A DNA stretch of 64,000 nucleotides, from positions 1 through 64,000 of the IMG/VR virus record IMGVR_UViG_3300043774_001004; one strand, written 5' to 3'. This document shows, one piece after another, positions 1-64,000 of the stretch. Under the pieces are notes generated by a model. It searched no databases, was not told where the DNA came from, and was given only the letters and a program-made list of their open reading frames with translations. A program made the position numbers and the translations under genes. Within the stretch, counting starts at the first letter, position 1; every line of letters begins with the position of its first letter. This DNA is from a virus.

Positions 1-226
1 AGAAAGAAGCAGGCGGTGAGCAAAAGACAGTTAAAGACAAAGACGGTAATGACGTTATTATGAAAAAAGTTAAGCAAGTAGCCGAAGACGAAGTAGCTAA
101 AAAGGAGAAAGAAGGCTATGTAAAAGGCGAGCTTACACCTGAAGAGAAAGAAGCAGGCGGTGAACAAATTACAGTTAAAGACAAAGACGGTAATGACGTT
201 ATTATGAAAAAAGTTAAGCAAGTAGC
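1..226 (+). repeat. Direct repeat with 144-bp (48-aa) period
   Basis: 1-82 is near-identical to 145-226 (KEAGGEQxTVKDKDGNDVIMKKVKQVA). Confidence 0.9.
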
Positions 227-293
227 TTCAGTAGATAACTCTGTATACGAAAGCGTTGCTAGCAGGTTCAGAAAAGCTTTGAAAAATAAATAG
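1..293 (+). CDS. C-terminal part of a charged, repeat-containing protein (starts upstream of the window); possible internal head protein
   Basis: Frame is open from position 3 to TAG at 293; contains a 48-aa repeat. Confidence 0.7.
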   Translation, partial: KEAGGEQKTVKDKDGNDVIMKKVKQVAEDEVAKKEKEGYVKGELTPEEKEAGGEQITVKDKDGNDVIMKKVKQVASVDNSVYESVASRFRKALKNK

Positions 294-296
294 AAT

Positions 297-803
297 ATGA
301 AATACTTTAAACTATTTGAGCAGTTTGTAATAGAGGACGTTGAACTTGTAACAGAAGGCGCATGGACTGGTAAACAAATGAAAGATCTTAAAAAAGCCGG
401 CTGGACATATTCTAAATCAATTGACGGTGGCACTCTAGGAGAGATCAGTACAGTACTTTCAAATCTTCTTAAATCAGGTAAGCTAGATACCGAAGAAAGA
501 AATACCAGTGGCTGGAAGGTAGCAAAGGATAATAACATGGCAAGCTGGGAAATGCTTACGTTTACAGATGAAATCCATGGTCCTATTAAATTAGTATCTT
601 ATAAAGAAGATCCATTTAATGATAGAAAATATGGAACTTTGCTTATTAAGTTACAAGATAGATGGTGGTACAAAATTACAGGCTATAAAGACATAACAAC
701 TGACATCGTTAATTGTTTTGCAAACCCTAATAGAGTTGCAGATGCAACTACCACTGATAAACTGATTGGTGCTTTTGAATACTTCCACATGGGTGTAGCA
801 TAA
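297..803 (+). CDS. Hypothetical protein with N-terminal KxFEQFxxE motif (putative internal head protein)
   Basis: MKYFKLFEQFVIE N-terminus shared with several other small ORFs. Confidence 0.6.
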   Translation: MKYFKLFEQFVIEDVELVTEGAWTGKQMKDLKKAGWTYSKSIDGGTLGEISTVLSNLLKSGKLDTEERNTSGWKVAKDNNMASWEMLTFTDEIHGPIKLVSYKEDPFNDRKYGTLLIKLQDRWWYKITGYKDITTDIVNCFANPNRVADATTTDKLIGAFEYFHMGVA

Positions 804-820
804 ATAAAATTACATAAATA

Positions 821-846
821 AAAAGGCCTCAACAGAGGCCTTTTTT
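821..846 (+). terminator. Intrinsic terminator
   Basis: AGGCCTC-aaca-GAGGCCT hairpin followed by a T tract. Confidence 0.85.
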
Positions 847-862
847 ATGATACATAATCTAT

Positions 863-1717
863 ATGTCAATACGTCGAACTAACTATATCAAGCCAGAAAG
901 AGTACAGAAAGAAGCTCCGGCTAATGTTAGATTAAGAAATCAACATCATGTACCTGAGAATAAACAAGTTATTCGTAAAGATCCTGCGGCCAGAATGACA
1001 ATTGAGGAGAAAAGAGCCAGAATTAAAGATATAAGAGAAAAACAGGCTATTGCTCAACAAAGAAAGCAGGAAAATGTCCAACAGAGAGTTAATCCTAGAA
1101 GAACAAGTTATAACTATGGTACTATACCAAAGGTCTGGAAAGGAGCAACTGTCTATATAGTTGCAGGTGGTGCCAGTCTTAAAGATTTTAATTTCGATAG
1201 ATTAAGTGGCAAACATGTTATAGCAATCAATAAGGCATTCAGATATGTAAAAGAACCAGGTGCTCTCTACTGGACTGATAGTCGTTTTTATAACTGGTAC
1301 AAAAGCGAGATAGATGAAATAAAGTGTATGAAATTTACAGGTGGCACAAATCCGAGAGATCTTGCCCCAGATGTTACAGTACTAAGACCAGCAGGTGGCA
1401 AAACAATTGATCTATCTTCACCCGACAACATTTCAGCCGGTAATAATTCAGGCTATGGTGCAATTAGTCTTGCCATTAAATTAGGTGCTAAACGAATATA
1501 TCTTTTAGGATATGACATGGGTCATGTAGGTGGTAAGTCTCATTTTCATGACGGATATCCTTCAGGAAATAGTAAAGAACATATCTATAAGGGTATGATG
1601 AGGTATTTCACAGACAATGCTGATATCATAAGCAACGTAGTTGAAATCTATAACACTAATCCGAAAAGCAATCTTAAAGCCTTTAAGTTTTGTAGTCTTT
1701 CTGACGCTTTTCTTTAA
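863..1717 (+). CDS. Maf/DUF115 (MptE-like) family putative glycosyltransferase with basic N-terminal extension
   Basis: IVAGGASL...VIAIN...NSGYGAISLAIKLGAKRIYLLGYDM motifs. Confidence 0.65.
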   Translation: MSIRRTNYIKPERVQKEAPANVRLRNQHHVPENKQVIRKDPAARMTIEEKRARIKDIREKQAIAQQRKQENVQQRVNPRRTSYNYGTIPKVWKGATVYIVAGGASLKDFNFDRLSGKHVIAINKAFRYVKEPGALYWTDSRFYNWYKSEIDEIKCMKFTGGTNPRDLAPDVTVLRPAGGKTIDLSSPDNISAGNNSGYGAISLAIKLGAKRIYLLGYDMGHVGGKSHFHDGYPSGNSKEHIYKGMMRYFTDNADIISNVVEIYNTNPKSNLKAFKFCSLSDAFL

Positions 1718-2213
1718 CGCCTTTCTCAAAAACTTTGATATACTTTAAGTAGTGTTTCTGTTGCTGTAGTAGAATATCTCTACAGTACTCTCTAAATCTA
1801 ATACTAGAGTCAAGTATTCTATCATCTACTACATCAGTTGGGTTGCCATGAGATTGTACACATGTGCCACATAGAAAGTTACCAATTTCAAAATTACCCA
1901 TTTCTGATTTAATGTCACATCTACAGACACTGCATTTCCAGTTAAGTCTCTTAGAGTCTTCTATCAGCTCTTCGTAACTAGTAATTCTATCAGTATAGCT
2001 ATTGTAATATAATTTAAGATGATCTTTATGATGGGTTTCATATTCAAGTATCTTAAAAAGAACCTGAACATAACGATCATCTGTAGCCGCATGTGGCTTG
2101 ATGAGTTCATTTTCTTCTAAAAATCTAACTTGATAAGGTTTAAGTTCTTTGAATCTGATACCGTATAAACCTCTATGAAAACCTTTTGATCTTACAAAAT
2201 TGACAGGCTTCAT
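1683..2213 (-). CDS. Hypothetical protein with CxxC...CxxC zinc ribbon
   Basis: CSVC and CGTC; overlaps the stop of the upstream minus-strand ORF. Confidence 0.6.
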   Translation of the reverse strand: MKPVNFVRSKGFHRGLYGIRFKELKPYQVRFLEENELIKPHAATDDRYVQVLFKILEYETHHKDHLKLYYNSYTDRITSYEELIEDSKRLNWKCSVCRCDIKSEMGNFEIGNFLCGTCVQSHGNPTDVVDDRILDSSIRFREYCRDILLQQQKHYLKYIKVFEKGVKEKRQKDYKT

Positions 2214-2542
2214 CGCATATTTTTTAGACGTTCCTTATACTTATTCTTGGTTTCTTTCCATTGAGAAGTTAATCCCTTTAGTGCCGCTTTTTCGGTTTCT
2301 CTCTTTACACCGTCTTGGGCTTTGTCGACATCATTCTGATAAGCATCTTTTCGCTTTTCGTACTCAAGCTTATCTTGCTTAAATTTAATATCATATCTAG
2401 CAGCAGTTGCCTTATTTGCAAACTTCTGGGCTTTTTTCATAGCCTTTGCTATCTGATCCTGAGTTGCCTGTATTGCATCTTTCTCAAGTAGGCTTTCAGC
2501 AAGAAATTGTTCAAACGTTTTTATGTGCTTCATTGTCGACAT
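2210..2542 (-). CDS. Basic coiled-coil protein with KTFEQFLAE motif (putative internal head protein)
   Basis: MKHIKTFEQFLAE; AATATATA late-type motif upstream on the minus strand. Confidence 0.65.
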   Translation of the reverse strand: MSTMKHIKTFEQFLAESLLEKDAIQATQDQIAKAMKKAQKFANKATAARYDIKFKQDKLEYEKRKDAYQNDVDKAQDGVKRETEKAALKGLTSQWKETKNKYKERLKNMR

Positions 2543-2600
2543 CTTGGTTTATATATTGAAACTTAGTACGCTTGCAGTTGTATAAGAATAAAGGTTTATT

Positions 2601-3560
2601 ATGTCTATTTCAAATATCTTACTTACAGAAAAATACAGACCAGCATCACTAGAAGATCTAATCATACCCGATAGGATTAGAACAAAGCTGAATGATGGTG
2701 TCTATCAACATCTTTTATTTTATGGCTCGCCAGGTACCGGTAAAACCAGTGCAGCAAAGGCTTTATGTAAACAATTTGGTCTAGAATATAGATACATCAA
2801 TGCCTCTGATGAGACCAGTGTTGATGTAATACGTGAAAAGATTACAAAATTTTGTACAACTGCATCATTAACTTCACTTGACGGCAAGATGAAAGTTGTG
2901 ATACTTGATGAGATTGATGGTGTCAGTGACCAGTTTAATAAAGCCCTGAAAGCAACCATGGATTCTTTTTCAAAGAATACCAGGTTTATTGCTACCACCA
3001 ATCACATCAATAAAATACCAGAAGCAGTACTCAGTAGATTTGAGCAAATCAATTTCGACTTCACTAAAGAGGAAGAAACAGAACAACTTAAATTCTATAT
3101 GAAGCGGGTATATGAAATAGTGAAAAAGGAAGGTGCTGAAATTGAGAAGCCTGCTCTCTTAGAATTAGTTAAGCGTAAATTCCCAGATCTCAGAAATACT
3201 TTAACTGTACTACAGGGATATCTTGCTGAAGGCAAAGAGCTTATAACAATAGATGATGTTAAGAAATTTCATGGTGTCTATAAAGATGTCTATGATTTGA
3301 TATTCGACAATATAGATCCAGTAAAAAACTACCAGTATCTGGCATCTGAATATAGCAATAGGGTTGACGATGTATTAGCAAGCCTTGGTGGTGACTTCAT
3401 TGAGTATATCCAAATGGAAAAGCCATCATATGCCAAGCATGTGCCCCAAATAATTATTACTGTTGCTGAACATCAGGCACAAAGAGTTCATGTTATCGAC
3501 CAAGTCGTTACCATGCTTTCATGTGTTTATAGCATACAGTCTATCATACATTCTAAATAA
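2601..3560 (+). CDS. gp44: Clamp loader AAA+ subunit (T4 gp44 / RFC small subunit-like)
   Basis: EKYRP, Walker A GSPGTGKT, INASD, Walker B ILDEID, SRF sensor. Confidence 0.93.
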   Translation: MSISNILLTEKYRPASLEDLIIPDRIRTKLNDGVYQHLLFYGSPGTGKTSAAKALCKQFGLEYRYINASDETSVDVIREKITKFCTTASLTSLDGKMKVVILDEIDGVSDQFNKALKATMDSFSKNTRFIATTNHINKIPEAVLSRFEQINFDFTKEEETEQLKFYMKRVYEIVKKEGAEIEKPALLELVKRKFPDLRNTLTVLQGYLAEGKELITIDDVKKFHGVYKDVYDLIFDNIDPVKNYQYLASEYSNRVDDVLASLGGDFIEYIQMEKPSYAKHVPQIIITVAEHQAQRVHVIDQVVTMLSCVYSIQSIIHSK

Positions 3561-3561
3561 T

Positions 3562-3604
3562 CTGCAATCTTCTTTATCATATAAAGATTATTTGTTAGAT
3601 TTAC
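3562..3604 (+). promoter_or_regulatory. Class I promoter (degenerate copy)
   Basis: CTGCAA...TAGATTTAC with the same 34-nt offset as the copies at 20915, 21441 and 33937. Confidence 0.5.
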
Positions 3605-3620
3605 AAAATAACAAAAAGAA

Positions 3621-4826
3621 ATGAGAAATCACAATCTAATCATCGACGGTAACTACTTCATTTACAGTAGACTGTTTGTTTTACCAAGACAAAAGATGCC
3701 TACAGGATTTGGAGAATCAGTAGATGTCGATACAAGATTTATGTCAACTGAATCTGAAATGGGCATTTTTATGCGTAAACTTGCCACGGACTTTGCTTCA
3801 GAATTACGTAAAATCAAAAACATTACTGGTAGAATTATTTTTACACAAGACTCAAAGTCATGGCGTAAAGATCTATTTCCAGCATCTGAATACAAAGCAA
3901 ACAGGGAACAGGACAGTAAGATACATTGGGCAAATGTACATAAAGTTGTAGAAGAATTTACAGAATTTCTAAAAGAGAAAGGTGTAATCATACACAGGGT
4001 ATCAGGAGCTGAAGGTGATGATCTTATCTATGCATGGACCAGTGCACTTAATAGCAAAGGTGAAAATTGTATTGTCTGGTCTGGTGATACCGATCTAATG
4101 CAATTGGTTAATTACAATAAGTCTACTGACTCTTACACTATTTGGTACGATAATACCAGGTCTAAGATTGCAGTGTACCCAGGTTTTGAAAGATATCTGA
4201 ACATAAAAGACGGAAGTAAAGAATCGGAGTATGATGCCATTGATGATATCTTTAGCGTCGACCACGTACTGCTTATCAGTAATCAGATAAAAGAAGAGCT
4301 TAAGCTTTTCATAAATACAAATCATCTTGAAGTAAATGAGATCTACTGTGATGATTATGTCTTTACAAAAATACTAACTGGTGACAAGTCTGACAATATC
4401 AAATCAGTATATTCAATTGAAAAGATAGGTAAGACAGGTAAACCAAGAACATCAAGGATAAACGATGAAAAGGCCAAAAATATCTTAAACACATTTAAGA
4501 AGCGCCATGGTCGTTTTTCATCAATGTATCTTTTTGAAGAGTCATTCAAGGATGAAATCGTTAAAATCATAGCTTCTGAAATGAAGCTTACGACAAATGA
4601 AAATCTTCTATCAAATCTAGAACTAAATACTAATTTGATATTACTGCACAGCTCAACGATACCTGAAACTCTTCAAATAATTATGTTCAACCATATTGAA
4701 GATCTCTTGACCGATAACACCTTAGACATCAAAAACCTTCTTTCAAAAGATAGTATATTACATGGAACTAGTTATCTAGATCTAAACTTTAAAAAGAATG
4801 TAGGTAATACCGAAAGTTTATTTTAA
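3621..4826 (+). CDS. rnh: 5'-3' exonuclease / T4 RNase H-like flap nuclease
   Basis: LIIDGN, SWRK..YKANR, EGDD, SGDTDLMQL, GDKSDNI motifs. Confidence 0.9.
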   Translation: MRNHNLIIDGNYFIYSRLFVLPRQKMPTGFGESVDVDTRFMSTESEMGIFMRKLATDFASELRKIKNITGRIIFTQDSKSWRKDLFPASEYKANREQDSKIHWANVHKVVEEFTEFLKEKGVIIHRVSGAEGDDLIYAWTSALNSKGENCIVWSGDTDLMQLVNYNKSTDSYTIWYDNTRSKIAVYPGFERYLNIKDGSKESEYDAIDDIFSVDHVLLISNQIKEELKLFINTNHLEVNEIYCDDYVFTKILTGDKSDNIKSVYSIEKIGKTGKPRTSRINDEKAKNILNTFKKRHGRFSSMYLFEESFKDEIVKIIASEMKLTTNENLLSNLELNTNLILLHSSTIPETLQIIMFNHIEDLLTDNTLDIKNLLSKDSILHGTSYLDLNFKKNVGNTESLF

Positions 4827-5305
4827 TGGCAAAAAAGGAAAGAGTTAAAAAGGAAAGAGTTAAAAAAGCAAAGGGTGCTACAGGTCATGATGGCACCCTT
4901 TTTAGCTTTGTTAAAGTTTTCTTCACTGACAGTGAAACGTATGACAGCCTCAAACAATATGATAAGGCCAAGCATCGATTCATGGTCAACAGGTTTATGG
5001 CCATAAACTATCCAGTTATGGCAAATAGGTTAAATAGAATTGGCACTAATGCCGCCAATGTTATTGATAGCTGGCACATGATTGCACAGAGATATACTAG
5101 AGTTCCTATCTGGATCTATACTAAATTAAATAAGCAGACCAAGGTCGATAATAAGATATATGACCCAGATCCAGAAGCATTGAAGTTTTATCTAAATAAA
5201 TATCAAATAAGCCAAAGAGATTTCAGACTGGCACTTAAATTCAATCCTGATCCAGTTATGAAAGAGATTGAGTATATTGAAAAACAAATGAAGGCGAATG
5301 AGTGA
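4826..5305 (+). CDS. Probable clamp loader small subunit (T4 gp62-like)
   Basis: FMVNRFM...ANRLN resembles gp62 FxxNRxLS...xNxMN; size and proximity to gp44 fit. Confidence 0.45.
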   Translation: MAKKERVKKERVKKAKGATGHDGTLFSFVKVFFTDSETYDSLKQYDKAKHRFMVNRFMAINYPVMANRLNRIGTNAANVIDSWHMIAQRYTRVPIWIYTKLNKQTKVDNKIYDPDPEALKFYLNKYQISQRDFRLALKFNPDPVMKEIEYIEKQMKANE

Positions 5306-5954
5306 TAAGATAGATTACCCATACTTAGATTTTCCAAATGTTATTGATATAACACTATACAAGAATAATTATTATGACAACCTACTTGTAAATAAAATAA
5401 AAAAGGAAGCTGACTATGGTGATTTACCGGATCTTAAAGATTGCTATATAGTCTCTTCTGCTGAGTTCCAGGATATTTTTTACAATTCATTTTCGAATGA
5501 AGTTGATAAAGTAAGATCATTACCAGCTACAGACCTTCAGAAGAATGCTACCAGTCTGTATTTCATGGACAAGATTTTTAGTACTTTCACCAATCTAAAG
5601 TATGTCAAAATCAACGTGTCCAGGGATTCAAATTACAGTAGGGTTAACAAATCAGAAAAGGTACCTACAATATTCTTTAATTATAAGATAACAGCTTCCT
5701 GTATCGATCTGACTAAGATATTCGATAATGTTACTCTAGAACAGATTAACAAACTGTTTATAGAAAATAGGATATGTGCCCATGATGAGATCATAGGTTA
5801 TGACCACATCATAGAGATAAAAGCCCATGAGTTCTTAAAAATGCTTGATGATAATCAAGAAAATCCATTAGTTCCATATCTATTTGAACTCATAGATCCA
5901 AAAACAGAAACAGATAATCCCCTAATTGTATTCATTACAGACTTCGACATTTAA
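5298..5954 (+). CDS. Hypothetical protein
   Basis: 218-aa ORF coupled to the upstream gene. Confidence 0.6.
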   Translation: MSDKIDYPYLDFPNVIDITLYKNNYYDNLLVNKIKKEADYGDLPDLKDCYIVSSAEFQDIFYNSFSNEVDKVRSLPATDLQKNATSLYFMDKIFSTFTNLKYVKINVSRDSNYSRVNKSEKVPTIFFNYKITASCIDLTKIFDNVTLEQINKLFIENRICAHDEIIGYDHIIEIKAHEFLKMLDDNQENPLVPYLFELIDPKTETDNPLIVFITDFDI

Positions 5955-5999
5955 TCTTCAGCTTTCGGCCATAAATATATAGCTAAAGAAGCAATTTTA

Positions 6000-7958
6000 A
6001 TGGCAGTACAAGATTATATAGTCGATAAACTAGACGAGACCTTAATTATTAAGCTTGCAGAACCCTATGAAAAGGTAGAGCAGGTGGTGGGTTATGTAGA
6101 TGAGGTTATCGGCGAAGACAGTGTCAATAAATTTGAGAGATATTTTAGATGGAGTCAAGATAACTCGAATTTTTCCGACTGGATTATATTGACAAATCTC
6201 AATCTTGCAAATCAGGTTATAGATCCTCTTAAACCTTTCTGGATAGAATACAAATACGTTGTAATAGATCTTCAGACAGGTCATACAATGGAATTTGTGT
6301 CAATTGCTCTAGAAATAATTTCAGACAACGGCGTAGTAAGACAAGTAAAGCAAGTAGGTGTAGACTGCTGTGAGCCTGGTCAGATACCTAGTGGATGTCA
6401 GAATCTGATAGTCACAGATTGTTGTGACGAAGACGATTTATTCAATCCCTATGGAATGTTGAATAACACCCGCAACATGTTTAATCAATTAACTAATGTT
6501 GTTAATGATATTTTCGGCCACTGCGTAAGATATTATAAAGTCAATCCTGATGTTAGAAGCCGTGATGCTATGTTAACAGAATATAGTTTATATCAGGTAT
6601 CAGACGTTAAAGAAATTAAAGTTTTAGTACCAGATAACGCATTTCCAAATAATGAATTTCAGTTCGATGAATTTGGTATGAACTTTGAAAATTTTGAAAT
6701 TCATATTACACGTGAAGAATTTCAAAAAGCATTTGGCGCAAGATCAATGCCAAATGAAAGAGACTACATTTACTTTCCTCTAATTGATAGAATGTATGAA
6801 TTAAACTCCGTGGCTCTAGCAGACCCTGTTGTTTATAAAGACATTTACTATAAAGCAATACTTAGAAAATGGAAAGATAGAGTTAGTGTTGATACTCCTG
6901 AAGATATTGCACAAGAACTTCAGGATCTTACAGTGCACGACCTTGAAGCCGAATTTGCACAAGAGGCGGTAGACGATCTTTTGAAGATTACAAAGCCTCA
7001 GCAGTATAGAACAATAGGCACAGGTGCCAATGACTATGTACGAAGTGATTTATCCACTTTACTTTCTATCTCAGATTTAAAAATCAATAACAACTGGGTT
7101 ATTGTCTCTAAAAACTACTATGAATTTAATAAGCTAAATCCAAACGAATTAGCCGTTAAGTATAGACAGAAGGCCAAATTCGAAACAACTGAAGATAGAG
7201 CTTTTACATTTTGGTTTCAACCAGTATTCCCAGCAGATAAGATACCTTCAATACTTGTAAGTATTACAGATTCATCTGGTAATGCAATGTTAACATTTGC
7301 TAATGAAAGAGCATATCAGATCGGAGATCTTATACAGATAGTTGATGCTGGCGATTATAATGGTTATTATCGTATAATTCAAGCCCCTAGTGGAGGAACT
7401 GAATATGTTATAGACACACCTTATGATGGTCCAGCAATTACAGGAGCCAAGGCCAGAATAGTTCCTAAAACGTTCTTGATACATGGTTACGGCGGAACGT
7501 TCAGTGGCCTTTCAGTTGAGGTTACAAAACAATTCCTTATAGTTTCAATCAACAATGTTGACTATTACTTTACACATGGTATAACATTTAATGAGGCCAG
7601 ATGGTACTCACTTGTTGTAAATCTCTCAAATAAATTTAAGACGCTTTCAACATATCTCTATGAACTTGATAAGCCTCTTAACTATACAATGCCGCAAAAT
7701 GAAACATCGGCACTTAAGTTATTGTATAACGATCTTATTTTCTTACCTGAACAGGTCAGTATCGATTCAGGAGACTATTGGGCGCTGTTGGCAGGACCTG
7801 TAAGATTAACAAACATTAGAATTTTTAAACGTATAATAGAAGAAGAAGCCCATAATATAGTTCTCAACCAGTATGTTGTAAATGATACACAGTATGCTGA
7901 ATTAGTTGATAATGCTATACCAGAACTTCGTCTATTGAGATTACCAAATCCTAGATAA
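6000..7958 (+). CDS. Neck protein, T4 gp14-like core with N- and C-terminal extensions
   Basis: FG..VRYY...FG...E.HITR..F...P.ERDYIYFPL..RMYE resembles gp14; sits before the terminase genes. Confidence 0.65.
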   Translation: MAVQDYIVDKLDETLIIKLAEPYEKVEQVVGYVDEVIGEDSVNKFERYFRWSQDNSNFSDWIILTNLNLANQVIDPLKPFWIEYKYVVIDLQTGHTMEFVSIALEIISDNGVVRQVKQVGVDCCEPGQIPSGCQNLIVTDCCDEDDLFNPYGMLNNTRNMFNQLTNVVNDIFGHCVRYYKVNPDVRSRDAMLTEYSLYQVSDVKEIKVLVPDNAFPNNEFQFDEFGMNFENFEIHITREEFQKAFGARSMPNERDYIYFPLIDRMYELNSVALADPVVYKDIYYKAILRKWKDRVSVDTPEDIAQELQDLTVHDLEAEFAQEAVDDLLKITKPQQYRTIGTGANDYVRSDLSTLLSISDLKINNNWVIVSKNYYEFNKLNPNELAVKYRQKAKFETTEDRAFTFWFQPVFPADKIPSILVSITDSSGNAMLTFANERAYQIGDLIQIVDAGDYNGYYRIIQAPSGGTEYVIDTPYDGPAITGAKARIVPKTFLIHGYGGTFSGLSVEVTKQFLIVSINNVDYYFTHGITFNEARWYSLVVNLSNKFKTLSTYLYELDKPLNYTMPQNETSALKLLYNDLIFLPEQVSIDSGDYWALLAGPVRLTNIRIFKRIIEEEAHNIVLNQYVVNDTQYAELVDNAIPELRLLRLPNPR

Positions 7959-7959
7959 T

Positions 7960-8649
7960 ATGAATGGAAAAAAGAATTATAGAAAACAAGCAAATGACAT
8001 CAGATCTTCACTTGACGATATATTAAATGATTCAGAATCGTTTGATCTGCCAATTGATAATACTGAATTAACCCCAATTAGAAGACCTGACCCATTCGAT
8101 TACACAAAGAAAAAGGGCGATGCATCAAATCAGGCAAAGAAGACTATCAACACTTTATTAAAGTTTTATCTCAGTGAAGAGATTATTGATAACGATGAGT
8201 ACGTAAAGGCTAAAATGAAAATTGAAGAAATGACTTTAAGTAGTCTTATCTTTCAAATGGAAACGGCTGAACGTGCAATCACAACCCTGCTTCAACAGAT
8301 AGACGATGGCGATGTTTCACCTAGAATGTTTGAGGTTTTAGGCACACTTCAAAAGTCAATGCTTGATATTATTAAGAGCCAGACCATGTATATGATGGCT
8401 ACTGAAGAGGGTGTAAAGAAGCTGGCCAGAGACTATGATGTATACTCTGAAAGAAAACAAATAGGCACAGGCGAGGTTAAAAAGATTGAAGGTCCAACAA
8501 ATGTAAATAGGGGTACTAAAAACCTTATGATGCAGATACAGGAAGAAATGGAGGCTACTAAACAAGAAAATACGTTTGACAGTGAGCCCATTCAAGAAGA
8601 TCCAGAAGATGATTTTCCTGTAGAAAATTATGATGAATATGACGAATGA
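7960..8649 (+). CDS. Terminase small subunit (gp16-like)
   Basis: SPRMFEVLGTL resembles gp16 PRxxEV; directly upstream of TerL. Confidence 0.7.
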   Translation: MNGKKNYRKQANDIRSSLDDILNDSESFDLPIDNTELTPIRRPDPFDYTKKKGDASNQAKKTINTLLKFYLSEEIIDNDEYVKAKMKIEEMTLSSLIFQMETAERAITTLLQQIDDGDVSPRMFEVLGTLQKSMLDIIKSQTMYMMATEEGVKKLARDYDVYSERKQIGTGEVKKIEGPTNVNRGTKNLMMQIQEEMEATKQENTFDSEPIQEDPEDDFPVENYDEYDE

Positions 8650-10462
8650 TTTTATGATACCTATGGGTTCTAGCCCAGAGGAACCACAAGCAGATAAATC
8701 AATATGGTCAACACTTGCAGTAGAGAAACTATTGCGAGCCATGGATGAAGGTTACAAGGTTAAAGCCACACCTTTTCATGAAGGTAATATCAATTATAGA
8801 AGAGGTAACATAGTATTTGAATATACTGATGAGGAAATGGAGCATATTAAAAGATGTGCTACCGACATCCTTTACTTTGCTGAACACTTTGCAACTGTAA
8901 TGACAGATAAGGGTTTACAGCGTATTAAGCTTAGAGATTATCAAAAGGATATGCTTGTAAACTTTGTAAATAATCGATTCAATGTTTGTCTTGCATCACG
9001 TCAGATTGGTAAAACAATCTGTTCAGCCATATTCATAGCCTGGTATGTTCTATTTAACTATGATAAGAATGCACTTATACTTTCGAATAAGGGCGGTACT
9101 ACAAAAGAAATTATCGATAAAGTAAAAGCTATTCTTGAGAACTTACCGTTCTTTCTAAAACCAGGCATGTTAAAGAATGACGTAATGAATATGAAGTTTG
9201 ATAACGGTTGCCGTATTGTAGGTCAATCTACAACAGGTAAAGCGGGTATCGGTTTTACTATCCACCTTCTATTCCTAGACGAGTTTGCTCACATCCATCA
9301 TAGCTTTGTGGATAGCTTCTATGAAAACGTATATCCTACACTGTCGTCTTCAAAGGTGTCTAGAATTATTATCACCAGTACACCGAACGGTTATAATAAG
9401 TTCTTTGAGATCTATGATGCAGCCGAAAAGAAATTAAATGAATTTGCATCATTCAGAGTTGACTGGTGGCAAGTTCCAGGTAGAGATGAAAAATGGAAAA
9501 ACCAGGAGGTTAAAAACCTGGGTAGTGAAGAGGCCTTTAATCGCCAATATGGTAATCAGTTCATGGCATCTAGTAATCTTTTGCTTTCAGGTGCTTCAGT
9601 TAAGAAATTGAAAAATGGTGAAAAGAAATTTGTATATCTAGATTTTGAACAATTTGAAAGAATCTCAATGGACATGCAAAGATTCCTCTTCTTTGATCCC
9701 AGCTATGACGGCTCAGAATTTAAAGATAAGTCAAGATATTGGATGTTTAGTGTTGATATAGCCGAAGGTGTAGGTGGTGACTATACAGTTATCAATATAT
9801 GGGAGGTTATACCGATGCAAGTTAAAGACTTTGATAGGATAACATCACCCAGTTCAATAAATGACTTCTTTGCCTTTAAGCAAATAGGTGTTTATAGAAG
9901 CAATGAACATAGCGTTGAAGATATATCAAAAATATTGTATACATTAGCCATAGATATTTTCTATCAAGAAAACGTAAAATTGGTAATAGAGTATAACACA
10001 TATGGTGCTACAGTTATGAATTATCTGACGAATATCTTTCCACAGAGAAATGAGTTTGATGAAGAGATGGTAGTTAAGTTTAAACACAGACATGATGCAA
10101 CAACTGCTAAATATGGTTTAAAAATCAAGAAAGATAACAAGACACTTCTTTGTCAAAATCTAAAGAAATACATCGAGCAAAATAAGATGTATGTATATGA
10201 CACCGAAACTGTAAAAGAAATCTCATCATTCGGTAGAACACCAAACGGCTCATATATAGGGCAAATGGGCCACGACGATCATGTAATGACTTGCGTTTCT
10301 GCAACAGAATTTTTTTCAACACTTGATTATTCAGATTATGTTGAAGAAATTTTAGATAACATAGACGAAGAAATATATGATAAAATGGAAGACACTTTAG
10401 CAAAGAGTAATAAAGAAGGAGACGGTAACATGCACTATGATATTTATGATTTGCTTGGCTGA
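8630..10462 (+). CDS. gp17: Terminase large subunit (T4 gp17-like)
   Basis: LRDYQ, Walker A SRQIGKT, LDEFAH, ITSTPNG, nuclease VDIAEGVGGDY and HDD. Confidence 0.96.
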   Translation: MMNMTNDFMIPMGSSPEEPQADKSIWSTLAVEKLLRAMDEGYKVKATPFHEGNINYRRGNIVFEYTDEEMEHIKRCATDILYFAEHFATVMTDKGLQRIKLRDYQKDMLVNFVNNRFNVCLASRQIGKTICSAIFIAWYVLFNYDKNALILSNKGGTTKEIIDKVKAILENLPFFLKPGMLKNDVMNMKFDNGCRIVGQSTTGKAGIGFTIHLLFLDEFAHIHHSFVDSFYENVYPTLSSSKVSRIIITSTPNGYNKFFEIYDAAEKKLNEFASFRVDWWQVPGRDEKWKNQEVKNLGSEEAFNRQYGNQFMASSNLLLSGASVKKLKNGEKKFVYLDFEQFERISMDMQRFLFFDPSYDGSEFKDKSRYWMFSVDIAEGVGGDYTVINIWEVIPMQVKDFDRITSPSSINDFFAFKQIGVYRSNEHSVEDISKILYTLAIDIFYQENVKLVIEYNTYGATVMNYLTNIFPQRNEFDEEMVVKFKHRHDATTAKYGLKIKKDNKTLLCQNLKKYIEQNKMYVYDTETVKEISSFGRTPNGSYIGQMGHDDHVMTCVSATEFFSTLDYSDYVEEILDNIDEEIYDKMEDTLAKSNKEGDGNMHYDIYDLLG

Positions 10463-10494
10463 TATATAATAAAAATAAAAATAACGTATACAAA

Positions 10495-13400
10495 ATGGCA
10501 TTGTCACCAGAATTAGTACAGTTTAAGTCTAGCGGCGTTTATAGACTTGAATACGACAAAAGTCAAATCGCTAGCGTTCCAGCTGATCAGACACGTATGG
10601 TAGTAGGTTTCTCTAAACAGGGACCTTTTAACACACCAGTTTTCGTTTCTGACACTCAATTTTTCCAAGATACATTCGGAACAATTGATAGAACGTTAGA
10701 AAGAAAAGGTTCTTATTTCCATAGAACTTGTTTGCAGGCCTTAGAAAGAGGTCCGATATTGGCTCTTAATCTTTTAAGATTAAATAACGATCTACAGAGC
10801 GCAAATCCCGATTTAGTTGATTATCAGGTTTTTTCAGCTTCTGCTACAGATCTAAACCCAGCCGAAGACTCAGCTCTTTATTCAGGCTTTTTTAACAAGG
10901 ATAGATTCTTCTTCCCAGAAGATATCGCTTTCCTTCAAAACATAGGCCCGTTAAATTCTAAAATCTTCCAATTAGTAAACGTAAGACAGACACCAGTTTC
11001 TGTATTCATTCGTAAAGCACAAGATGTTAATCAGTTTAACGTTCTTGCTAAAGAATGGTATGGTGCAGGTGAAGTACCTATGTTTATGAGTGATTTTGAC
11101 TATATCAGCGACTACATGATCGATGTATTTGTAGTATCTGGCGACTGGTCAAATTATTCACAGTTAGCTATCGATCCACTTTACGGTGAGTATTTCGATG
11201 CAACAAAAGGTCTTATCAAATCAAAGTACCAGCAATTCTTAGATCTTCCTAGTGTTTCAACAATAGCTCAATATACTGGATCTTTTATTCCAGACTTTAT
11301 TGACCTTAACGGTAACAACTTGTTTATCTCAGACCTTATCAATTTTGACACAGCTCAGACTGGTCTTCTTTGTGCTATTGATAAAGCGCCATTCGATGGT
11401 GAAGATATCATAAGCGGTACTGAAAACGGAATTGACCTTGTAGGTCACAATATTGAAAATAAAGTCAATACTGATCCTACATTTACTAGCTTTAGATTCT
11501 TGTCTTATGATAGAGCAGTTAGAGACGATTTCGCTTACACGTTAACAGAAACACCTGAAATTGGTATTGATGTAAACACAGCAAACGATATTGCATTTTA
11601 TTTAGTAAGTGCTGGTTCAGGTACCGCTTCAACTACACCTCCTGGTGTTACATCAGGTGATTTACCATCTGCATTCGGTGCAAATGAGGCTAACTATGTA
11701 ATCCGCATCAGTGAATCTCACCCGCAGTATGATACACTTATCAAAGATAAGCTTATTGCAAACGTTGCAGGTCAAGGTCAAAATCAAAGAGTTGTAGGTT
11801 CTTACGTACTTGTAGACGACGGTCTTGTATATAACTGGGCACCGGTTGTTTCACTTACTGAAGCCGCAGGTTTCCTTTATATTGGAGTAAGTATTGAAGT
11901 TGCAAGTTATGCAGTTTCTATTGAAGCACCTTCTTCAGCAGGTAACCAGATCTTCCTTATTTATAGTCCTTCAGGTGCTGATTGGGACTCAACGGCTACT
12001 GATTACTTTAAGTTTGAAGCTGGTACAGATCTATATGCTGACTGGGATAACGGAGTAATTACTTCAGGTGATATTGCAATTGATTCTGCAAACACTGAGT
12101 TCTACCTAGATATGGATTTTGCTCTTCAGCCTCAGACATATTCTGATGATGCTTCAGGTGTAACAGGAGGTAACATTCCAGTTCTTGCAGATGGTACTGC
12201 AACATACTATGACATTCCAGTTGTAGAAGTTACAGGTTTTAACGACTCAGAATTTACTACACAGGAGAATCTTCCTGACTTTGGTAACTATGAAGATTCA
12301 ACAGGCACACTTATTACTGGTGCATTTGTAGTTCAGTCTTTGGCCGGATCACTTAGTCAAACATTTGAAGTTGTTCCTACTGTTGGTTTACCAGTAAACG
12401 AAATCAAAATAGATTTCCTTACAAATACAGGTGAAATTCAAGTAGGTGACTACTTGGTAGCAACTGAACTTGGACCAAATGGCGAATCTAGATTAACTAA
12501 GATCAATAAAATCGTTAGAGAAGGTGTTGCACCTAACCAGTTGCTCCACATCTACTGCGACCAGGAAATTAAGTTGTATCAAGCAGGTACATTGATTAAG
12601 AGATACAAAAACATCGAAGATGTTACAGATCACTACAAAGTGTTTGCTCTTAACGGTTTCACTTTAAACCCAGCTTATCATATTCCAGACGGTACACAAG
12701 ACAGAGTAGATGAAATCTATGCTGATACTATTCCTGAACAGTCAAATCTTTTCCAAGCCTTGATTGACAAAGATATTATCACATATCGTTACATCGTAGA
12801 CTCATTCGGTCTCGGTATTCAACCAGAATCTAAGTTTCAACTTGCATTACTTGCAAGAAGAAGACAAAATGCTCTTGCTATCTTGAATGCTCCTTCTATG
12901 AAAGACTTCAAAGATTCACAAGATCCTAAGTTTACAATTAGCGGTTCTGTAAGTACTAGATTGATTTCTACAGGTGGTGATCTTTCATTGAATCCACAAT
13001 TTGTTTATAGTCTACCTAGCATACCTAATGGTTCGAACTATTCAGCTTTCTATATTCCTTACCTCATAATCAGAGACAGAGGAAAGAACATTACAGTTCC
13101 ACCTGCAGGTGTTGTTTCTAACAACTTCATCGACAAGTATACAAATGCTTTACCTTGGTCTATCGTTGCAGGTCCAAGAAGAGGTATACTTACAGGTAAA
13201 GGTCTTATCGGACTAGAGACAAATCTTGATAAAAATGACAGAGACTACTTAGAGCCATTCGGTCTTAACCCTATCATCTTCCAAAGAGGCGTAGGTATTG
13301 AGATCCACGGTAATAAGACTGGTCAGCAAAATATCAAGTCTGCACTTTCTAGCATCCACGTAAGAGAAGCATTGATCTTCATTCAAGATGGTATTGCTAG

Positions 13401-13674
13401 TATCTTGAGAAACTACATATTTGAGTTCAACACAGCTCAAACGCGTTTAGAGATCAAGACTCTTGCAGATAACTTTATGCAAGGTGTAAAAAGAGACAAT
13501 GGCGTTTATGATTTCAAAAACGTTATGGACTTAACAAACAATACACCTGACGTAATTGATGCTAACATGGGTATACTAGATACTTATGTAGAACCAGTAA
13601 GAGGTCTTGAGATCCTTGTTCACAGAACAACTATTTTGAGAACAGGTTCTATCGCAGCAGGTCAATTCACCTAA
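10495..13674 (+). CDS. gp18: Contractile tail sheath protein (gp18-like) with large central insertion
   Basis: N-terminal SSGVY..EYD, C-terminal PPAG...AGPRRG, LNPI, IFEFN..TR, VMD.TNNTPDVID. Confidence 0.93.
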   Translation: MALSPELVQFKSSGVYRLEYDKSQIASVPADQTRMVVGFSKQGPFNTPVFVSDTQFFQDTFGTIDRTLERKGSYFHRTCLQALERGPILALNLLRLNNDLQSANPDLVDYQVFSASATDLNPAEDSALYSGFFNKDRFFFPEDIAFLQNIGPLNSKIFQLVNVRQTPVSVFIRKAQDVNQFNVLAKEWYGAGEVPMFMSDFDYISDYMIDVFVVSGDWSNYSQLAIDPLYGEYFDATKGLIKSKYQQFLDLPSVSTIAQYTGSFIPDFIDLNGNNLFISDLINFDTAQTGLLCAIDKAPFDGEDIISGTENGIDLVGHNIENKVNTDPTFTSFRFLSYDRAVRDDFAYTLTETPEIGIDVNTANDIAFYLVSAGSGTASTTPPGVTSGDLPSAFGANEANYVIRISESHPQYDTLIKDKLIANVAGQGQNQRVVGSYVLVDDGLVYNWAPVVSLTEAAGFLYIGVSIEVASYAVSIEAPSSAGNQIFLIYSPSGADWDSTATDYFKFEAGTDLYADWDNGVITSGDIAIDSANTEFYLDMDFALQPQTYSDDASGVTGGNIPVLADGTATYYDIPVVEVTGFNDSEFTTQENLPDFGNYEDSTGTLITGAFVVQSLAGSLSQTFEVVPTVGLPVNEIKIDFLTNTGEIQVGDYLVATELGPNGESRLTKINKIVREGVAPNQLLHIYCDQEIKLYQAGTLIKRYKNIEDVTDHYKVFALNGFTLNPAYHIPDGTQDRVDEIYADTIPEQSNLFQALIDKDIITYRYIVDSFGLGIQPESKFQLALLARRRQNALAILNAPSMKDFKDSQDPKFTISGSVSTRLISTGGDLSLNPQFVYSLPSIPNGSNYSAFYIPYLIIRDRGKNITVPPAGVVSNNFIDKYTNALPWSIVAGPRRGILTGKGLIGLETNLDKNDRDYLEPFGLNPIIFQRGVGIEIHGNKTGQQNIKSALSSIHVREALIFIQDGIASILRNYIFEFNTAQTRLEIKTLADNFMQGVKRDNGVYDFKNVMDLTNNTPDVIDANMGILDTYVEPVRGLEILVHRTTILRTGSIAAGQFT

Positions 13675-13683
13675 TATAATATA

Positions 13684-13712
13684 AAAAGCCCGACTCTATG
13701 AGTCGGGCTTTT
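13684..13712 (+). terminator. Intrinsic terminator
   Basis: AAAAGCCCGACTC-tat-GAGTCGGGCTTTT. Confidence 0.85.
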
Positions 13713-13761
13713 CTAAAAACCATAGAAAAATCAATATATACCAAAAATAATCTTATAAAAA

Positions 13762-14310
13762 ATGGCAGGTTTACCACATTATAATAACTCTAGAGCCGCT
13801 ACACAAAAGTTCGAGCCAATACAGGGTAATTTGTTCGAAGTAACAATACTCCCTCCGCAGATCGACGGTACTCTTTTACTTGAGCACGTTAATACTGTAA
13901 GTGGTCTAGGCGGTTTAAATCCAGCTTACGATGCAGTAACGCAGAAATATAAATTCGCAGAAAGAAGTTACGCTGGTATGCCAGGTAAAACATCTGTAGA
14001 CGTAACTGTTCAGTTCTCTTTGAACTTAAATGACACTAACCAGAACTATATCTACAAAACATTAAGAGATTGGTATAAGAAGATTTACGATCCTGCAACA
14101 GGTGCTATGGGTCTTAAGAAAGATTATGTAGGTACCATGATTATCGTTATGTACGATCGTGCCGGTAACATCCACAGAAAGATTACACTTCTTGATTGCT
14201 TCCCAACTGGAGGTGTTCCATTCGCAGATGGTTTAGATTATGGCTCACAAGATCCTATCACGCTTGATATGGTTTGGAGATCTGATAACTGGACTGAAGA
14301 GAATAACTAA
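13762..14310 (+). CDS. gp19: Tail tube protein (gp19-like)
   Basis: Follows sheath; W...IYDP.TG.MGLKKDY and L.DCFPT motifs. Confidence 0.88.
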   Translation: MAGLPHYNNSRAATQKFEPIQGNLFEVTILPPQIDGTLLLEHVNTVSGLGGLNPAYDAVTQKYKFAERSYAGMPGKTSVDVTVQFSLNLNDTNQNYIYKTLRDWYKKIYDPATGAMGLKKDYVGTMIIVMYDRAGNIHRKITLLDCFPTGGVPFADGLDYGSQDPITLDMVWRSDNWTEENN

Positions 14311-14329
14311 TTCTTTATTTAATAAACTG

Positions 14330-14356
14330 AAAAGCCAGCTAATGCTGGCTTTTTTT
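14330..14356 (+). terminator. Intrinsic terminator
   Basis: AAAAGCCAGC-taat-GCTGGCTTTTTTT. Confidence 0.85.
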
Positions 14357-14372
14357 ATGTTTCAGTGACATA

Positions 14373-14405
14373 TATACTATGATAGTATAATACTATGATA
14401 GTATA
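14373..14405. promoter_or_regulatory. Tandem palindromic operator (ATACTAT-G-ATAGTAT x2)
   Basis: Two adjacent copies with 16-bp period, just upstream of a small RHH-like gene. Confidence 0.65.
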
Positions 14406-14422
14406 AATAAGTCAAACTTTAA

Positions 14423-14611
14423 ATGGCACGTGATGAAAATAATCTTACAGAGCGTATACAAGTACTTCTATCTAAAGAAGATCTCAGCAGATTACATACA
14501 ATCATATATCAGGAAGCAATGTCTGAAGGTAAAAAGCCTGAAACGATTTCATCGTATTTGCGTATAACAATTAAAAATTTAATCGAAAATAAAACTACGA
14601 CACATGAGTGA
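14423..14611 (+). CDS. Small ribbon-helix-helix-like DNA-binding protein
   Basis: ERIQVLLS beta-strand, helix, then ISSYLR..I..LI pattern; 62 aa. Confidence 0.55.
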   Translation: MARDENNLTERIQVLLSKEDLSRLHTIIYQEAMSEGKKPETISSYLRITIKNLIENKTTTHE

Positions 14612-15614
14612 ACAAGGTAAATTAAGCGAAGAAGAAATGAAAAGAATCATTGAGGAGCAAGAAAGACAAGGTGCTGTCAATGATCCTATTATCGAAAATG
14701 CTAAAAGACTAAAAGAGTCTGCCAAAAAAGACGGACTAGGAAAGGTAGATACCAAAAGAGGTAAAGGTGGTTTAGTAGATTCTACTGAATTAAATTCAGA
14801 CATGATTCTAGGTTTCCATACTGTACATTCTGCAGATATGCCTTCAGGCGGTCTATTTTACCCATCTGACGTTGATATCCAAATCAGACCAGCTAAAGTA
14901 GCAGAGATTAGACATTTCTCTACTCTACAAGAAAGAGACTTATTTGACGTAGATGAAAAGTTAAATCATATCGTACAAAGCTGTACAAAGATTCGCACTA
15001 AGACCAGAGTAATGAGTTGGAAAGATCTCCTAGAAGAAGATCGTATCTATATTATTTTGGCTATTAGAGCACTTACGTTCAGTAAAGGCGAGAACAAATT
15101 ACAAGTCAAAAAGAATTGCCCTGACTGTAACACGGAGAACAGTATTGAAATCGCTAATGAAAATCTCCAGTTTAACTCTATACCAGAGGATCTCATGAAG
15201 TATTATGATGATTACAATAGAGTTCTTACTATTCAAACTAAATCATGTGGTACTATCTACATGAAGCCACCTACAATTGGTGTAATGCAAGTTGTTACTA
15301 AGTACATTCGTGAAAAAGAAAGACAAGGTGAAAACTGGGATAAAGCACATATCCAAGTTTTACCATACATTCAACATGAATGGAGAGGTTTCACTGAAAA
15401 AGAAATCTTCCAAAGTGAAGTAGATTTCCAAGGATGGGATGATACAAAATATACTTTGCATTACAGATTAGCTGAACAGATTAAAGTAGGTGTTAAACCT
15501 GATGTATCATGCTCTTGTAAAGCGTGTGGTGCGGAGGTCACCGCTGCTATCAACTTTCGCGGCGGAATCAAAGATCTTTTCGTTGTTTCAGATATCTCTG
15601 GAGAACTTCTTTAA
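14604..15614 (+). CDS. Baseplate hub / tail assembly chaperone (T4 gp26-like)
   Basis: MPSGG.FY...IRP...E, CPDC and CKAC zinc motifs; between tube and tape measure. Confidence 0.7.
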   Translation: MSEQGKLSEEEMKRIIEEQERQGAVNDPIIENAKRLKESAKKDGLGKVDTKRGKGGLVDSTELNSDMILGFHTVHSADMPSGGLFYPSDVDIQIRPAKVAEIRHFSTLQERDLFDVDEKLNHIVQSCTKIRTKTRVMSWKDLLEEDRIYIILAIRALTFSKGENKLQVKKNCPDCNTENSIEIANENLQFNSIPEDLMKYYDDYNRVLTIQTKSCGTIYMKPPTIGVMQVVTKYIREKERQGENWDKAHIQVLPYIQHEWRGFTEKEIFQSEVDFQGWDDTKYTLHYRLAEQIKVGVKPDVSCSCKACGAEVTAAINFRGGIKDLFVVSDISGELL

Positions 15615-15897
15615 GATTAAATTCTATCTTTATCATTATCTCAGAATACAGCCAAGCGAAATTGAAGCTTGGCCGTATTATGAGCTTGAGTACACAATGG
15701 AGAATCTCAAGGACTTCTTAGAGAAGAAGAAGAAAGGTGAGGATGAACAAAATGAGAAGTATAGCAAGAGTTCTACAAGCAATGATATGAGACGCCAACA
15801 ACAGGCTATGGGTAGATCAATAAATACTCCAAAGATGCCTAGTACTTCTTCATATAAAATGCCAAGTCCTAGCTTCAACATGCCTAAAAAATTCTAG
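15583..15897 (+). CDS. T4 gp51-like chaperone; no ATG (TTG start at 15583 or +1 frameshift extension of the upstream gene)
   Basis: SLENFFKIKF.L...PSEIEAWPYYE matches the gp51-type SLENYY...ELE.M.PWE pattern. Confidence 0.6.
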   Translation: MFQISLENFFKIKFYLYHYLRIQPSEIEAWPYYELEYTMENLKDFLEKKKKGEDEQNEKYSKSSTSNDMRRQQQAMGRSINTPKMPSTSSYKMPSPSFNMPKKF

Positions 15898-15904
15898 AAC
15901 ATGA

Positions 15905-18900
15905 ATGGCGTTTAATCTGTTTAAGAACCCATTTGAGAATCTTTCTCTTGAGAATCAATCAGCTATGGTTGGTAGCCTGCAAGAAATTAAAGATTACTTT
16001 TTTAAAGGTAATACAATCGTTCAGGCTGTTTTAGAATTAACTGCTGAAGTCAAAAAGAACATAAAAGAGCAGGATCGTCTTATTCAAGTCCTCCTTAAGC
16101 GTCAAGAAAAGCAAATGACGGACAAGGACCAGAAGGAGATGGTTAAAACAATGCAGGTCTTCGGACCTGCTATGCAGAGAATTGTGGGTGCCATTAAAGA
16201 TTACTCAAAGGTACCTGAAGATGCTGTAGATAAATTTATCCTCTCTGTTGAAAAGATAGCTGCAGCTTTTGAAAAGATAAAAGATTTTGGAAAAACAATA
16301 GAAGAAGCCGGAAGGGGTCTTATGATGATGGCAGGTGGGATCATATTATTTGGTCTCGCACTTCTTATATCTGGACCTTTATATCTTTTAGCACTTCCTC
16401 TAACTCCTATCGTATTTGCAGTAGTATTAGGATTTCTATATTTATATAGTAGAATCTTAGGCCCTGAACAAAAGAGTGGTAACCTACAACAAGGCGGACA
16501 GGGTCTTATGTATATGGCCGCCGGAATATTCCTTTTCGGTCTCGCTCTTTATCTTGCCAGCTTTGTCTATCAGCAGTTATGGATGGGCACAGTTGGTGTC
16601 ATGGCTATATTGCTTACTATAGCCGCAGTTGTTGGTATATTCTACCTGATTCAAAAATCTGGTATAGGTGAAAATGCTGTTCAAAGTGCAAAAGCACTTC
16701 TCTATATGGCCGCAGTTATCGGTCTCTTTGGTTTAATACTTTATCTGTCGAGTCTTATTTATGCCGAACTATGGACAGGTACTGTGGGTGTATTAGCTAT
16801 ATTACTTACTATAGCCGCAGTTGTTGGTATATTCTATTTAATTGAAGCACTAGGTGTGGCTAAGTCTGCAATGCAAAGTGCAAAAGTACTTCTTTATATG
16901 GCCGGAGTTATCGGTCTATTTGGATTGATACTTCTTTTATCAAGTCTCATATATGCCGAACTGTGGACTGGTACGATAGGTATGCTAGCTATATTACTTA
17001 CTATAGCTGCAGTCGTAGGTATATTCTATTTAATTGAAGCAATGGGTGTTGCTAAGTCGGCATTGAATAGCGCGAGAGCGCTTCTCTATATGGCTGCAGC
17101 AATTGGTTTATTCGGCTTGATATTATATTTGGCTAGCTTTATCTATGCTGAATTATGGATGGGCACAGTTGGTGTCATGGCTATATTGCTTACCATAGCA
17201 GCGGTCATCGGTCTATTCTGGTTAATGGAATTTATGGGTATATCAGATGTCGCAATGAAAGGTGCTAAAACACTTCTTTATATGGCAGCTGTTATCGGTC
17301 TAGTAGGTTTAATACTCTATTTGGCTAGCTTTATTTATGCTGAATTATGGCAAGGAGCAGTAGGTGTTCTGGCTATATTATTAGTAATTGGAGCCATGGT
17401 CGGACTTATGTTTGTGCTTGACATGCTAAGCGATTCCATATATGATGGTGTAAAAGCTTTAGCATGGATGACACTTGTTCTTGTAATAGTTGGTATAGCT
17501 CTCTATGCAATAAGTTTTGTTTACGAAGAAATGTGGATGGGCGCTTTAGGTTCTTTACCTATTCTTTTAGTTATCGGTGCACTTGTAGGACTTATGTTCT
17601 TGCTTGACGGACTGAGTGATACTATTTATGATGGAGCCAAAGCTTTATTAGCAATGGTTTTTTCTTTTGGTTTAGCCGCATTTGTACTTTACATGATATC
17701 TGATCTTGCAGATGAAATGATGGCAGGTCTAGCAGCATCGTGGCCTATACTTATACTAATACTTGCCCTTGTCGGCATCATGTTCCTATTAGACATGCTA
17801 AAGACAAATATCATAATGGGAGCATTATCTCTAGGTGTAATGTCACTAGCGGTATTAGTGCTAGCAGGAGCTTTATATGTCCTTAAAGAAATTGAATGGA
17901 CTCCTGCTGACAGTTTAAGTTTAGCTGGCTTATTATTAGTTTTAGCACTTATTGGTAGTGTCTTAGGCGTTCTAATGGATGTAGGTCTATTGCCTCTTCT
18001 AGGTGCTGCAGCAATTGCAGCCATAGGTTTAGCTATTATACCTCTTGCAATAGGTCTTAAGTACTATAAAGAGGCAGGTTGGACAGGTGATGATACTATA
18101 AATCTAGGTTTACTTGTTGGTGCATTAGGTCTAGTTGCAACGGTTTTAGGTAATCCGTTTACAAACTTTATGACTCTTCTAGGAGCTGCAGCAATGGTAG
18201 TGATAGGAGCAGCAATTGTTCCTTTAACTGAAGGCTTAATGAATTACAAAAATTCAGGCTGGAAAGAATCCGATAACCAGAAGCTTATAGATACAATGAC
18301 TGCAGTCGTTAGAGCCTTTGGTATTATGTGGGACGAAGATCTACAAAAAGAAGCAGGTCTTAAGCCCTTCTCACCTTATGAGGTTTATATGGGTGTTACA
18401 GCACTTTCAGGTATAGGTAATGTAATGACAAGTCTTGCACAAGGTCTTGTGTCATTTGCCTCAATGCAATTTGTAGAATTTGAAGTAGTTAAAGACAAAG
18501 ACGGTAATGCAGTACTGCAGCCTAAGGCCGTACATAAATTAACAGACGCTGATATACAGGCAGCAGGAACTAATTTTGCAGCAGTTCTTAATGCGATACT
18601 TGATCCTATTGCAGCTGTAGGCAAGAAAGAAATTGAAGGACAAGGTCAATTTGCACAGGGATATGTTTCTAACGGTATTAGAGCTCTTACTGGTATAGGT
18701 AATATCATGACAGATCTCGCCAAGGGTATACAGGCATTCGCAGATCTTAAGTTTATAACATATGGTGTAGTAAATGGTGGAACACCTGATGCGAAATTAG
18801 TACCAACGTCAGTTGTACAGTTAACTGATTCTCATTTCAAAGCTGCTGGCGAAGGATTTGCTCAAGTGGTTAATGCGATACTTAATCCTATTGCAGATGT

Positions 18901-20287
18901 CGGTAAGAAAGAATCTGAAAGTTCAGGTTGGTTCAGCGACGGTTATGTTAAAAAGGGTATTGCAGCTCTTACAGGTATAGGTAATATCATGACTGACCTT
19001 GCAAAAGGTATACAGTCTTTTGCCAATCTTGAATTTACAACGTTTCAGGTAGTAAATGAAGGCACAGCTGACGCTAAAATAGTACCAAAGGGTATAGTAA
19101 AATTAGGAGATCAGGATTTTGTGAATATGTCAAGTAATTTTGACAAAGTTCTAACCGCTTTCTTGGATCCTTTTATAAGAGCTGCCTTTAAGATTAAAGA
19201 AAAGGAATACGACATTAACATTGCAATGCAGTTTCTACCAAATATAACCGACACTGTAAATAAAATCGGAGAAGCCGCAGCAAAATGGGCAAGCGAAATA
19301 TACGATAAGGGTGTAGGTGATAAACTATGGAACATTTACTCAGTTTTTGATTCAATAATCGATCCTGTATTACATGAAGCATTCAAGGTTAAAGATCAAG
19401 AATTTAATCTTAAAGTCTTTTTAGAATACTACGAAGATATACTTGATGTCATCAGTGCTTTCGGTGAATCTGCAAAAGAATGGGGCGCAGAACTTACTGA
19501 TACCGGTAAATGGATGGGACCTTGGACTATCTGGCCAGTTTTAAGTGGTATGTTAGATCCAATGTTAACGTATGGCCAAATAATTAAAGACAATTCAGAA
19601 AGCATAAATGCATTCTTTGACATGTTTACCCGTGATCCAAGTGCGACAGATATATTAAAGCAGATAAGAGAAGAGGCTTTAGAATGGGATAAATTTCAAA
19701 TGCCAACTAGACCAGGCGAAACATTTGCTCATTTTACTCAAAGTATATTTGACGCATTTAGAAAGCCGGACTATATTTCTATAGCTGCAAGATATCAAAA
19801 CTTCACAGACAACATGGAAGTTCTGATAAACGGTTACGATAAGATACAAAAGGTTGCTGATTCATTTGAGAGAATTGCAGATGCGTTTGGTGTAATGAAA
19901 GACCATATCAATGGTATGGAAATCGAGCGTCTAACTCAGGTTACTAATCTGATGGGATTCTTAGACGGTTTAGCAAATGGTGAATCAGACGATATAGTTG
20001 CAGACATTGGTGAAGCAATCACACAGGGTATGCAAACACTTCAAGAAATTTTAATGGAAATTAAGGATCAGTTAACACCTGCTGCGGCACCTGCTGCGGC
20101 ACCTGGTACACCAGGCGGAGTTGGACCTGGTACATCTACTGGAACTGGTGCTGCACAGCCTGCAGCTGGCGGCCAAAATCAAGTTCTTTCACAAGTTACA
20201 ACAGCACTTAACAATCTTAATAATACTCTTTCTAGAGGTATTAAAGCCACAGTTGCTTCAAGCAATTCGTACGTTCCGACTAAATAA
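15905..20287 (+). CDS. Tape measure protein with hydrophobic tandem repeats
   Basis: 1460 aa, Ala/Gly/Leu-rich helical repeats, placed after the tail chaperones. Confidence 0.75.
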   Translation: MAFNLFKNPFENLSLENQSAMVGSLQEIKDYFFKGNTIVQAVLELTAEVKKNIKEQDRLIQVLLKRQEKQMTDKDQKEMVKTMQVFGPAMQRIVGAIKDYSKVPEDAVDKFILSVEKIAAAFEKIKDFGKTIEEAGRGLMMMAGGIILFGLALLISGPLYLLALPLTPIVFAVVLGFLYLYSRILGPEQKSGNLQQGGQGLMYMAAGIFLFGLALYLASFVYQQLWMGTVGVMAILLTIAAVVGIFYLIQKSGIGENAVQSAKALLYMAAVIGLFGLILYLSSLIYAELWTGTVGVLAILLTIAAVVGIFYLIEALGVAKSAMQSAKVLLYMAGVIGLFGLILLLSSLIYAELWTGTIGMLAILLTIAAVVGIFYLIEAMGVAKSALNSARALLYMAAAIGLFGLILYLASFIYAELWMGTVGVMAILLTIAAVIGLFWLMEFMGISDVAMKGAKTLLYMAAVIGLVGLILYLASFIYAELWQGAVGVLAILLVIGAMVGLMFVLDMLSDSIYDGVKALAWMTLVLVIVGIALYAISFVYEEMWMGALGSLPILLVIGALVGLMFLLDGLSDTIYDGAKALLAMVFSFGLAAFVLYMISDLADEMMAGLAASWPILILILALVGIMFLLDMLKTNIIMGALSLGVMSLAVLVLAGALYVLKEIEWTPADSLSLAGLLLVLALIGSVLGVLMDVGLLPLLGAAAIAAIGLAIIPLAIGLKYYKEAGWTGDDTINLGLLVGALGLVATVLGNPFTNFMTLLGAAAMVVIGAAIVPLTEGLMNYKNSGWKESDNQKLIDTMTAVVRAFGIMWDEDLQKEAGLKPFSPYEVYMGVTALSGIGNVMTSLAQGLVSFASMQFVEFEVVKDKDGNAVLQPKAVHKLTDADIQAAGTNFAAVLNAILDPIAAVGKKEIEGQGQFAQGYVSNGIRALTGIGNIMTDLAKGIQAFADLKFITYGVVNGGTPDAKLVPTSVVQLTDSHFKAAGEGFAQVVNAILNPIADVGKKESESSGWFSDGYVKKGIAALTGIGNIMTDLAKGIQSFANLEFTTFQVVNEGTADAKIVPKGIVKLGDQDFVNMSSNFDKVLTAFLDPFIRAAFKIKEKEYDINIAMQFLPNITDTVNKIGEAAAKWASEIYDKGVGDKLWNIYSVFDSIIDPVLHEAFKVKDQEFNLKVFLEYYEDILDVISAFGESAKEWGAELTDTGKWMGPWTIWPVLSGMLDPMLTYGQIIKDNSESINAFFDMFTRDPSATDILKQIREEALEWDKFQMPTRPGETFAHFTQSIFDAFRKPDYISIAARYQNFTDNMEVLINGYDKIQKVADSFERIADAFGVMKDHINGMEIERLTQVTNLMGFLDGLANGESDDIVADIGEAITQGMQTLQEILMEIKDQLTPAAAPAAAPGTPGGVGPGTSTGTGAAQPAAGGQNQVLSQVTTALNNLNNTLSRGIKATVASSNSYVPTK
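16511..17470 (+). repeat. 192-bp (64-aa) tandem repeat in the tape measure gene
   Basis: TATATGGC recurs at 16511, 16703, 16895, 17087, 17279. Confidence 0.85.
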
Positions 20288-20302
20288 AAATAAACATAAG
20301 TA

Positions 20303-20659
20303 ATGAAAACCGTTCTTCTGTTTTTATTTTTGTTGTTTCCTTTTGTTTCCTTTTCACAAAAGGAATACAGGCTATTTGTATGTGGCGACTCTAAAGGTAA
20401 ACCTATCGGCGAGAACGTCTTAACCAGAACAGATCAGCTCTATGAAATCATGAAGACTGATTCTGGTATAGTAATTAAAAATCCAGCGCTAACACTTGTT
20501 AATGGTAAAAACTGGACATCAATTTATTTTAACGGAGAATACGAAGATACTTATCCTACTGAGTTTTTTGATTGCAGTAACTATTATGTAATAGATTTTA
20601 CACAAACTGGAAGTTGTTATTTCTTTTTTGAGGTTCACGCCGTCGACAAATCTTATTGA
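20303..20659 (+). CDS. Hypothetical secreted protein
   Basis: Signal peptide MKTVLLFLFLLFPFVSFS followed by Q. Confidence 0.6.
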   Translation: MKTVLLFLFLLFPFVSFSQKEYRLFVCGDSKGKPIGENVLTRTDQLYEIMKTDSGIVIKNPALTLVNGKNWTSIYFNGEYEDTYPTEFFDCSNYYVIDFTQTGSCYFFFEVHAVDKSY

Positions 20660-20666
20660 ACCTGTA

Positions 20667-20692
20667 AAACTTTTTTTCTTATAAAAGTATAT
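20667..20692 (+). promoter_or_regulatory. Class II promoter (AAAC-N17-TATA)
   Basis: Same motif and spacing at 25007, 26431, 26987, 27506, 35392, 43799. Confidence 0.55.
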
Positions 20693-20698
20693 TTATTG

Positions 20699-20823
20699 AA
20701 CAAGTAAACTGAGGATCAGAACGTATGCTGATGCCGGAGTAGACAGAGCTCGAAAACTACTGAAAGGCCTAGAGCCAAAGCCCGGGAGTCGCGACCCAGG
20801 AACGACAATAAAAGGCACTTGTT
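20699..20823 (+). ncRNA. Candidate ~125-nt structured ncRNA of unknown family
   Basis: GC-rich island; terminal stem AACAAGT/ACTTGTT; internal ATCAG/CTGAT and AGTAG/CTACT stems; starts just after a promoter motif. Confidence 0.45.
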
Positions 20824-20828
20824 TATAT

Positions 20829-20902
20829 GCACCCTTAGCTCAGACGGTTAGAGCAGCTGACTCATAATCAGCGGGTCACAGGTTCGATCCCTGTAGGGTG
20901 CA
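20829..20902 (+). tRNA. tRNA with CAT anticodon, probably Ile2 (lysidine type); elongator Met not excluded
   Basis: GCACCCT/AGGGTGC acceptor, GCTGA-CTCATAA-TCAGC arm, GGTTCGA T-loop; C4:G69 and C5:G68 pairs favour Ile2. Confidence 0.9.
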
Positions 20903-20914
20903 CTACTAAATATA

Positions 20915-20957
20915 CAGCAAAAGACTTTTACTTTCTAGTTTTTTATTGTATATTTAC
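20915..20957 (+). promoter_or_regulatory. Class I promoter (CAGCAAAAG...TATATTTAC)
   Basis: Bipartite motif repeated at 21441 and 33937 with identical spacing. Confidence 0.65.
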
Positions 20958-21024
20958 AACATAACAATTACAAATGGTATAAATCTATTAGCTCAAATAG
21001 TAGAGCAACATAGATATATACAAC

Positions 21025-21354
21025 ATGGAAAGAAATTGTAAAACAGAAGGCTGTGGAAATAAAACAAGAGGTCGCGGTAATTATTGTCATCCTTGTAGAA
21101 ATTCTATGAGAAGATATGGATTATCAACTATTGAAAGAGACACTTTACTTGAAAATCAAAGCAACAGATGTTTGATATGTAGTGAGACAATATCATTTGA
21201 TGGGAGTACAAGTCAATATAGTGCATGCGTAGATCATAGCCATATCACCGGTAAAGTGAGAGGTATACTTTGCGGCAATTGCAATACATGGCTTGGTTAT
21301 TTTGAGAAAAAGAACTTGTCTTTAGATGTTGTTAGAAATTATATGGTCCCGTAG
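21025..21354 (+). CDS. Endonuclease VII-family (His-Me finger) free-standing homing endonuclease
   Basis: RYGL...Q..RC.IC...VDHSH.TG.VRGILC..CN..LG; stop codon lies inside tRNA-Arg. Confidence 0.88.
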   Translation: MERNCKTEGCGNKTRGRGNYCHPCRNSMRRYGLSTIERDTLLENQSNRCLICSETISFDGSTSQYSACVDHSHITGKVRGILCGNCNTWLGYFEKKNLSLDVVRNYMVP

Positions 21355-21419
21355 CTCAGCTTGGATAGAGCAACAGATTTCTAATCTGTGGGTCACAGGT
21401 TCGAATCCTGTCGGGATCA
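21345..21419 (+). tRNA. tRNA-Arg(TCT)
   Basis: GGTCCCG/CGGGATC acceptor, ACAGA-TTTCTAA-TCTGT arm, GGTTCGAATCC. Confidence 0.95.
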
Positions 21420-21440
21420 CAACAGTAAATATGAAAAAAA

Positions 21441-21483
21441 CAGCAAAAGTCTTTCAAATCTGAAAACTTTTTATTAGTTTTAC
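21441..21483 (+). promoter_or_regulatory. Class I promoter upstream of the large ncRNA
   Basis: CAGCAAAAGTCT...TAGTTTTAC. Confidence 0.6.
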
Positions 21484-21494
21484 ATAAATACTAA

Positions 21495-22400
21495 CACAAA
21501 CGTTCTTTATTTATTAAAAAGATATCCATTTAGTGAAAGTAACTCTTCGGAGTGATGATAGCTAATAAAGATATTGGCCGCCTATAGTCATCAAATAAAC
21601 CGGGAAACCGGTATAAAGTGAACACAATCGTAAAGGTGTTTGCGGCCCATGATAACTTCGGTTACCATGGACTCGAGTAGGCAAGCAGGATATCACGATT
21701 TCTGAGTATCTGAGGGTAACACTGTAGGAGAAATGAAGTAGTGAATTGGCAATGTGGGTTGTCAGTTTGAGCTCGGAAGAGCAATAAGAATAACCTGTAG
21801 AAAGGTTGCAAAAAATATGTCCATCCAGATATATTATTGCGGTTTTCAATATTATAGAGTGCTTAAAGCCGAAAGGCAAGTCGGTGTACAAGTGGTGTTG
21901 TTACCTACCTTGATCTTAGCCTACCAAGGCATGCGTCACGAAGCAATCTTGAAATATGGAGATGGGGACATTTCAGAGAGTAGTTAAGTATTGACCCTGA
22001 CAAAATCGGGGTTAGCTTGGTCGACGGACCACTACTTTCACCGATCCACACACGAAAAAACTTACTTTGCAATTTTGGTGCAAAACCTAAGAACAAACTA
22101 AGCAAAAGTGTCCGCCAGTTGCAGACGAAAGGTGCTTACCTAGTAACCGGTTGTCGGTTGCCGCAAAAGGCCGCAAGTCTAATGTGATTTTCTAGAAAGC
22201 TTTATAACTCCGCAAGAGTGAATCAGGTCGGCAGACTTGAATAGATGTGAGTAAAGAGAGAGTAGTCTAAATAAAGCAACTTAAGGAGTGGTACACCTAA
22301 ATTACCAGCACTGTTAGAATAGTACTCAAAAGGTACTGGACAAAAGAGGAAACAATAATCTCTCTAAAGATCTAACGCTAAAGCTGTAGTCTCAGGCTTA
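21495..22400 (+). ncRNA. Large (~900 nt) ornate structured ncRNA, GOLLD-like candidate
   Basis: No credible ORF; raised GC; many cUUCGg and GNRA-capped hairpins; flanked by tRNAs; ends approximate. Confidence 0.65.
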
Positions 22401-22410
22401 TCTATTACAT

Positions 22411-22484
22411 CGCGAGTTGGTAGCAGTTGGTAGCTCGCCAGGCTCATAACCTGGAGGTCGGCGGTTCGAGTCCGTCACTCGCAA
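22411..22484 (+). tRNA. Initiator tRNA-fMet(CAT)
   Basis: CGCGAGT/ACTCGCA with C1:A72 mismatch; CCAGG-CTCATAA-CCTGG arm. Confidence 0.9.
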
Positions 22485-22496
22485 CAAATAAACAAC

Positions 22497-22520
22497 AGGC
22501 GGTTAATACCGCCTTTTTTT
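22497..22520 (+). terminator. Intrinsic terminator ending the ncRNA-tRNA unit
   Basis: AGGCGGT-taat-ACCGCCT followed by a T tract. Confidence 0.85.
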
Positions 22521-22675
22521 ATGTCAAATATATACCACAGATACTGTGGAATAGCTTTACGCTATTCGGTTCATAGGAACCCTTCTGATTGCTTCTTTGT
22601 ACGTTCATGTATGGCTAAAACCTAGAAACTACTTAAACTGATCTAACTTTCTCAAAATAAAAATAAACACCCTAA

Positions 22676-24958
22676 ATGAAAAATTTATTAGCGGCATTTG
22701 TTCTCTTTCTGCTTTCATTTGCAGTAAGCGCACAAAATCTAATCCAGGATGTTGACAAGCAATACATGTTAACACCTGAAAAAAACATCAACAAGAGTTT
22801 AGTTGATGCTTTCTTTGAGTTTTATAATATACCAGTAGTGGCGTATTTCGATAAACTCAATACCTATGTAGTTAAAGTTGAAGATTACCAGTACTTTTCA
22901 GATGTATGTAATCTCGTTGACTATTTTGCAATTATAGAAAAGGACCGTACTGAAACCGTTAAAATGGACTATATTCCTACGGATCCTGAATTTGTTTCAT
23001 GTTGGCACTTGAGACAATCTACTGACAAAGACATTGATGCTGATGAGGCATGGGATCTTTTACCAAATGGTAACCCATGGGTTTCAGTTGCAATGTTTGA
23101 TGGTGGTCTTGATTTAACGATACCTGATTTAGTAGGTAACACCGACAGCCCATTTAACGCAGTTAATGGAACTTCATCTGTTTCTTATGTTAACCTAGAA
23201 GATAAGCACGGTACAGCATGTTCAGGAACAATTGCTGCAGTTACAAATAACGACCTAGGCGTAGCCAGTGTAGGTAATAACAAGGTAAAAGTTATGCCTA
23301 TAAATATCATGTCACAGGTATATGCAGGCGGTAGTTTTTCTACAACATCTACAATACAGGTTGCTGCAGTGAACGCTGCAATGTCAAATCCTAATTGTGT
23401 TGCAATCGCAATGTCATATGGCGGAAGCAGCTATTCTTCAACACTTGAAAATGCGTTCTTAACTGCAAGAGAAAACGGTAGAGGCGGAAAAGGAATGATG
23501 ATATTTGCATCATCTGGAAACGGCTCTTCTGGCACAGCAGCTCAATACCCTGCTAATTTTAATGGAGTTTGGGGAGTTGGAGCCACTTCTTCTAGTGACT
23601 TGAAAGCTTCATTCTCTAACTTTGGTCAGATTTGTGATATATCTGCCCCTGGTGTTTCTATCAGAACTACAGATAGACTAGGTGCAGAAGGTTACAATTC
23701 TACGGATTACACGTCTATCAGTGGTACTTCATTTTCTTGCCCAATCACAGCAGCAGCTTCTGCAGTTATTGCATATAAGAATTGGGAACTAACAGACGAC
23801 GAAATTCTTCAGATACTGTCACAGACTTGTGAAAAGGTTGGAGGATATGTTTATTCTAATAACTCTGCTTGGCCTTACAGTACTCGCAGTAATGAATTAG
23901 GTTATGGTCGTATCAATCTTAAAGATGCTGTAATTGCAACACCTAATCCAGGCGGCACACCGCCACCTCCTCCTACACCTGTACATAACTTTTTTGTTGA
24001 ATCTTTGAATGTTACACCAGGTGTTGTAAATCTAGGTGAAATAATTGCAGTAAACTTTAATGTTAAAACTACAGAGCCTTCACTTGACACAGTTACTGTA
24101 TCAACTCAGTTTAGATATTCTACAAATACTACATGGGGTGATACAGATGATATTATCATTGGAAGTACAACATCTACATTAGGTGGCGGTGTTAGTACTG
24201 AAGCTGAATCTTTTACATTTACTGTCGGCGGAACTGCAGGTTCTAGGTACATACTAGCTAAAGTAAACTTTGACGGATCTGCTTCTGAAAGCAACCAAAC
24301 AGATAACACATCAACTAAAGTTTTTACAGTTAATGACCCAGCTTTCTTTGGTACAGATTTGAAAGTAGAGCTTTTCATGCCTAGTTCAAATCCTGTTACA
24401 ACTTCAGCACAGATCCTTAACACTAAATGGAAGATCACTAATCTTGGTAGCACTACTATTACAACTATATCTTATCTAAGACGTTGGGTGAATTGCCCAG
24501 GTAATAGTAGCACCACAGGTAGTTGTGTTCAAACTGTGGCTTGGACAGGTAATTTATTACCAGGTCAGGTTAGTTATTTGCCAGGTGATAATAGTTACAT
24601 CAGTGTAAACCTTTGTCAAAATTCTAACAGATGTGCTGTTCCAGTAGGAAGCAGTAACACCTATAGATTAGATATAATTTCAGTAAATGGTTTACAAGGT
24701 GATGGTAACACTTCTAATAACAGAGTAGATTTGGTTGTAAATCGCATATCTACAACTGAAGAAGATATAATCAGCAGCGAAATTATAGTTGAAGACCCTA
24801 TTGAAACTACTGGAGAAGAATTACCTATTTCAGTACAGTTTTACACAATAACTGGATCTTTACTAGATATTACAAGATTTGATGAACTACCTTCAGGTAT
24901 TTATATTGCAAAAGAAAATTATAAAGACTATACTCTAACGTATAAGTTGATTAAGTAA
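22676..24958 (+). CDS. Secreted S8 subtilisin-like serine protease with CARDB/Ig-like domains and T9SS-type C-terminal sorting domain
   Basis: Signal peptide (AVSA-Q); triad FDGG / HGT / GTSFSCP; SSGN oxyanion motif; C-terminus FYTITG...LPSGIYI...KLIK. Confidence 0.88.
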   Translation: MKNLLAAFVLFLLSFAVSAQNLIQDVDKQYMLTPEKNINKSLVDAFFEFYNIPVVAYFDKLNTYVVKVEDYQYFSDVCNLVDYFAIIEKDRTETVKMDYIPTDPEFVSCWHLRQSTDKDIDADEAWDLLPNGNPWVSVAMFDGGLDLTIPDLVGNTDSPFNAVNGTSSVSYVNLEDKHGTACSGTIAAVTNNDLGVASVGNNKVKVMPINIMSQVYAGGSFSTTSTIQVAAVNAAMSNPNCVAIAMSYGGSSYSSTLENAFLTARENGRGGKGMMIFASSGNGSSGTAAQYPANFNGVWGVGATSSSDLKASFSNFGQICDISAPGVSIRTTDRLGAEGYNSTDYTSISGTSFSCPITAAASAVIAYKNWELTDDEILQILSQTCEKVGGYVYSNNSAWPYSTRSNELGYGRINLKDAVIATPNPGGTPPPPPTPVHNFFVESLNVTPGVVNLGEIIAVNFNVKTTEPSLDTVTVSTQFRYSTNTTWGDTDDIIIGSTTSTLGGGVSTEAESFTFTVGGTAGSRYILAKVNFDGSASESNQTDNTSTKVFTVNDPAFFGTDLKVELFMPSSNPVTTSAQILNTKWKITNLGSTTITTISYLRRWVNCPGNSSTTGSCVQTVAWTGNLLPGQVSYLPGDNSYISVNLCQNSNRCAVPVGSSNTYRLDIISVNGLQGDGNTSNNRVDLVVNRISTTEEDIISSEIIVEDPIETTGEELPISVQFYTITGSLLDITRFDELPSGIYIAKENYKDYTLTYKLIK

Positions 24959-24965
24959 CTTTAAC

Positions 24966-24995
24966 AAAATGCCTGCACTAGATGCAGGCATTTTT
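24966..24995 (+). terminator. Intrinsic terminator
   Basis: AAAATGCCTGCA-ctaga-TGCAGGCATTTTT. Confidence 0.85.
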
Positions 24996-25040
24996 GTTTT
25001 TATACTAAACAGTACTGTATCATTTAGTATAAATTAAGAT

Positions 25041-25126
25041 GCCGAGGTGATGAAACAGGTAGACATGCGGGACTTAAAATCCCGTGGACAGTAATGTCCG
25101 TATGGGTTCGACTCCCATCCTCGGTA
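25041..25126 (+). tRNA. tRNA-Leu(TAA)
   Basis: GCCGAGG/CCTCGGT acceptor, CGGGA-CTTAAAA-TCCCG arm, long variable arm. Confidence 0.93.
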
Positions 25127-25147
25127 CTATTAAATAAATCTATATAG

Positions 25148-25597
25148 ATGTTTAAGAAATTCGGAGGCCAAAAAATACATGACGTTAGTCAGTATGTAAA
25201 AGAGTATCTTGAAAAATACCCCGATGTAAAAGTCTATATAGGTACGGATTCTGTTCAGATGAGGCTAGCAACTACCTATGCCACTGCAGTTTGTCTATGG
25301 CATGTCGGTAATGGGGCCCATGTCATCTTTGAAAGACAAAGACTAGAAAAAACAAAAGATCTTTTTACTAGACTTTGGAAAGAAACAGAAATTTCAATTA
25401 AGGTCGCAAATAAACTAAGAGACAGTATAGGCGTTGAGCCTATTATAGATCTTGATATCAACCCATCTGAAAAGTATAAATCTAATATGGCACATGATGC
25501 TGCCATCGGTATGGTTAAAGGATATGGCTTTGAGGCAAGATCTAAACCAGATGCCTGGGCTGCTACATGTGCTGCGGATCTATTATGTAAGGGCTGA
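25148..25597 (+). CDS. RNase H-like YkuK family protein
   Basis: YIGTDS...RLWKE...DLDIN...KP.AWAAT.AAD. Confidence 0.8.
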   Translation: MFKKFGGQKIHDVSQYVKEYLEKYPDVKVYIGTDSVQMRLATTYATAVCLWHVGNGAHVIFERQRLEKTKDLFTRLWKETEISIKVANKLRDSIGVEPIIDLDINPSEKYKSNMAHDAAIGMVKGYGFEARSKPDAWAATCAADLLCKG

Positions 25598-25607
25598 TAA
25601 ATAGAAT

Positions 25608-25841
25608 ATGAAAACCCTATTTATAGCCCTTATTCTTCTATTTAGCTCTTGTACTTATACAATAACATACAACTATAATTACTGTGGACAAGATAGCACT
25701 GTCAGTAAAAGTGTAGAAGTTACAGGCTTCCAAGATCCAGTTGTAGAAGAACCTGTAATAGAGGAACCCCTAATTGAAGCTCATGTTGAGCAGGAGTTTA
25801 ATCGATATGAAGATAACTTTACAGACACTGTAATCCACTAG
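25608..25841 (+). CDS. Small putative lipoprotein
   Basis: MKTLFIALILLFSS-C lipobox-like signal. Confidence 0.5.
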   Translation: MKTLFIALILLFSSCTYTITYNYNYCGQDSTVSKSVEVTGFQDPVVEEPVIEEPLIEAHVEQEFNRYEDNFTDTVIH

Positions 25842-25883
25842 ATTATTCTATTTGAATATATAGACTAAATAATAATATGCGAC

Positions 25884-26432
25884 ATGGCGAATAGAAAAGC
25901 ATTAATGTTTGATGCAGATAGTTATACACCGGCAAATGACGAATTTTTCAAATGGGATTCAGCTACTGAATCTGTTATACCAACTGTAGGTCCTACAATC
26001 TTATCAAATCAGATAACACACACTGGAACTGCAGCAGTAACTGCGGCATCTTATAATGCTGGAATTAACCATTCTTTTACTATTTCAGGCCATGTTGTGG
26101 TTTCTGTAACTACACCAGGCACTGGCGCAACAAATTACGCAATAGGCAGTAGTTGCTCATGGCATATACCCGCTATAATAGTAGTACATAGCACAGGCGG
26201 TTCATATAGTGTAACACCTACAACCTGGAATCTATCAGCATCAGGTGGTATAGTCCCAACATATGACCAAACCTCTGGTAACCTATTTGCGGATGCTAAA
26301 CTCGGTCTGTCAGCTGCTTCAGGAATTTTTTATCTAACTTATACACCTGATACAGGTGCTAACAGTACTATAGCAGGCACTATTGTGAAAATAAACACAC
26401 AATTGTTAGTTTCTGCTATACAGCTCATTTAA
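25884..26432 (+). CDS. Hypothetical beta-rich (probably virion) protein
   Basis: Ser/Thr/Gly-rich; AATATATA late-type motif at 25855. Confidence 0.5.
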   Translation: MANRKALMFDADSYTPANDEFFKWDSATESVIPTVGPTILSNQITHTGTAAVTAASYNAGINHSFTISGHVVVSVTTPGTGATNYAIGSSCSWHIPAIIVVHSTGGSYSVTPTTWNLSASGGIVPTYDQTSGNLFADAKLGLSAASGIFYLTYTPDTGANSTIAGTIVKINTQLLVSAIQLI

Positions 26433-26465
26433 ACAATTATCTTATTTTAAGTATATAAATCATAT

Positions 26466-26947
26466 GTGCCCGACCAGGAATTGATTGGCGGTCGTAGTTC
26501 TTTGAGATGCAGGCGGTCTTAGATGGAAAGACCATAATCACCTATCAAGCCATTAAACGGCAATTCTTATATCACAGCAGAGGGTGACCTCGTACTTGAC
26601 GGCGTAGCTGTTGAGTTTGCTTCAGAGTTTGCATTAGCAGCCTAAGCACTTGGCGGCAACTGCCAAGCCTTAAACAAAGTTGCACCTCGGGAAAAAGGGT
26701 TAAGAGTACCATTTAGAATCACCAGAAACCCTGAGCGAAAGCAACAGTCCACGGAGAAATCCAAGGAGCGCTGTAGTGATTTTGTGAAATTCGGCTTATA
26801 CCGAAGAGTAGCCTGACTGAGCATTAAGTCTGAAAAGAAAAAGAAATGCAAAAAAGTTTGTTGATGTCAAACAATCAACTAAGCCTGTGAAAGAGTCCTT
26901 AAAATTAACCGAGCAAGACGTGGGTTCGACTCCCACCGGGTACACCA
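26466..26947 (+). ncRNA. ssrA: tmRNA
   Basis: Acceptor GTGCCCG/CGGGTAC-ACCA with G3:U70; T-arm GGGTTCGACTCCC; tag ORF 26559-26645 ending EFALAA*. Confidence 0.93.
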
Positions 26948-26972
26948 AAAGCGATCAAATGATCGCTTTTTT
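26947..26972 (+). terminator. Intrinsic terminator after tmRNA
   Basis: AAAAGCGATC-aaat-GATCGCTTTTTT. Confidence 0.85.
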
Positions 26973-27017
26973 CTTGTCCGGCTACTAAACAATACAGCCT
27001 TAAACGTTATAAAAAAC

Positions 27018-27506
27018 ATGAATAAGAGAATCATTTTAGTCGGTAAAGCTGGATCAGGCAAAGACTTCATGAGAAGGAAGTTAGAATCTAGAAATTTCAA
27101 ATACGCAACAAGTTATACAACAAGACCTGCAAGAGAAGGTGAAGTAGAAGGTAAAGACTATTTCTTTATCTCTGAAGAAAAGGCTCAATGGATGATAGAA
27201 AATGGTGAGTTCTTTGAGTATGTCCCATTTAATGGTTGGATCTATGGTACTACATTAAGTCAATGGAATCAAGAAAATGACGAAAGCGTTTTTATTATGA
27301 CTCCAACTGGTCTTTCACATGTCGGTCCAGATGACAGAAAAGAATGCTTTGTAATTTTCGTTGATATCGATAAAGAGGTTAGAAAAGAAAGACTTCTCAA
27401 CAGAAATATGCCAGGTGATAGCCTTGAACGAAGAATTGAGGCTGACGAATTGGACTTTGAAGATTTTTCTAATTATGATGTTAGAATTACCAATCCTGAT
27501 TTCTGA
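27018..27506 (+). CDS. gmk: Guanylate kinase-like protein
   Basis: GKAGSGKD P-loop, SYTTRPAREGEVEGKDYFF, YGT. Confidence 0.88.
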   Translation: MNKRIILVGKAGSGKDFMRRKLESRNFKYATSYTTRPAREGEVEGKDYFFISEEKAQWMIENGEFFEYVPFNGWIYGTTLSQWNQENDESVFIMTPTGLSHVGPDDRKECFVIFVDIDKEVRKERLLNRNMPGDSLERRIEADELDFEDFSNYDVRITNPDF

Positions 27507-27547
27507 AACTAAACAAGTAATCTTAATATAAAAATAAAACAAATAAA

Positions 27548-28141
27548 ATGGCAAGAAAAGAAAAGATCGAAGCTGCTGAAGTAAATGTTCCGCAGGATGA
27601 AACAGTAACACTTAGCATGATTAAAGCAACTGACGCAAAAGAAATGTCAGATGATGTTTTGAAAGCTGAGCAACAACGCTATAGTGATATGGCAGACAAG
27701 TTTGGTCAGTTGACTAAAACTAAAAAGTATGGCATCAAGTTTGATGATATCAAGGATGCTAAAACGCTTCTTAAGCACTTTGAGAAAAATGTAAAATGGA
27801 CACATGCTGAAGCTCCACTTTTTGTTGCAGCATATCAAAAGCTTAAGGATGCAATTACTGAAGGCCTAAGCGAGCAAAATGAATTGTTGATCGATGGTCC
27901 ATCACTTAATGGCATTTATCAAATCCTTTTGAAAACTGAAGGTGTTGGTTTCTTTGCAGTTCGTGATTATATGTCACTTCTTACAATGACAGGTGAAGGT
28001 ATCACCAATGCAATGCGTAACATGATCGAAGATCAAAACACATTGAAGAATATCCATACAAATCTTAGTACACTTGATGATGAAGTTAATGCTCGTCACA
28101 TGGGTATCGAAGTAGAATCTGTAGAAGAAACACAAAAATAG
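27548..28141 (+). CDS. Hypothetical helical protein
   Basis: 197-aa ORF behind a class II promoter. Confidence 0.6.
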   Translation: MARKEKIEAAEVNVPQDETVTLSMIKATDAKEMSDDVLKAEQQRYSDMADKFGQLTKTKKYGIKFDDIKDAKTLLKHFEKNVKWTHAEAPLFVAAYQKLKDAITEGLSEQNELLIDGPSLNGIYQILLKTEGVGFFAVRDYMSLLTMTGEGITNAMRNMIEDQNTLKNIHTNLSTLDDEVNARHMGIEVESVEETQK

Positions 28142-28149
28142 TAATCTAG

Positions 28150-28653
28150 ATGATATTCTTTATTGAAGGCTTGTCAGCCACAGGTAAAACAACTTTAATC
28201 AATAAGTATCTAGAAAAATACCCCAATAACGGCGCCATCCGATTCAAAGGATCTGGCGCCGTTAACATTGGGATGCAATCGAGATGGCAAGAATATAATT
28301 TCTGGATGCATAACATTATTGAAAGAATGGACCAGCTTAATGACTACAAAGTCCCATTTCTTTGGGATCGTGGCATTACTGATATCATTTATAGTGAAGA
28401 TGAGAATTATGCAACAGAACTTTTAAGAGTTGTCAAATCACATATCCGTAAAGCTGTTATCTATATTGATGCTCCACCTTCAACATTAAACAGAAGAATG
28501 ACTAAAGAAGGTAGTGATATGTCCGAACATGGTCGTAAATATGAGCATGTAATTAAAAGTTTTGACATATTAAGAATTACTCTTTCAGGTGATTGTTTGA
28601 TTACAGAAGAACATGTAGATATGCTTCATGAATATATTATGTCGAAGATATGA
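28150..28653 (+). CDS. Nucleoside monophosphate kinase-like P-loop protein
   Basis: IEGLSATGKTT, WDR, IYIDAP...RR lid. Confidence 0.75.
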   Translation: MIFFIEGLSATGKTTLINKYLEKYPNNGAIRFKGSGAVNIGMQSRWQEYNFWMHNIIERMDQLNDYKVPFLWDRGITDIIYSEDENYATELLRVVKSHIRKAVIYIDAPPSTLNRRMTKEGSDMSEHGRKYEHVIKSFDILRITLSGDCLITEEHVDMLHEYIMSKI

Positions 28654-29867
28654 GTTTAAAGAAAGACTATAAAGAAATAATTAACAGAATCAATTCACTC
28701 AGAAGAATTGAATCATCAGGCGATCTAAATAAAAAGATTAAGAGAGTCGCAGTTATTCTTACTGGTTCACGTTCTGGTTCTAGTTTAATGAAAGCTGTAG
28801 TCTCAAAAAGTAATGATGTTGCATATCTTTCAGGTGAAGAAGAGCCATTTTTTATCTTAACAGGTAACGGCTTTCCATGGTCTAGTGACAGCGATGGCTT
28901 TAACACTATTAAGAATAAGCAAAAGCTTTTAGATAATCTATTCGATGATCTAGGTATAAATGATAAGGTATTCAATCTCACGAAGACCCTACATGACTGG
29001 CGTAATCGTATACTGTTGCAATTTCCAGATGTCGATTCTGATGTGATTGATTATCAGTTACCTAAGTATGTGTCTAAGTTTTATACAGAAGGCACAGACT
29101 ATACTGAAGCAACACAAAAGATGTTGTTTACTACTTTCAAAGAAAGGGCAGGACTGTATGATATCTGTGACGGCAGCTATGATTTTATGCTTCAGAAATT
29201 CAAAATTGAAGAACCTCCTTTTGTAATCCCACCACAGCGTAGAAAATTTACAGAATCCGACATTGAAGACAAAGTCCTTGTATTCAAGACACCTCAAGAC
29301 TGTTACAGAATAGGTATCTTTGAAGAGCTTTTTCCAAATGCGGATATCAAGTACATACATTTAACAAGAGGCTTTGCCCAAACAATCAATGGGCTTATGG
29401 ATGGCTGGTTATCAGATACTGGCTTTTTTGCCCATGATGTTTCTATCATCAATGAGAAATTAAACATTGAAGGCTACTCTGATGTTAAACCTTATGGTAG
29501 CAAATGGTGGAAGTTTGACCTGCCTCCAAATTGGAAAGATTATAAAGATGCCCCACTTCATGAGGTATGTTTAAATCAATGGCATTCTGCACATACGCAT
29601 ATCTTAAATTCAGGTAAGCAGGTATTGCATATTAGATTTGAGGATTTCTTAACTGATCCAAACACAACAGCAAATAAGATTACAGATTATCTTGGCATCA
29701 ATCCTATCAAGATCGATCATATACCTGTAGTAATGGCAACAGAAAAGCCTGAACAGTTCAGATGGATGAAAAGAAGTGCGCTAATAAATGATCTTTCACA
29801 GAGAAAAGAGGTAAAAGAACTAATGGATGCGTTAAAATATAAAATGGAACCAGAGTTATGGGTGTAA
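28650..29867 (+). CDS. Sulfotransferase-family protein
   Basis: GSRSGSSL PAPS-loop-like, KTP, FPNA..IHLTR, IRFED..TDP. Confidence 0.75.
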   Translation: MSLKKDYKEIINRINSLRRIESSGDLNKKIKRVAVILTGSRSGSSLMKAVVSKSNDVAYLSGEEEPFFILTGNGFPWSSDSDGFNTIKNKQKLLDNLFDDLGINDKVFNLTKTLHDWRNRILLQFPDVDSDVIDYQLPKYVSKFYTEGTDYTEATQKMLFTTFKERAGLYDICDGSYDFMLQKFKIEEPPFVIPPQRRKFTESDIEDKVLVFKTPQDCYRIGIFEELFPNADIKYIHLTRGFAQTINGLMDGWLSDTGFFAHDVSIINEKLNIEGYSDVKPYGSKWWKFDLPPNWKDYKDAPLHEVCLNQWHSAHTHILNSGKQVLHIRFEDFLTDPNTTANKITDYLGINPIKIDHIPVVMATEKPEQFRWMKRSALINDLSQRKEVKELMDALKYKMEPELWV

Positions 29868-30838
29868 AAGAAACTAAAAATAAAAGATCTAAGAAAACAA
29901 AGGAACAAGAGTCTATTGATAAAGGCGTTGAGCTTTTACATGATGTTCCTACTCAACCTCAGCCTGAAACTGAGGAAGAGCCAAATTATTTTAAATACGG
30001 ATATACCAACGAGTACGATACACTCGTTGCAGCTATGATTCATATTCCAAGAAGGAATGAGATTGAGTATTTCGATCCTAAAAAGGCCATGTACAAAAGC
30101 ATTCCGAATTATGAAAAGCTTTTAGAAGAGGTTGATCAGTACAGAACTCTTTTAATGAATCTGGGTATTCAGGTTTACGATGATGTGTATTTCCATGATA
30201 CAGATTATAACCCATATCCTAACCAGATCTTTATGCGAGATCTGGCAGTTATCACGCCAAATGCAATCATCTTAGCCAATCCTAAATACGATATTAGAAA
30301 AGGTGAAGAGAGAAACCTATTGGCAACAATGAGAAAATGGGGTTACTTTGGTCGTGTAATTGAACTTTCAAAAAATACGACAATGGAAGGTGCCGACTTT
30401 TTCTGGATATCTGAAAGTGAAGTCCTGGTATCAGTTGGTAATAGAACTAGTGAAGATTTTGTAACAACATTTAAGTTCTTTTATCCAAATCTTAAAGTAA
30501 CAGTTGTTGAAGCTGCTGCTGAAGGTATTCCTCAACATATCCTAGGTGGCGCACATATTGTTGATAAAGATACAATCATTCAACGCAAATCGATTGTAAA
30601 GCATGACCTTGGCTTCAAGAATACAATTTTACTTGAAGAAACAGATGAGGTTGTTAATGGCTACGCAATGAATATCCTGACAGTAGGTCCAATGGAAATC
30701 ATTATGCCATCTGGCAATCCGGAAACCAAGGCAATTTATGAATCACATGGTATTAAAGTCCATGAAAGTCCAGCAAAGGAAATCGGTAAAATGGGAGGAG
30801 CCTTTGCCTGTATGACACTTCCAATGAAAAGAGGATAA
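29858..30838 (+). CDS. Amidinotransferase / arginine deiminase (pentein) superfamily enzyme
   Basis: FMRD, RKGEE, EGAD, C-terminal GGAFACMT.P with catalytic Cys. Confidence 0.85.
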   Translation: MGVKETKNKRSKKTKEQESIDKGVELLHDVPTQPQPETEEEPNYFKYGYTNEYDTLVAAMIHIPRRNEIEYFDPKKAMYKSIPNYEKLLEEVDQYRTLLMNLGIQVYDDVYFHDTDYNPYPNQIFMRDLAVITPNAIILANPKYDIRKGEERNLLATMRKWGYFGRVIELSKNTTMEGADFFWISESEVLVSVGNRTSEDFVTTFKFFYPNLKVTVVEAAAEGIPQHILGGAHIVDKDTIIQRKSIVKHDLGFKNTILLEETDEVVNGYAMNILTVGPMEIIMPSGNPETKAIYESHGIKVHESPAKEIGKMGGAFACMTLPMKRG

Positions 30839-30840
30839 TT

Positions 30841-31749
30841 ATGAAAATGAGTTTAAAGTACAATGAAGTTGAAAGTGCTGCAGCAGCATATCAATGGTTT
30901 TGTAAATTGATAAATGAAGAAGGTGATTATGTAACCAGCAGAGGTGAACAGACCAAAGAGGTTTTGAATGCTGGCGTTCTGATCAAGAATATCAGAGATC
31001 GTGTTATACCAATCTCTAACTTCAATGAACGTTTCATACTTCAAGAAACATACGATATCTTAAATGAAAATCAACCCAGGGTTATGCACTCTAAAGAGAT
31101 GCTAGAAAAAACCATGGGTAATAGCAATAATATCATGTTCTTTGGTAATGAGATGCGTCAGGCTTTTAGCAGATGGTCGCTTCTTCGTATCAAAACTCTT
31201 TTTGAAAAAGATAAGTTCACAAGAAAGGCAATACTAGATTTAGGTAATAGAAGACCGATTGTGCATGCTCCATGTATGATTTACGCACATTTCATTATCA
31301 GAGACAATGCACTACACATGTTGGCTGAAACTAGGGGCACAGAAGTCTCCATGGGTTTTGTCAATGACATATATTTTTATACGATTATTCAAGAGCTGAT
31401 GTACAATTGGCTTCTAGAAACCTATCCAGATCTTGAACTTGGAACTTTCTTATACAAAACTACATCACTTCATTATTTTACAAACAAGGATGGTGGCCCA
31501 CTTTGGTCACAAGAGTTTATAGAATCTGATAGATCTGGTTATATCATAACAGATTTGAAATATTGTGATTATATAGCCGAGATGGGAGTTTTATACCATT
31601 ATGTCGATGCCTATATGAAAGCAGGTGAAAGAGAAGATGTCGATGCGGGTATAATTACAACATACAGAGACTTAAAGAATCCCGATTTTAATAATTTTAA
31701 GCAAGCTTTTTTCTATAATTGGGCAAAAATACTAACAACAGATGAGTGA
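30841..31749 (+). CDS. Divergent thymidylate synthase-fold enzyme (pyrimidine C5 modification)
   Basis: SRG..TKE, D..TRKAI, APC catalytic Cys, RGTE..MGFVND, SLHY. Confidence 0.75.
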   Translation: MKMSLKYNEVESAAAAYQWFCKLINEEGDYVTSRGEQTKEVLNAGVLIKNIRDRVIPISNFNERFILQETYDILNENQPRVMHSKEMLEKTMGNSNNIMFFGNEMRQAFSRWSLLRIKTLFEKDKFTRKAILDLGNRRPIVHAPCMIYAHFIIRDNALHMLAETRGTEVSMGFVNDIYFYTIIQELMYNWLLETYPDLELGTFLYKTTSLHYFTNKDGGPLWSQEFIESDRSGYIITDLKYCDYIAEMGVLYHYVDAYMKAGEREDVDAGIITTYRDLKNPDFNNFKQAFFYNWAKILTTDE

Positions 31750-32578
31750 TAAAGGCGGCAATACCAGTGCTTACAAAATTTACCATCAAGGTAAAATGAA
31801 ATACTTTATCAAATCATTTCAGACAAATGGTTTTGATATCAGTAGCTTTACTTTTCAAAATTATCTCTACAATAATTTCAAATCAGATCTGAAGATCTGT
31901 AAGCCTATTAAGATAGTTTCTGAAAAGTCAAATGAGGTTCAAATCTATTATGAATATGTCAAGCCTATTGATTGGGAATTGACTGCAGACCGTGTTTCTT
32001 TCCTCGGTAAATCATTAGCAGAATTGCATAACTTCTGTTACTTAAAGAAAAATGAAATTTCATTACCTGATAAAGTTGCAGTTGTTGCAATGGGTAAATG
32101 GCAAGATGTTGAAGATTCATTTGATAAAGAACTTGCAGTCAGTATCAGAAAGGCAATCTATGATAACTTAAAGCCTTATGATAGAGATCAGATACGCATT
32201 CCTCTTCATCGTGACTTTAAGTTACATAACATTATGTTTGACGGTGAAAATCTTAATCTGATTGATTTTGATTTTGCAGCTATTGATAATATCGGCATAG
32301 AAATAATGTCGTTTATCATAGATTTTTACTATGAAACCAGGGATCAAAGTTTAGTATCTGATTTTATCAAAGCCTATAAACAAGAATCAAATCTTGACAT
32401 AAATTGGACATCGGTACTAAATGACTATCTAGTCTATATGTGCGTTAATACATTTCCTTTCTATATGAGAGGTAGAATTGGAGAACATAACTTCAAGAAC
32501 CTGCTTACTGAAAGAAATGGCAAACTAAATTTTACATACATCAATAAAGATTTCTTATATGAGAGTTTACAGAGGTGA
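31742..32578 (+). CDS. APH/choline/homoserine kinase-like phosphotransferase
   Basis: LG..LAELH, LHRDFKLHNI, LIDFD. Confidence 0.8.
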   Translation: MSDKGGNTSAYKIYHQGKMKYFIKSFQTNGFDISSFTFQNYLYNNFKSDLKICKPIKIVSEKSNEVQIYYEYVKPIDWELTADRVSFLGKSLAELHNFCYLKKNEISLPDKVAVVAMGKWQDVEDSFDKELAVSIRKAIYDNLKPYDRDQIRIPLHRDFKLHNIMFDGENLNLIDFDFAAIDNIGIEIMSFIIDFYYETRDQSLVSDFIKAYKQESNLDINWTSVLNDYLVYMCVNTFPFYMRGRIGEHNFKNLLTERNGKLNFTYINKDFLYESLQR

Positions 32579-33431
32579 AACATTTGCAGAAGTTTATAGA
32601 AAATCACTTTGGGATCTAATTAACGATCCTGAGCATTCAGTGTCGCCACGTGGCATGAAAATCAATGAAGTGGTAAACGCAGTTCATGTCGTTGAAGATC
32701 CATCTTCTTGTCTTTACTATAATGAAAGACGTAGCAGCCAATTGAAATATATTGCAGCAGAAACAGTTTATTACTTTGCTGGTCGTAGAGATCTTGGTTT
32801 TATCAAGAAGTTTGCCTCTTTCTGGGAACAGATTGCCAATATTGACGCAACTGTCAATTCAGCTTATGGTAATCTAATCTTTACTGAGGTGAATAAGGCA
32901 GGTGTTACACAATGGGATTGGGCGTTTCAGTCTCTAGTTAAAGATAAAGATACTAGACAGGCTATTCTCCTGTTTAATAAGCCAGACTATCAATACTTTG
33001 GTAACAAAGACGTGATCTGTACCCTTAATGGTATCTTCAACATCAGAGATAATAAATTGAATTTCACAATTCAGATGCGTTCAAATGATGCCATTCTTGG
33101 AACTCCAACTGATTTTGCATTCTTCTGTTTATTACAAATGCAGATGCTAAAGCTTCTGAAAGAGAAAGCGTATCCTGAATTAGAACTGGGTACATTTACC
33201 CATATTGCAAATTCATATCACGTCTATGAAAGGCACTTTGGTCTAATACAAGACATGCTGTCTGGTTATTTTGAGCCATCTTCATTCGAGCCAATCAACG
33301 AAAACTTTATCAATTATGAAGGTAAACCTACTGCAGAATTTGAAAAGTTAACACATGCTGTTGAATATGGTACATCATACGAAACAGAAGATAAATTATT
33401 TAATTGGATATATGAAAAAGCAAGAATCTAA
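32559..33431 (+). CDS. Thymidylate synthase-fold enzyme, dCMP hydroxymethylase (T4 gp42)-like
   Basis: NSAYG, DKDTRQA, D.ICT, MRSND..LG.PTD (Asp specificity residue), SYHVYERHF. Confidence 0.82.
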   Translation: MRVYRGETFAEVYRKSLWDLINDPEHSVSPRGMKINEVVNAVHVVEDPSSCLYYNERRSSQLKYIAAETVYYFAGRRDLGFIKKFASFWEQIANIDATVNSAYGNLIFTEVNKAGVTQWDWAFQSLVKDKDTRQAILLFNKPDYQYFGNKDVICTLNGIFNIRDNKLNFTIQMRSNDAILGTPTDFAFFCLLQMQMLKLLKEKAYPELELGTFTHIANSYHVYERHFGLIQDMLSGYFEPSSFEPINENFINYEGKPTAEFEKLTHAVEYGTSYETEDKLFNWIYEKARI

Positions 33432-33930
33432 GTTCTTTGTTACCAGTGATACTTTTTTCGGAAGGGTCAATAAAGCCGCTGAAAGGGGCTTTGCAACCGT
33501 TGAGGAAATGGATGAGGCCCTTGTCGAAAACTGGAACGCAAAAGTCGGCAAGGACGATGTTGTCGTACATCTGGGTAATTTTGCATGGACGCCAAATCAT
33601 GTTGAGGAAATACTAGAAAGACTAAATGGCACCATAATCTTCTTGCTCGGCGACAGAGATCAGGCTCTCGCAAAAGTTGCTGAAGTTAACGAAGATATAA
33701 AATTACAGCAAGAGCAAATCCTAACACATGATAATGTCATACTGTCTCACTGGCCACTTGAAATATGGCCAGGCAAAGATAAAGACTTCTATCACTTTCA
33801 TGGCCACGCTGAACCTGGATTAAGAACAGATATCAAATTGATGAAAAGGGTTAACGCATGCTGTGACCATTGGTCTTTAGCGCCGATAGAAATAAAAGAC
33901 ACTATTGATCTTCTAAGTGATTTTATGTAA
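33412..33930 (+). CDS. Calcineurin-like metallophosphoesterase homologue with degenerate metal ligands
   Basis: TSDTFFG, EMDEAL.ENWN, HLGNF, LGDRD, SHWP, HGH; ATG at 33412 preferred. Confidence 0.7.
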   Translation: MKKQESKFFVTSDTFFGRVNKAAERGFATVEEMDEALVENWNAKVGKDDVVVHLGNFAWTPNHVEEILERLNGTIIFLLGDRDQALAKVAEVNEDIKLQQEQILTHDNVILSHWPLEIWPGKDKDFYHFHGHAEPGLRTDIKLMKRVNACCDHWSLAPIEIKDTIDLLSDFM

Positions 33931-33936
33931 AGTTTT

Positions 33937-33979
33937 CAGCAAAAGACTATATGTTTATGTTTTTTGTTGTTATATTTAC
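33937..33979 (+). promoter_or_regulatory. Class I promoter upstream of the sigma factor
   Basis: CAGCAAAAGACT...TATATTTAC. Confidence 0.65.
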
Positions 33980-33995
33980 ACTATACATAAAATAT

Positions 33996-34631
33996 ATGAC
34001 AGAAACTACAAAAAATCTGATGCTTGACTTTCAAGCAACTAAAACCCACTCATCATTTACTAAACTTTATAAGAAGCTTGCGCCAAGCCTTAAAAACTAC
34101 ATCAGAGGTATTGTAAAAGACCAAGATGTAACTGAAGATCTTCTGGCTAATACGTTTGCCAAAATCTATACCAAGATCGACCAATATGACCCACAATGGC
34201 AAGCTTCTACTTGGTCATATACTATCGCCCATCGTGAATGCCTACGTTGGATTAAAAAAGAAAGAAATACCCGAGTTTCGCTTTCATACTTTAATGAAAA
34301 CGGCTCAGATGTAGTTTCAGATGATGATGTTGTATCAATCAGCAACAGCAATAATAGTAAAATTGAAGTTGAAAATTACAAAACTGAAGATCAATGGCTT
34401 GATGAAGATCGTCAGTTAAACGAACAGTTTGATTTTGCAATTGAGTCAATACAAAATCTGAAACCAATGTATCGTGAAATCCTGACAGACAACCTGATCA
34501 AAGGCATGAAGTATCGTGAAATTGCCGATAAACATAAATTACCTTTGCAGACTATTAAAAACCGCATTCGCCGTGCCAAGCAACTGGTAGCTGAAAGCTT
34601 AACAGGTGAATTTGGTGAAATCGATATATAA
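33996..34631 (+). CDS. ECF-type sigma-70 factor
   Basis: Region 2 EDLL..TF.KIY..IDQYD...STW.YTIA; region 4 MKYREIA...PLQTIKNRIRRAK. Confidence 0.9.
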   Translation: MTETTKNLMLDFQATKTHSSFTKLYKKLAPSLKNYIRGIVKDQDVTEDLLANTFAKIYTKIDQYDPQWQASTWSYTIAHRECLRWIKKERNTRVSLSYFNENGSDVVSDDDVVSISNSNNSKIEVENYKTEDQWLDEDRQLNEQFDFAIESIQNLKPMYREILTDNLIKGMKYREIADKHKLPLQTIKNRIRRAKQLVAESLTGEFGEIDI

Positions 34632-34650
34632 AATGTAAAAAATCAAACCC

Positions 34651-35013
34651 ATGAAAAACTTTGGAGAATTTGTAAACGAGTCAAAAAAGAATCATAAGGC
34701 CAAATCAGTGAACGAGGCTAAGAAAGCTGATATCGAAAACAGCGTTGCCGATCTTTATGCTTTTGCAGGACCGAAGACTAAGTATGATGAAAGAATGGTT
34801 GAAAGATATGGCCAAGAAGTAGTTGATAAAGCTATAGAAATGGCTCCAGCAATTATTGCATACCAGAAGAAGATAAAGGAAATGACCAAAGAGGTTAGCA
34901 AAAGCCCAGAGGGTAAAATGTTAATGAAAGTAATTTCTAATGCTAAAGGGTATGGAGGTGAGCACTACACCGGCGTTACAGTCGGCGAATTATTTAATGT
35001 TTACTCAAGATAA
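34651..35013 (+). CDS. Small protein with KNFGEFVNE motif (putative internal head protein)
   Basis: Shared N-terminal motif, repeated VNE; GATATATA at 34623. Confidence 0.6.
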   Translation: MKNFGEFVNESKKNHKAKSVNEAKKADIENSVADLYAFAGPKTKYDERMVERYGQEVVDKAIEMAPAIIAYQKKIKEMTKEVSKSPEGKMLMKVISNAKGYGGEHYTGVTVGELFNVYSR

Positions 35014-35032
35014 TAAAAATCAATAAAAGACA

Positions 35033-35350
35033 ATGATTAAGAAATTTGCAGAAAGAAACAATGTTGTAAATGAGGCTAAAATGCCAACTGTTTCTAAGGA
35101 ACCCATATTCGAAAACAAAGTCATATCAGAAGAGGATGCTGCAAAGCAAGCTATACTGGATTCTTTGAAGGAGCTTCAAGATGAGTTTTCAGGTCATGTT
35201 GATGACGTTCTTGCCTATCTTGAAAGCACTATAGAGGACTATGAAGAATATCTCAGCAAAGAGACATATAAACACGTAGATGACTTATTTACACATATTT
35301 CAGAAGCGCAAGTTTCCTTAGTCAAAGCAATTATTTCACTAAGAAAATAA
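35033..35350 (+). CDS. Small protein with IKKF...VNE motif (putative internal head protein)
   Basis: MIKKFAERNNVVNEA. Confidence 0.5.
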   Translation: MIKKFAERNNVVNEAKMPTVSKEPIFENKVISEEDAAKQAILDSLKELQDEFSGHVDDVLAYLESTIEDYEEYLSKETYKHVDDLFTHISEAQVSLVKAIISLRK

Positions 35351-35359
35351 AACTATATC

Positions 35360-35385
35360 AGGCCGGTTTAATTACCGGCCTTTTT
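35360..35385 (+). terminator. Intrinsic terminator
   Basis: AGGCCGGT-ttaatt-ACCGGCCT followed by TTTT. Confidence 0.85.
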
Positions 35386-35429
35386 ATGTCTAAACTTTAC
35401 TAAAGTATAACGTATAAAAAAGAAAGAAC

Positions 35430-35879
35430 ATGTACTTAATAGATCTTTGGAACGATATTACAATTTGGTATAAGTATGCCAAGGTTACCAAGAGTAATCG
35501 AAAAAAGCTCGAAGAGAAAAAACTCAGAGTCGATTGGGCAGGTAGAATATACACTGTAGTCAATGTACCAGATGAGCTTAAAAATTATCCAAATATCGAG
35601 ATGTGGGTTATGCAACAACTTGGCCCATATAATGATGTTCTTTTAGAACTCGGTATAGCAGACTATTCATTTCCTGAAGTTCAAAGAATTGAAGAGCCTG
35701 GTGTCGATGCCTATCTTGTTGTTATGTACCCTGAACTTAATAGCATAAGCTTCTGGCGTATCATACTTGAGATTGCAAAATGGGCCGGAATTGTGATTGC
35801 AATTAAAATAGGTTACAGCATCTGTATAGAAAATAATGTTTTTACTAATATAGGAAATTTCTTCTCTAAATATGTCTGA
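35430..35879 (+). CDS. Hypothetical protein with C-terminal hydrophobic segment
   Basis: 149-aa ORF behind a class II promoter. Confidence 0.55.
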   Translation: MYLIDLWNDITIWYKYAKVTKSNRKKLEEKKLRVDWAGRIYTVVNVPDELKNYPNIEMWVMQQLGPYNDVLLELGIADYSFPEVQRIEEPGVDAYLVVMYPELNSISFWRIILEIAKWAGIVIAIKIGYSICIENNVFTNIGNFFSKYV

Positions 35880-36636
35880 TTATAATATAAAGCGAGTAAA
35901 CCTATTAGGTAAAAGATTCTATGATGTCGAAGGTTGTGGTGTATTTCCAAGTGTAACGACAGTTTTGTCTTCTACTGGAGATAAATCTGGTCTTGAAAGA
36001 TGGAGAAAGCGTGTCGGTGAAGATGAGGCCAAAAGAATAGGCGAAGAGGCAACCAGTAGGGGTACAGTGATGCATAAACACCTAGAGCTTTATCTAGGTG
36101 AAGATCTGACCAAAGATAAAACTGAACTTCTTGCTCTATCTAGCGAAAAAGCCAAGACAGACGATGAGATAAATCAGTTTAACGACAAGGCAAAAGATCT
36201 CGGTGAAGACCTGTTCATGAAGTTCTATAACCATGATGACTTTTTTCCTAGAGTACAAGAGACTATATTCCAAGAAAGGTTCTTATGGTTTAATCAAGGC
36301 GAATTTGGATATGCAGGAACTGTAGATAATTTTAGTCTCCTGAAATGTGGCAATAGAAAAGTGATTGACTTTAAAACAGCCAAGAAACCCAAGGATGAAG
36401 ACTGGATAATGGACTATAAGTTACAGGTTTCGGCATATGCTATTGCGATCTGGCAGAGAACTGGTATCAAGCCAGATGGTGGCGAAATCTGGATCGCTAA
36501 TGAACTGACACCTGATCCTCAGCGTTTTGTTTTAGACTTTGATGAAATTAGATTTTTCTTTAGTCTTTTCAAAGACAGATTAAAAAGATTTAACGAAATA
36601 AAGAAAAATGCAGAATTGCGCGGGGTCAATATATAA
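35872..36636 (+). CDS. PD-(D/E)XK exonuclease (T4-like phage type)
   Basis: PSVTTVL, WRKRVG, RGT.MH, YAGTVD, IDFKT, Y.LQ..AYA. Confidence 0.88.
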   Translation: MSDYNIKRVNLLGKRFYDVEGCGVFPSVTTVLSSTGDKSGLERWRKRVGEDEAKRIGEEATSRGTVMHKHLELYLGEDLTKDKTELLALSSEKAKTDDEINQFNDKAKDLGEDLFMKFYNHDDFFPRVQETIFQERFLWFNQGEFGYAGTVDNFSLLKCGNRKVIDFKTAKKPKDEDWIMDYKLQVSAYAIAIWQRTGIKPDGGEIWIANELTPDPQRFVLDFDEIRFFFSLFKDRLKRFNEIKKNAELRGVNI

Positions 36637-36656
36637 ATAAAATCAATATAGGACAG

Positions 36657-36872
36657 ATGGCAATCAAAAAATTTACACAGTTCATAGCTGAAAAACAAAC
36701 AGATAAAGAGCTGAAGAAAAAAGCCGAAGAAGATCTGGGTCAAGTTGTTGATAAGTGCCCAAGATGTGGTGCATCCTTTCATGATTGTATCTGCCCGGAA
36801 ATTGATTACTATAGTACTGTAAACATATACAGAACGCCTAAAGGCGAAGTTAAAAACGGAAAAAGCAAATAA
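36657..36872 (+). CDS. Small Cys-containing protein with KKFTQFIAE motif
   Basis: Shared N-terminal motif; CPRC...C.C. Confidence 0.55.
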   Translation: MAIKKFTQFIAEKQTDKELKKKAEEDLGQVVDKCPRCGASFHDCICPEIDYYSTVNIYRTPKGEVKNGKSK

Positions 36873-36874
36873 CA

Positions 36875-37153
36875 ATGATAAACACTCTTAAACAATGGTA
36901 CTGGGCAATTACACTCGTATTTTGTGCCCTTTTATTTCTAGGTCAATGTAGCACAAGCAGAAAGATTGCTACACTTAAAAAAGAAAATGATGCACTTCAG
37001 GCTAAAGTTGATAGCCTACAGGCACCTTTAACCGAAAAGGAAACAAAGGATCTGGTACAAAACATCATGTTCGATTTTCTTATTTTTGAAGATGATCTTG
37101 ATAAATCAAAAACAAGTCTCACTGATATAAAAACTAAAATCGAAAGAGACTAA
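36875..37153 (+). CDS. Membrane-anchored coiled-coil protein / possible lipoprotein (spanin-like)
   Basis: N-terminal hydrophobic stretch ending LGQC, then coiled coil. Confidence 0.45.
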   Translation: MINTLKQWYWAITLVFCALLFLGQCSTSRKIATLKKENDALQAKVDSLQAPLTEKETKDLVQNIMFDFLIFEDDLDKSKTSLTDIKTKIERD

Positions 37154-38067
37154 TGTTTACACCCTTGACTATGATACCCTTTGTTGGAAGCTGGATTAAA
37201 AACCCATTTAGTAAAAATAACATAACAGGAACACTTGCAATAGCTTTAGGCATTTTCATACTTCTGAATATGAAAAGCTGTAAAAAGAATGCCGAGCTAA
37301 AAGCTGAAATGGAGTTCCAAAAAAATGTTGCAACCAATAATTACGACGCATTAAATGGCGAAGTTAAAACACTTAAGACCAAGAATGGCGAATTAGAGTA
37401 TTCAAAGACAATACTTTATACAGACATGGAAGGTCTTAAGAACCTGAATAGTAACTTATATGAAGAGTTAAAAAAGGAGAAAGGCAAAGTTAAAGTCATA
37501 ACAGATGTCGAAACTGTAATTGAGTATGTGCCAGTAACTATACCAAATACTGTTACATCTTTTGGCTCAGGTAAATATGGCTTATCATTTACTTCAACCT
37601 ATAGAGATTCTGGTCTTTACTCTCAAATAGAAGGTATCAGTAAGTTCAATATTAAAGATAACGTTGTTTCTCCTGATTCTACTTCAATAACTAAGAACTC
37701 TCTTAAGATAGATGTAATTTATGGTATGAGAGAGATCGATGATAAAATTGAAGTATTTGCCAGAAGTGCATCACCACTGGTAAGTTTCAATGAAATACAG
37801 GGCGCTTATATCATGAATAAAGGTAACACTCTTTTACCGGATGATAAGCCTGTTTCAAAACCAATTAAGTGGTTGTTAGGACCGCAGATTGGTTATAACT
37901 ATAACTGGCCTGCTGAAAGGTCTAATGTACAAATACTTGCAAATCTACAAAGAAGAGCGGGTAAATTTACTCTAGGCTTCCAAACAGGTATAGTAAGAGG
38001 CATAGAAAGCCAGCAAACGGATTTGAGATTAGGTCTCAGATTCCAATATAATTTATTTCAATGGTAA
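37153..38067 (+). CDS. Envelope-spanning protein, spanin-like candidate
   Basis: N-terminal TM, coiled coil, C-terminal amphipathic beta strands ending FQYNLFQW. Confidence 0.45.
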   Translation: MFTPLTMIPFVGSWIKNPFSKNNITGTLAIALGIFILLNMKSCKKNAELKAEMEFQKNVATNNYDALNGEVKTLKTKNGELEYSKTILYTDMEGLKNLNSNLYEELKKEKGKVKVITDVETVIEYVPVTIPNTVTSFGSGKYGLSFTSTYRDSGLYSQIEGISKFNIKDNVVSPDSTSITKNSLKIDVIYGMREIDDKIEVFARSASPLVSFNEIQGAYIMNKGNTLLPDDKPVSKPIKWLLGPQIGYNYNWPAERSNVQILANLQRRAGKFTLGFQTGIVRGIESQQTDLRLGLRFQYNLFQW

Positions 38068-38267
38068 AACTTCTTTCATTCAAAGATTTTGTAGCAGAAG
38101 CAACTATAGGTGGTCAAATGTCACCAAACATTAGCTTTGCTCCAAATCTTGCTTTTGCCCCAATGGCTGAAAATCCTCAGCCAGACCCAGGTGAACAAGA
38201 TCATTTGAATATGCGAAACAGGATGAAGAAGAAAACCCCAAAAAAGAAGAAAAATGAAGAAGGATAA
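38061..38267 (+). CDS. Small protein with LLSFKDFVAE motif and basic tail
   Basis: Variant of the shared N-terminal motif. Confidence 0.5.
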   Translation: MVKLLSFKDFVAEATIGGQMSPNISFAPNLAFAPMAENPQPDPGEQDHLNMRNRMKKKTPKKKKNEEG

Positions 38268-38940
38268 CGTAATAAAATACGGTATAATATCAGTATTTAT
38301 CAGTCTATATCTGATCGTGTCGACGATCTCTATGATACACTCGATCGATTTCTTCGGTCTGTCTAATAGTAAAAGTATGGCATTAGCATTGGCTACTGCT
38401 TTTGAAATTGGACAAGTTGCTGCACTCTGTGGTATACTTATTTTAGATAAAACAAACAGATTTGTAATCTGGTCACTTTTCTTGCTGTTGACGTCAATGC
38501 AGATCATGAGTAATGTTTATTTCTCATATAAATATCTGGGTGACTATTCAACATGGGCTGAACTGTTTGGCCTAGGCGAAGAAGAGCCTATATTCCAAAA
38601 GAGAATGTTGGCAATTATTTCAGGCGGTATATTACCAATAGTTGCTCTAGGTTTTATCAAATCTCTTGTTGATTATTTAAGACCTGCAGGTGAAGAGGAA
38701 GTAAAAGTAGATGCAGAGCCAAGAGAAGACAAAGTAGTTACAATTACTGAAACTGAAGAAGAGCCTGAGATCCTAAGTGACAAATTTGATTCGACTATAA
38801 ATATATCAGATGAGCTTGCTCCTGTTAAAGACGAGACTGTGAAAGAAGTCATGACTAGGAAAGTTGAAATGCCTAGAACACCTGGCCAATATAGAGATCC
38901 TATAACAGGCGGTGGAGCTATAAAAAACAAGGGAAAATAA
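38254..38940 (+). CDS. Four-TM membrane protein with acidic tail (holin-like candidate)
   Basis: Four hydrophobic segments in the first 140 aa. Confidence 0.45.
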   Translation: MKKDNVIKYGIISVFISLYLIVSTISMIHSIDFFGLSNSKSMALALATAFEIGQVAALCGILILDKTNRFVIWSLFLLLTSMQIMSNVYFSYKYLGDYSTWAELFGLGEEEPIFQKRMLAIISGGILPIVALGFIKSLVDYLRPAGEEEVKVDAEPREDKVVTITETEEEPEILSDKFDSTINISDELAPVKDETVKEVMTRKVEMPRTPGQYRDPITGGGAIKNKGK

Positions 38941-38949
38941 TAAGAATGA

Positions 38950-39459
38950 ATGGCAATATGTAATGCTATTTCAGAATGTGGTTCAATATATGCTTCAGTT
39001 GAATGTTTAGCTGCAGTAGTACAGGGTGAGAGCTACCACTATGAAATTCAACTCACTAATGCTGACGGTACCCCGTTAGATTTAACACTTTACGATGCTA
39101 TCGTAATGAAATTATATGGTGAAGCCGTAGACATTACTTATGAGAGTCTTTATTATGGTTACTGGGGATGGCCATTTCCTTTGAATAGCGAAATTCAGAA
39201 TGAGCTTTATGTCTTACAAACAACTGAAGTGCCTTCAGGCACTACTGTGCCGATTATAGTTAATGAAGGCATGATAGCATTTGATCTAGACTATGAGCTG
39301 ACCAGATATTTCAATACTGGTAAATTATACGCAGAAATTAAACTTAAACAACAAAATTCAGGCACTGGAGGATTCCTTGAGCAGCCTGTTTATACAACAA
39401 TAACTTGCTTAAAAATAGGAAATGTGAAAGGTTCTAAAACCAGAGATTTCTTCTTCTAA
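38950..39459 (+). CDS. Putative virion structural protein (BppU N-terminal-like)
   Basis: QGE......LT..DGTPLDLT motif; precedes the fibre gene. Confidence 0.45.
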   Translation: MAICNAISECGSIYASVECLAAVVQGESYHYEIQLTNADGTPLDLTLYDAIVMKLYGEAVDITYESLYYGYWGWPFPLNSEIQNELYVLQTTEVPSGTTVPIIVNEGMIAFDLDYELTRYFNTGKLYAEIKLKQQNSGTGGFLEQPVYTTITCLKIGNVKGSKTRDFFF

Positions 39460-39474
39460 ACAAAGAGACTAGGA

Positions 39475-42400
39475 ATGCCGATACCTTTAAATGAGCCACC
39501 ACAGAGGATAACGAATGAACCGCCTACAGGGGTCATTAAGTTAACCAGAGAGCTTCAATTACTGAAGCCTGTGCTCACGTCTGATGGTGTCTTTACTGAT
39601 AGAATTACTCTTAACAATACATTTCTTGTTCTTGACTGGAATAACTGGCCTGAACTTGAATACGACGTCGTCGATGATCTTTATCAAATTAGAATAGGGG
39701 CATCAGGCACTAGTGGTACTGGTGGAATAGGAGCAGCTATCACAATTTTAGACGAGGGTAATCCTGTTACAACTAATGTCAGCTCAATCAATTTTGTAGG
39801 TGATATAATTACAGCACAGTCCCTAGATCCTCTCGATCCAACTGCAGTTACTGTAACTGTTACTACTCCTGCCCAAACCGAATTTTATTCATGTTCACCA
39901 TGGCAGATTTTAAGTACAAACAATACTCCGGCACTTCTTTCTACAAATAACGGCCGTGCAAATCTTAACGATAATACACCGCAATTTGTCAACACTCTAT
40001 ATTTACATGTAGATGACTTTAACGGTACAGATCAGGCTACATGGATAGATTCATGGCAGGACAGTGGAGCATATGGCTATATTAGTTTAACTGGTATTAC
40101 AACTGGCGCATACCTAAATGGTTATGTCACTGGTACTTTCCCAGGCACTAACACAAGAGAGATATACATAAATGTACTTTCTTATAGTTCAACTGATTTT
40201 ATAAATGGTGAAAAACTAGTTGTTTGTTTTACACAAAACGGTGCAAATGGTACATCTGGTTCAAGTGGTACATCAGGAACTAGCGGAGCAACATACGGCA
40301 CCAGTGGCTCATCTGGTACTAGAGGCACTAGTGGTACCAGCGGTAAAGGTACATCTGGCTCATCAGGTTCATCTGGCTCATCGGGTTCAAGTGGTACTAT
40401 AGGTACTTCAGGTACGTCTGGTACTACATTTGGATCTAGTGGTTTAGACGGTACAGCAGGTACAAGCGGTACTACTGGTATAGATGGTTCAAGCGGTACA
40501 TCTGGTCAAAATGGTACCAGCGGATCATCCGGATCCTCAGGTTCATCAGGAACCAGCGGTGTTACAGGTTCATCAGGAACCAGCGGTGTTACAGGTTCAT
40601 CAGGAACCAGCGGTGTTAATGGAACAAGTGGTATAGACGGTTCTAGTGGAACCAGTGGAGCTAATGGCACTAGAGGTACAAGTGGTACAAGTGGCAATAC
40701 AGGTTCTAGTGGAACTAGTGGAGCTAATGGCACTAGAGGTACAAGCGGTTTATCAGGAACGAGCGGTAATGATGGTTTAAATGGTTTACCGGGTACTTCA
40801 GGAACAAGTGGTTCAAGTGGCACTAGAGGGACATCTGGATTATCAGGTTCAAATGGAACCAGTGGTGTAACAGGTTCGTCAGGAACAAGTGGTGTTAATG
40901 GTTCTTCAGGAACAAGTGGTGCCAATGGCACAAGTGGTTCAAGCGGCACTAGAGGAACATCTGGATCTTCAGGTTCATCGGGAACAAGTGGTGTAACAGG
41001 TTCATCAGGAACCAGTGGTGCCAATGGCTCATCAGGAACCAGTGGTGCCAATGGCTCATCAGGAACCAGTGGTGCCAATGGCACTAGAGGCTCATCTGGA
41101 TCTTCAGGTTCATCAGGAACAAGTGGTAATACAGGTTCATCAGGAACAAGCGGTAATAATGGCTCAAATGGTACTAGAGGTTCAAGTGGCTCAAGCGGTA
41201 CTAGTGGTGTAGGTACAAGTGGTACTTCAGGTAATAATGGCTCAAATGGTACTAGAGGCTCATCTGGCTCAAGTGGTACATCAGGTCCTGCAGGTTCTTC
41301 AGGTACAAGCGGTGCTGATGGTAATAATGGCTCAAATGGTACTAGAGGTTCAAGTGGCTCAAGCGGTACTAGTGGTGTAGGTACAAGTGGTACTTCAGGT
41401 AATAATGGCTCAAATGGTACTAGAGGCTCATCTGGGTCAAGTGGTACATCAGGTCCTGCAGGTTCAAGCGGTACAAGCGGTGCTGATGGTAATAATGGCT
41501 CAAATGGTACTAGAGGTTCAAGTGGCTCAAGCGGTACTTCAGGTAATGATGGTTTAAATGGTACATCTGGTAGTAGCGGTTCGTCTGGAACTAGAGGTTC
41601 TTCAGGTACATCTGGTAGTAGCGGTTCGTCTGGCTCATCTGGCTCATCTGGCTCATCTGGTTCTTCAGGCACTTCAGGTACTAGAGGTACTTCAGGTACA
41701 TCTGGACAAGACGGAGCAGCTGCACCGGGTTGCTATGAGTATTTCTTAAAACTTAACGGTGCCACTGGAGGAAGCCCTTCAGCTCTGACTCCAGGTGAGG
41801 CATATCAAAACGTAGCAGCTGCTGCATCCATTACGGAATTTGCTATATACGAAATTGATGCTAACTCTCTAGATATTTCTTCTTTTCTAAATACTATAAC
41901 AGCAGGTTGTACAATTACAGTAACTGGTCAGACAAGTGGAGCAACTCTTACTGCAACCATTGGTTCAGTAAACATCATATCAGGTACAATATATCGTTTT
42001 ACAGGTTTAACTGTTATTGCATCTAGTGGTACTTTTATAACAGCGAATGTCGGTACAGAATTAGCATGGGTTTGTTTCTCATGTGCCGGTACAAGCGGTA
42101 ATAGCGGTACTTCAGGTACAAGTGCTGTAGGTACTTCGGGCACATCAGGAGCTAATGGTCTTTCTTTAGTTACTACAACGACTGGAGGAGGTGTAGTAGA
42201 AGTTAGCCCAGGTTGTTTTCAAAATACGGGTGCTGCAGGTTTTGGTAACTATGTCTATAGCGACCAGGCCTACACAAATGCATATATTTCAGTTACTATA
42301 TCAAATACTGGAGTATATGCAACAGGCTTAAGTACTAATCAAATACCCGTAGTTACATCACCTCCAGTAGCAGGTAATTATGACTATTGGATCTTCTTTG

Positions 42401-43800
42401 GTGCTGGAGGTACTGGTACAGCTTATGGCCCAGGTGGTGTTGTGTTAGCTAATTTTATAACACCTGGTTTCTTTTCAGCCGGTGATATTATAACAATCGT
42501 CTGGGATGGCTCACTTGCAACATATTATCAAAATGGTGTTGTAATAGCTACCACTACATTACCGCCTACAGGAGGAAACCCTCTATACGGTTCAACTGTT
42601 TTGAGCTCAACTGGTGACCAAGTATGTGACTTTATATTTGGACCAGTCGGACAAGGAGGTACTGGTACATCCGGTACTTCAGGCACAACAGGTCCTACAG
42701 GTACATCTGGTACTTCAGGAAACAATGGTACATCTGGTACAAGTGGAGCTAATGGTACAAGCGGTACTTCAGGTTCAAATGGCACTGCAGGTACTTCAGG
42801 TTCTTCATCAATATGCCCATGTATCTGTGCAGAATGGGTTATTAAACCTACAACAAATCCTGCAGCCGGTCAAGGAGTTCTAAATCCTACATTAGTTGCT
42901 ACAGGTATTACAAGCATCAATCTACACAATACTGACGCTAATTCTATAAACCAGGCGGCTTGGTTTGCTACATGGACCGGAGGCGGTAATTGGATAATGG
43001 TTGGTCAGTCAAGTGGAGCTACTGCAAGTGGCTTTACAACTAGTGTTAATACATCGCCTGGTGGTTTTACTGGCGTGTCACTCGGTGTTACAGTTGTTAG
43101 CGGTTCTGGAACTTTTACAGCAAATGAAACTATAACATTCTGCTTTGATCCAACAGGAGGTGGAGGAACAGGTACTTCAGGTACATCTGGAACTAGCCCC
43201 GGAGGAGGTGGCGGTACATCTGGTACTTCAGGATCATCTGGAACCAGAGGCACATCAGGTGTAAATGGAGCAACAGGTCCTGCAGGTACATCAGGAACAT
43301 CAGGTGCCGGAGGAGGAAAAGCTATAACGCCAATAGCAGAAAGTTCATGTCAAATTACAGACAATAGTACAATTTACGTAGGCGACTCGAAGGCAGGATG
43401 GGCAGGCCCCGGCTGGGATGTTCAGCGTACAGGAGGCTTGACGATCAGTATTAACAGTGCATGGTGTTTAATTAAAATACCAACAGAATTTACCGGCGGT
43501 GTTGATGCGTTTAAACTATGTGCTTCAGGTTATTGTGCTTCATGTGACGATTCTGACAATATCGGCGCAGCCGTATGGATTGTAAGTTGTGCAGATCTTG
43601 AAGGTGCTACAACTGATATTGATCTTGTACTCTGGGACAATTTTAGTACTAAGTATTATAGAAACGGAACTTTTTGTCTTACCGGATCAGATAAAGCCCC
43701 TAAGACAATTCCAGCATGTGATATGCTTCTTATAGGTTTTTATTCTACTGGTGGTACATCCGATACCGTTAATATAACCTGGCGATTAGACGAGGTATAA
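39475..43800 (+). CDS. Large fibre-like protein with (Gly-Ser/Thr-Ser)n collagen-like repeats and Cys-bounded globular domains
   Basis: About 490 aa of almost uninterrupted G-X-Y triplets (GTS, GSS, GTR, GAN) plus three related ~120-aa domains. Confidence 0.8.
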   Translation: MPIPLNEPPQRITNEPPTGVIKLTRELQLLKPVLTSDGVFTDRITLNNTFLVLDWNNWPELEYDVVDDLYQIRIGASGTSGTGGIGAAITILDEGNPVTTNVSSINFVGDIITAQSLDPLDPTAVTVTVTTPAQTEFYSCSPWQILSTNNTPALLSTNNGRANLNDNTPQFVNTLYLHVDDFNGTDQATWIDSWQDSGAYGYISLTGITTGAYLNGYVTGTFPGTNTREIYINVLSYSSTDFINGEKLVVCFTQNGANGTSGSSGTSGTSGATYGTSGSSGTRGTSGTSGKGTSGSSGSSGSSGSSGTIGTSGTSGTTFGSSGLDGTAGTSGTTGIDGSSGTSGQNGTSGSSGSSGSSGTSGVTGSSGTSGVTGSSGTSGVNGTSGIDGSSGTSGANGTRGTSGTSGNTGSSGTSGANGTRGTSGLSGTSGNDGLNGLPGTSGTSGSSGTRGTSGLSGSNGTSGVTGSSGTSGVNGSSGTSGANGTSGSSGTRGTSGSSGSSGTSGVTGSSGTSGANGSSGTSGANGSSGTSGANGTRGSSGSSGSSGTSGNTGSSGTSGNNGSNGTRGSSGSSGTSGVGTSGTSGNNGSNGTRGSSGSSGTSGPAGSSGTSGADGNNGSNGTRGSSGSSGTSGVGTSGTSGNNGSNGTRGSSGSSGTSGPAGSSGTSGADGNNGSNGTRGSSGSSGTSGNDGLNGTSGSSGSSGTRGSSGTSGSSGSSGSSGSSGSSGSSGTSGTRGTSGTSGQDGAAAPGCYEYFLKLNGATGGSPSALTPGEAYQNVAAAASITEFAIYEIDANSLDISSFLNTITAGCTITVTGQTSGATLTATIGSVNIISGTIYRFTGLTVIASSGTFITANVGTELAWVCFSCAGTSGNSGTSGTSAVGTSGTSGANGLSLVTTTTGGGVVEVSPGCFQNTGAAGFGNYVYSDQAYTNAYISVTISNTGVYATGLSTNQIPVVTSPPVAGNYDYWIFFGAGGTGTAYGPGGVVLANFITPGFFSAGDIITIVWDGSLATYYQNGVVIATTTLPPTGGNPLYGSTVLSSTGDQVCDFIFGPVGQGGTGTSGTSGTTGPTGTSGTSGNNGTSGTSGANGTSGTSGSNGTAGTSGSSSICPCICAEWVIKPTTNPAAGQGVLNPTLVATGITSINLHNTDANSINQAAWFATWTGGGNWIMVGQSSGATASGFTTSVNTSPGGFTGVSLGVTVVSGSGTFTANETITFCFDPTGGGGTGTSGTSGTSPGGGGGTSGTSGSSGTRGTSGVNGATGPAGTSGTSGAGGGKAITPIAESSCQITDNSTIYVGDSKAGWAGPGWDVQRTGGLTISINSAWCLIKIPTEFTGGVDAFKLCASGYCASCDDSDNIGAAVWIVSCADLEGATTDIDLVLWDNFSTKYYRNGTFCLTGSDKAPKTIPACDMLLIGFYSTGGTSDTVNITWRLDEV
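40240..41710 (+). repeat. Gly-X-Y coding repeat tract including a 168-bp tandem duplication
   Basis: GGTAATAATGGCTCAAATGGTACTAGAGGTTCAAGT at 41152, 41320, 41488. Confidence 0.9.
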
Positions 43801-43837
43801 ACAATTTAATAGTCAGTTGTATAATTACTAAAAAGTA

Positions 43838-45502
43838 ATGCAGAGACTTTTAGTAATAACCCCACATCTTTCTACCGGCGGTTTACCACAATTTCTTTAT
43901 AAAAAACTTACTGTACTCAAGGATCGATTTGAGATACATGTAGTAGAATGGGATGATATTACAGGTGGTGTCTTGGTCGTACAAAGAAACCTGATTAAGA
44001 ATCTAGTTGGCCAAAATTTCTATACACTTGGCGCTAATAAAAATCAAATTCTAGAAATCATACAACGGGTTAAACCCAATGTCATTCACTTTGAAGAATT
44101 TCCAGAAACTTTTATAGACACTAAACTCGCCCAACGTATATTTTCTGATAAAGGATATTACATTACCGAAACTACACATGGTACTGGCTTTAAAAAAGAG
44201 GATAAACTTTTCAAGGCTGATAAAACCATGTTTGTTTCTGATATCAATTATACGCAATACGACTCTGTTACAAACAGGTCTGAGGTTATCAAACACCCAA
44301 TAGTCAAGAACAGAGAGTCTATTTTATTAGAATTAGGTTTAGATCCAGATTATTTTCATGTCTTAAATGTCGGCCTATTTACACCTGGTAAAAATCAGGC
44401 TGAGATCATTGGATATGCAAGAAGGCTAAAGGATAAAAAAATACAATTCCATTTTGTTGGCAATCAGGCTGGTAATTTTGAAAGTTACTGGAAGCCAATA
44501 ATGGATAGTCTTCCAGATAATTGTAGAGTATGGGGTGAGAGAAATGATGTCTACAGATTCTACAGCGCCATGGACCTGTTTCTGTTTACCTCTATGCTTG
44601 AGAATAGACCCCTTTCTGTGTTAGAAGCCTTAGCCTATAATATGCCAGTGCTGATGTACAATCTCGATAACTACGGCACCGAATTTTCAAATATCGAAGG
44701 TATAAGATTTCTGACAACATTTGAAGAAAATCTAAAAATGATTTATCCAGATATAGAAGAAAAGGTCGAAGAACCTTTCTATACACCCTTTGTTGAAATA
44801 CAAGAAACTGTAGTAGATTTGCCAGAAGGAATACCATGCATACCATGTAAAAATAAGGTTACAGCAATGCATATCTTGACTGATATTGACACTCCTCGTG
44901 AAATTAGATCAATGCAGTCTTTGACAAAACTAAAAGATAGAAAAATCAACTATATTCCTGTAGTCAGTAAAAGATATACTGAATTACCACCTGCTGAAAC
45001 ATGTCAATATCCAGAAAGGATTAGCATGGAACCTGGAGGTAAACTTACACCAGGTCACTATGGTTGTTATCTAGGTCACAGAAAGGCATTTGAAATGGGT
45101 CTAGAAACAAATAGTGACTTTTTACTTATATTTGAATGTGATGCCGTGATAGATGTGCCAATGGCCGAGTTTATGAAAAAGCTTAACTATGCCTGCACTG
45201 TATTACAAGAAACTGATCTTTTCTGGTTTTCATTTGGTTTCCATAACAATACAAACATTATAGAAAAGAATGAAAATTATTGGATAGTTGATGGCTTCTT
45301 TGGAGCACATGCCTATCTGATACCTAAAAAATCATTCGCCGAATTTAAAGAAATGTATGAAAAGAGCAAATGGAATGTAGCAGACCTATTATTTGTAGAA
45401 AAACTAAGTCACAAGAAAGCCGGTATATTTGAAAAGCCTTTAACATTACAGGCTGCAGGTTATTCTATACTTGATAAAATTGAAACCAATGACAGACACT
45501 AG
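43838..45502 (+). CDS. Fusion glycosyltransferase (GT4-like N-terminus + GT25-like C-terminus)
   Basis: HLSTGG.P, VGLFTPGKNQ, E.RPL..LEAL; GHYGCYLGH, IFECDA, GAHAYL. Confidence 0.8.
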   Translation: MQRLLVITPHLSTGGLPQFLYKKLTVLKDRFEIHVVEWDDITGGVLVVQRNLIKNLVGQNFYTLGANKNQILEIIQRVKPNVIHFEEFPETFIDTKLAQRIFSDKGYYITETTHGTGFKKEDKLFKADKTMFVSDINYTQYDSVTNRSEVIKHPIVKNRESILLELGLDPDYFHVLNVGLFTPGKNQAEIIGYARRLKDKKIQFHFVGNQAGNFESYWKPIMDSLPDNCRVWGERNDVYRFYSAMDLFLFTSMLENRPLSVLEALAYNMPVLMYNLDNYGTEFSNIEGIRFLTTFEENLKMIYPDIEEKVEEPFYTPFVEIQETVVDLPEGIPCIPCKNKVTAMHILTDIDTPREIRSMQSLTKLKDRKINYIPVVSKRYTELPPAETCQYPERISMEPGGKLTPGHYGCYLGHRKAFEMGLETNSDFLLIFECDAVIDVPMAEFMKKLNYACTVLQETDLFWFSFGFHNNTNIIEKNENYWIVDGFFGAHAYLIPKKSFAEFKEMYEKSKWNVADLLFVEKLSHKKAGIFEKPLTLQAAGYSILDKIETNDRH

Positions 45503-47048
45503 AAAAGGATTCATAATTACCTATTTTAAGACATCAGACCAGGGTGAGCAATTGCTTAAAGATCTTGTAGACACGATGAGTCGTGAAAACTATTATCTGG
45601 TTTTGGCTTCACATTCACCTGTGCCAGTTGAAATTTATTCAAAGTGTGATTACTATATTTACCAGGAATTAAATGTTGTAGATAATAGAAAATACTCACA
45701 TGGCGTTGCAGAAAGCAACCTGATAGAACTTGCGCTTCTCCATCTAGCATATAAAGAAATTGAATGGACTTATAAAGTATGTTATGATATTCAAGTCAAT
45801 GATGTAACCCATTTTGAAAATTGGATAAAGGATGGCTACAATTTTGTAACATGTAATTGGGGTGAATACTACGTTTGCACTAATTCATTTTATGGTAGCG
45901 TTGATTGGCTTTTATCAAACATAACATTCTACAAAAAAGTGAATGAAATGTTTTCAGACAGCAATGTACTTGAATTATGTTGGCAAAAATCAATAGAAAA
46001 CAACGGTCTTAAGGGTGAAGTTTACACATGGTCAAACAAGACTGAGTTTTTTGGGCCTAATAAGATTGACATTCTTTATTATGACTATGACAGATTTCAG
46101 TTTTGGTATAGTGAAGATGAGCGAAGGTTTTATATACAAAATAATGGGTCTAACATCAGCTGTGAAGTTAAAATTTTTGAGTATTACACTGATCTATGCA
46201 TTTACGGAAACAGATTTAATTTATCTACAAATGATTCCCACTGGGTAATTCCACCAATGTCTGAATTTGTAAATAATTGCAAAAATGGTTTTTATGCTGA
46301 ATTTTACATTGACGGTAATGTCATTAGAAAAAACATAAACATTAGAAATTTTGAAGAAAAACATCCTCTTTCAAAAACATTTAAAGTCTTAAAAAAGGGT
46401 GAAAAAAGATTCGCAGAGTATGTTGCATTCAATGAATATCTCCAGTACAGACACTTAAATATAGATCTAGATAAAATTAAAAACTATGTAGATATTGGTG
46501 CTAATTATGGTTTTGCTAGTTTACCTTTCACGGAAAGAAAGTCTAAGATATACATGGTCGATGCGGATAAGGGTAATATAGATCTATTAAATGAGACATA
46601 TGGTAATCGACATAATATAAAAATAATCTATAAAGCGATTTGTGATGTAGACGGTTCTGTAGATTTTTATAATGATGTACATAACAGCCTTGTTTCTAGT
46701 ATAGATCCAATCGGACACGGTGGAGATAGTGTTAGAAATAAAGTCACTGTTCCTTCAATGACGATCAATACATTTATGGATAAGTATTTAGAAGAAGATG
46801 AGGTTGATTTAATGAAAATTGATATAGAAGGTGCAGAATATAGTTTATTCAGGGCTGCAACTGAAGCAAATCTTAAAAGAGTAAAAAGTTTTTTGATTGA
46901 GTTTCACGGTAATGATAATTTTCAAATAATGGAAATTATACAAAAATTGGCTAAATGTGATTTTAATTATAGAATCGATAATAGCTGGGGAAAAAATGAC
47001 GAGTATATGGTTGAAAATAAAGCAGGTATAATTTATGCATGGAGATAA
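45489..47048 (+). CDS. FkbM-family methyltransferase fused to an unknown GT-like N-terminal domain
   Basis: VDIGANYG, DLMKIDIEGAE, IEFH. Confidence 0.8.
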   Translation: MTDTRKGFIITYFKTSDQGEQLLKDLVDTMSRENYYLVLASHSPVPVEIYSKCDYYIYQELNVVDNRKYSHGVAESNLIELALLHLAYKEIEWTYKVCYDIQVNDVTHFENWIKDGYNFVTCNWGEYYVCTNSFYGSVDWLLSNITFYKKVNEMFSDSNVLELCWQKSIENNGLKGEVYTWSNKTEFFGPNKIDILYYDYDRFQFWYSEDERRFYIQNNGSNISCEVKIFEYYTDLCIYGNRFNLSTNDSHWVIPPMSEFVNNCKNGFYAEFYIDGNVIRKNINIRNFEEKHPLSKTFKVLKKGEKRFAEYVAFNEYLQYRHLNIDLDKIKNYVDIGANYGFASLPFTERKSKIYMVDADKGNIDLLNETYGNRHNIKIIYKAICDVDGSVDFYNDVHNSLVSSIDPIGHGGDSVRNKVTVPSMTINTFMDKYLEEDEVDLMKIDIEGAEYSLFRAATEANLKRVKSFLIEFHGNDNFQIMEIIQKLAKCDFNYRIDNSWGKNDEYMVENKAGIIYAWR

Positions 47049-49308
47049 AGTAAAATCTAGACTAATTGGTGGTTTCATCGAAGTCGAAAACATTACAGGT
47101 CAGTTATTAAACAACTGTGTTGTTTCTTTGAGAAATATATTTTCAGGTAATCTTATTTTCGAAAAAACGACTCTTCGTCCGGGTGAAATAAAGAAGTTTC
47201 CGATAATAGGGCCTTCAACATTTAGAAGCCAATGGGAGGATGAAGCGCTTAACCTTAGGGTTTATAGCAACCATAGTCTTGTGCACAAGAAAATGTTTAA
47301 AGACAAAACTAAATGCTTTGTTGTTATATCAAATGATAAATTTGAAAAGATTGCTGAGCAGTTAATAATCGGTTTAACAAGATATTCAAACATTGATATT
47401 TTACATTATACCATAGGTTATAAGTCTAGCTTAAATTATAGATATCTCCAAAATATTGAATTTGATCTAAAGGGCGATATTAACGATCAGCAGTATATGC
47501 AATTTTCAAAGCCTCCGGTGTTTTTAGATGTCTTAAACAGGGGTTACAAAGCTGCTGTTTTTATAGATGCTGATGTGCAAGTTAGAAGCAATGTCGAAGA
47601 TCTTTTCGGTTATATCAATCAGATAGAAGACGGTCCTGTATTCCATAAATCACCCCATGAGTTTACAGTTGTCCATAATATGTACATACCAGGCCCATTA
47701 CTTTCGGGTTTAATGGATCTCGGTATAGAAAAACAGTTAGCGCCACAGGGTATTACAAATGTCGTTATATTTAATCAAACACATAGAGACCTATTTGAGG
47801 AATGGAATACACTTTGTTTTTCAAAAGAAATTGAAGAAATCAGAAAAACGGAGTTTTTACATGATGAGCTCCTGATAAATTGTTTAATGTGGAAGAAGGG
47901 AGTTAAACCAAAACTTTTCTTTCTGACAACAAATGTCAATACAATAAAAGACATTGAATTTTTCTACCATCATACTAAGAATTATTCCCCGCAGACAGAT
48001 CTGAATGAATACGACCTTGGCTTTTTTGCACAATCTTTTATCAACTATGAATCGGAAACTATATGTGGATTCCATTGTGTTAAAGATCCTGAAGTTGCAA
48101 AAAAAATAAATGATCTAATATACAAAAATGAAATAGGCCTTAGTTTCAAAGATGAGATTACTAACTTCTATGAAAACTTAGAAGTTTCTGATACTAGATT
48201 CTTTGAAGAGAAAAAGCCCATAATGATTAACCACTATATAAATGGCCCTTATCTGGAAATAAAGGGTAGTGGCGATAGAAATTTCAATGTCAAGTTTCTC
48301 GACGGTAAATTAAATACTATTTATGAAAGTAGAATAGGTTGCAATATGTGGTCTAGACCGTCGGCGAGATATTATGATGAATACACTACACAGGTTTTCG
48401 AAAACGGTGAACTTGTATATGATGAAAAAATAAATCTTAAAGGTAAAAGGGTCTATATCAGTTTAGACTCAAGTTCTTTAGGCGACACATTTGCATGGTT
48501 TCCATATGCTGAAGAGTTTAGAAAAAAACATGGATGCCATGTAGTAGTTTCAACTTTCATGAATGACTTGTTTAAAGATCAATATCCAGATCTAGAATTT
48601 GTAGCACCTGGTACTAATGTCCAAGGCATTTATGCAATGTATAACATCGGCTGGTACTATGATGATAAAGATCAGCCAGATCTCTCCAGGAATAAAGTTG
48701 ACTTTAAAGCTATACCTTTACAGATGACGGCCACTGAAATACTTGGTCTAGAATATAAAGAGGTTAAGCCACTTATCAAAGTTCCTAAAGTTGAAAAGAA
48801 GAAGAAGGTAGGTCTAGGTATACATTCAACGGCACAGGCAAAATACTGGAATAATCCAACTGGCTGGCAAGAGGTTACAGATTATTTAATAGCAAATGGT
48901 TATGAAGTTGTCATATATTCAAAAGAAGGTGACGACTACATGGGTAATAAATTTCCTAAAGGTGCCACTAAGTTTCCAAATGGCCCAATTGAAAATGTAA
49001 TTGAGGATATGGCCTCTTGTGAATTTTTTATAGGCATTGGATCAGGGTTAAGTTGGTTAGCATGGGCAGTTGGTCTCCCAATGTTTTTGATTTCAGGATT
49101 TAGTGAAGAGTATTCTGAGCCTACAGAAAACGTGGTTAGAATCATCAATAAAGACGTATGCCATGGATGCTTTAACAAGCACAGGCTTGATCCTGGCGAC
49201 TGGAACTGGTGTCCGTTACACAAGGGTACCGAAAGACAATTTGAATGTACTAAAAGCATTACAGGACAGACCGTTATCGGTAAAATAAAAGAAGTACTAA
49301 GCAAATAA
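47035..49308 (+). CDS. AAH/TibC (BAHT)-type protein O-heptosyltransferase-like domain fused to a GT-A domain
   Basis: SSLGD..AW.PY.EEFRKKH, STAQAKYWNNP.GW, FIG.GSGLSWLAW, iron-finger CHGC...WCP.H...FEC; N-terminal FIDAD DxD motif. Confidence 0.85.
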   Translation: MHGDKVKSRLIGGFIEVENITGQLLNNCVVSLRNIFSGNLIFEKTTLRPGEIKKFPIIGPSTFRSQWEDEALNLRVYSNHSLVHKKMFKDKTKCFVVISNDKFEKIAEQLIIGLTRYSNIDILHYTIGYKSSLNYRYLQNIEFDLKGDINDQQYMQFSKPPVFLDVLNRGYKAAVFIDADVQVRSNVEDLFGYINQIEDGPVFHKSPHEFTVVHNMYIPGPLLSGLMDLGIEKQLAPQGITNVVIFNQTHRDLFEEWNTLCFSKEIEEIRKTEFLHDELLINCLMWKKGVKPKLFFLTTNVNTIKDIEFFYHHTKNYSPQTDLNEYDLGFFAQSFINYESETICGFHCVKDPEVAKKINDLIYKNEIGLSFKDEITNFYENLEVSDTRFFEEKKPIMINHYINGPYLEIKGSGDRNFNVKFLDGKLNTIYESRIGCNMWSRPSARYYDEYTTQVFENGELVYDEKINLKGKRVYISLDSSSLGDTFAWFPYAEEFRKKHGCHVVVSTFMNDLFKDQYPDLEFVAPGTNVQGIYAMYNIGWYYDDKDQPDLSRNKVDFKAIPLQMTATEILGLEYKEVKPLIKVPKVEKKKKVGLGIHSTAQAKYWNNPTGWQEVTDYLIANGYEVVIYSKEGDDYMGNKFPKGATKFPNGPIENVIEDMASCEFFIGIGSGLSWLAWAVGLPMFLISGFSEEYSEPTENVVRIINKDVCHGCFNKHRLDPGDWNWCPLHKGTERQFECTKSITGQTVIGKIKEVLSK

Positions 49309-49310
49309 GT

Positions 49311-50369
49311 ATGGAATCAAACGAGGTTATAATTATTCTAGCACATTGCGATAACAGCAATAAACTTGAAATACTTGAGGAATGTATCGAATTGTGTAAA
49401 AAACAAAATAGGAAAATTATAATTTCAACAAATTATAAATTACCTGAAAGGATATATGAAAAAGTAGATTACATCGTATATGAAAAGGAAAACAGGTTAA
49501 TTTACCATTATGAAAATATACCAAGTGGGTATAGTTTTTTTATAAATTTCCCAACATACTGGCATATTCAAAGGGTTGAGTATGATATCGGTTATGCTGC
49601 TTTACAATTGATAAAAAACGGTTTAAGCCTTTCAGTGCAAAAAGGATTTGTTAAATCACATTTTGTAAATTATGACTATCTAATACGCGAAGAAAACTTT
49701 TTTGAAAAATATGCAGCACTGTTAGGCTTAGAATATGATGCTATTTCATATTATTTTTGCCATGATTTTTTCTTTAACACTGGCATGTTTTCAGTCATTA
49801 ACAAAACATTTTCTGAGACTTTAAAATCAGTTAATAATGTTTATGAGTATAGCAAATTACACAATGATGCCATATCATATAATGGTAACAACGGCGTTCT
49901 TGAAGGTATGCTGGATTATCTTTTTTATAAAAATAATTTAAAGTATCTAAAAGTAAAAGAAGAAAAGCTGGACGCAGAAATCAACGATTTCAATAAATTG
50001 TGTATCTTTTCAAGAAACAATTTTATAGAAAATACAGATATTGAAGTTTATAAATCAACCGATGGTTTAGACTATTATCTTACGTTTATAAATCCCGGAA
50101 ACGATAAATCTGACATAATAGAAATAAAATCAGAAGATGAAATTATATCAATTAAATTCAATGAAATAATAGAGTATGTCAATGGTATAACAGGAATGCC
50201 CTTGTTTGTATTAAAGTTATCTGATAGTCTAGCCGGTAAAAACATTATAGTCAATGTACCGACTAGGGGTTCTAAACTTATTAAGAGCAACTATAGTATA
50301 GCATCATGTGAAATACGCGACAAAAGAATTATATTTACAGATGATGTCTTAATACAAAAATCGAATTAA
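49311..50369 (+). CDS. Hypothetical protein with GT-like domain shared with neighbours
   Basis: IIILAHCDN...VDY.VY...HFVNYDY resembles the N-termini of 50403 and 45489. Confidence 0.55.
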   Translation: MESNEVIIILAHCDNSNKLEILEECIELCKKQNRKIIISTNYKLPERIYEKVDYIVYEKENRLIYHYENIPSGYSFFINFPTYWHIQRVEYDIGYAALQLIKNGLSLSVQKGFVKSHFVNYDYLIREENFFEKYAALLGLEYDAISYYFCHDFFFNTGMFSVINKTFSETLKSVNNVYEYSKLHNDAISYNGNNGVLEGMLDYLFYKNNLKYLKVKEEKLDAEINDFNKLCIFSRNNFIENTDIEVYKSTDGLDYYLTFINPGNDKSDIIEIKSEDEIISIKFNEIIEYVNGITGMPLFVLKLSDSLAGKNIIVNVPTRGSKLIKSNYSIASCEIRDKRIIFTDDVLIQKSN

Positions 50370-50402
50370 ACAAAACTGATTATAACCTTACAAATCAAGA
50401 TT

Positions 50403-52103
50403 ATGGACAATAGAAATAAAGAAATTGTAATTATACTTTCACATTGCGATAATCAACGTAAAGTTGATAAGTTAAAAAAATGTGTGAATGTAATAAAAGA
50501 ACAGGGTTACCCAATTATTATTTCCAGTCATATTAAGGTTCCTGATGACTTTTTTCCTGAGGTTGATTATGTTGTCTGTGATTCAGATAATCCGGTTATA
50601 AACAACATGGATAGTAATGAGATACCGTCCGGTGCACCTAATATATGGTTTAAAGATGATTCATATTACCAGGTATCATACGTGAGATATAATTATTCAT
50701 ACGCAGTAATGAAGCTCATGAAATCTTCTGCAGGTGTTGCTTATGCAAACGGGTATGAAAAAATACATTTCATCAATTATGACTACGTTATTAACGATCC
50801 TGGCATACTAAAAAAGCATTTAATTTTATTAGAAAAACATGACATAGTCGGTTATAATGAAAGTTATGAAGATCAAACTTACTTTAGTACAGGTATCTTC
50901 TCTGTAAATGCGCAGCCTTTTGTGTCAGCTTCAAATTCTATAAATTCAAAGTCTGATTTTCTTTCATATGGGCAACCTATTTTAGAAAAATTTATACACG
51001 AGTATTATCATAAAAAGGCAGGTTTAAGCATAGAAAACTCTATGCATATAGACACTATAAAAAATTCATGTGAAATAAACACCGAGGCGACATTTAATGG
51101 TATTATAGACGGTTTTAACGGTATCTTTTATTTGTTTTTTGCAAAAGACGAAGTCAAAAATAGTTACTATATTTCAACATGGGTAAATTCTGATTCATCA
51201 AAGCAGATTTTTTTGACAATTGATAATAAAAAAATTACAGTAGATACCTTACCATTTAATCAAAAAACAATAATAGACGTTACTGAAATTATAAAAAGTG
51301 GTAAAGTTATCAATGTTAGCGTTCCTGAATATCAATTCACAGATCAGTATCACCTCTTATATGAAACATCATACTGTGAAATACTCAACAATAATATAGT
51401 CAAAAGCATTGACAGTTTTGATTCCGTATTATTAAATGACGCCAATATTAAACCAAGAGCTTTTTCTGAAATTTCTAATAGCTTTGGTAGTGATAAATCA
51501 TGGTATCATAAATATGACAAGGTATATCCTGACTTTCTAGAAAGATTTAGAAATGAAAGCTTTAATTTATTCGAAATAGGAATAGAAGCAGGCGGATCGT
51601 TCAAGTTATGGCAAGAATATTTTCCATATGCAAGAATATATGGAATGGACATAGGCGTTGCCTTTAAAAATGAAAGAGGTGAAGTTTTTATCGGGGATCA
51701 AAGTAAAAAGGAAGACCTTGAAAGAATTGCTAATACTATAAAAGATAAGTGTAAAGTTATTATAGATGATGGTAGCCACGTAGCTGAGCATCAGCTTAAA
51801 ACCTTTTACTATTTTTTCGAAAATCTATTAGACTATGGTGGAGTTTACATTATAGAAGACATAGAATGTAGTTATTGGAAGCCTGAGGTACATGTTTATG
51901 GTTATGAGAGCGGCCACTTCAATATAATCGACTATTTCACAAAATTAAACCATACCGTAAACAGTCACTATAGTTTACATGTAAATAATCTAAATATAAA
52001 ATCTATAACATTTGCTTCTAATTGTATTATAGTAACAAAGAAAACAGAACATGATATAATAGAGGATAGTCAAAGATTTTATAGATTTGGAAATTTACTA
52101 TGA
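50403..52103 (+). CDS. Sugar O-methyltransferase (MycE/TylE-like) fused to the same GT-like domain
   Basis: SDK..H.Y...Y, EIGI..G.S..LW..YFP, GDQS, IIDDGSH, GGVYIIED. Confidence 0.75.
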   Translation: MDNRNKEIVIILSHCDNQRKVDKLKKCVNVIKEQGYPIIISSHIKVPDDFFPEVDYVVCDSDNPVINNMDSNEIPSGAPNIWFKDDSYYQVSYVRYNYSYAVMKLMKSSAGVAYANGYEKIHFINYDYVINDPGILKKHLILLEKHDIVGYNESYEDQTYFSTGIFSVNAQPFVSASNSINSKSDFLSYGQPILEKFIHEYYHKKAGLSIENSMHIDTIKNSCEINTEATFNGIIDGFNGIFYLFFAKDEVKNSYYISTWVNSDSSKQIFLTIDNKKITVDTLPFNQKTIIDVTEIIKSGKVINVSVPEYQFTDQYHLLYETSYCEILNNNIVKSIDSFDSVLLNDANIKPRAFSEISNSFGSDKSWYHKYDKVYPDFLERFRNESFNLFEIGIEAGGSFKLWQEYFPYARIYGMDIGVAFKNERGEVFIGDQSKKEDLERIANTIKDKCKVIIDDGSHVAEHQLKTFYYFFENLLDYGGVYIIEDIECSYWKPEVHVYGYESGHFNIIDYFTKLNHTVNSHYSLHVNNLNIKSITFASNCIIVTKKTEHDIIEDSQRFYRFGNLL

Positions 52104-52165
52104 AAATAAACTACTATAATAAACAAATCTATTACAAACAATATAAATCAAAAATAATAAAGATT

Positions 52166-52351
52166 ATGACACAAGATCAAGCACTTTCAGTTTTAGTACA
52201 AGCAGCCAGAGTAGCTCAGGCAAAAGGAGCATTCACTCTAGAGGATGCTAAAGTAGTTGCAGAAGCAGTTGCGGTATTTACACCAGCTCAAAAAGAAGAG
52301 TCTGAAGTTACACCAACAGTTGACGCTGTAACAGAAGAAAGCGGTAACTAA
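52166..52351 (+). CDS. Small hypothetical protein
   Basis: MTQDQALSVLVQA...GAFTLEDA; ATG at 52166 preferred. Confidence 0.55.
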   Translation: MTQDQALSVLVQAARVAQAKGAFTLEDAKVVAEAVAVFTPAQKEESEVTPTVDAVTEESGN

Positions 52352-52360
52352 TCGCTTTCT

Positions 52361-52999
52361 ATGCGAATTGCCATCGCACCACCTAAATCTGGCCTACAAG
52401 ATTACATAGACTGGTTATCGTTACACTTTTCTATTAGCGTTTTAGAGCCAGATGAGGACCTTACTAATTATCAAGGTCTAGTCCTTACAGGCGGTGCAGA
52501 TATTGGTAAAAACCCAGAGCGCGACAGGATAGAAAAGATCTATCTTGATCGCGCTCTCTTTTTGGGTATACCTGTTTTAGGTGTATGCAGAGGTCTTCAA
52601 TTAGTCAATCTACATTTAGGCGGTACCCTATTAGATGATATAGAAGAGACTGTATGTAACCACGGCTTAGACAGAGAGCTTCTTTCAAGAGATGGCATGA
52701 AAATATCTCAAATGCCATCTAGTTTCCATGACGTCTTTTTTGAAAACACGGTCATTAAAGTTAACTCAAGGCATCATCAGGCTATAGATATACTAGCGGA
52801 CAGCTTAATATCACATGGCGTAGCCACTGATGGAATAATAGAGATGGCAGGCAACGATCAGTTTGTACTTGTCCAATGGCATCCAGAAAGACCTGAAGTT
52901 AGAGACATGATATGCTCTACCATGGTCATAGAAAAATTTAAAGATTTGATAAATGAAAAAGCAAGTCAAGATCAAGCCAAGCATAGTCAAGCCAGATAG
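52361..52999 (+). CDS. Class I glutamine amidotransferase / peptidase C26 family
   Basis: LTGGAD, GVCRG.Q, VNS.HHQ, VQWHPE. Confidence 0.9.
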   Translation: MRIAIAPPKSGLQDYIDWLSLHFSISVLEPDEDLTNYQGLVLTGGADIGKNPERDRIEKIYLDRALFLGIPVLGVCRGLQLVNLHLGGTLLDDIEETVCNHGLDRELLSRDGMKISQMPSSFHDVFFENTVIKVNSRHHQAIDILADSLISHGVATDGIIEMAGNDQFVLVQWHPERPEVRDMICSTMVIEKFKDLINEKASQDQAKHSQAR

Positions 53000-54518
53000 A
53001 GTTCCTGCTCAGATGCCAACTGTCAGAAGGGGCTCAGGCGGCCCAGATGACAATGGCGGATCACATATGGATGCAAGGCAAAGGGCAATGGCTGAAATAG
53101 CCAGACAGAATTACAACAAGGTAATGGGCAGAAGAACCGGTAAAGACTATAGCGGTTACGTGGGAGATCCTCTTACTAAAAATATGTCACAGATCGGCGA
53201 TGCTAAAAGGTCAGATACTGTATTTATTATAGGAGGAGGCCCATCCCTTATAGGTTTTGATTTTAATTCACTTACAGGTCGTGATACAATAGTTGTAAAT
53301 AAAGCTGTAGAGTATGTGCCAAATCCTACATACTTTATAACAATGGACTATTCTTATCTTTCAAAATCAGAACACTGGATAGCCAATTATTCTAAAAGAG
53401 GTATCAGTACTGTGTTTGTTGCCAATATGACAGGCAATCTAGCAAAAAAGGAAGAAATATATGTAGACACTAAGTTTAATATACGTTATACTAAACTGGG
53501 TGAGTTTAACTATGTTATAGAGTCTAAATATAGAATACATCCGAAAACAGGATTTGGTAAAACTTTAGGAGATTTTGCACATGGTGACAACAGCGGATTC
53601 TGCGCTGTACAGTTGGCTATTTTACTAGGGTATGAAAAAATATATTTGCTAGGTTTTGACATGAAGGCGGAAAGAAATACTAAAACGCATTTTCATGACG
53701 GTTATAAGGGCTCTAGTAGCATAAGAGGCAACATTGCAGGCTATGCAGAAAATATGAAAAACGCTTTAAGGTTAGTAAATGAACCAGAAAGGATCATCAG
53801 CTGCTCTCAGAGCAGTTCATTAAACCAGTACATCAAATTTAAAAATTATGATGACATAAAGACGCAGTATTTTATACAAGAAGATAACATACAAGAAGAT
53901 ATGGAACAAAACAATATTAAGGGATTATCGAATCTAGTGATTGTTGGTTATTACACCGTAAATACACCCTATCAAAATGAGGCGGTTAAGCTAATCAATT
54001 CATGTAAGAGGCTCGGCTTAAACCATGATATTATTGGAGTTGATAATCTAGGTAGCTGGCAATCAAACACTAGATATAAAGCAAAATTTATGGGTGATAT
54101 GCTCTTAAAGCATCCCGATAAAAGGCTTTTATATGTAGACTGTGACGCAGTAATACACAGGTTACCTGATCTATTTAAGAGTTATTCAGCAGACATCGCA
54201 GTTAGATTCCAGGACTTCAAATGGAGAAAGAATGAATGTCTTAGTGGAACAATCTACATGGAAAACAATCTTAAGACCAGAAAGCTTTGTGAAATATGGG
54301 GTAAGATTAACAAGAGTGAAGGCCCACAGGCTAAAACATTTGAACAATGGAATTTAGGTGCTGCAATTGAACAAATGGCTAAATCAGACGGTCTGGTCTG
54401 TAAGAACTTACCACCTGAATATACATTTATTTTTGACTCAATGAGAAAAATGTACCCAAATGCGGTTCCAGTAATTGAGCATTTTCAAGCAAGTAGAAAA
54501 TATAAACATAAAGTATGA
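52953..54518 (+). CDS. Maf/DUF115-like domain fused to a nucleotide-diphospho-sugar transferase domain
   Basis: IIGGGPSL, NSGFCA.QLA..LG..KIYLLGFD; YVDCDA, LSGTIY, LP.EY.FIFD, HFQASR. Confidence 0.75.
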   Translation: MKKQVKIKPSIVKPDRVPAQMPTVRRGSGGPDDNGGSHMDARQRAMAEIARQNYNKVMGRRTGKDYSGYVGDPLTKNMSQIGDAKRSDTVFIIGGGPSLIGFDFNSLTGRDTIVVNKAVEYVPNPTYFITMDYSYLSKSEHWIANYSKRGISTVFVANMTGNLAKKEEIYVDTKFNIRYTKLGEFNYVIESKYRIHPKTGFGKTLGDFAHGDNSGFCAVQLAILLGYEKIYLLGFDMKAERNTKTHFHDGYKGSSSIRGNIAGYAENMKNALRLVNEPERIISCSQSSSLNQYIKFKNYDDIKTQYFIQEDNIQEDMEQNNIKGLSNLVIVGYYTVNTPYQNEAVKLINSCKRLGLNHDIIGVDNLGSWQSNTRYKAKFMGDMLLKHPDKRLLYVDCDAVIHRLPDLFKSYSADIAVRFQDFKWRKNECLSGTIYMENNLKTRKLCEIWGKINKSEGPQAKTFEQWNLGAAIEQMAKSDGLVCKNLPPEYTFIFDSMRKMYPNAVPVIEHFQASRKYKHKV

Positions 54519-55120
54519 TAGTAAGTGAAAAAAATAAATACGTGTTTATTTCTGTAATGAAATCAGGCACGCATTCAATGTATGAGTATTTAGTTAAAAA
54601 TTATGGAGGCAAGCATTTTACAAGAGGTAAAATTCTAAATGCCGGAGGAAAATATCACACAAATATCATACCTAAAGAAAATCAAGATTATTATAAATTT
54701 ACTCTAGTTAGAAATCCCTATAGTAGAGCCATATCAATATACAATGTCTGTAAAAACATAGAACCATATAAAGAAGACTATGTAAATAAAATAGGACATG
54801 ATTTCTTGAGCTTTTGTAAATGGCTTTCTAGTAATAATTGTAAAAAAGATCCAGGTAGAGCAGGTTTTGTTGCAAGACCGCAATCTGAATGGTTGCGCCC
54901 ATGTGGCAAATTCGACAAAATTTTACATGTGGAAAATGTTGAAAGTGAACTTAAAGATCTACCTTTTATAGATAAAGATATCCCATTTCCTAATTTATTA
55001 GAGAGGACAGATAAAAGTAAATGGAAAGAATTTTATAATCAACAGACTGCTGATCTTGTTTATAAATGGGCCCAAAGGGATTTTGAACTGTATGGCTATG
55101 ATAAAGAATCTTGGAAATAA
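54515..55120 (+). CDS. Sulfotransferase family 2 protein
   Basis: KSGTHS, VRNPYSRAIS.Y, PQ..W, DFELYGY. Confidence 0.78.
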   Translation: MIVSEKNKYVFISVMKSGTHSMYEYLVKNYGGKHFTRGKILNAGGKYHTNIIPKENQDYYKFTLVRNPYSRAISIYNVCKNIEPYKEDYVNKIGHDFLSFCKWLSSNNCKKDPGRAGFVARPQSEWLRPCGKFDKILHVENVESELKDLPFIDKDIPFPNLLERTDKSKWKEFYNQQTADLVYKWAQRDFELYGYDKESWK

Positions 55121-55129
55121 AATTTAGAC

Positions 55130-55798
55130 ATGGACATAAATAGTTACTTCGACAAAATAGTCTGCATCAATCTAGAAAGAAGACAAGATAGATGGAAGGA
55201 GTCAAAAAAAGAATTTGAAAAACACGGTCTAGATGTTTTAAGAATAGATGCAGTAGACGGGAATCCAATGGGATGGACTAAAGACTCGATGTTTCCTGGT
55301 CGCCATGATGGTGCCCTCGGCTGTATTGCTAGCCATGTAAATGTGTATAAAATGGCCAAAGAAAACGGCTGGAAAAATGTTTTGATAATCGAAGATGATT
55401 GTGAATTTATAGACAACTTAAATGAAAAATTCAAGTCATCTATCAAGACATTACCAGAAGATTGGGACATGTTATATTTTGGAGGAACCCATAAAACAAA
55501 AAATGGTAAATTTATACCAGAGAATTTCAATCAACACTTTGTTAAAGCTAAAAGAATACTTACAACCTCGTGTTATGCTGTTAATAATACAATGTACGAT
55601 ATTATTCTAAATAAAGTTTTAGAAAGAGAACCCACATTTGAGACAACCATTGACGGCTACCTAGCAATATACATGCAACCTATTTGTAAAACTTATGCGT
55701 ATCATCCTCCTATTGCCTGGCAAAGAGCAAGTCATAGCGATGTACAAAACTCATTTAGAGATTATTCACATCTAAGAAAAAATAATATAAGAGACTGA
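55130..55798 (+). CDS. Glycosyltransferase family 25
   Basis: INLERRQDR, AVDG, GCIASH, IIEDD, WDMLYFG. Confidence 0.88.
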   Translation: MDINSYFDKIVCINLERRQDRWKESKKEFEKHGLDVLRIDAVDGNPMGWTKDSMFPGRHDGALGCIASHVNVYKMAKENGWKNVLIIEDDCEFIDNLNEKFKSSIKTLPEDWDMLYFGGTHKTKNGKFIPENFNQHFVKAKRILTTSCYAVNNTMYDIILNKVLEREPTFETTIDGYLAIYMQPICKTYAYHPPIAWQRASHSDVQNSFRDYSHLRKNNIRD

Positions 55799-55799
55799 T

Positions 55800-56390
55800 A
55801 TGCCTATAAGCCATAAACATAAAATAATTCTTATACATATTCCTAAAAATGCCGGAACTTCAATCGCTAATTCATTAGAAATGACGGACATGGGACATCA
55901 TAAACCCCATTATTATAAAAAGAAATATCCAAAAGAATGGGCATCATACAAGAAAATAGCAATTATTAGAAATACATGGGATAGATTTGTCTCAAGTTAT
56001 GAATATGCCAGAATGGAGGAAAGTTATTGGCATTCTGTTACTGGTAAGGCTAGGTATTCAAAGCATCCTGATCTAGATTTATTAAAAAACATTGAGTTTA
56101 ATAAATGTGTTATAATGTTTAAAGAACAACCAGAGCTCTTTAAGCACCAGGGGTGGCACAGCCAGTGTAGTTACATATTTGATGAAAATAACGATCTAAT
56201 GGTTGACATACTGATAAATTATAAAAATCTTGAAAGCAAGATACATGAACTCACAGGAGTAAAGATAAAAAATCAAAACAGCAGTGGCCATAAAGATTAT
56301 AAATTATACTACGATTCTGATAGTATAGAAGTAATCTCTGAGGTTTACAAAAGAGATATAAAATTATTAGGTTTTACATATGAAGACTAA
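55800..56390 (+). CDS. Sulfotransferase family 2 protein
   Basis: IHIPKNAGTSI, RN.WDRFVSSY, Y..DI..LGF. Confidence 0.85.
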   Translation: MPISHKHKIILIHIPKNAGTSIANSLEMTDMGHHKPHYYKKKYPKEWASYKKIAIIRNTWDRFVSSYEYARMEESYWHSVTGKARYSKHPDLDLLKNIEFNKCVIMFKEQPELFKHQGWHSQCSYIFDENNDLMVDILINYKNLESKIHELTGVKIKNQNSSGHKDYKLYYDSDSIEVISEVYKRDIKLLGFTYED

Positions 56391-56922
56391 AAAAATGTTG
56401 AAGACGAATAACTGGTTTAACTATCAGGATTTCTATGAGAGTATGGCATCTATTAAAAAATATAAAACATATGTCGAACTAGGTGTATGGAAAGGCCACT
56501 CTGTTAGCTATCTAGCATCTAAGCTCAAAGGTCGTAATGTCAAAATATATGCTGTAGATATTTTCGAAGACTGGGATAAAAATAAAAAGGTATTAGACGA
56601 GGTTAAATATGTCACAGAGCTTTATAACGAAAATCTAATAAACGAAGGTGTCAGAAATATGATAACAGATATTAGATCTATTTCCTGGGAAGCAGCAGAT
56701 AATTTTAAAGAAGGTGAAGTTGATTTTGTATTCATCGATGCAGATCATACATATAATTCCGTCATAAAGGATATCAAAGCGTGGTTGCCTAAAATAAAAA
56801 AGGGCGGTATAATAAGCGGTCATGATTATTTTACATCACCTGGTGTAAAGTCTGCAGTAGATGAATTATTAGGTAAAGTAGAAAGTGATAGAAAACAAAA
56901 CATCTGGTATAAAAAAGTATAA
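56380..56922 (+). CDS. Class I SAM methyltransferase (Methyltransf_24-like)
   Basis: VELGVWKGHS, FVFIDADH.Y, GGIISGHDY. Confidence 0.85.
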   Translation: MKTKKMLKTNNWFNYQDFYESMASIKKYKTYVELGVWKGHSVSYLASKLKGRNVKIYAVDIFEDWDKNKKVLDEVKYVTELYNENLINEGVRNMITDIRSISWEAADNFKEGEVDFVFIDADHTYNSVIKDIKAWLPKIKKGGIISGHDYFTSPGVKSAVDELLGKVESDRKQNIWYKKV

Positions 56923-56923
56923 C

Positions 56924-57796
56924 ATGGCATATATTACACCAAAATTAGTAAAATTCGGAGAAAGCAAGAATCTGCGTAGTTCTATAGGTCATGCCATGTA
57001 TAATTACATAACAGCTTTGATAATAGCCCATAAATTTAATCTAAATTTTATACATCAACCTTTCACACATGATACAGAAAGGTTTGAAAGGGTGCTAGGA
57101 TTGTGTAATAAATTTCCAAAAATAAAATCAGTTAAGAATCCGGAATTTGTAAAAATAGAAAGAGTAGATTTTGGCCATATATCTAAAATACCTGAAAAAG
57201 AGTTAAATGCGAAGTTAGAAGGAATAGGTAAAATCGTAAAGAAGGGTAAACCCAACACGGTTTTTATAATGGGCGATAGTCGACAATTTCCAGGTAATCT
57301 TATAAAAGAATCTGAATTTTTAGTAAAATACATTTCTGATGCATACTGGTCTGTTAACTCTAGAAAAAATAGTTTTTACGATAAGTCTTTTACTAATATC
57401 GCCATACACATAAGAAGAGGTGATATAGTAAATGATCCTACACATCCAACATATGGTAGATGGAAAGACAATAGCCATTATCTACAGATAGTAAAAGACA
57501 TCAATAACGTAATACCTAATGCTAAATTTTACATTTTCTCAGAGGGCATACCAGAGGATTTCAGCGAGTTTAAAGAATTTAATAACCTTGATTTAGTACT
57601 AAATGGTAGTGATATCAATGCTTTCTATAATCTTGCAACAGCAGACGTACTAGTTACAGGTCAGAGTACATTTTCAACAATTCTTGCGTATATCAATCCA
57701 AATAAAGTTATTTATACACCGTGTTTATCTTTTACCATGTTTGAGAATTATAGTAAGCGTTTTATACACTACGAAAAAATACTTGATGAATTATAA
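56924..57796 (+). CDS. GT11/GT23-like fucosyltransferase
   Basis: IAIHIRRGD motif; S.FS near the C-terminus. Confidence 0.65.
   Translation: MAYITPKLVKFGESKNLRSSIGHAMYNYITALIIAHKFNLNFIHQPFTHDTERFERVLGLCNKFPKIKSVKNPEFVKIERVDFGHISKIPEKELNAKLEGIGKIVKKGKPNTVFIMGDSRQFPGNLIKESEFLVKYISDAYWSVNSRKNSFYDKSFTNIAIHIRRGDIVNDPTHPTYGRWKDNSHYLQIVKDINNVIPNAKFYIFSEGIPEDFSEFKEFNNLDLVLNGSDINAFYNLATADVLVTGQSTFSTILAYINPNKVIYTPCLSFTMFENYSKRFIHYEKILDEL

Positions 57797-64000: not shown

What the first reader, a model, noticed from the sequence alone, without database searches (positions are those of the whole stretch)
21495..22400. ~900-nt ornate non-coding RNA embedded in the tRNA cluster
Seen: about 900 bp without a credible gene in a densely coding genome. 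It has its own class I promoter and runs into tRNA-fMet and a terminator. Hairpins include ACTC-TTCG-GAGT (21542), ACCGG-GAAA-CCGGT (21599), CCATGATAAC-TTCG-GTTACCATGG (21647), GCTC-GGAA-GAGC (21771), GCC-GAAA-GGC (21868), ACTC-CGCAA-GAGT (22207) and TCAGGTC-GGCA-GACTTGA (22223). Known: GOLLD (~800 nt) and ROOL RNAs are large phage-associated RNAs often next to tRNAs, with unknown function. Inference: a GOLLD-like or new giant RNA in a Bacteroidota jumbo phage.
Basis: partly seen in the sequence, partly recalled or inferred. Interest (0 to 1): 0.8.

Follow-up and report, generated by a model that had tools for sequence, protein, structure and literature searches.

The report
Known GOLLD cage RNA in lake phage
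The gene-free 900 bases encode an ordinary, full-length member of the known phage RNA family GOLLD, whose members assemble into hollow RNA cages. It is real and present in RNA libraries, but not a new kind of RNA.

Summary
All seven hairpins are at the stated coordinates, no ORF is conserved, and the stretch runs from a promoter-like box to a tRNA-Met and a strong terminator.

It is a GOLLD RNA. Rfam RF02032 matches window 21976-22398 (+) over the whole model at 271 bits, against a cut-off of 150. That match is the conserved 3' domain.

The 5' domain (21576-21975) is collinear with the env-38 GOLLD solved by cryo-EM as a 14-mer cage. In 55 non-redundant IMG/VR relatives its 119 predicted pairs are 94% paired, against 36-44% when partners are slid, and 91 pairs carry compensatory changes.

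Contigs at least 99% identical occur in 13 metatranscriptome runs from 6 studies.

Incremental points:
- A conserved 5' box and a leader stem-loop (21500-21574) lie outside the published construct.
- Bacteroidota-type -7 boxes lie upstream in 25 of 46 loci, against 1.3 expected.
- An initiator-type tRNA-Met starts 8-22 nt (my end-marker measure) downstream in 14-15 of 47 relatives.

Function stays unknown, as for the whole family. This scan has noted GOLLD many times on other DNA. Novelty and interest are low.

The parts
21440..21454 (+). 15-mer ACAGCAAAAGTCTTT, repeated after the preceding tRNA as well (20914-20928). It may be the upstream part of the promoter region.
   Evidence: two exact copies, each just behind a tRNA gene. 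Four matches at up to 2 mismatches against 1.0 expected. Its function was not tested.
21452..21482 (+). Promoter-like region: TTTC (21452-21455), 19 nt, then the -7 box TAGTTTTA (21475-21482), resembling the Bacteroidota TTG / TAnnTTTG promoter. The inferred start of transcription is about 21487-21492.
   Evidence: The same box type lies 21-36 nt upstream of the conserved RNA start in 25 of 46 relatives (1.3 expected), and 22 of those have TTG 15-26 nt further upstream. The window's own -33 element is imperfect. The start site is inferred, not measured.
21500..21517 (+). Conserved single-stranded 5' box ACGUUCUUU... at the start of the RNA.
   Evidence: GTTCTTT is nearly invariant across relatives. 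No complementary partner was found elsewhere in the RNA. It lies outside the published env-38 construct.
21522..21574 (+). Leader stem-loop, here called 'P0': outer stem AUAUC/GAUAU (21522-21526 with 21570-21574), inner stem 21530-21534 with 21561-21565, apex hairpin ACUC-UUCG-GAGU (21542-21553).
   Evidence: per-sequence folds give the same architecture in most relatives with different helix sequences (AUUAUC/GAUAAU, UUUAC/GUAAA, UGUAC/GUACA, UUCAC/GUGAA). An RNA-library contig reaches back to 21534. There is no formal covariation statistic.
21576..21975 (+). GOLLD 5' domain, the cap-forming domain in env-38. It includes the invariant GAAA loops (21604-21607, 21871-21874) and the GGAA hairpin with the CAAUAAGAAUAAC signature (21771-21794).
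   Evidence: 119 pairs in 21 helices, 94.2% paired, 91 pairs with changes on both sides, covariation score 0.536 against about 0.09 for slid controls. It is collinear with the env-38 construct.
21976..22398 (+). GOLLD 3' domain, the match to the Rfam model. The variable linker is about 22042-22116.
   Evidence: RF02032, 271.1 bits (cut-off 150), E = 3e-76, model positions 1-416 of 416.
22117..22126 (+). 5' strand (AGUUGCAGAC) of the long-range pairing with 22265-22268 and 22276-22281. In env-38 this pairing is an intermolecular kissing bridge (B7, L20 with J13/15).
   Evidence: alignment: all 10 bracketed pairs are standard pairs. Interpretation from PMC12286853.
22207..22240 (+). Twin hairpins P21a (loop CGCAA, 22211-22215) and P21b (22223-22240, loop region UCGGCAG).
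   Evidence: The loop sequences are the same as in env-38, where they form the self-kissing bridges B8 and B9 that join the two half-cages.
22411..22485 (+). tRNA-Met (CAU) of initiator type, 12 nt after the GOLLD 3' end and probably co-transcribed.
   Evidence: C1xA72 mismatch, A73, two G:C pairs next to the anticodon loop. The D arm is irregular (Rfam tRNA score only 38 bits).
22497..22521 (+). Intrinsic terminator AGGCGGT-TAAT-ACCGCCT followed by TTTTTTT.
21345..21420 (+). Upstream tRNA-Arg (UCU) of the same tRNA cluster.
   Evidence: The closest relative, L084, has the same tRNA-Arg / GOLLD / tRNA-Met order.

Best explanation
Window about 21490/21500-22398 (+) is the gene for a full-length GOLLD RNA. 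The core is 823 nt, and about 900 nt with a 5' leader. It sits in the tRNA cluster of an uncultured freshwater myovirus-like phage.

Shown here:
- Family membership.
- The two-domain architecture with a variable linker.
- Extensive covariation in the 5' domain.
- Presence in RNA libraries.

Inferred:
- It is transcribed by the host RNA polymerase from its own Bacteroidota-type promoter, as one unit with the initiator-type tRNA-Met and up to the terminator at 22497.
- Its 3' end is released when the tRNA is processed (RNase P cut at 22410/22411, then trimming back to the terminal hairpin at about 22397).
- Like its close structural relative env-38, it folds into a 5' 'cap' domain and a 3' 'ring' domain and self-assembles, without protein, into a closed dihedral 12- to 14-mer RNA cage with the linker facing inward. 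The window retains the elements that bridge chains in env-38: the 10-bp L20-J13/15 complement, the L21a CGCAA loop, the L21b UCGGCAG loop and the GAAA loop.

What the cage does is unknown for the whole family. My best guess, at about 0.2, is a role tied to the phage's take-over of translation. It rests on the family's linkage to tRNA arrays, the adjacency to initiator tRNA seen here, and the published pull-down of ribosomes.
For: - Rfam RF02032 hit at 271.1 bits against a cut-off of 150, full model 1-416. No other large-RNA family hit anywhere in the window.
- A 20-nt signature of the 5' domain finds 115 IMG/VR contigs. 93 of the 95 sequences with full coverage (window included) align over 260-970 nt to the window at 65-88% identity. 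Two of the 115 hits are chance.
- The 5' domain consensus structure has 21 helices, 94.2% of cells paired against 36-44% slid, and 91 of 119 pairs with compensatory changes; 0 of 500 shuffles reach it.
- The env-38 cryo-EM construct carries the same signature and the same order of motifs, and starts at the equivalent of window 21574.
- Published structure and context: 14-mer D7 cage, phage origin, near tRNAs (PMC12286853); dodecamer for a shorter GOLLD (PMC12990946).
- 13 metatranscriptome runs from 6 studies hold at least 66% of its 31-mers.
- Contigs at least 99% alike were laid from RNA libraries of 3 studies, one of only 6.4 million letters. Contigs of all three stop at 22396/22397 where the DNA run continues, which is a weak hint of a 3' end.
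- A same-strand tRNA follows within 5-26 nt in 19 of 47 relatives. 16 of these are tRNA-Met, and 14-15 of those are initiator-type.
- Promoter boxes are enriched upstream: 25 of 46 loci against 1.3 expected.
- The terminator follows the tRNA.
Against: - Nothing argues against family membership.
- RNA ends, strand and level cannot be read from contigs. The start site, co-transcription with the tRNA and the processing route are therefore inferred.
- The window's own -33 element is imperfect (TTTC).
- Relative to env-38, the window and most relatives have a plain GAAA-capped hairpin (21868-21877) where env-38 has a longer element. The literature shows that such peripheral differences change stoichiometry, so 14-mer against 12-mer is open.
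- Cage assembly was not and cannot be tested here.
- The relatives are phylogenetically related, so the tRNA-Met adjacency counts are not independent events.
Confidence: 0.95

Rival explanations
1. A new large RNA family that only resembles GOLLD (or a ROOL, group I/II intron or RNase P RNA).
For: The 5' 480 nt get no Rfam hit of their own, because the Rfam model covers only the 3' domain.
Against: The 3' domain matches the whole GOLLD model far above the cut-off. The 5' domain is collinear with the env-38 GOLLD and shares its signature. No ROOL, intron or RNase P model matches even at E up to 1 in 21300-22600.
Confidence: 0.01
2. The stretch encodes one or more small proteins, for example the 109-aa ORF on the minus strand (21562-21891) or the 77-aa ORF on the plus strand (21754-21987).
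For: These ORFs exist. The 109-aa ORF is also open in the closest relative, L084.
Against: Across 47 relatives the longest ORF changes strand, frame and length, from 41 to 129 aa. The substitutions are those of paired RNA helices.
Confidence: 0.01
3. A GOLLD gene that acts in the cell not as an empty RNA-only cage but as a monomer or ribonucleoprotein. It could serve as a decoy or sponge for host nucleases or defence proteins, or as a long structured leader that stabilises and times release of the initiator tRNA.
For: - The function of the family is unknown.
- The conserved 5' box and P0 leader are absent from the solved constructs.
- Adjacency to the tRNA is tight, a 12-nt gap here and 5-26 nt (measured from my end marker, 1 nt past the model end) in 19 of 47 relatives.
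- The 'inhibited storage' idea for embedded tRNAs is in print.
Against: - Cages form at 12.5 nM without protein, and the bridge motifs covary.
- The window keeps those motifs.
- In many relatives no tRNA directly follows, so the RNA is not merely a tRNA leader.
Confidence: 0.15
4. A decaying, non-functional GOLLD remnant.
For: One C.A mismatch in the first hairpin of the core (21575-21590), and a 7-nt insertion (AAAUAAA) in the L20 loop.
Against: The match is full-length with every helix of the model present. It is present in RNA libraries at least 99% identical. The closest relative, L084, keeps the same locus order.
Confidence: 0.02

Closest known systems
GOLLD RNA env-38 (Rfam RF02032; cryo-EM 14-mer, PDB 9MEE; Kretsch et al. 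2025, PMC12286853)
   Same: - Same family and the same type of 5' domain: collinear motifs and a shared CAAUAAGAAUAAC signature.
- Same 3' domain, with identical L21a and L21b loop motifs.
- Same L20-J13/15 complement.
- Similar size: 823 nt against 833 nt.
- Environmental phage origin, next to a tRNA-Met.
   Different: - The window has a plain GAAA hairpin where env-38 has an extended element, as do about 46 of the 57 aligned sequences.
- It has a 7-nt insert in L20.
- It carries a conserved 5' box and leader hairpin upstream of the construct's first base.
- The source is freshwater, not marine.
- Its oligomer number is unknown.
Streptococcus agalactiae GOLLD (dodecamer, PDB 9L0R; reviewed in PMC12990946)
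   Same: Same family and same 3' domain core; a self-assembling dihedral cage.
   Different: The S. agalactiae RNA is about 700 nt and lacks P9, P11a-c and P21b. The window has the twin P21a/P21b hairpins and a longer 5' domain.
GOLLD in mycobacterial tRNA arrays (PMC6582537; Morgado et al. 2020, cited in PMC12990946)
   Same: It is embedded in a horizontally moving tRNA cluster together with an HNH/endonuclease gene. Here that gene is the Endonuclease VII-family ORF 21025-21354.
   Different: The mycobacterial copies carry a tRNA or pseudo-tRNA inside the linker. The window's linker is about 75 nt and holds none.
ROOL RNA (Rfam; octameric cage)
   Same: A large phage-associated RNA near tRNAs that forms an RNA-only cage.
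   Different: Unrelated sequence and fold. No ROOL hit in the window.

Membership tests
GOLLD RNA (RF02032) | Match to the family covariance model above the curated gathering score | tested here: met
   271.1 bits against 150, model 1-416 of 416, E = 3e-76
GOLLD RNA (RF02032) | Two-domain build: a less conserved structured 5' domain, a variable linker, and a conserved 3' domain | tested here: met
   5' domain 21576-21975 with 21 covarying helices. The linker is about 22042-22116, unaligned and A-rich. The 3' domain is the Rfam match.
GOLLD RNA (RF02032) | Long-range complementarity between L20 and J13/15 (the pseudoknot of the model, an intermolecular bridge in the structure) | tested here: met
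   22117-22126 pairs with 22265-22268 and 22276-22281; all 10 pairs are standard
GOLLD RNA (RF02032) | Length of about 700-850 nt or more | tested here: met
   823 nt from 21576 to 22398, about 900 nt with the leader. Relatives measure 837-919 nt.
GOLLD RNA (RF02032) | Phage or prophage location beside tRNA genes | tested here: met
   Terminase and tail sheath genes in the window. tRNAs lie 79 nt upstream and 12 nt downstream.
GOLLD RNA (RF02032) | Made as a stable RNA | tested here: inconclusive
   Contigs at least 99% alike occur in metatranscriptome libraries of several studies. Contigs cannot show ends, strand or level.
GOLLD RNA, env-38 structural class | 5' domain homologous to that of env-38 | tested here: met
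   The signature motif is found in the env-38 construct. The same order of conserved motifs was read by eye against the published construct. No computed alignment was made, because that sequence may not be typed into tools.
GOLLD RNA, env-38 structural class | Self-assembly into a closed RNA-only dihedral cage (14-mer in env-38) | not testable with these tools
   Only the bridge motifs could be checked: L21a CGCAA, L21b UCGGCAG, the GAAA loop and the L20 complement are present.
ROOL RNA, group I/II introns, RNase P RNA | Match to the respective Rfam models | tested here: not met
   No hit at the gathering threshold in the window, and none at E up to 1 in 21300-22600

The most novel reading that the evidence does not exclude
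GOLLD and the phage's initiator tRNA form one selected expression module. The native RNA starts with a conserved 5' box and leader hairpin that the solved constructs lack. It is released from a GOLLD-tRNA-fMet precursor, and the cage acts in the phage's take-over of translation initiation, for instance by holding back or delivering initiator tRNA or by capturing ribosomes. The evidence does not exclude this. An initiator-type tRNA-Met lies within about 420 nt (mostly within about 300 nt) in roughly half of 47 non-redundant relatives, on either side. The 5' box is nearly invariant and has no pairing partner.
Probability: 0.12. Interest if true: 0.65.

Novelty: new member of a known kind. Interest (0 to 1): 0.2.

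Why it matters
Mostly it settles the finding: the 'giant unknown RNA' is GOLLD, described in 2009 and solved by cryo-EM in 2025, so no new RNA class is at stake.

Four modest points may help people working on this family, whose function is still unknown:
- This lake subfamily is common in IMG/VR, with 113 true contigs, many from genomes of 200-480 kb.
- It appears to be driven by host-type Bacteroidota promoters.
- The conserved RNA probably starts about 75 nt upstream of the boundary used for structural work.
- It is very often followed or preceded by an initiator-type tRNA-Met.

Tried and rejected
- Leader consensus: RNAalifold on an automatic alignment of the leader (21500-21590 and 30 relatives) gave no consensus helix beyond the first core hairpin. 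A column-by-column pairing scan on A2 was uninformative in this AU-rich, indel-rich part. Support for P0 therefore rests on per-sequence folds.
- Partner for the 5' box: a search for a complementary partner of GUUCUUU found no consistent site.
- RNA libraries, flanks: in the three RNA libraries laid, the flanking tRNAs and protein genes (20300-21520 and 22409-23600) had no cover, while the DNA run covered them.
- RNA libraries, 5' edges: contig edges at 21576 (two runs) and 21534 (one run) coincide with variant break-points (loose ends). They were not taken as RNA 5' ends.
- Literature: Weinberg et al. 2009 (PMC4140389) is not held. The supplement search for L21a, L21b, L11a and L20 found nothing. 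Bridge-by-bridge mapping to env-38 numbering was therefore limited to motifs readable in the main text and in the construct sequence.
- Host: no type IX secretion sorting domain or other host-specific marker was detected in the neighbouring S8 peptidase. The host call rests on promoter type and distant terminase relatives only.
- tRNA fragment: no Rfam hit for the tRNA-like fragment at 20983-21016.
- Phage records: blastn against phage records found only one relative of the RNA body (LR745206, a 635-kb uncultured phage). The other hits were to the tRNA.

Full report
**What is there**

Window 21421-22410 lies between tRNA-Arg(UCU) (21345-21420) and tRNA-Met(CAU) (22411-22485), all on the + strand. 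It holds no credible gene: only short ORFs on both strands. The rest of the window is tightly packed with + strand genes. The 5' half folds better than all 100 dinucleotide shuffles, z = -3.5.

**Identity**

A scan of the whole window against Rfam 15 gives one large-RNA hit. GOLLD (RF02032) matches 21976-22398 (+) at 271.1 bits against a gathering score of 150, E = 3e-76, covering model positions 1-416 of 416 (repeated on the whole 89.8-kb record). No ROOL, intron or RNase P model matches, even at E up to 1 in 21300-22600.

The Rfam model covers only the conserved 3' domain of GOLLD. The literature describes a universally conserved 3' region, a less conserved 5' region and a variable linker (PMC12286853). 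The 480 nt upstream should therefore be the 5' domain.

**The 5' domain**

blastn against phage records found one relative of this part, the 635-kb uncultured phage LR745206. There a tRNA-Met, a homologous 5' domain and a GOLLD 3' domain (287 bits) follow each other in the same way.

A 20-nt signature shared by the two (GGAAGNNCAATAAGAATAAC) finds 115 IMG/VR contigs. Two of those are chance hits. 93 of the 95 sequences with full coverage (the window itself included) align to the window over 260-970 nt at 65-88% identity. They collapse to 57 clusters at 94% identity, 55 without the two chance hits.

On the alignment of the 57 sequences (A2), the RNAalifold consensus has 119 pairs in 21 helices.
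- 94.2% of cells are standard pairs, against 36-44% when the 3' partners are slid by 1-3 columns.
- 91 pairs show changes on both sides.
- The covariation score is 0.536 against about 0.09 for the slid controls.
- None of 500 shuffles reaches any of the observed measures.

Those at 22207 and 22223 are the twin hairpins of the Rfam model.

**Relation to the solved structure**

The construct of GOLLD env-38 used for cryo-EM is printed in the paper's supplement. It contains the same signature. Read side by side, it shows the same order of conserved motifs as the window:
- GGCCGC..UAUGGUC
- AAAUAAA-hairpin-GAAA-AUAAAGUG
- UGCGG
- GAGUAGGCAAG
- GAUAUC
- GAGGGUAAC
- the GGAA hairpin with CAAUAAGAAUAAC
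- GUGGUG
- the start of the 3' domain

The construct begins at the equivalent of window 21574 and ends at the equivalent of 22398. The window's GOLLD core is therefore 823 nt, against 833 nt for env-38.

The elements that bridge chains in env-38 are present in the window:
- the 10-bp complement between J13/15 (22117-22126) and L20 (22265-22268 and 22276-22281);
- the L21a loop CGCAA, with its self-complementary GC;
- the L21b loop region UCGGCAG, identical to env-38;
- a conserved GAAA loop (21871-21874).

One difference stands out. Where env-38 has a longer element, the window and most relatives have a plain GAAA-capped hairpin. The review PMC12990946 shows that such peripheral differences shift the assembly between 10, 12 and 14 chains. 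I therefore do not commit to a number.

**Transcription unit (inferred)**

The conserved RNA starts with a nearly invariant box, ACGUUCUUU (21500). In 25 of 46 relatives with enough flank, a box TAnnTTT[G/A] begins 21-36 nt upstream of it, against 1.3 expected from the background rate. In 22 of those 25 a TTG lies 15-26 nt further up. This is the promoter type known from Bacteroidota; the consensus TTG / TAnnTTTG is quoted from my knowledge of the Bacteroides and Flavobacterium promoter literature. The window has TAGTTTTA at 21475-21482, with an imperfect TTTC 19 nt upstream.

Between the box and the GOLLD core lies a leader stem-loop, which I call P0 (21522-21574). Per-sequence folds give it the same architecture in most relatives with different helix sequences. 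The automatic alignments were too poor there for a formal test. Both the box and P0 lie outside the published construct.

Downstream, the tRNA-Met starts 12 nt after the GOLLD end. It has the initiator hallmarks C1xA72 and A73 and two G:C pairs next to the anticodon loop, but an irregular D arm. A strong intrinsic terminator follows at 22497-22514.

In 19 of 47 non-redundant relatives a same-strand tRNA starts 5-26 nt after GOLLD. 16 of these are tRNA-Met, and 14-15 of those are initiator-type. Several other relatives have an initiator-type tRNA-Met 26-414 nt upstream instead. These distances are taken from my end marker, which lies 1 nt past the model end, so on this measure the window's 12-nt gap reads as 11. 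These loci are related, so the counts are not independent events. Even so, the adjacency persists through rearrangement. env-38 also lies next to a Met-tRNA.

I infer that the RNA is co-transcribed with the tRNA and released through tRNA 5' processing plus trimming.

**Expression**

13 metatranscriptome runs from 6 studies hold at least 66% of the RNA's sampled 31-mers. I laid four runs on 20300-23600.
- The DNA run covers the whole stretch.
- The RNA libraries of three studies yield contigs at least 99% identical to the window.
- One of those is a single 821-nt contig, 21576-22396.
- Another comes from a library of only 6.4 million letters, at word depths of 86-149 for its two long contigs.
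- The contigs of all three studies stop at 22396/22397, where the DNA run goes on.
- One RNA contig reaches back to 21534, so the apex of the leader is in RNA.

Contigs cannot give strand, ends or level. The lack of cover on the flanks is not counted as evidence.

**Host and phage**

The record is 89.8 kb, estimated 42% complete. It encodes a large terminase and a tail sheath. The terminase is nearest to uncultured huge phages, at 48% and 38% identity, the latter being LR745206. Next come Sphingomonas phage PAU and the Tenacibaculum and Flavobacterium phages, at about 29-34%. Together with the promoter type, 'Bacteroidota jumbo phage' is plausible but not shown.

**Function**

No function is known for any GOLLD. 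I commit to the following, with odds.
- About 0.95: it is a stable non-coding GOLLD RNA.
- About 0.7: it self-assembles into a closed RNA-only cage of 12-14 chains, as its relatives do.
- About 0.6: it is made as a precursor with the initiator tRNA.
- About 0.2: its role concerns the phage's handling of translation. This rests on the family's tie to tRNA arrays, the initiator-tRNA adjacency seen here, and the ribosome pull-down cited in PMC12286853.

**Novelty**

This is an ordinary member of a family known since 2009, from the very habitat in its name (lake). This scan has noted GOLLD on other DNA many times: 10,022 notes mention it. Two earlier notes prompted checks here.
- No tRNA, ordinary or otherwise detectable, sits in the about 75-nt linker.
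- There is no room for a 400-nt trailing RNA behind the tRNA-Met. Only 190 nt, with a terminator, separate it from the next gene.

The incremental points are the 5' box and leader, the promoter type, the initiator-tRNA linkage and the presence in lake RNA libraries. They are worth recording but do not change the class.

Noticed in passing
window 20914-20928 and 21440-21454: The 15-mer ACAGCAAAAGNCTTT occurs 11 and 20 nt after two tRNA genes. Each copy is followed about 20-35 nt later by a TAnnTTTA box. A weaker copy lies at 33936.
   Followed up: partly
window 21025-21354 (+), and 20983-21016: An Endonuclease VII-family ORF (PF02945, 109 aa) sits between tRNAs, and its last 10 nt overlap tRNA-Arg. 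Just upstream is a hairpin enclosing a tRNA D-arm-like GCTCAAATAGTAGAGC, which has no Rfam hit. tRNA arrays with GOLLD and an HNH-type endonuclease are also described in mycobacteria (PMC6582537).
   Followed up: partly
relatives L005, L008, L012, L018, L034, L042, L084, L100 and others; window 22411-22485: The tRNA-Met genes that directly flank GOLLD are of the initiator type: a 1:72 mismatch or U:A, and GG or GGG closing the anticodon stem. tRNA-Met genes further away in the same arrays are of the G1:C72 elongator or Ile2-like type.
   Followed up: partly
window 22676-24958 (+): A 760-aa subtilisin-like S8 peptidase with a hydrophobic N-terminal signal-like segment lies directly after the GOLLD-tRNA unit. 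No type IX secretion sorting domain was detected.
   Followed up: partly
window 39475-43800 and 43838-54518: A collagen-like repeat tail-fibre protein (1441 aa) is followed by a run of genes resembling glycosyltransferases, methyltransferases and a sialyltransferase. This may be a phage-encoded glycan-modification cluster.
   Followed up: no
relatives L005, L012, L034, L035, L042, L114, L002, L027: the 15-20 nt before the ACGUUCUUU box: Many relatives have a short hairpin between the -7 box and the conserved 5' box, which would sit at the very 5' end of the transcript. The window lacks it.
   Followed up: no
RNA runs X4 and X6 laid on window 21576-22011: Loose ends at 21576, 21622, 21748, 21935 and 21992 show that several GOLLD variants of this subfamily co-occur in the same lake RNA samples.
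   Followed up: no
window 22515-22675: The 160-nt spacer after the terminator holds two short hairpins (CCACAGATACTGTGG and GGTTCATAGGAACC). No RNA family matches there apart from a sub-threshold STnc50 match at 22486-22559 on the minus strand (24.6 bits against a gathering score of 55, E = 0.18), which I take as chance.
   Followed up: no

Follow-up and report, generated by a model that had tools for sequence, protein, structure and literature searches.

A mobile cassette for a candidate hypermodified deoxycytidine nucleotide in an uncultured phage

The closest described systems are the thymidine hypermodification pathways of phages M6, ViI, PaMx11, PhiW-14 and SP10, which combine a TS-family hydroxymethylase, activation by a kinase, a Cys-dependent exocyclic methylene captured by an amine or hydroxyl nucleophile, and further tailoring (PMC8989533, PMC11472151). 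AADT (amino acid:DNA transferase), 5-hmdU kinase-type and ParB/Tet_JBP enzymes belong to this thymine machinery, in which a Cys adds at C6, phosphate is lost and the exocyclic methylene is attacked by an amine (PMC8989533, PMC13229309). In the PaMx11 gp46/gp47 route to 5-aminomethyl-dU, an amino acid, glycine, is placed on the activated C5 methylene of thymidine in DNA and trimmed to a small amine (PMC11472151). Among cytosine systems, 5-hydroxy-dCMP synthases (RB69 gp48, DLP3 gp80 and HY126 AfhB) retain Cys146 and N177D with changed chemistry (PMC13326640). The T4 5-hmC pathway is pre-replicative in its synthesis, using gp42 and the dedicated dNMP kinase gp1, with a gp56-type dCTPase, and is followed by post-replicative glycosylation. 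The literature that we searched held no link of sulfotransferase or pentein/arginase tailoring to DNA bases.

Our analysis concerns a window of 64,000 nucleotides, positions 1 to 64,000 of IMG/VR record IMGVR_UViG_3300043774_001004, from an uncultured jumbo phage. At positions 28150-33930 of the window lie seven abutting or overlapping + strand ORFs, g1-g7. This run had been described in a first-pass annotation; all seven ORFs were found where it placed them, and Pfam and PHROG profile matches bore out its domain calls for g1-g7, apart from the label given to g3. The intergene gaps from g1 to g6 are -4, -10, +2, -8 and -20 nt, and the six encoded proteins are all acidic (computed pI 5.4-6.3). 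Gene order is maintained across nine or more further viral contigs, with protein identities of 28-90%, so the arrangement is not due to chance; conservation of the neighbourhood was among the checks that the annotation had proposed. The functional unit is the six genes g1-g6 (28150-33431). The phosphoesterase-family gene g7 (33355-33930, +; phrog_547, 2.5e-30), previously counted as a member, falls outside the module because it occurs in LR756500.1, a relative that lacks g1-g5 and carries g6; gmk, a sigma factor and g7 are backbone genes found there too. The metallophosphoesterase motifs of g7 are variant (SDTFFGR, HLGNFAW), yet kept among its orthologues. The cassette is mobile: loci L101, L103 and L105, from distant phages, have only g1-g5 in common with the 89.8-kb genome, plus g6 in L103, where the cassette is flanked by a class II RNR gene and by a dUTPase/DCD-like gene with PolB.

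The base to be modified is indicated by g6 (290 aa, 32559-33431, +), a TS homologue (Thymidylat_synt 6.8e-15; phrog_5131 6e-33) most similar, among solved structures, to MilA (1e-20) and T4 dCMP hydroxymethylase (3e-19). In ThyA numbering, C146 is retained, L143 is replaced by Asp, the RSND motif keeps D169, and N177 is replaced by Asp. This combination matches the one described for enzymes that use dCMP and yield a hydroxymethyl product (PMC13326640), so that by sequence g6 has every signature residue of a dCMP hydroxymethylase, as gp42 does. The Asp at position 177 sets the cassette apart from the thymidine pathways, its predicted base being cytosine. The partner TS of L102, L103, L107 and closer relatives has the same signature, and a g6-type hydroxymethylase adjoins every locus of this kind (type A, defined below) with enough flank; L101 and L105, contigs of 16-19 kb, show no separate g6-type TS. 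As in T4, a dedicated dNMP kinase accompanies the hydroxymethylase, although the cassette kinase, g1 (167 aa, 28150-28653, +), is thymidylate-kinase-like (thymidylate kinase family phrog_761, 6.7e-7), with weak Pfam matches to AAA_33, dNK and Thymidylate_kin and a P-loop, DRG, LID layout. Orthologues of g1 lie directly upstream of the sulfotransferase gene in L101, L102, L103, L105, L107 and others. A further difference from T4 is the lack of any gp56-type dCTPase among the genes of the 42% of the phage genome covered; MazG did not turn up there either, so cytosine may not be fully replaced.

A second TS-fold protein, g4 (302 aa, 30841-31749, +), is a divergent paralogue with a match to the phage thymidylate synthase family phrog_5131 (2e-9) and none in Pfam. 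HMMER alignments with T4 dCMP hydroxymethylase, MilA and E. coli ThyA confirmed the earlier observation that both TS-fold proteins have Cys at C146 and Asp at N177; treating the two as equivalents did not hold up, since g6 is of the hydroxymethylase type and g4 lacks the segment containing the equivalent of W80, the folate-stacking Trp. Relative to ThyA, g4 retains C146 and the equivalents of the phosphate-binding R21, R126 and R166, has an invariant His in place of L143, Gly in place of S167 and an invariant Asp in place of N177, and is variable at D169 (Glu, Ala or Asp). Across 24 g4 homologues, C145, H142, R34, R128, R165 and D176 are invariant. Foldseek searches with the predicted model (pLDDT 88.4, pTM 0.89) returned cytosine-nucleotide enzymes as the nearest structures, the best being MilA (TM 0.65-0.69), HY126 dCMP hydroxylase (the eighth match and the first entry other than MilA) and T4 dCMP hydroxymethylase. 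Although 5-hydroxy-dCMP synthases are thus structural neighbours, g4 differs from them in lacking D169N, in having His at 143, in the loss of the W80 segment and in always being paired with a kinase. We suggest that g4 probably carries out a substitution and not another C1 transfer, and propose it as a C5-methylene nucleophile-exchange enzyme. Its family has ~56 members among 5.8 billion proteins.

The partner kinase g5 (278 aa, 31742-32578, +; Pfam APH 2.9e-9), which shares its first 8 nt with the 3' end of g4, is predicted to be an intact APH/ePK-like small-molecule kinase, with both the HRDxKxxN and DFD motifs; in the ESM Atlas it neighbours phosphotransferases of the APH and choline-kinase types. 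All type A loci have g5 immediately after g4. Its family numbers 54 members, and contigs of equal size recur across the match lists of g4, g5 and the sulfotransferase. The cassette thus differs from the thymidine pathways in using an APH/ePK-like kinase rather than a P-loop 5-HMUDK and a TS-fold paralogue rather than AADT. Compared with T4, it holds four extra enzymes: this kinase, the TS paralogue, a pentein and a sulfotransferase.

The sulfotransferase g2 (405 aa, 28650-29867, +; Pfam Sulfotransfer_3 9e-10) is of the PAPS type, and its phosphosulfate loop is intact: R41 and G43 of the RSGS loop, together with R240, are invariant in 17 homologues. The AlphaFold model (pLDDT 92.4) matched the activating sulfotransferases of CurM and OLS first, followed by TPST and Stf0/1/9, at low TM-scores (0.33-0.38 over the query). 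More than 650 homologues were found. Those on the chromosomes of Burkholderiales and CPR bacteria are 40-47% identical and sit in methyltransferase-sulfotransferase-arginase operons whose surroundings lack TS, AADT and DNA kinase genes, which raises the possibility that the substrate is a free metabolite; the enzyme may then make a donor before attachment rather than act on a base adduct. An arginase-family gene comes next after the sulfotransferase in 39 of 40 sampled bacterial loci and, among phages, in L108 and L111; in the remaining phage loci a pentein is next or nearby.

In the cassette this position is held by g3 (326 aa, 29858-30838, +), a DDAH-like, pentein-fold guanidino-modifying enzyme (Pfam ADI 6e-18; DDAH_eukar 5e-7). 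Among solved structures its closest relative is P. aeruginosa DDAH (PDB 1H70), which cleaves N-substituted guanidines to citrulline and an amine; the Cys/His/Glu triad aligns and the alignment spans the full length, whereas the relationship is distant (phmmer E 9e-9) and g3 differs in its N-terminal extension and its place in a nucleotide-metabolism operon. The motifs FxRD, RKGE, EGAD, QH(I/L)LG and GGxAC are common to 13 g3 orthologues of types A and B, consistent with a catalytically intact enzyme. The earlier label of amidinotransferase found no specific support: the nearest solved relative is a hydrolase, and the H-x-D motif of ADI and amidinotransferases is absent. Guanidino cleavage is favoured over amidino transfer by this absence, by the arginase-fold enzymes that other phages have in place of g3, and by the presence of ArgG (G000:73201-74448) and an ArgH-type lyase (74445-75683) with no OTC among the genes of the 42% of the sequence covered.

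A sulfotransferase and a guanidino-processing enzyme (pentein or arginase-fold) occur together in 19 viral records. In a whole-record tally of these sulfotransferase-bearing records, g4 is present in 9/19, AADT in 8/19 and both in 0/19, a count that overstates independence in that records within a lineage are related. The nine records with g4 (type A) pair it with g5, and g1 is the first gene in every type A cassette. Type B comprises the eight with AADT (L106, L108-L112, L114 and L115), which usually encode a P-loop DNA kinase as well and lack g1; the P-loop is the only stretch that g1 has in common with their 5-hmdU DNA kinases. The sulfotransferase gene adjoins AADT in L106, L108, L109, L110, L111 and L115, abutting or overlapping it in L106, L108, L110, L111 and L115, and in L112/L114 the two are ~3 kb apart; L108, L109, L110 and L112/L114 also encode a P-loop or 5-hmdU DNA kinase beside the sulfotransferase. 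Further type B partners are HMUDK_hel (3e-46) with HMUDK_HMUD1 and, in one record, ParB linked to a T-dioxygenase (Tet_JBP). These loci represent post-replicative thymine routes (T-dioxygenase or dUMP hydroxymethylase, in either case with P-loop kinase and AADT). They share with the window the sulfotransferase and arginine-type hydrolase pair, whereas the window holds the cytosine version, with a TS paralogue and no AADT. The pair serves the 5-hydroxymethyl-pyrimidine hypermodification clusters of phages as a portable module for tailoring, and g4 with g5 fills the slot taken by AADT and the P-loop DNA kinase in thymine-modifying phages.

We consider it reasonably likely that g1-g6 form a cytosine hypermodification cassette, which probably turns dCMP into a new, heavily decorated cytosine nucleotide for DNA, possibly sulfated and arginine-derived. 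The first-pass annotation had proposed cytosine hypermodification through C5-hydroxymethylation, phosphorylation and a dNMP kinase; this core was strongly and independently supported by the gene neighbourhood, the mutual exclusivity of g4 and AADT, and mobility, while g7 membership, amidino transfer and TS equivalence fell away. The cytosine, nucleotide-level version of the sulfotransferase/guanidino cluster is what is new here. In our model, the six genes act as a mobile operon whose product, a deoxycytidine nucleotide already hypermodified when replication begins, would be made in the nucleotide pool. Chemistry on mononucleotides, unlike that of the thymidine pathways, which act on DNA, is suggested by the phosphate-binding arginines and by the dNMP kinase, present at the head of type A cassettes and absent from type B. 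A setting in the nucleotide pool is further supported by the RNR and dUTPase/DCD-like neighbours of the L103 cassette, a MazG gene within the G002 cluster and the acidity of all six proteins. The step order is inferred. Enzyme g6 would produce 5-hm-dCMP and g5 would add phosphate to the 5-CH2OH; the g4 Cys would then attack C6, phosphate would leave to give an exocyclic C5 methylene, and g4 would capture a nitrogen nucleophile, most likely from the guanidino or amino group of arginine or a related compound. The same chemistry has been published for AADT and aGPT-Pplase; here a TS fold would carry it out on a mononucleotide. As DDAH does with N-substituted arginines, g3 would cut the guanidino adduct, leaving an amine-bearing C5 side chain and a citrulline-type by-product that phage ArgG/ArgH could recycle; the PaMx11 route resembles this, but with glycine and unrelated enzymes. 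With PAPS, g2 would sulfonate the side chain, and g1 would phosphorylate the finished dNMP towards the dNTP that the phage polymerase would incorporate. The exact order of exchange, trimming and sulfonation, and the choice of nucleophile, are tentative. The product would presumably shield DNA against restriction and further defences that target nucleic acids, and might also alter its charge for packaging.

Two alternatives reassign enzyme roles. The same pathway could run with g2 as the activator, sulfating the 5-hydroxymethyl group as a leaving group displaced by g4 (by AADT elsewhere), with g5 in another role, such as phosphorylating the side chain or donor, and a final base free of sulfate. 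The CurM and OLS enzymes closest to the g2 model do install sulfate leaving groups, and the contact between sulfotransferase and AADT genes in five type B loci fits such a role; the low TM-scores temper the structural match, however, an activator is already there (the kinase beside the sulfotransferase in four type B architectures, and g5 in every type A cluster), the bacterial homologues have no source of 5-hydroxymethyl-pyrimidine nearby, and the strict pairing with a guanidino enzyme would go unexplained. We regard this reading as unlikely. It also seems improbable that g4 is an independent C5-functionalising synthase working directly on dCMP, a third product class beside hydroxymethylases and flavin-dependent 5-hydroxy-dCMP synthases, whose primary modification g5, g2 and g3 would decorate while g6 supplied a separate hmC pool or was a backbone leftover. 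TS homologues are known to neofunctionalise into 5-hydroxy-dCMP synthases (PMC13326640), HY126 is among the structural matches of g4, and g6 occurs without g1-g5 in LR756500.1; set against this, the diagnostic D169N is missing at a position that is not conserved, AADT, which shares no record with g4, is a transferase and not a primary synthase, and the g6-type hydroxymethylase adjoins wherever flank permits, the contigs that show none (L101 and L105) being short.

A more distant reading takes the cassette away from DNA, towards a free nucleoside or nucleotide metabolite or a reprogramming of host arginine, sulfur and pyrimidine metabolism. MilA, the best solved relative of g6, is the CMP hydroxymethylase of the pathway to mildiomycin, a guanidino-bearing nucleoside antibiotic, the sulfotransferase also occurs in bacterial operons unconnected with DNA modification, and the phage has many auxiliary metabolic genes, including KDO genes, Gmd and ArgG/H. 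But eight other phage records embed the sulfotransferase/guanidino pair among DNA-acting AADT, 5-hmdU DNA kinase and ParB/T-dioxygenase, a dNMP kinase comes first in the cassette, the L103 copy sits between RNR and dUTPase/PolB, and no MilB-like nucleosidase is found among the cluster ORFs, making this reading very improbable beside a role in cytosine hypermodification.

Genes for co-substrate supply, here APS kinase with ArgG and ArgH, count in favour of the pathway. An APS kinase is encoded at G000:66607-67560; it is not specific to the cassette, as LR756500.1 has one and no sulfotransferase. The type A relative G003 likewise has ArgG and APS kinase; the remaining type A fragments and the two complete type B genomes lack ArgG.

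Seven plus-strand ORFs, g1 to g7, lie between positions 28150 and 33930, and Pfam and PHROGs searches returned the domain calls of the first-pass annotation: a thymidylate-kinase-like dNMP kinase (g1), a sulfotransferase (g2), a pentein (g3), a divergent thymidylate synthase (TS)-fold paralogue (g4), an APH-like kinase (g5), a dCMP hydroxymethylase-type TS (g6) and a phosphoesterase-like protein (g7). Successive genes from g1 to g6 are spaced by −4, −10, +2, −8 and −20 nt. In a scan of 26.4–35.5 kb, the strongest plus-strand terminator-like hairpins fall at 26947–26970 and 35360–35381, with weaker ones inside, so the cluster probably belongs to one transcription unit with gmk, an ORF at 27548–28141, g7 and a sigma factor gene; matches in a sigma-70 promoter scan were no more numerous than in shuffled sequences. 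The gene g7, which the first-pass annotation had counted in the module, matches a phage phosphoesterase family and keeps its variant metal motifs among orthologues; we rejected it as a pathway member and take g1–g6 (28150–33431) as the cassette. The record itself is 89.8 kb long and 42% complete by CheckV estimate, and since proteins 97–99% identical to its own occur on near-complete contigs of ~223 kb and 163 kb, the virus is a jumbo phage. Its closest relative in GenBank is the 462-kb uncultured phage LR756500.1.

Two observations concern the surroundings of the cassette. The ORF at 27548–28141, between gmk and g1, encodes 197 residues with no Pfam or PHROG match; it is kept in the closer relatives that carry the cassette (33–75% identity) and was not found in the distant ones or in 20 kb of LR756500.1. 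Upstream, ARAGORN placed tRNA-Met, tRNA-Arg(TCT), tRNA-Met and tRNA-Leu(TAA) genes at 20829–25127, and reported no tmRNA at 26466–26947.

The decisive evidence comes from comparative genomics, that is, from which genes travel together. Against 50,697 GenBank phage records, neither megablast with the cluster nor tblastn with the sulfotransferase, pentein and APH-like kinase gave a match, and relatives in this set exist for the TS genes alone. Searching IMG/VR with the sulfotransferase yielded 18 loci of two architectures. Type A loci have the order dNMP kinase, sulfotransferase, pentein, g4, g5, with a g6-type TS adjoining wherever the contig reaches, and comprise the window and nine other records (one clipped by its contig end), with protein identities down to 28–57%; the conserved neighbourhood that the first-pass annotation had proposed to look for is present. 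L101, L103 and L105, the distant type A loci, have only g1–g5 in common with the 89.8-kb genome, plus g6 in L103, which identifies the cassette, on gene content, as a mobile functional unit. In L103 it is flanked on one side by a class II ribonucleotide reductase gene and on the other by genes for a dUTPase/dCTP-deaminase-like protein and then a family B DNA polymerase, and a MazG gene lies within the cluster of genome record G002. At another locus (L010:11024–14669, IMGVR_UViG_3300035698_035307), an insert of ~4 kb encoding a Gp23-like capsid protein, a PRTase-like protein, a 2H-phosphoesterase resembling the anti-CBASS protein Acb1, and MazG parts the cassette between the pentein gene and g4.

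In type B loci, the sulfotransferase instead sits beside genes for a guanidino enzyme and an amino acid:DNA transferase (AADT, PF18724), arranged as follows: AdoMet-decarboxylase-like, HTH, AADT, sulfotransferase, pentein (L106); 5-hmdU DNA kinase (HMUDK_hel 3e-46, plus HMUDK_HMUD1), sulfotransferase, AADT, arginase-family (L108); ParB, Tet/JBP dioxygenase, P-loop kinase, sulfotransferase, pentein, AADT (L109); HD nucleotidase, two P-loop kinases, AADT, sulfotransferase, pentein (L110); sulfotransferase, AADT, arginase-family (L111); AADT, pentein, 5-hmdU DNA kinase, unknown ORF, sulfotransferase (L112 and L114); and sulfotransferase, AADT, pentein (L115). AADT, 5-hmdU DNA kinases and ParB-linked T-dioxygenases are experimentally established thymine hypermodification machinery (PMC8989533; PMC13229309), and the L106 record encodes a TS with Asn177 and Asp143 (E. 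coli ThyA numbering, as for g4 and g6 unless stated), the dUMP hydroxymethylase type. Tallied over whole records, a strong g4-family gene occurs in 9 and AADT in 8 of the 19 viral records bearing the sulfotransferase, never together; neither gene is present on the remaining two contigs, which are 4.8 and 12.6 kb long. This tally takes in related, non-independent records, type A alone spanning at least four lineages with sulfotransferase identities to the window of 44–56%, and the 100%-complete genomes in the set are both type B. PF18724 had no match in the nine other type A records or in the window's own record, which is 42% complete. Lacking the pairing of AADT with a 5-hmdU DNA kinase (PF18723/PF18748), the cassette was rejected as a member of the AADT-type post-replicative systems; it works like such a system without being one.

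The g6 protein belongs to the TS family (PF00303, 6.8e-15, above cut-off) and aligns best with MilA (1e-20) and T4 dCMP hydroxymethylase (3e-19). In phage TS homologues, C146 is the nucleophile, N177D confers dCMP specificity, L143D/E leads to a hydroxymethyl product and D169N marks the flavin-dependent 5-hydroxy-dCMP synthases (PMC13326640). g6 has C146, D143, D169 (in RSND) and D177, and its motifs DVICT and RSND...TPTD line up with those of T4 dCMP hydroxymethylase and MilA. This is the signature of a dCMP hydroxymethylase, the activity we predict for g6, and the partner TS proteins of the other type A lineages carry the same residues.

The g4 protein (30841–31749) has no Pfam TS match and is recognised by the phage TS families of PHROGs only. 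Its AlphaFold model is confident (pLDDT 88.4, pTM 0.89) and finds MilA, T4 dCMP hydroxymethylase and TS entries in Foldseek at probability 1.00, the nearest solved structures being MilA (TM 0.65–0.69), the HY126 dCMP hydroxylase and T4 dCMP hydroxymethylase. Over the active-site core g4 aligns with E. coli ThyA, and it combines the TS fold with the catalytic Cys (C146) and equivalents of the 5'-phosphate-binding arginines R21, R126 and R166; in its own numbering C145, R34, R128 and R165 are invariant among 24 homologues. Position 177 is Asp, so the first-pass annotation had read the Cys and Asp residues correctly in both TS-fold proteins. The folate-site and C5-chemistry residues are those that g4 has lost: a deletion falls exactly where g6 and T4 dCMP hydroxymethylase have the folate-stacking Trp (W80-equivalent segment), position 143 is an invariant His in place of Leu or Asp/Glu, 167 is Gly in place of Ser, and 169 varies, with Glu in the window's own g4 and either Ala or Asp in its orthologues. 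With the Cys, the arginines and Asp177 kept and the Trp segment lost, g4 has apparently kept the capacity to bind a cytosine mononucleotide and to attack C6, and folate-dependent C1 transfer seems an unlikely role for it; on these residues, neither TS nor hydroxymethylase is a suitable label. A flavin-dependent 5-hydroxy-dCMP synthase was also considered for g4 and rejected, as the diagnostic D169N is absent.

A collection of 5.8 billion proteins contains only about 56 members of the small g4 family, all of them metagenomic. Seven to eight residues ahead of the catalytic Cys, 24 g4 homologues share an invariant Arg-Arg pair (R137-R138 in own numbering) that is absent from g6-type TS proteins and may bind an extra phosphate or sulfate of the substrate. 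A short variant of 252 aa at L103:12146–12904 (IMGVR_UViG_3300008050_005857 and 3300025133_000036) keeps RSTD (S167, D169), is without the C-terminal extension and may stand between hydroxymethylases and the g4 family in evolution.

The remaining enzymes look catalytically intact. g1 resembles thymidylate kinase in its matches and is laid out like a dNMP kinase of that type; it was rejected as a 5-hmdU DNA kinase, with which only the P-loop stretch matches. g2 matches Sulfotransfer_3 (PF13469) above cut-off and has the sulfotransferase fold, the 5'-phosphosulfate loop and the 3'-phosphate-binding Arg of PAPS-dependent sulfotransferases, with R41, G43, S44 and R240 invariant or nearly so among homologues; its very confident model (pLDDT 92.4) has only sulfotransferases as Foldseek neighbours at E below 1e-3, led by the CurM and OLS activating sulfotransferases. 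In g5, the catalytic loop HRDFKLHN (HRDxKxxN; class pattern HxDxxxxN) and DFD, a metal-binding motif of DFG type, are present, PF01636 matches above cut-off, and the neighbours by sequence features (Atlas) are all of APH type, comprising small-molecule APH and choline-type kinases. g3 is an ADI/pentein-family protein (PF02274, 6e-18) that aligns over its full length with Pseudomonas aeruginosa DDAH, its Cys-His-acid triad falling on DDAH Cys249, His162 and Glu114, and the triad and motifs are conserved in 13 orthologues. An H-x-D motif is typical of ADI and glycine amidinotransferase; none was found in g3, which reads QH(I/L)LG and is DDAH-like there (LHLKTG in the DDAH alignment). The amidinotransferase assignment made from the first reading is therefore not specifically supported, and the interchangeable fold of the sulfotransferase's partner likewise favours cleavage.

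This interchangeability is seen in bacteria. The sulfotransferase family has more than 650 members, and chromosomal homologues with 40–47% identity occur in the genomes of at least 115 bacterial species, mostly Burkholderiales (Oxalobacteraceae among them) and including CPR bacteria such as Parcubacteria and Kerfeldbacteria. Of 40 sampled bacterial loci, 39 have an arginase-family ureohydrolase with its metal motifs retained flanking the sulfotransferase on the same strand, and 36 have a same-strand SAM methyltransferase with an NLPF amino-methylase motif. No TS, AADT or pentein was found within 10 kb of the bacterial sulfotransferases, and a pentein was accordingly rejected as their companion, an arginase-fold gene standing there instead. 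The partner is thus an arginase fold in bacteria and two phage loci and a pentein in the remaining phages, and almost always appears to be an enzyme that cleaves guanidino groups. Two unrelated folds in one slot are strong evidence for a shared guanidino-type substrate, and favour guanidino cleavage over amidino transfer. We also observed that N-methyltransferase (NLPF motif), sulfotransferase and arginase-family genes form a conserved bacterial three-gene operon (80 loci, L018–L097; for example L090:11215–12084 and L080:9207–9908), in which the arginase-like protein has Cys in place of the His of the GGDH motif.

In the AADT (aGPT-Pplase) mechanism, a Cys adds to C6 of 5-phosphomethyl-dU, the phosphate departs and the exocyclic C5 methylene is attacked by an amine or hydroxyl, chemistry that its authors call reminiscent of thymidylate synthase (PMC8989533). 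g4 differs from AADT in being a TS fold that has lost its folate site and retains exactly the parts that this chemistry would require on a mononucleotide; translational coupling to a small-molecule kinase (g5) is seen in every case, and across genomes g4 takes the place of AADT. These likenesses lead us to propose an order of steps in which g6 would convert dCMP to 5-hm-dCMP, g5 would phosphorylate the hydroxymethyl group, and g1 would finally hand the product on to the dNTP pool. For the steps between, as for the nucleophile and the final base, we infer that g4 would replace the phosphate with an N-nucleophile, for which arginine or a related compound is the most plausible candidate, that g3 would cut the guanidino adduct, and that g2 would sulfonate the product. 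The cassette proteins are all acidic (pI 5.1–6.3; two type B sulfotransferases have pI about 9.2), and type A cassettes are the only ones headed by a dNMP kinase; both observations fit nucleotide-level chemistry weakly.

The place of the sulfotransferase in this order could be a different one. It could act on the free donor before its attachment, as the bacterial sulfotransferase operon suggests, or it could serve as an activator, as suggested by the CurM-like structural neighbours of g2. A fuller reading we hold only tentatively, and think rather unlikely as a whole: a bulky, sulfonated, arginine-derived C5-substituted deoxycytidine made wholly at the nucleotide level and polymerised into the genome, with a folate-free TS fold as the phosphate-for-amine exchange enzyme at the key step. 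A sulfamated aminomethyl- or ureido/guanidino-methyl-cytosine would be an example of the product.

Phage DNA hypermodifications decide how visible viral DNA is to restriction enzymes, CRISPR nucleases and other defences, and have yielded tools for biotechnology. The known repertoire for pyrimidines is small, comprising TS-type hydroxymethylases or TET/JBP dioxygenases, P-loop DNA kinases, AADT, glycosyltransferases, and PLP or radical-SAM tailoring enzymes. While phage systems that hypermodify pyrimidines at C5 by hydroxymethylation, activation and substitution are known as a kind, our literature search found no paper connecting DNA hypermodification with a sulfotransferase, pentein, arginase-family enzyme or amidinotransferase, in agreement with the first-pass annotation, which knew of no characterised phage pathway using a sulfotransferase or pentein amidinotransferase on pyrimidines; nor did it find a TS paralogue described as a substitution catalyst. 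New relative to the papers searched are a TS-fold paralogue apparently in the place of AADT, an ePK/APH-like kinase as activator, and the tailoring pair of sulfotransferase and guanidino hydrolase in at least 19 viral records, on thymine and cytosine routes. The cytosine version, apparently pre-replicative, and the g4/g5 pair are new in the window; the AADT exclusivity over whole records, the mobility of the cassette, the bacterial sulfotransferase-arginase operon, and the genes for ArgG, ArgH and APS kinase described below are also new here. Were the tentative fuller reading true, the cassette would provide the first sulfate- or sulfamate-bearing base in natural DNA, the first amino-acid-type hypermodification of a pyrimidine before replication, and a reaction class new to the TS fold, with a virus-encoded citrulline-to-arginine loop paying for the modification. 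A sulfated product would represent a new chemical class of natural DNA base and offer new enzymes for C5-functionalised dNTPs, and the link to a widespread bacterial methyltransferase-sulfotransferase-arginase operon raises the question of that operon's role in bacteria.

Genes for ArgG and an ArgH-type lyase lie side by side in the window's own genome record (G000:73201–75683; L121:11202–13684). Arginine is regenerated from citrulline by ArgG and ArgH, and citrulline is the expected product of a DDAH or deiminase, so the two may recycle citrulline for the modification pathway. The same record encodes a 317-aa APS kinase fused to a HAD-like domain (G000:66607–67560, ~66.6–67.6 kb); a phage-encoded PAPS route is unusual. 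ArgG, the ArgH-type lyase and the APS kinase are also found in the type A relative G003, and ArgG is absent from the other type A fragments and the complete type B genomes. The APS kinase is weakened as specific support for the sulfotransferase because LR756500.1 has the kinase and no sulfotransferase. No T4-type dCTPase, MazG, dCMP deaminase or OTC was found in the window's genome, weak evidence from a record that is 42% complete.

Several further genes were observed in these viruses. Directly after the APS kinase-HAD gene, a 188-aa cytidylyltransferase-like protein (PF01467; pair at G000:66607–68128, L121:4608–6129) could represent a minimal nucleotidyl or sulfate adenylyl transferase. Two genes of the type B phage G001 (IMGVR_UViG_3300021592_000001), at L009:3303–4376 and L009:5775–6122, encode a short adenylosuccinate-synthetase homologue of PurZ-like size, which might indicate a 2-aminoadenine genome, and, two genes upstream of AADT, an AdoMet-decarboxylase-family pyruvoyl enzyme that might decarboxylate arginine or ornithine. 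A sugar-nucleotide block at 62176–63769 of the window and 64622–66159 of its genome, encodes GDP-mannose 4,6-dehydratase, a SIS-domain protein, a KdsA-like enzyme (DAHP_synth_1) and a cytidylyltransferase resembling KdsB; it has the appearance of a phage-borne KDO-type pathway, which might serve either the glycosylation of DNA or the remodelling of the host surface. Beyond it, G000:69081–70037 and 71122–72069 encode a homologue of the UV-damage endonuclease UvdE (2e-53) and a weakly matching ATP-grasp (R2K clade) protein.
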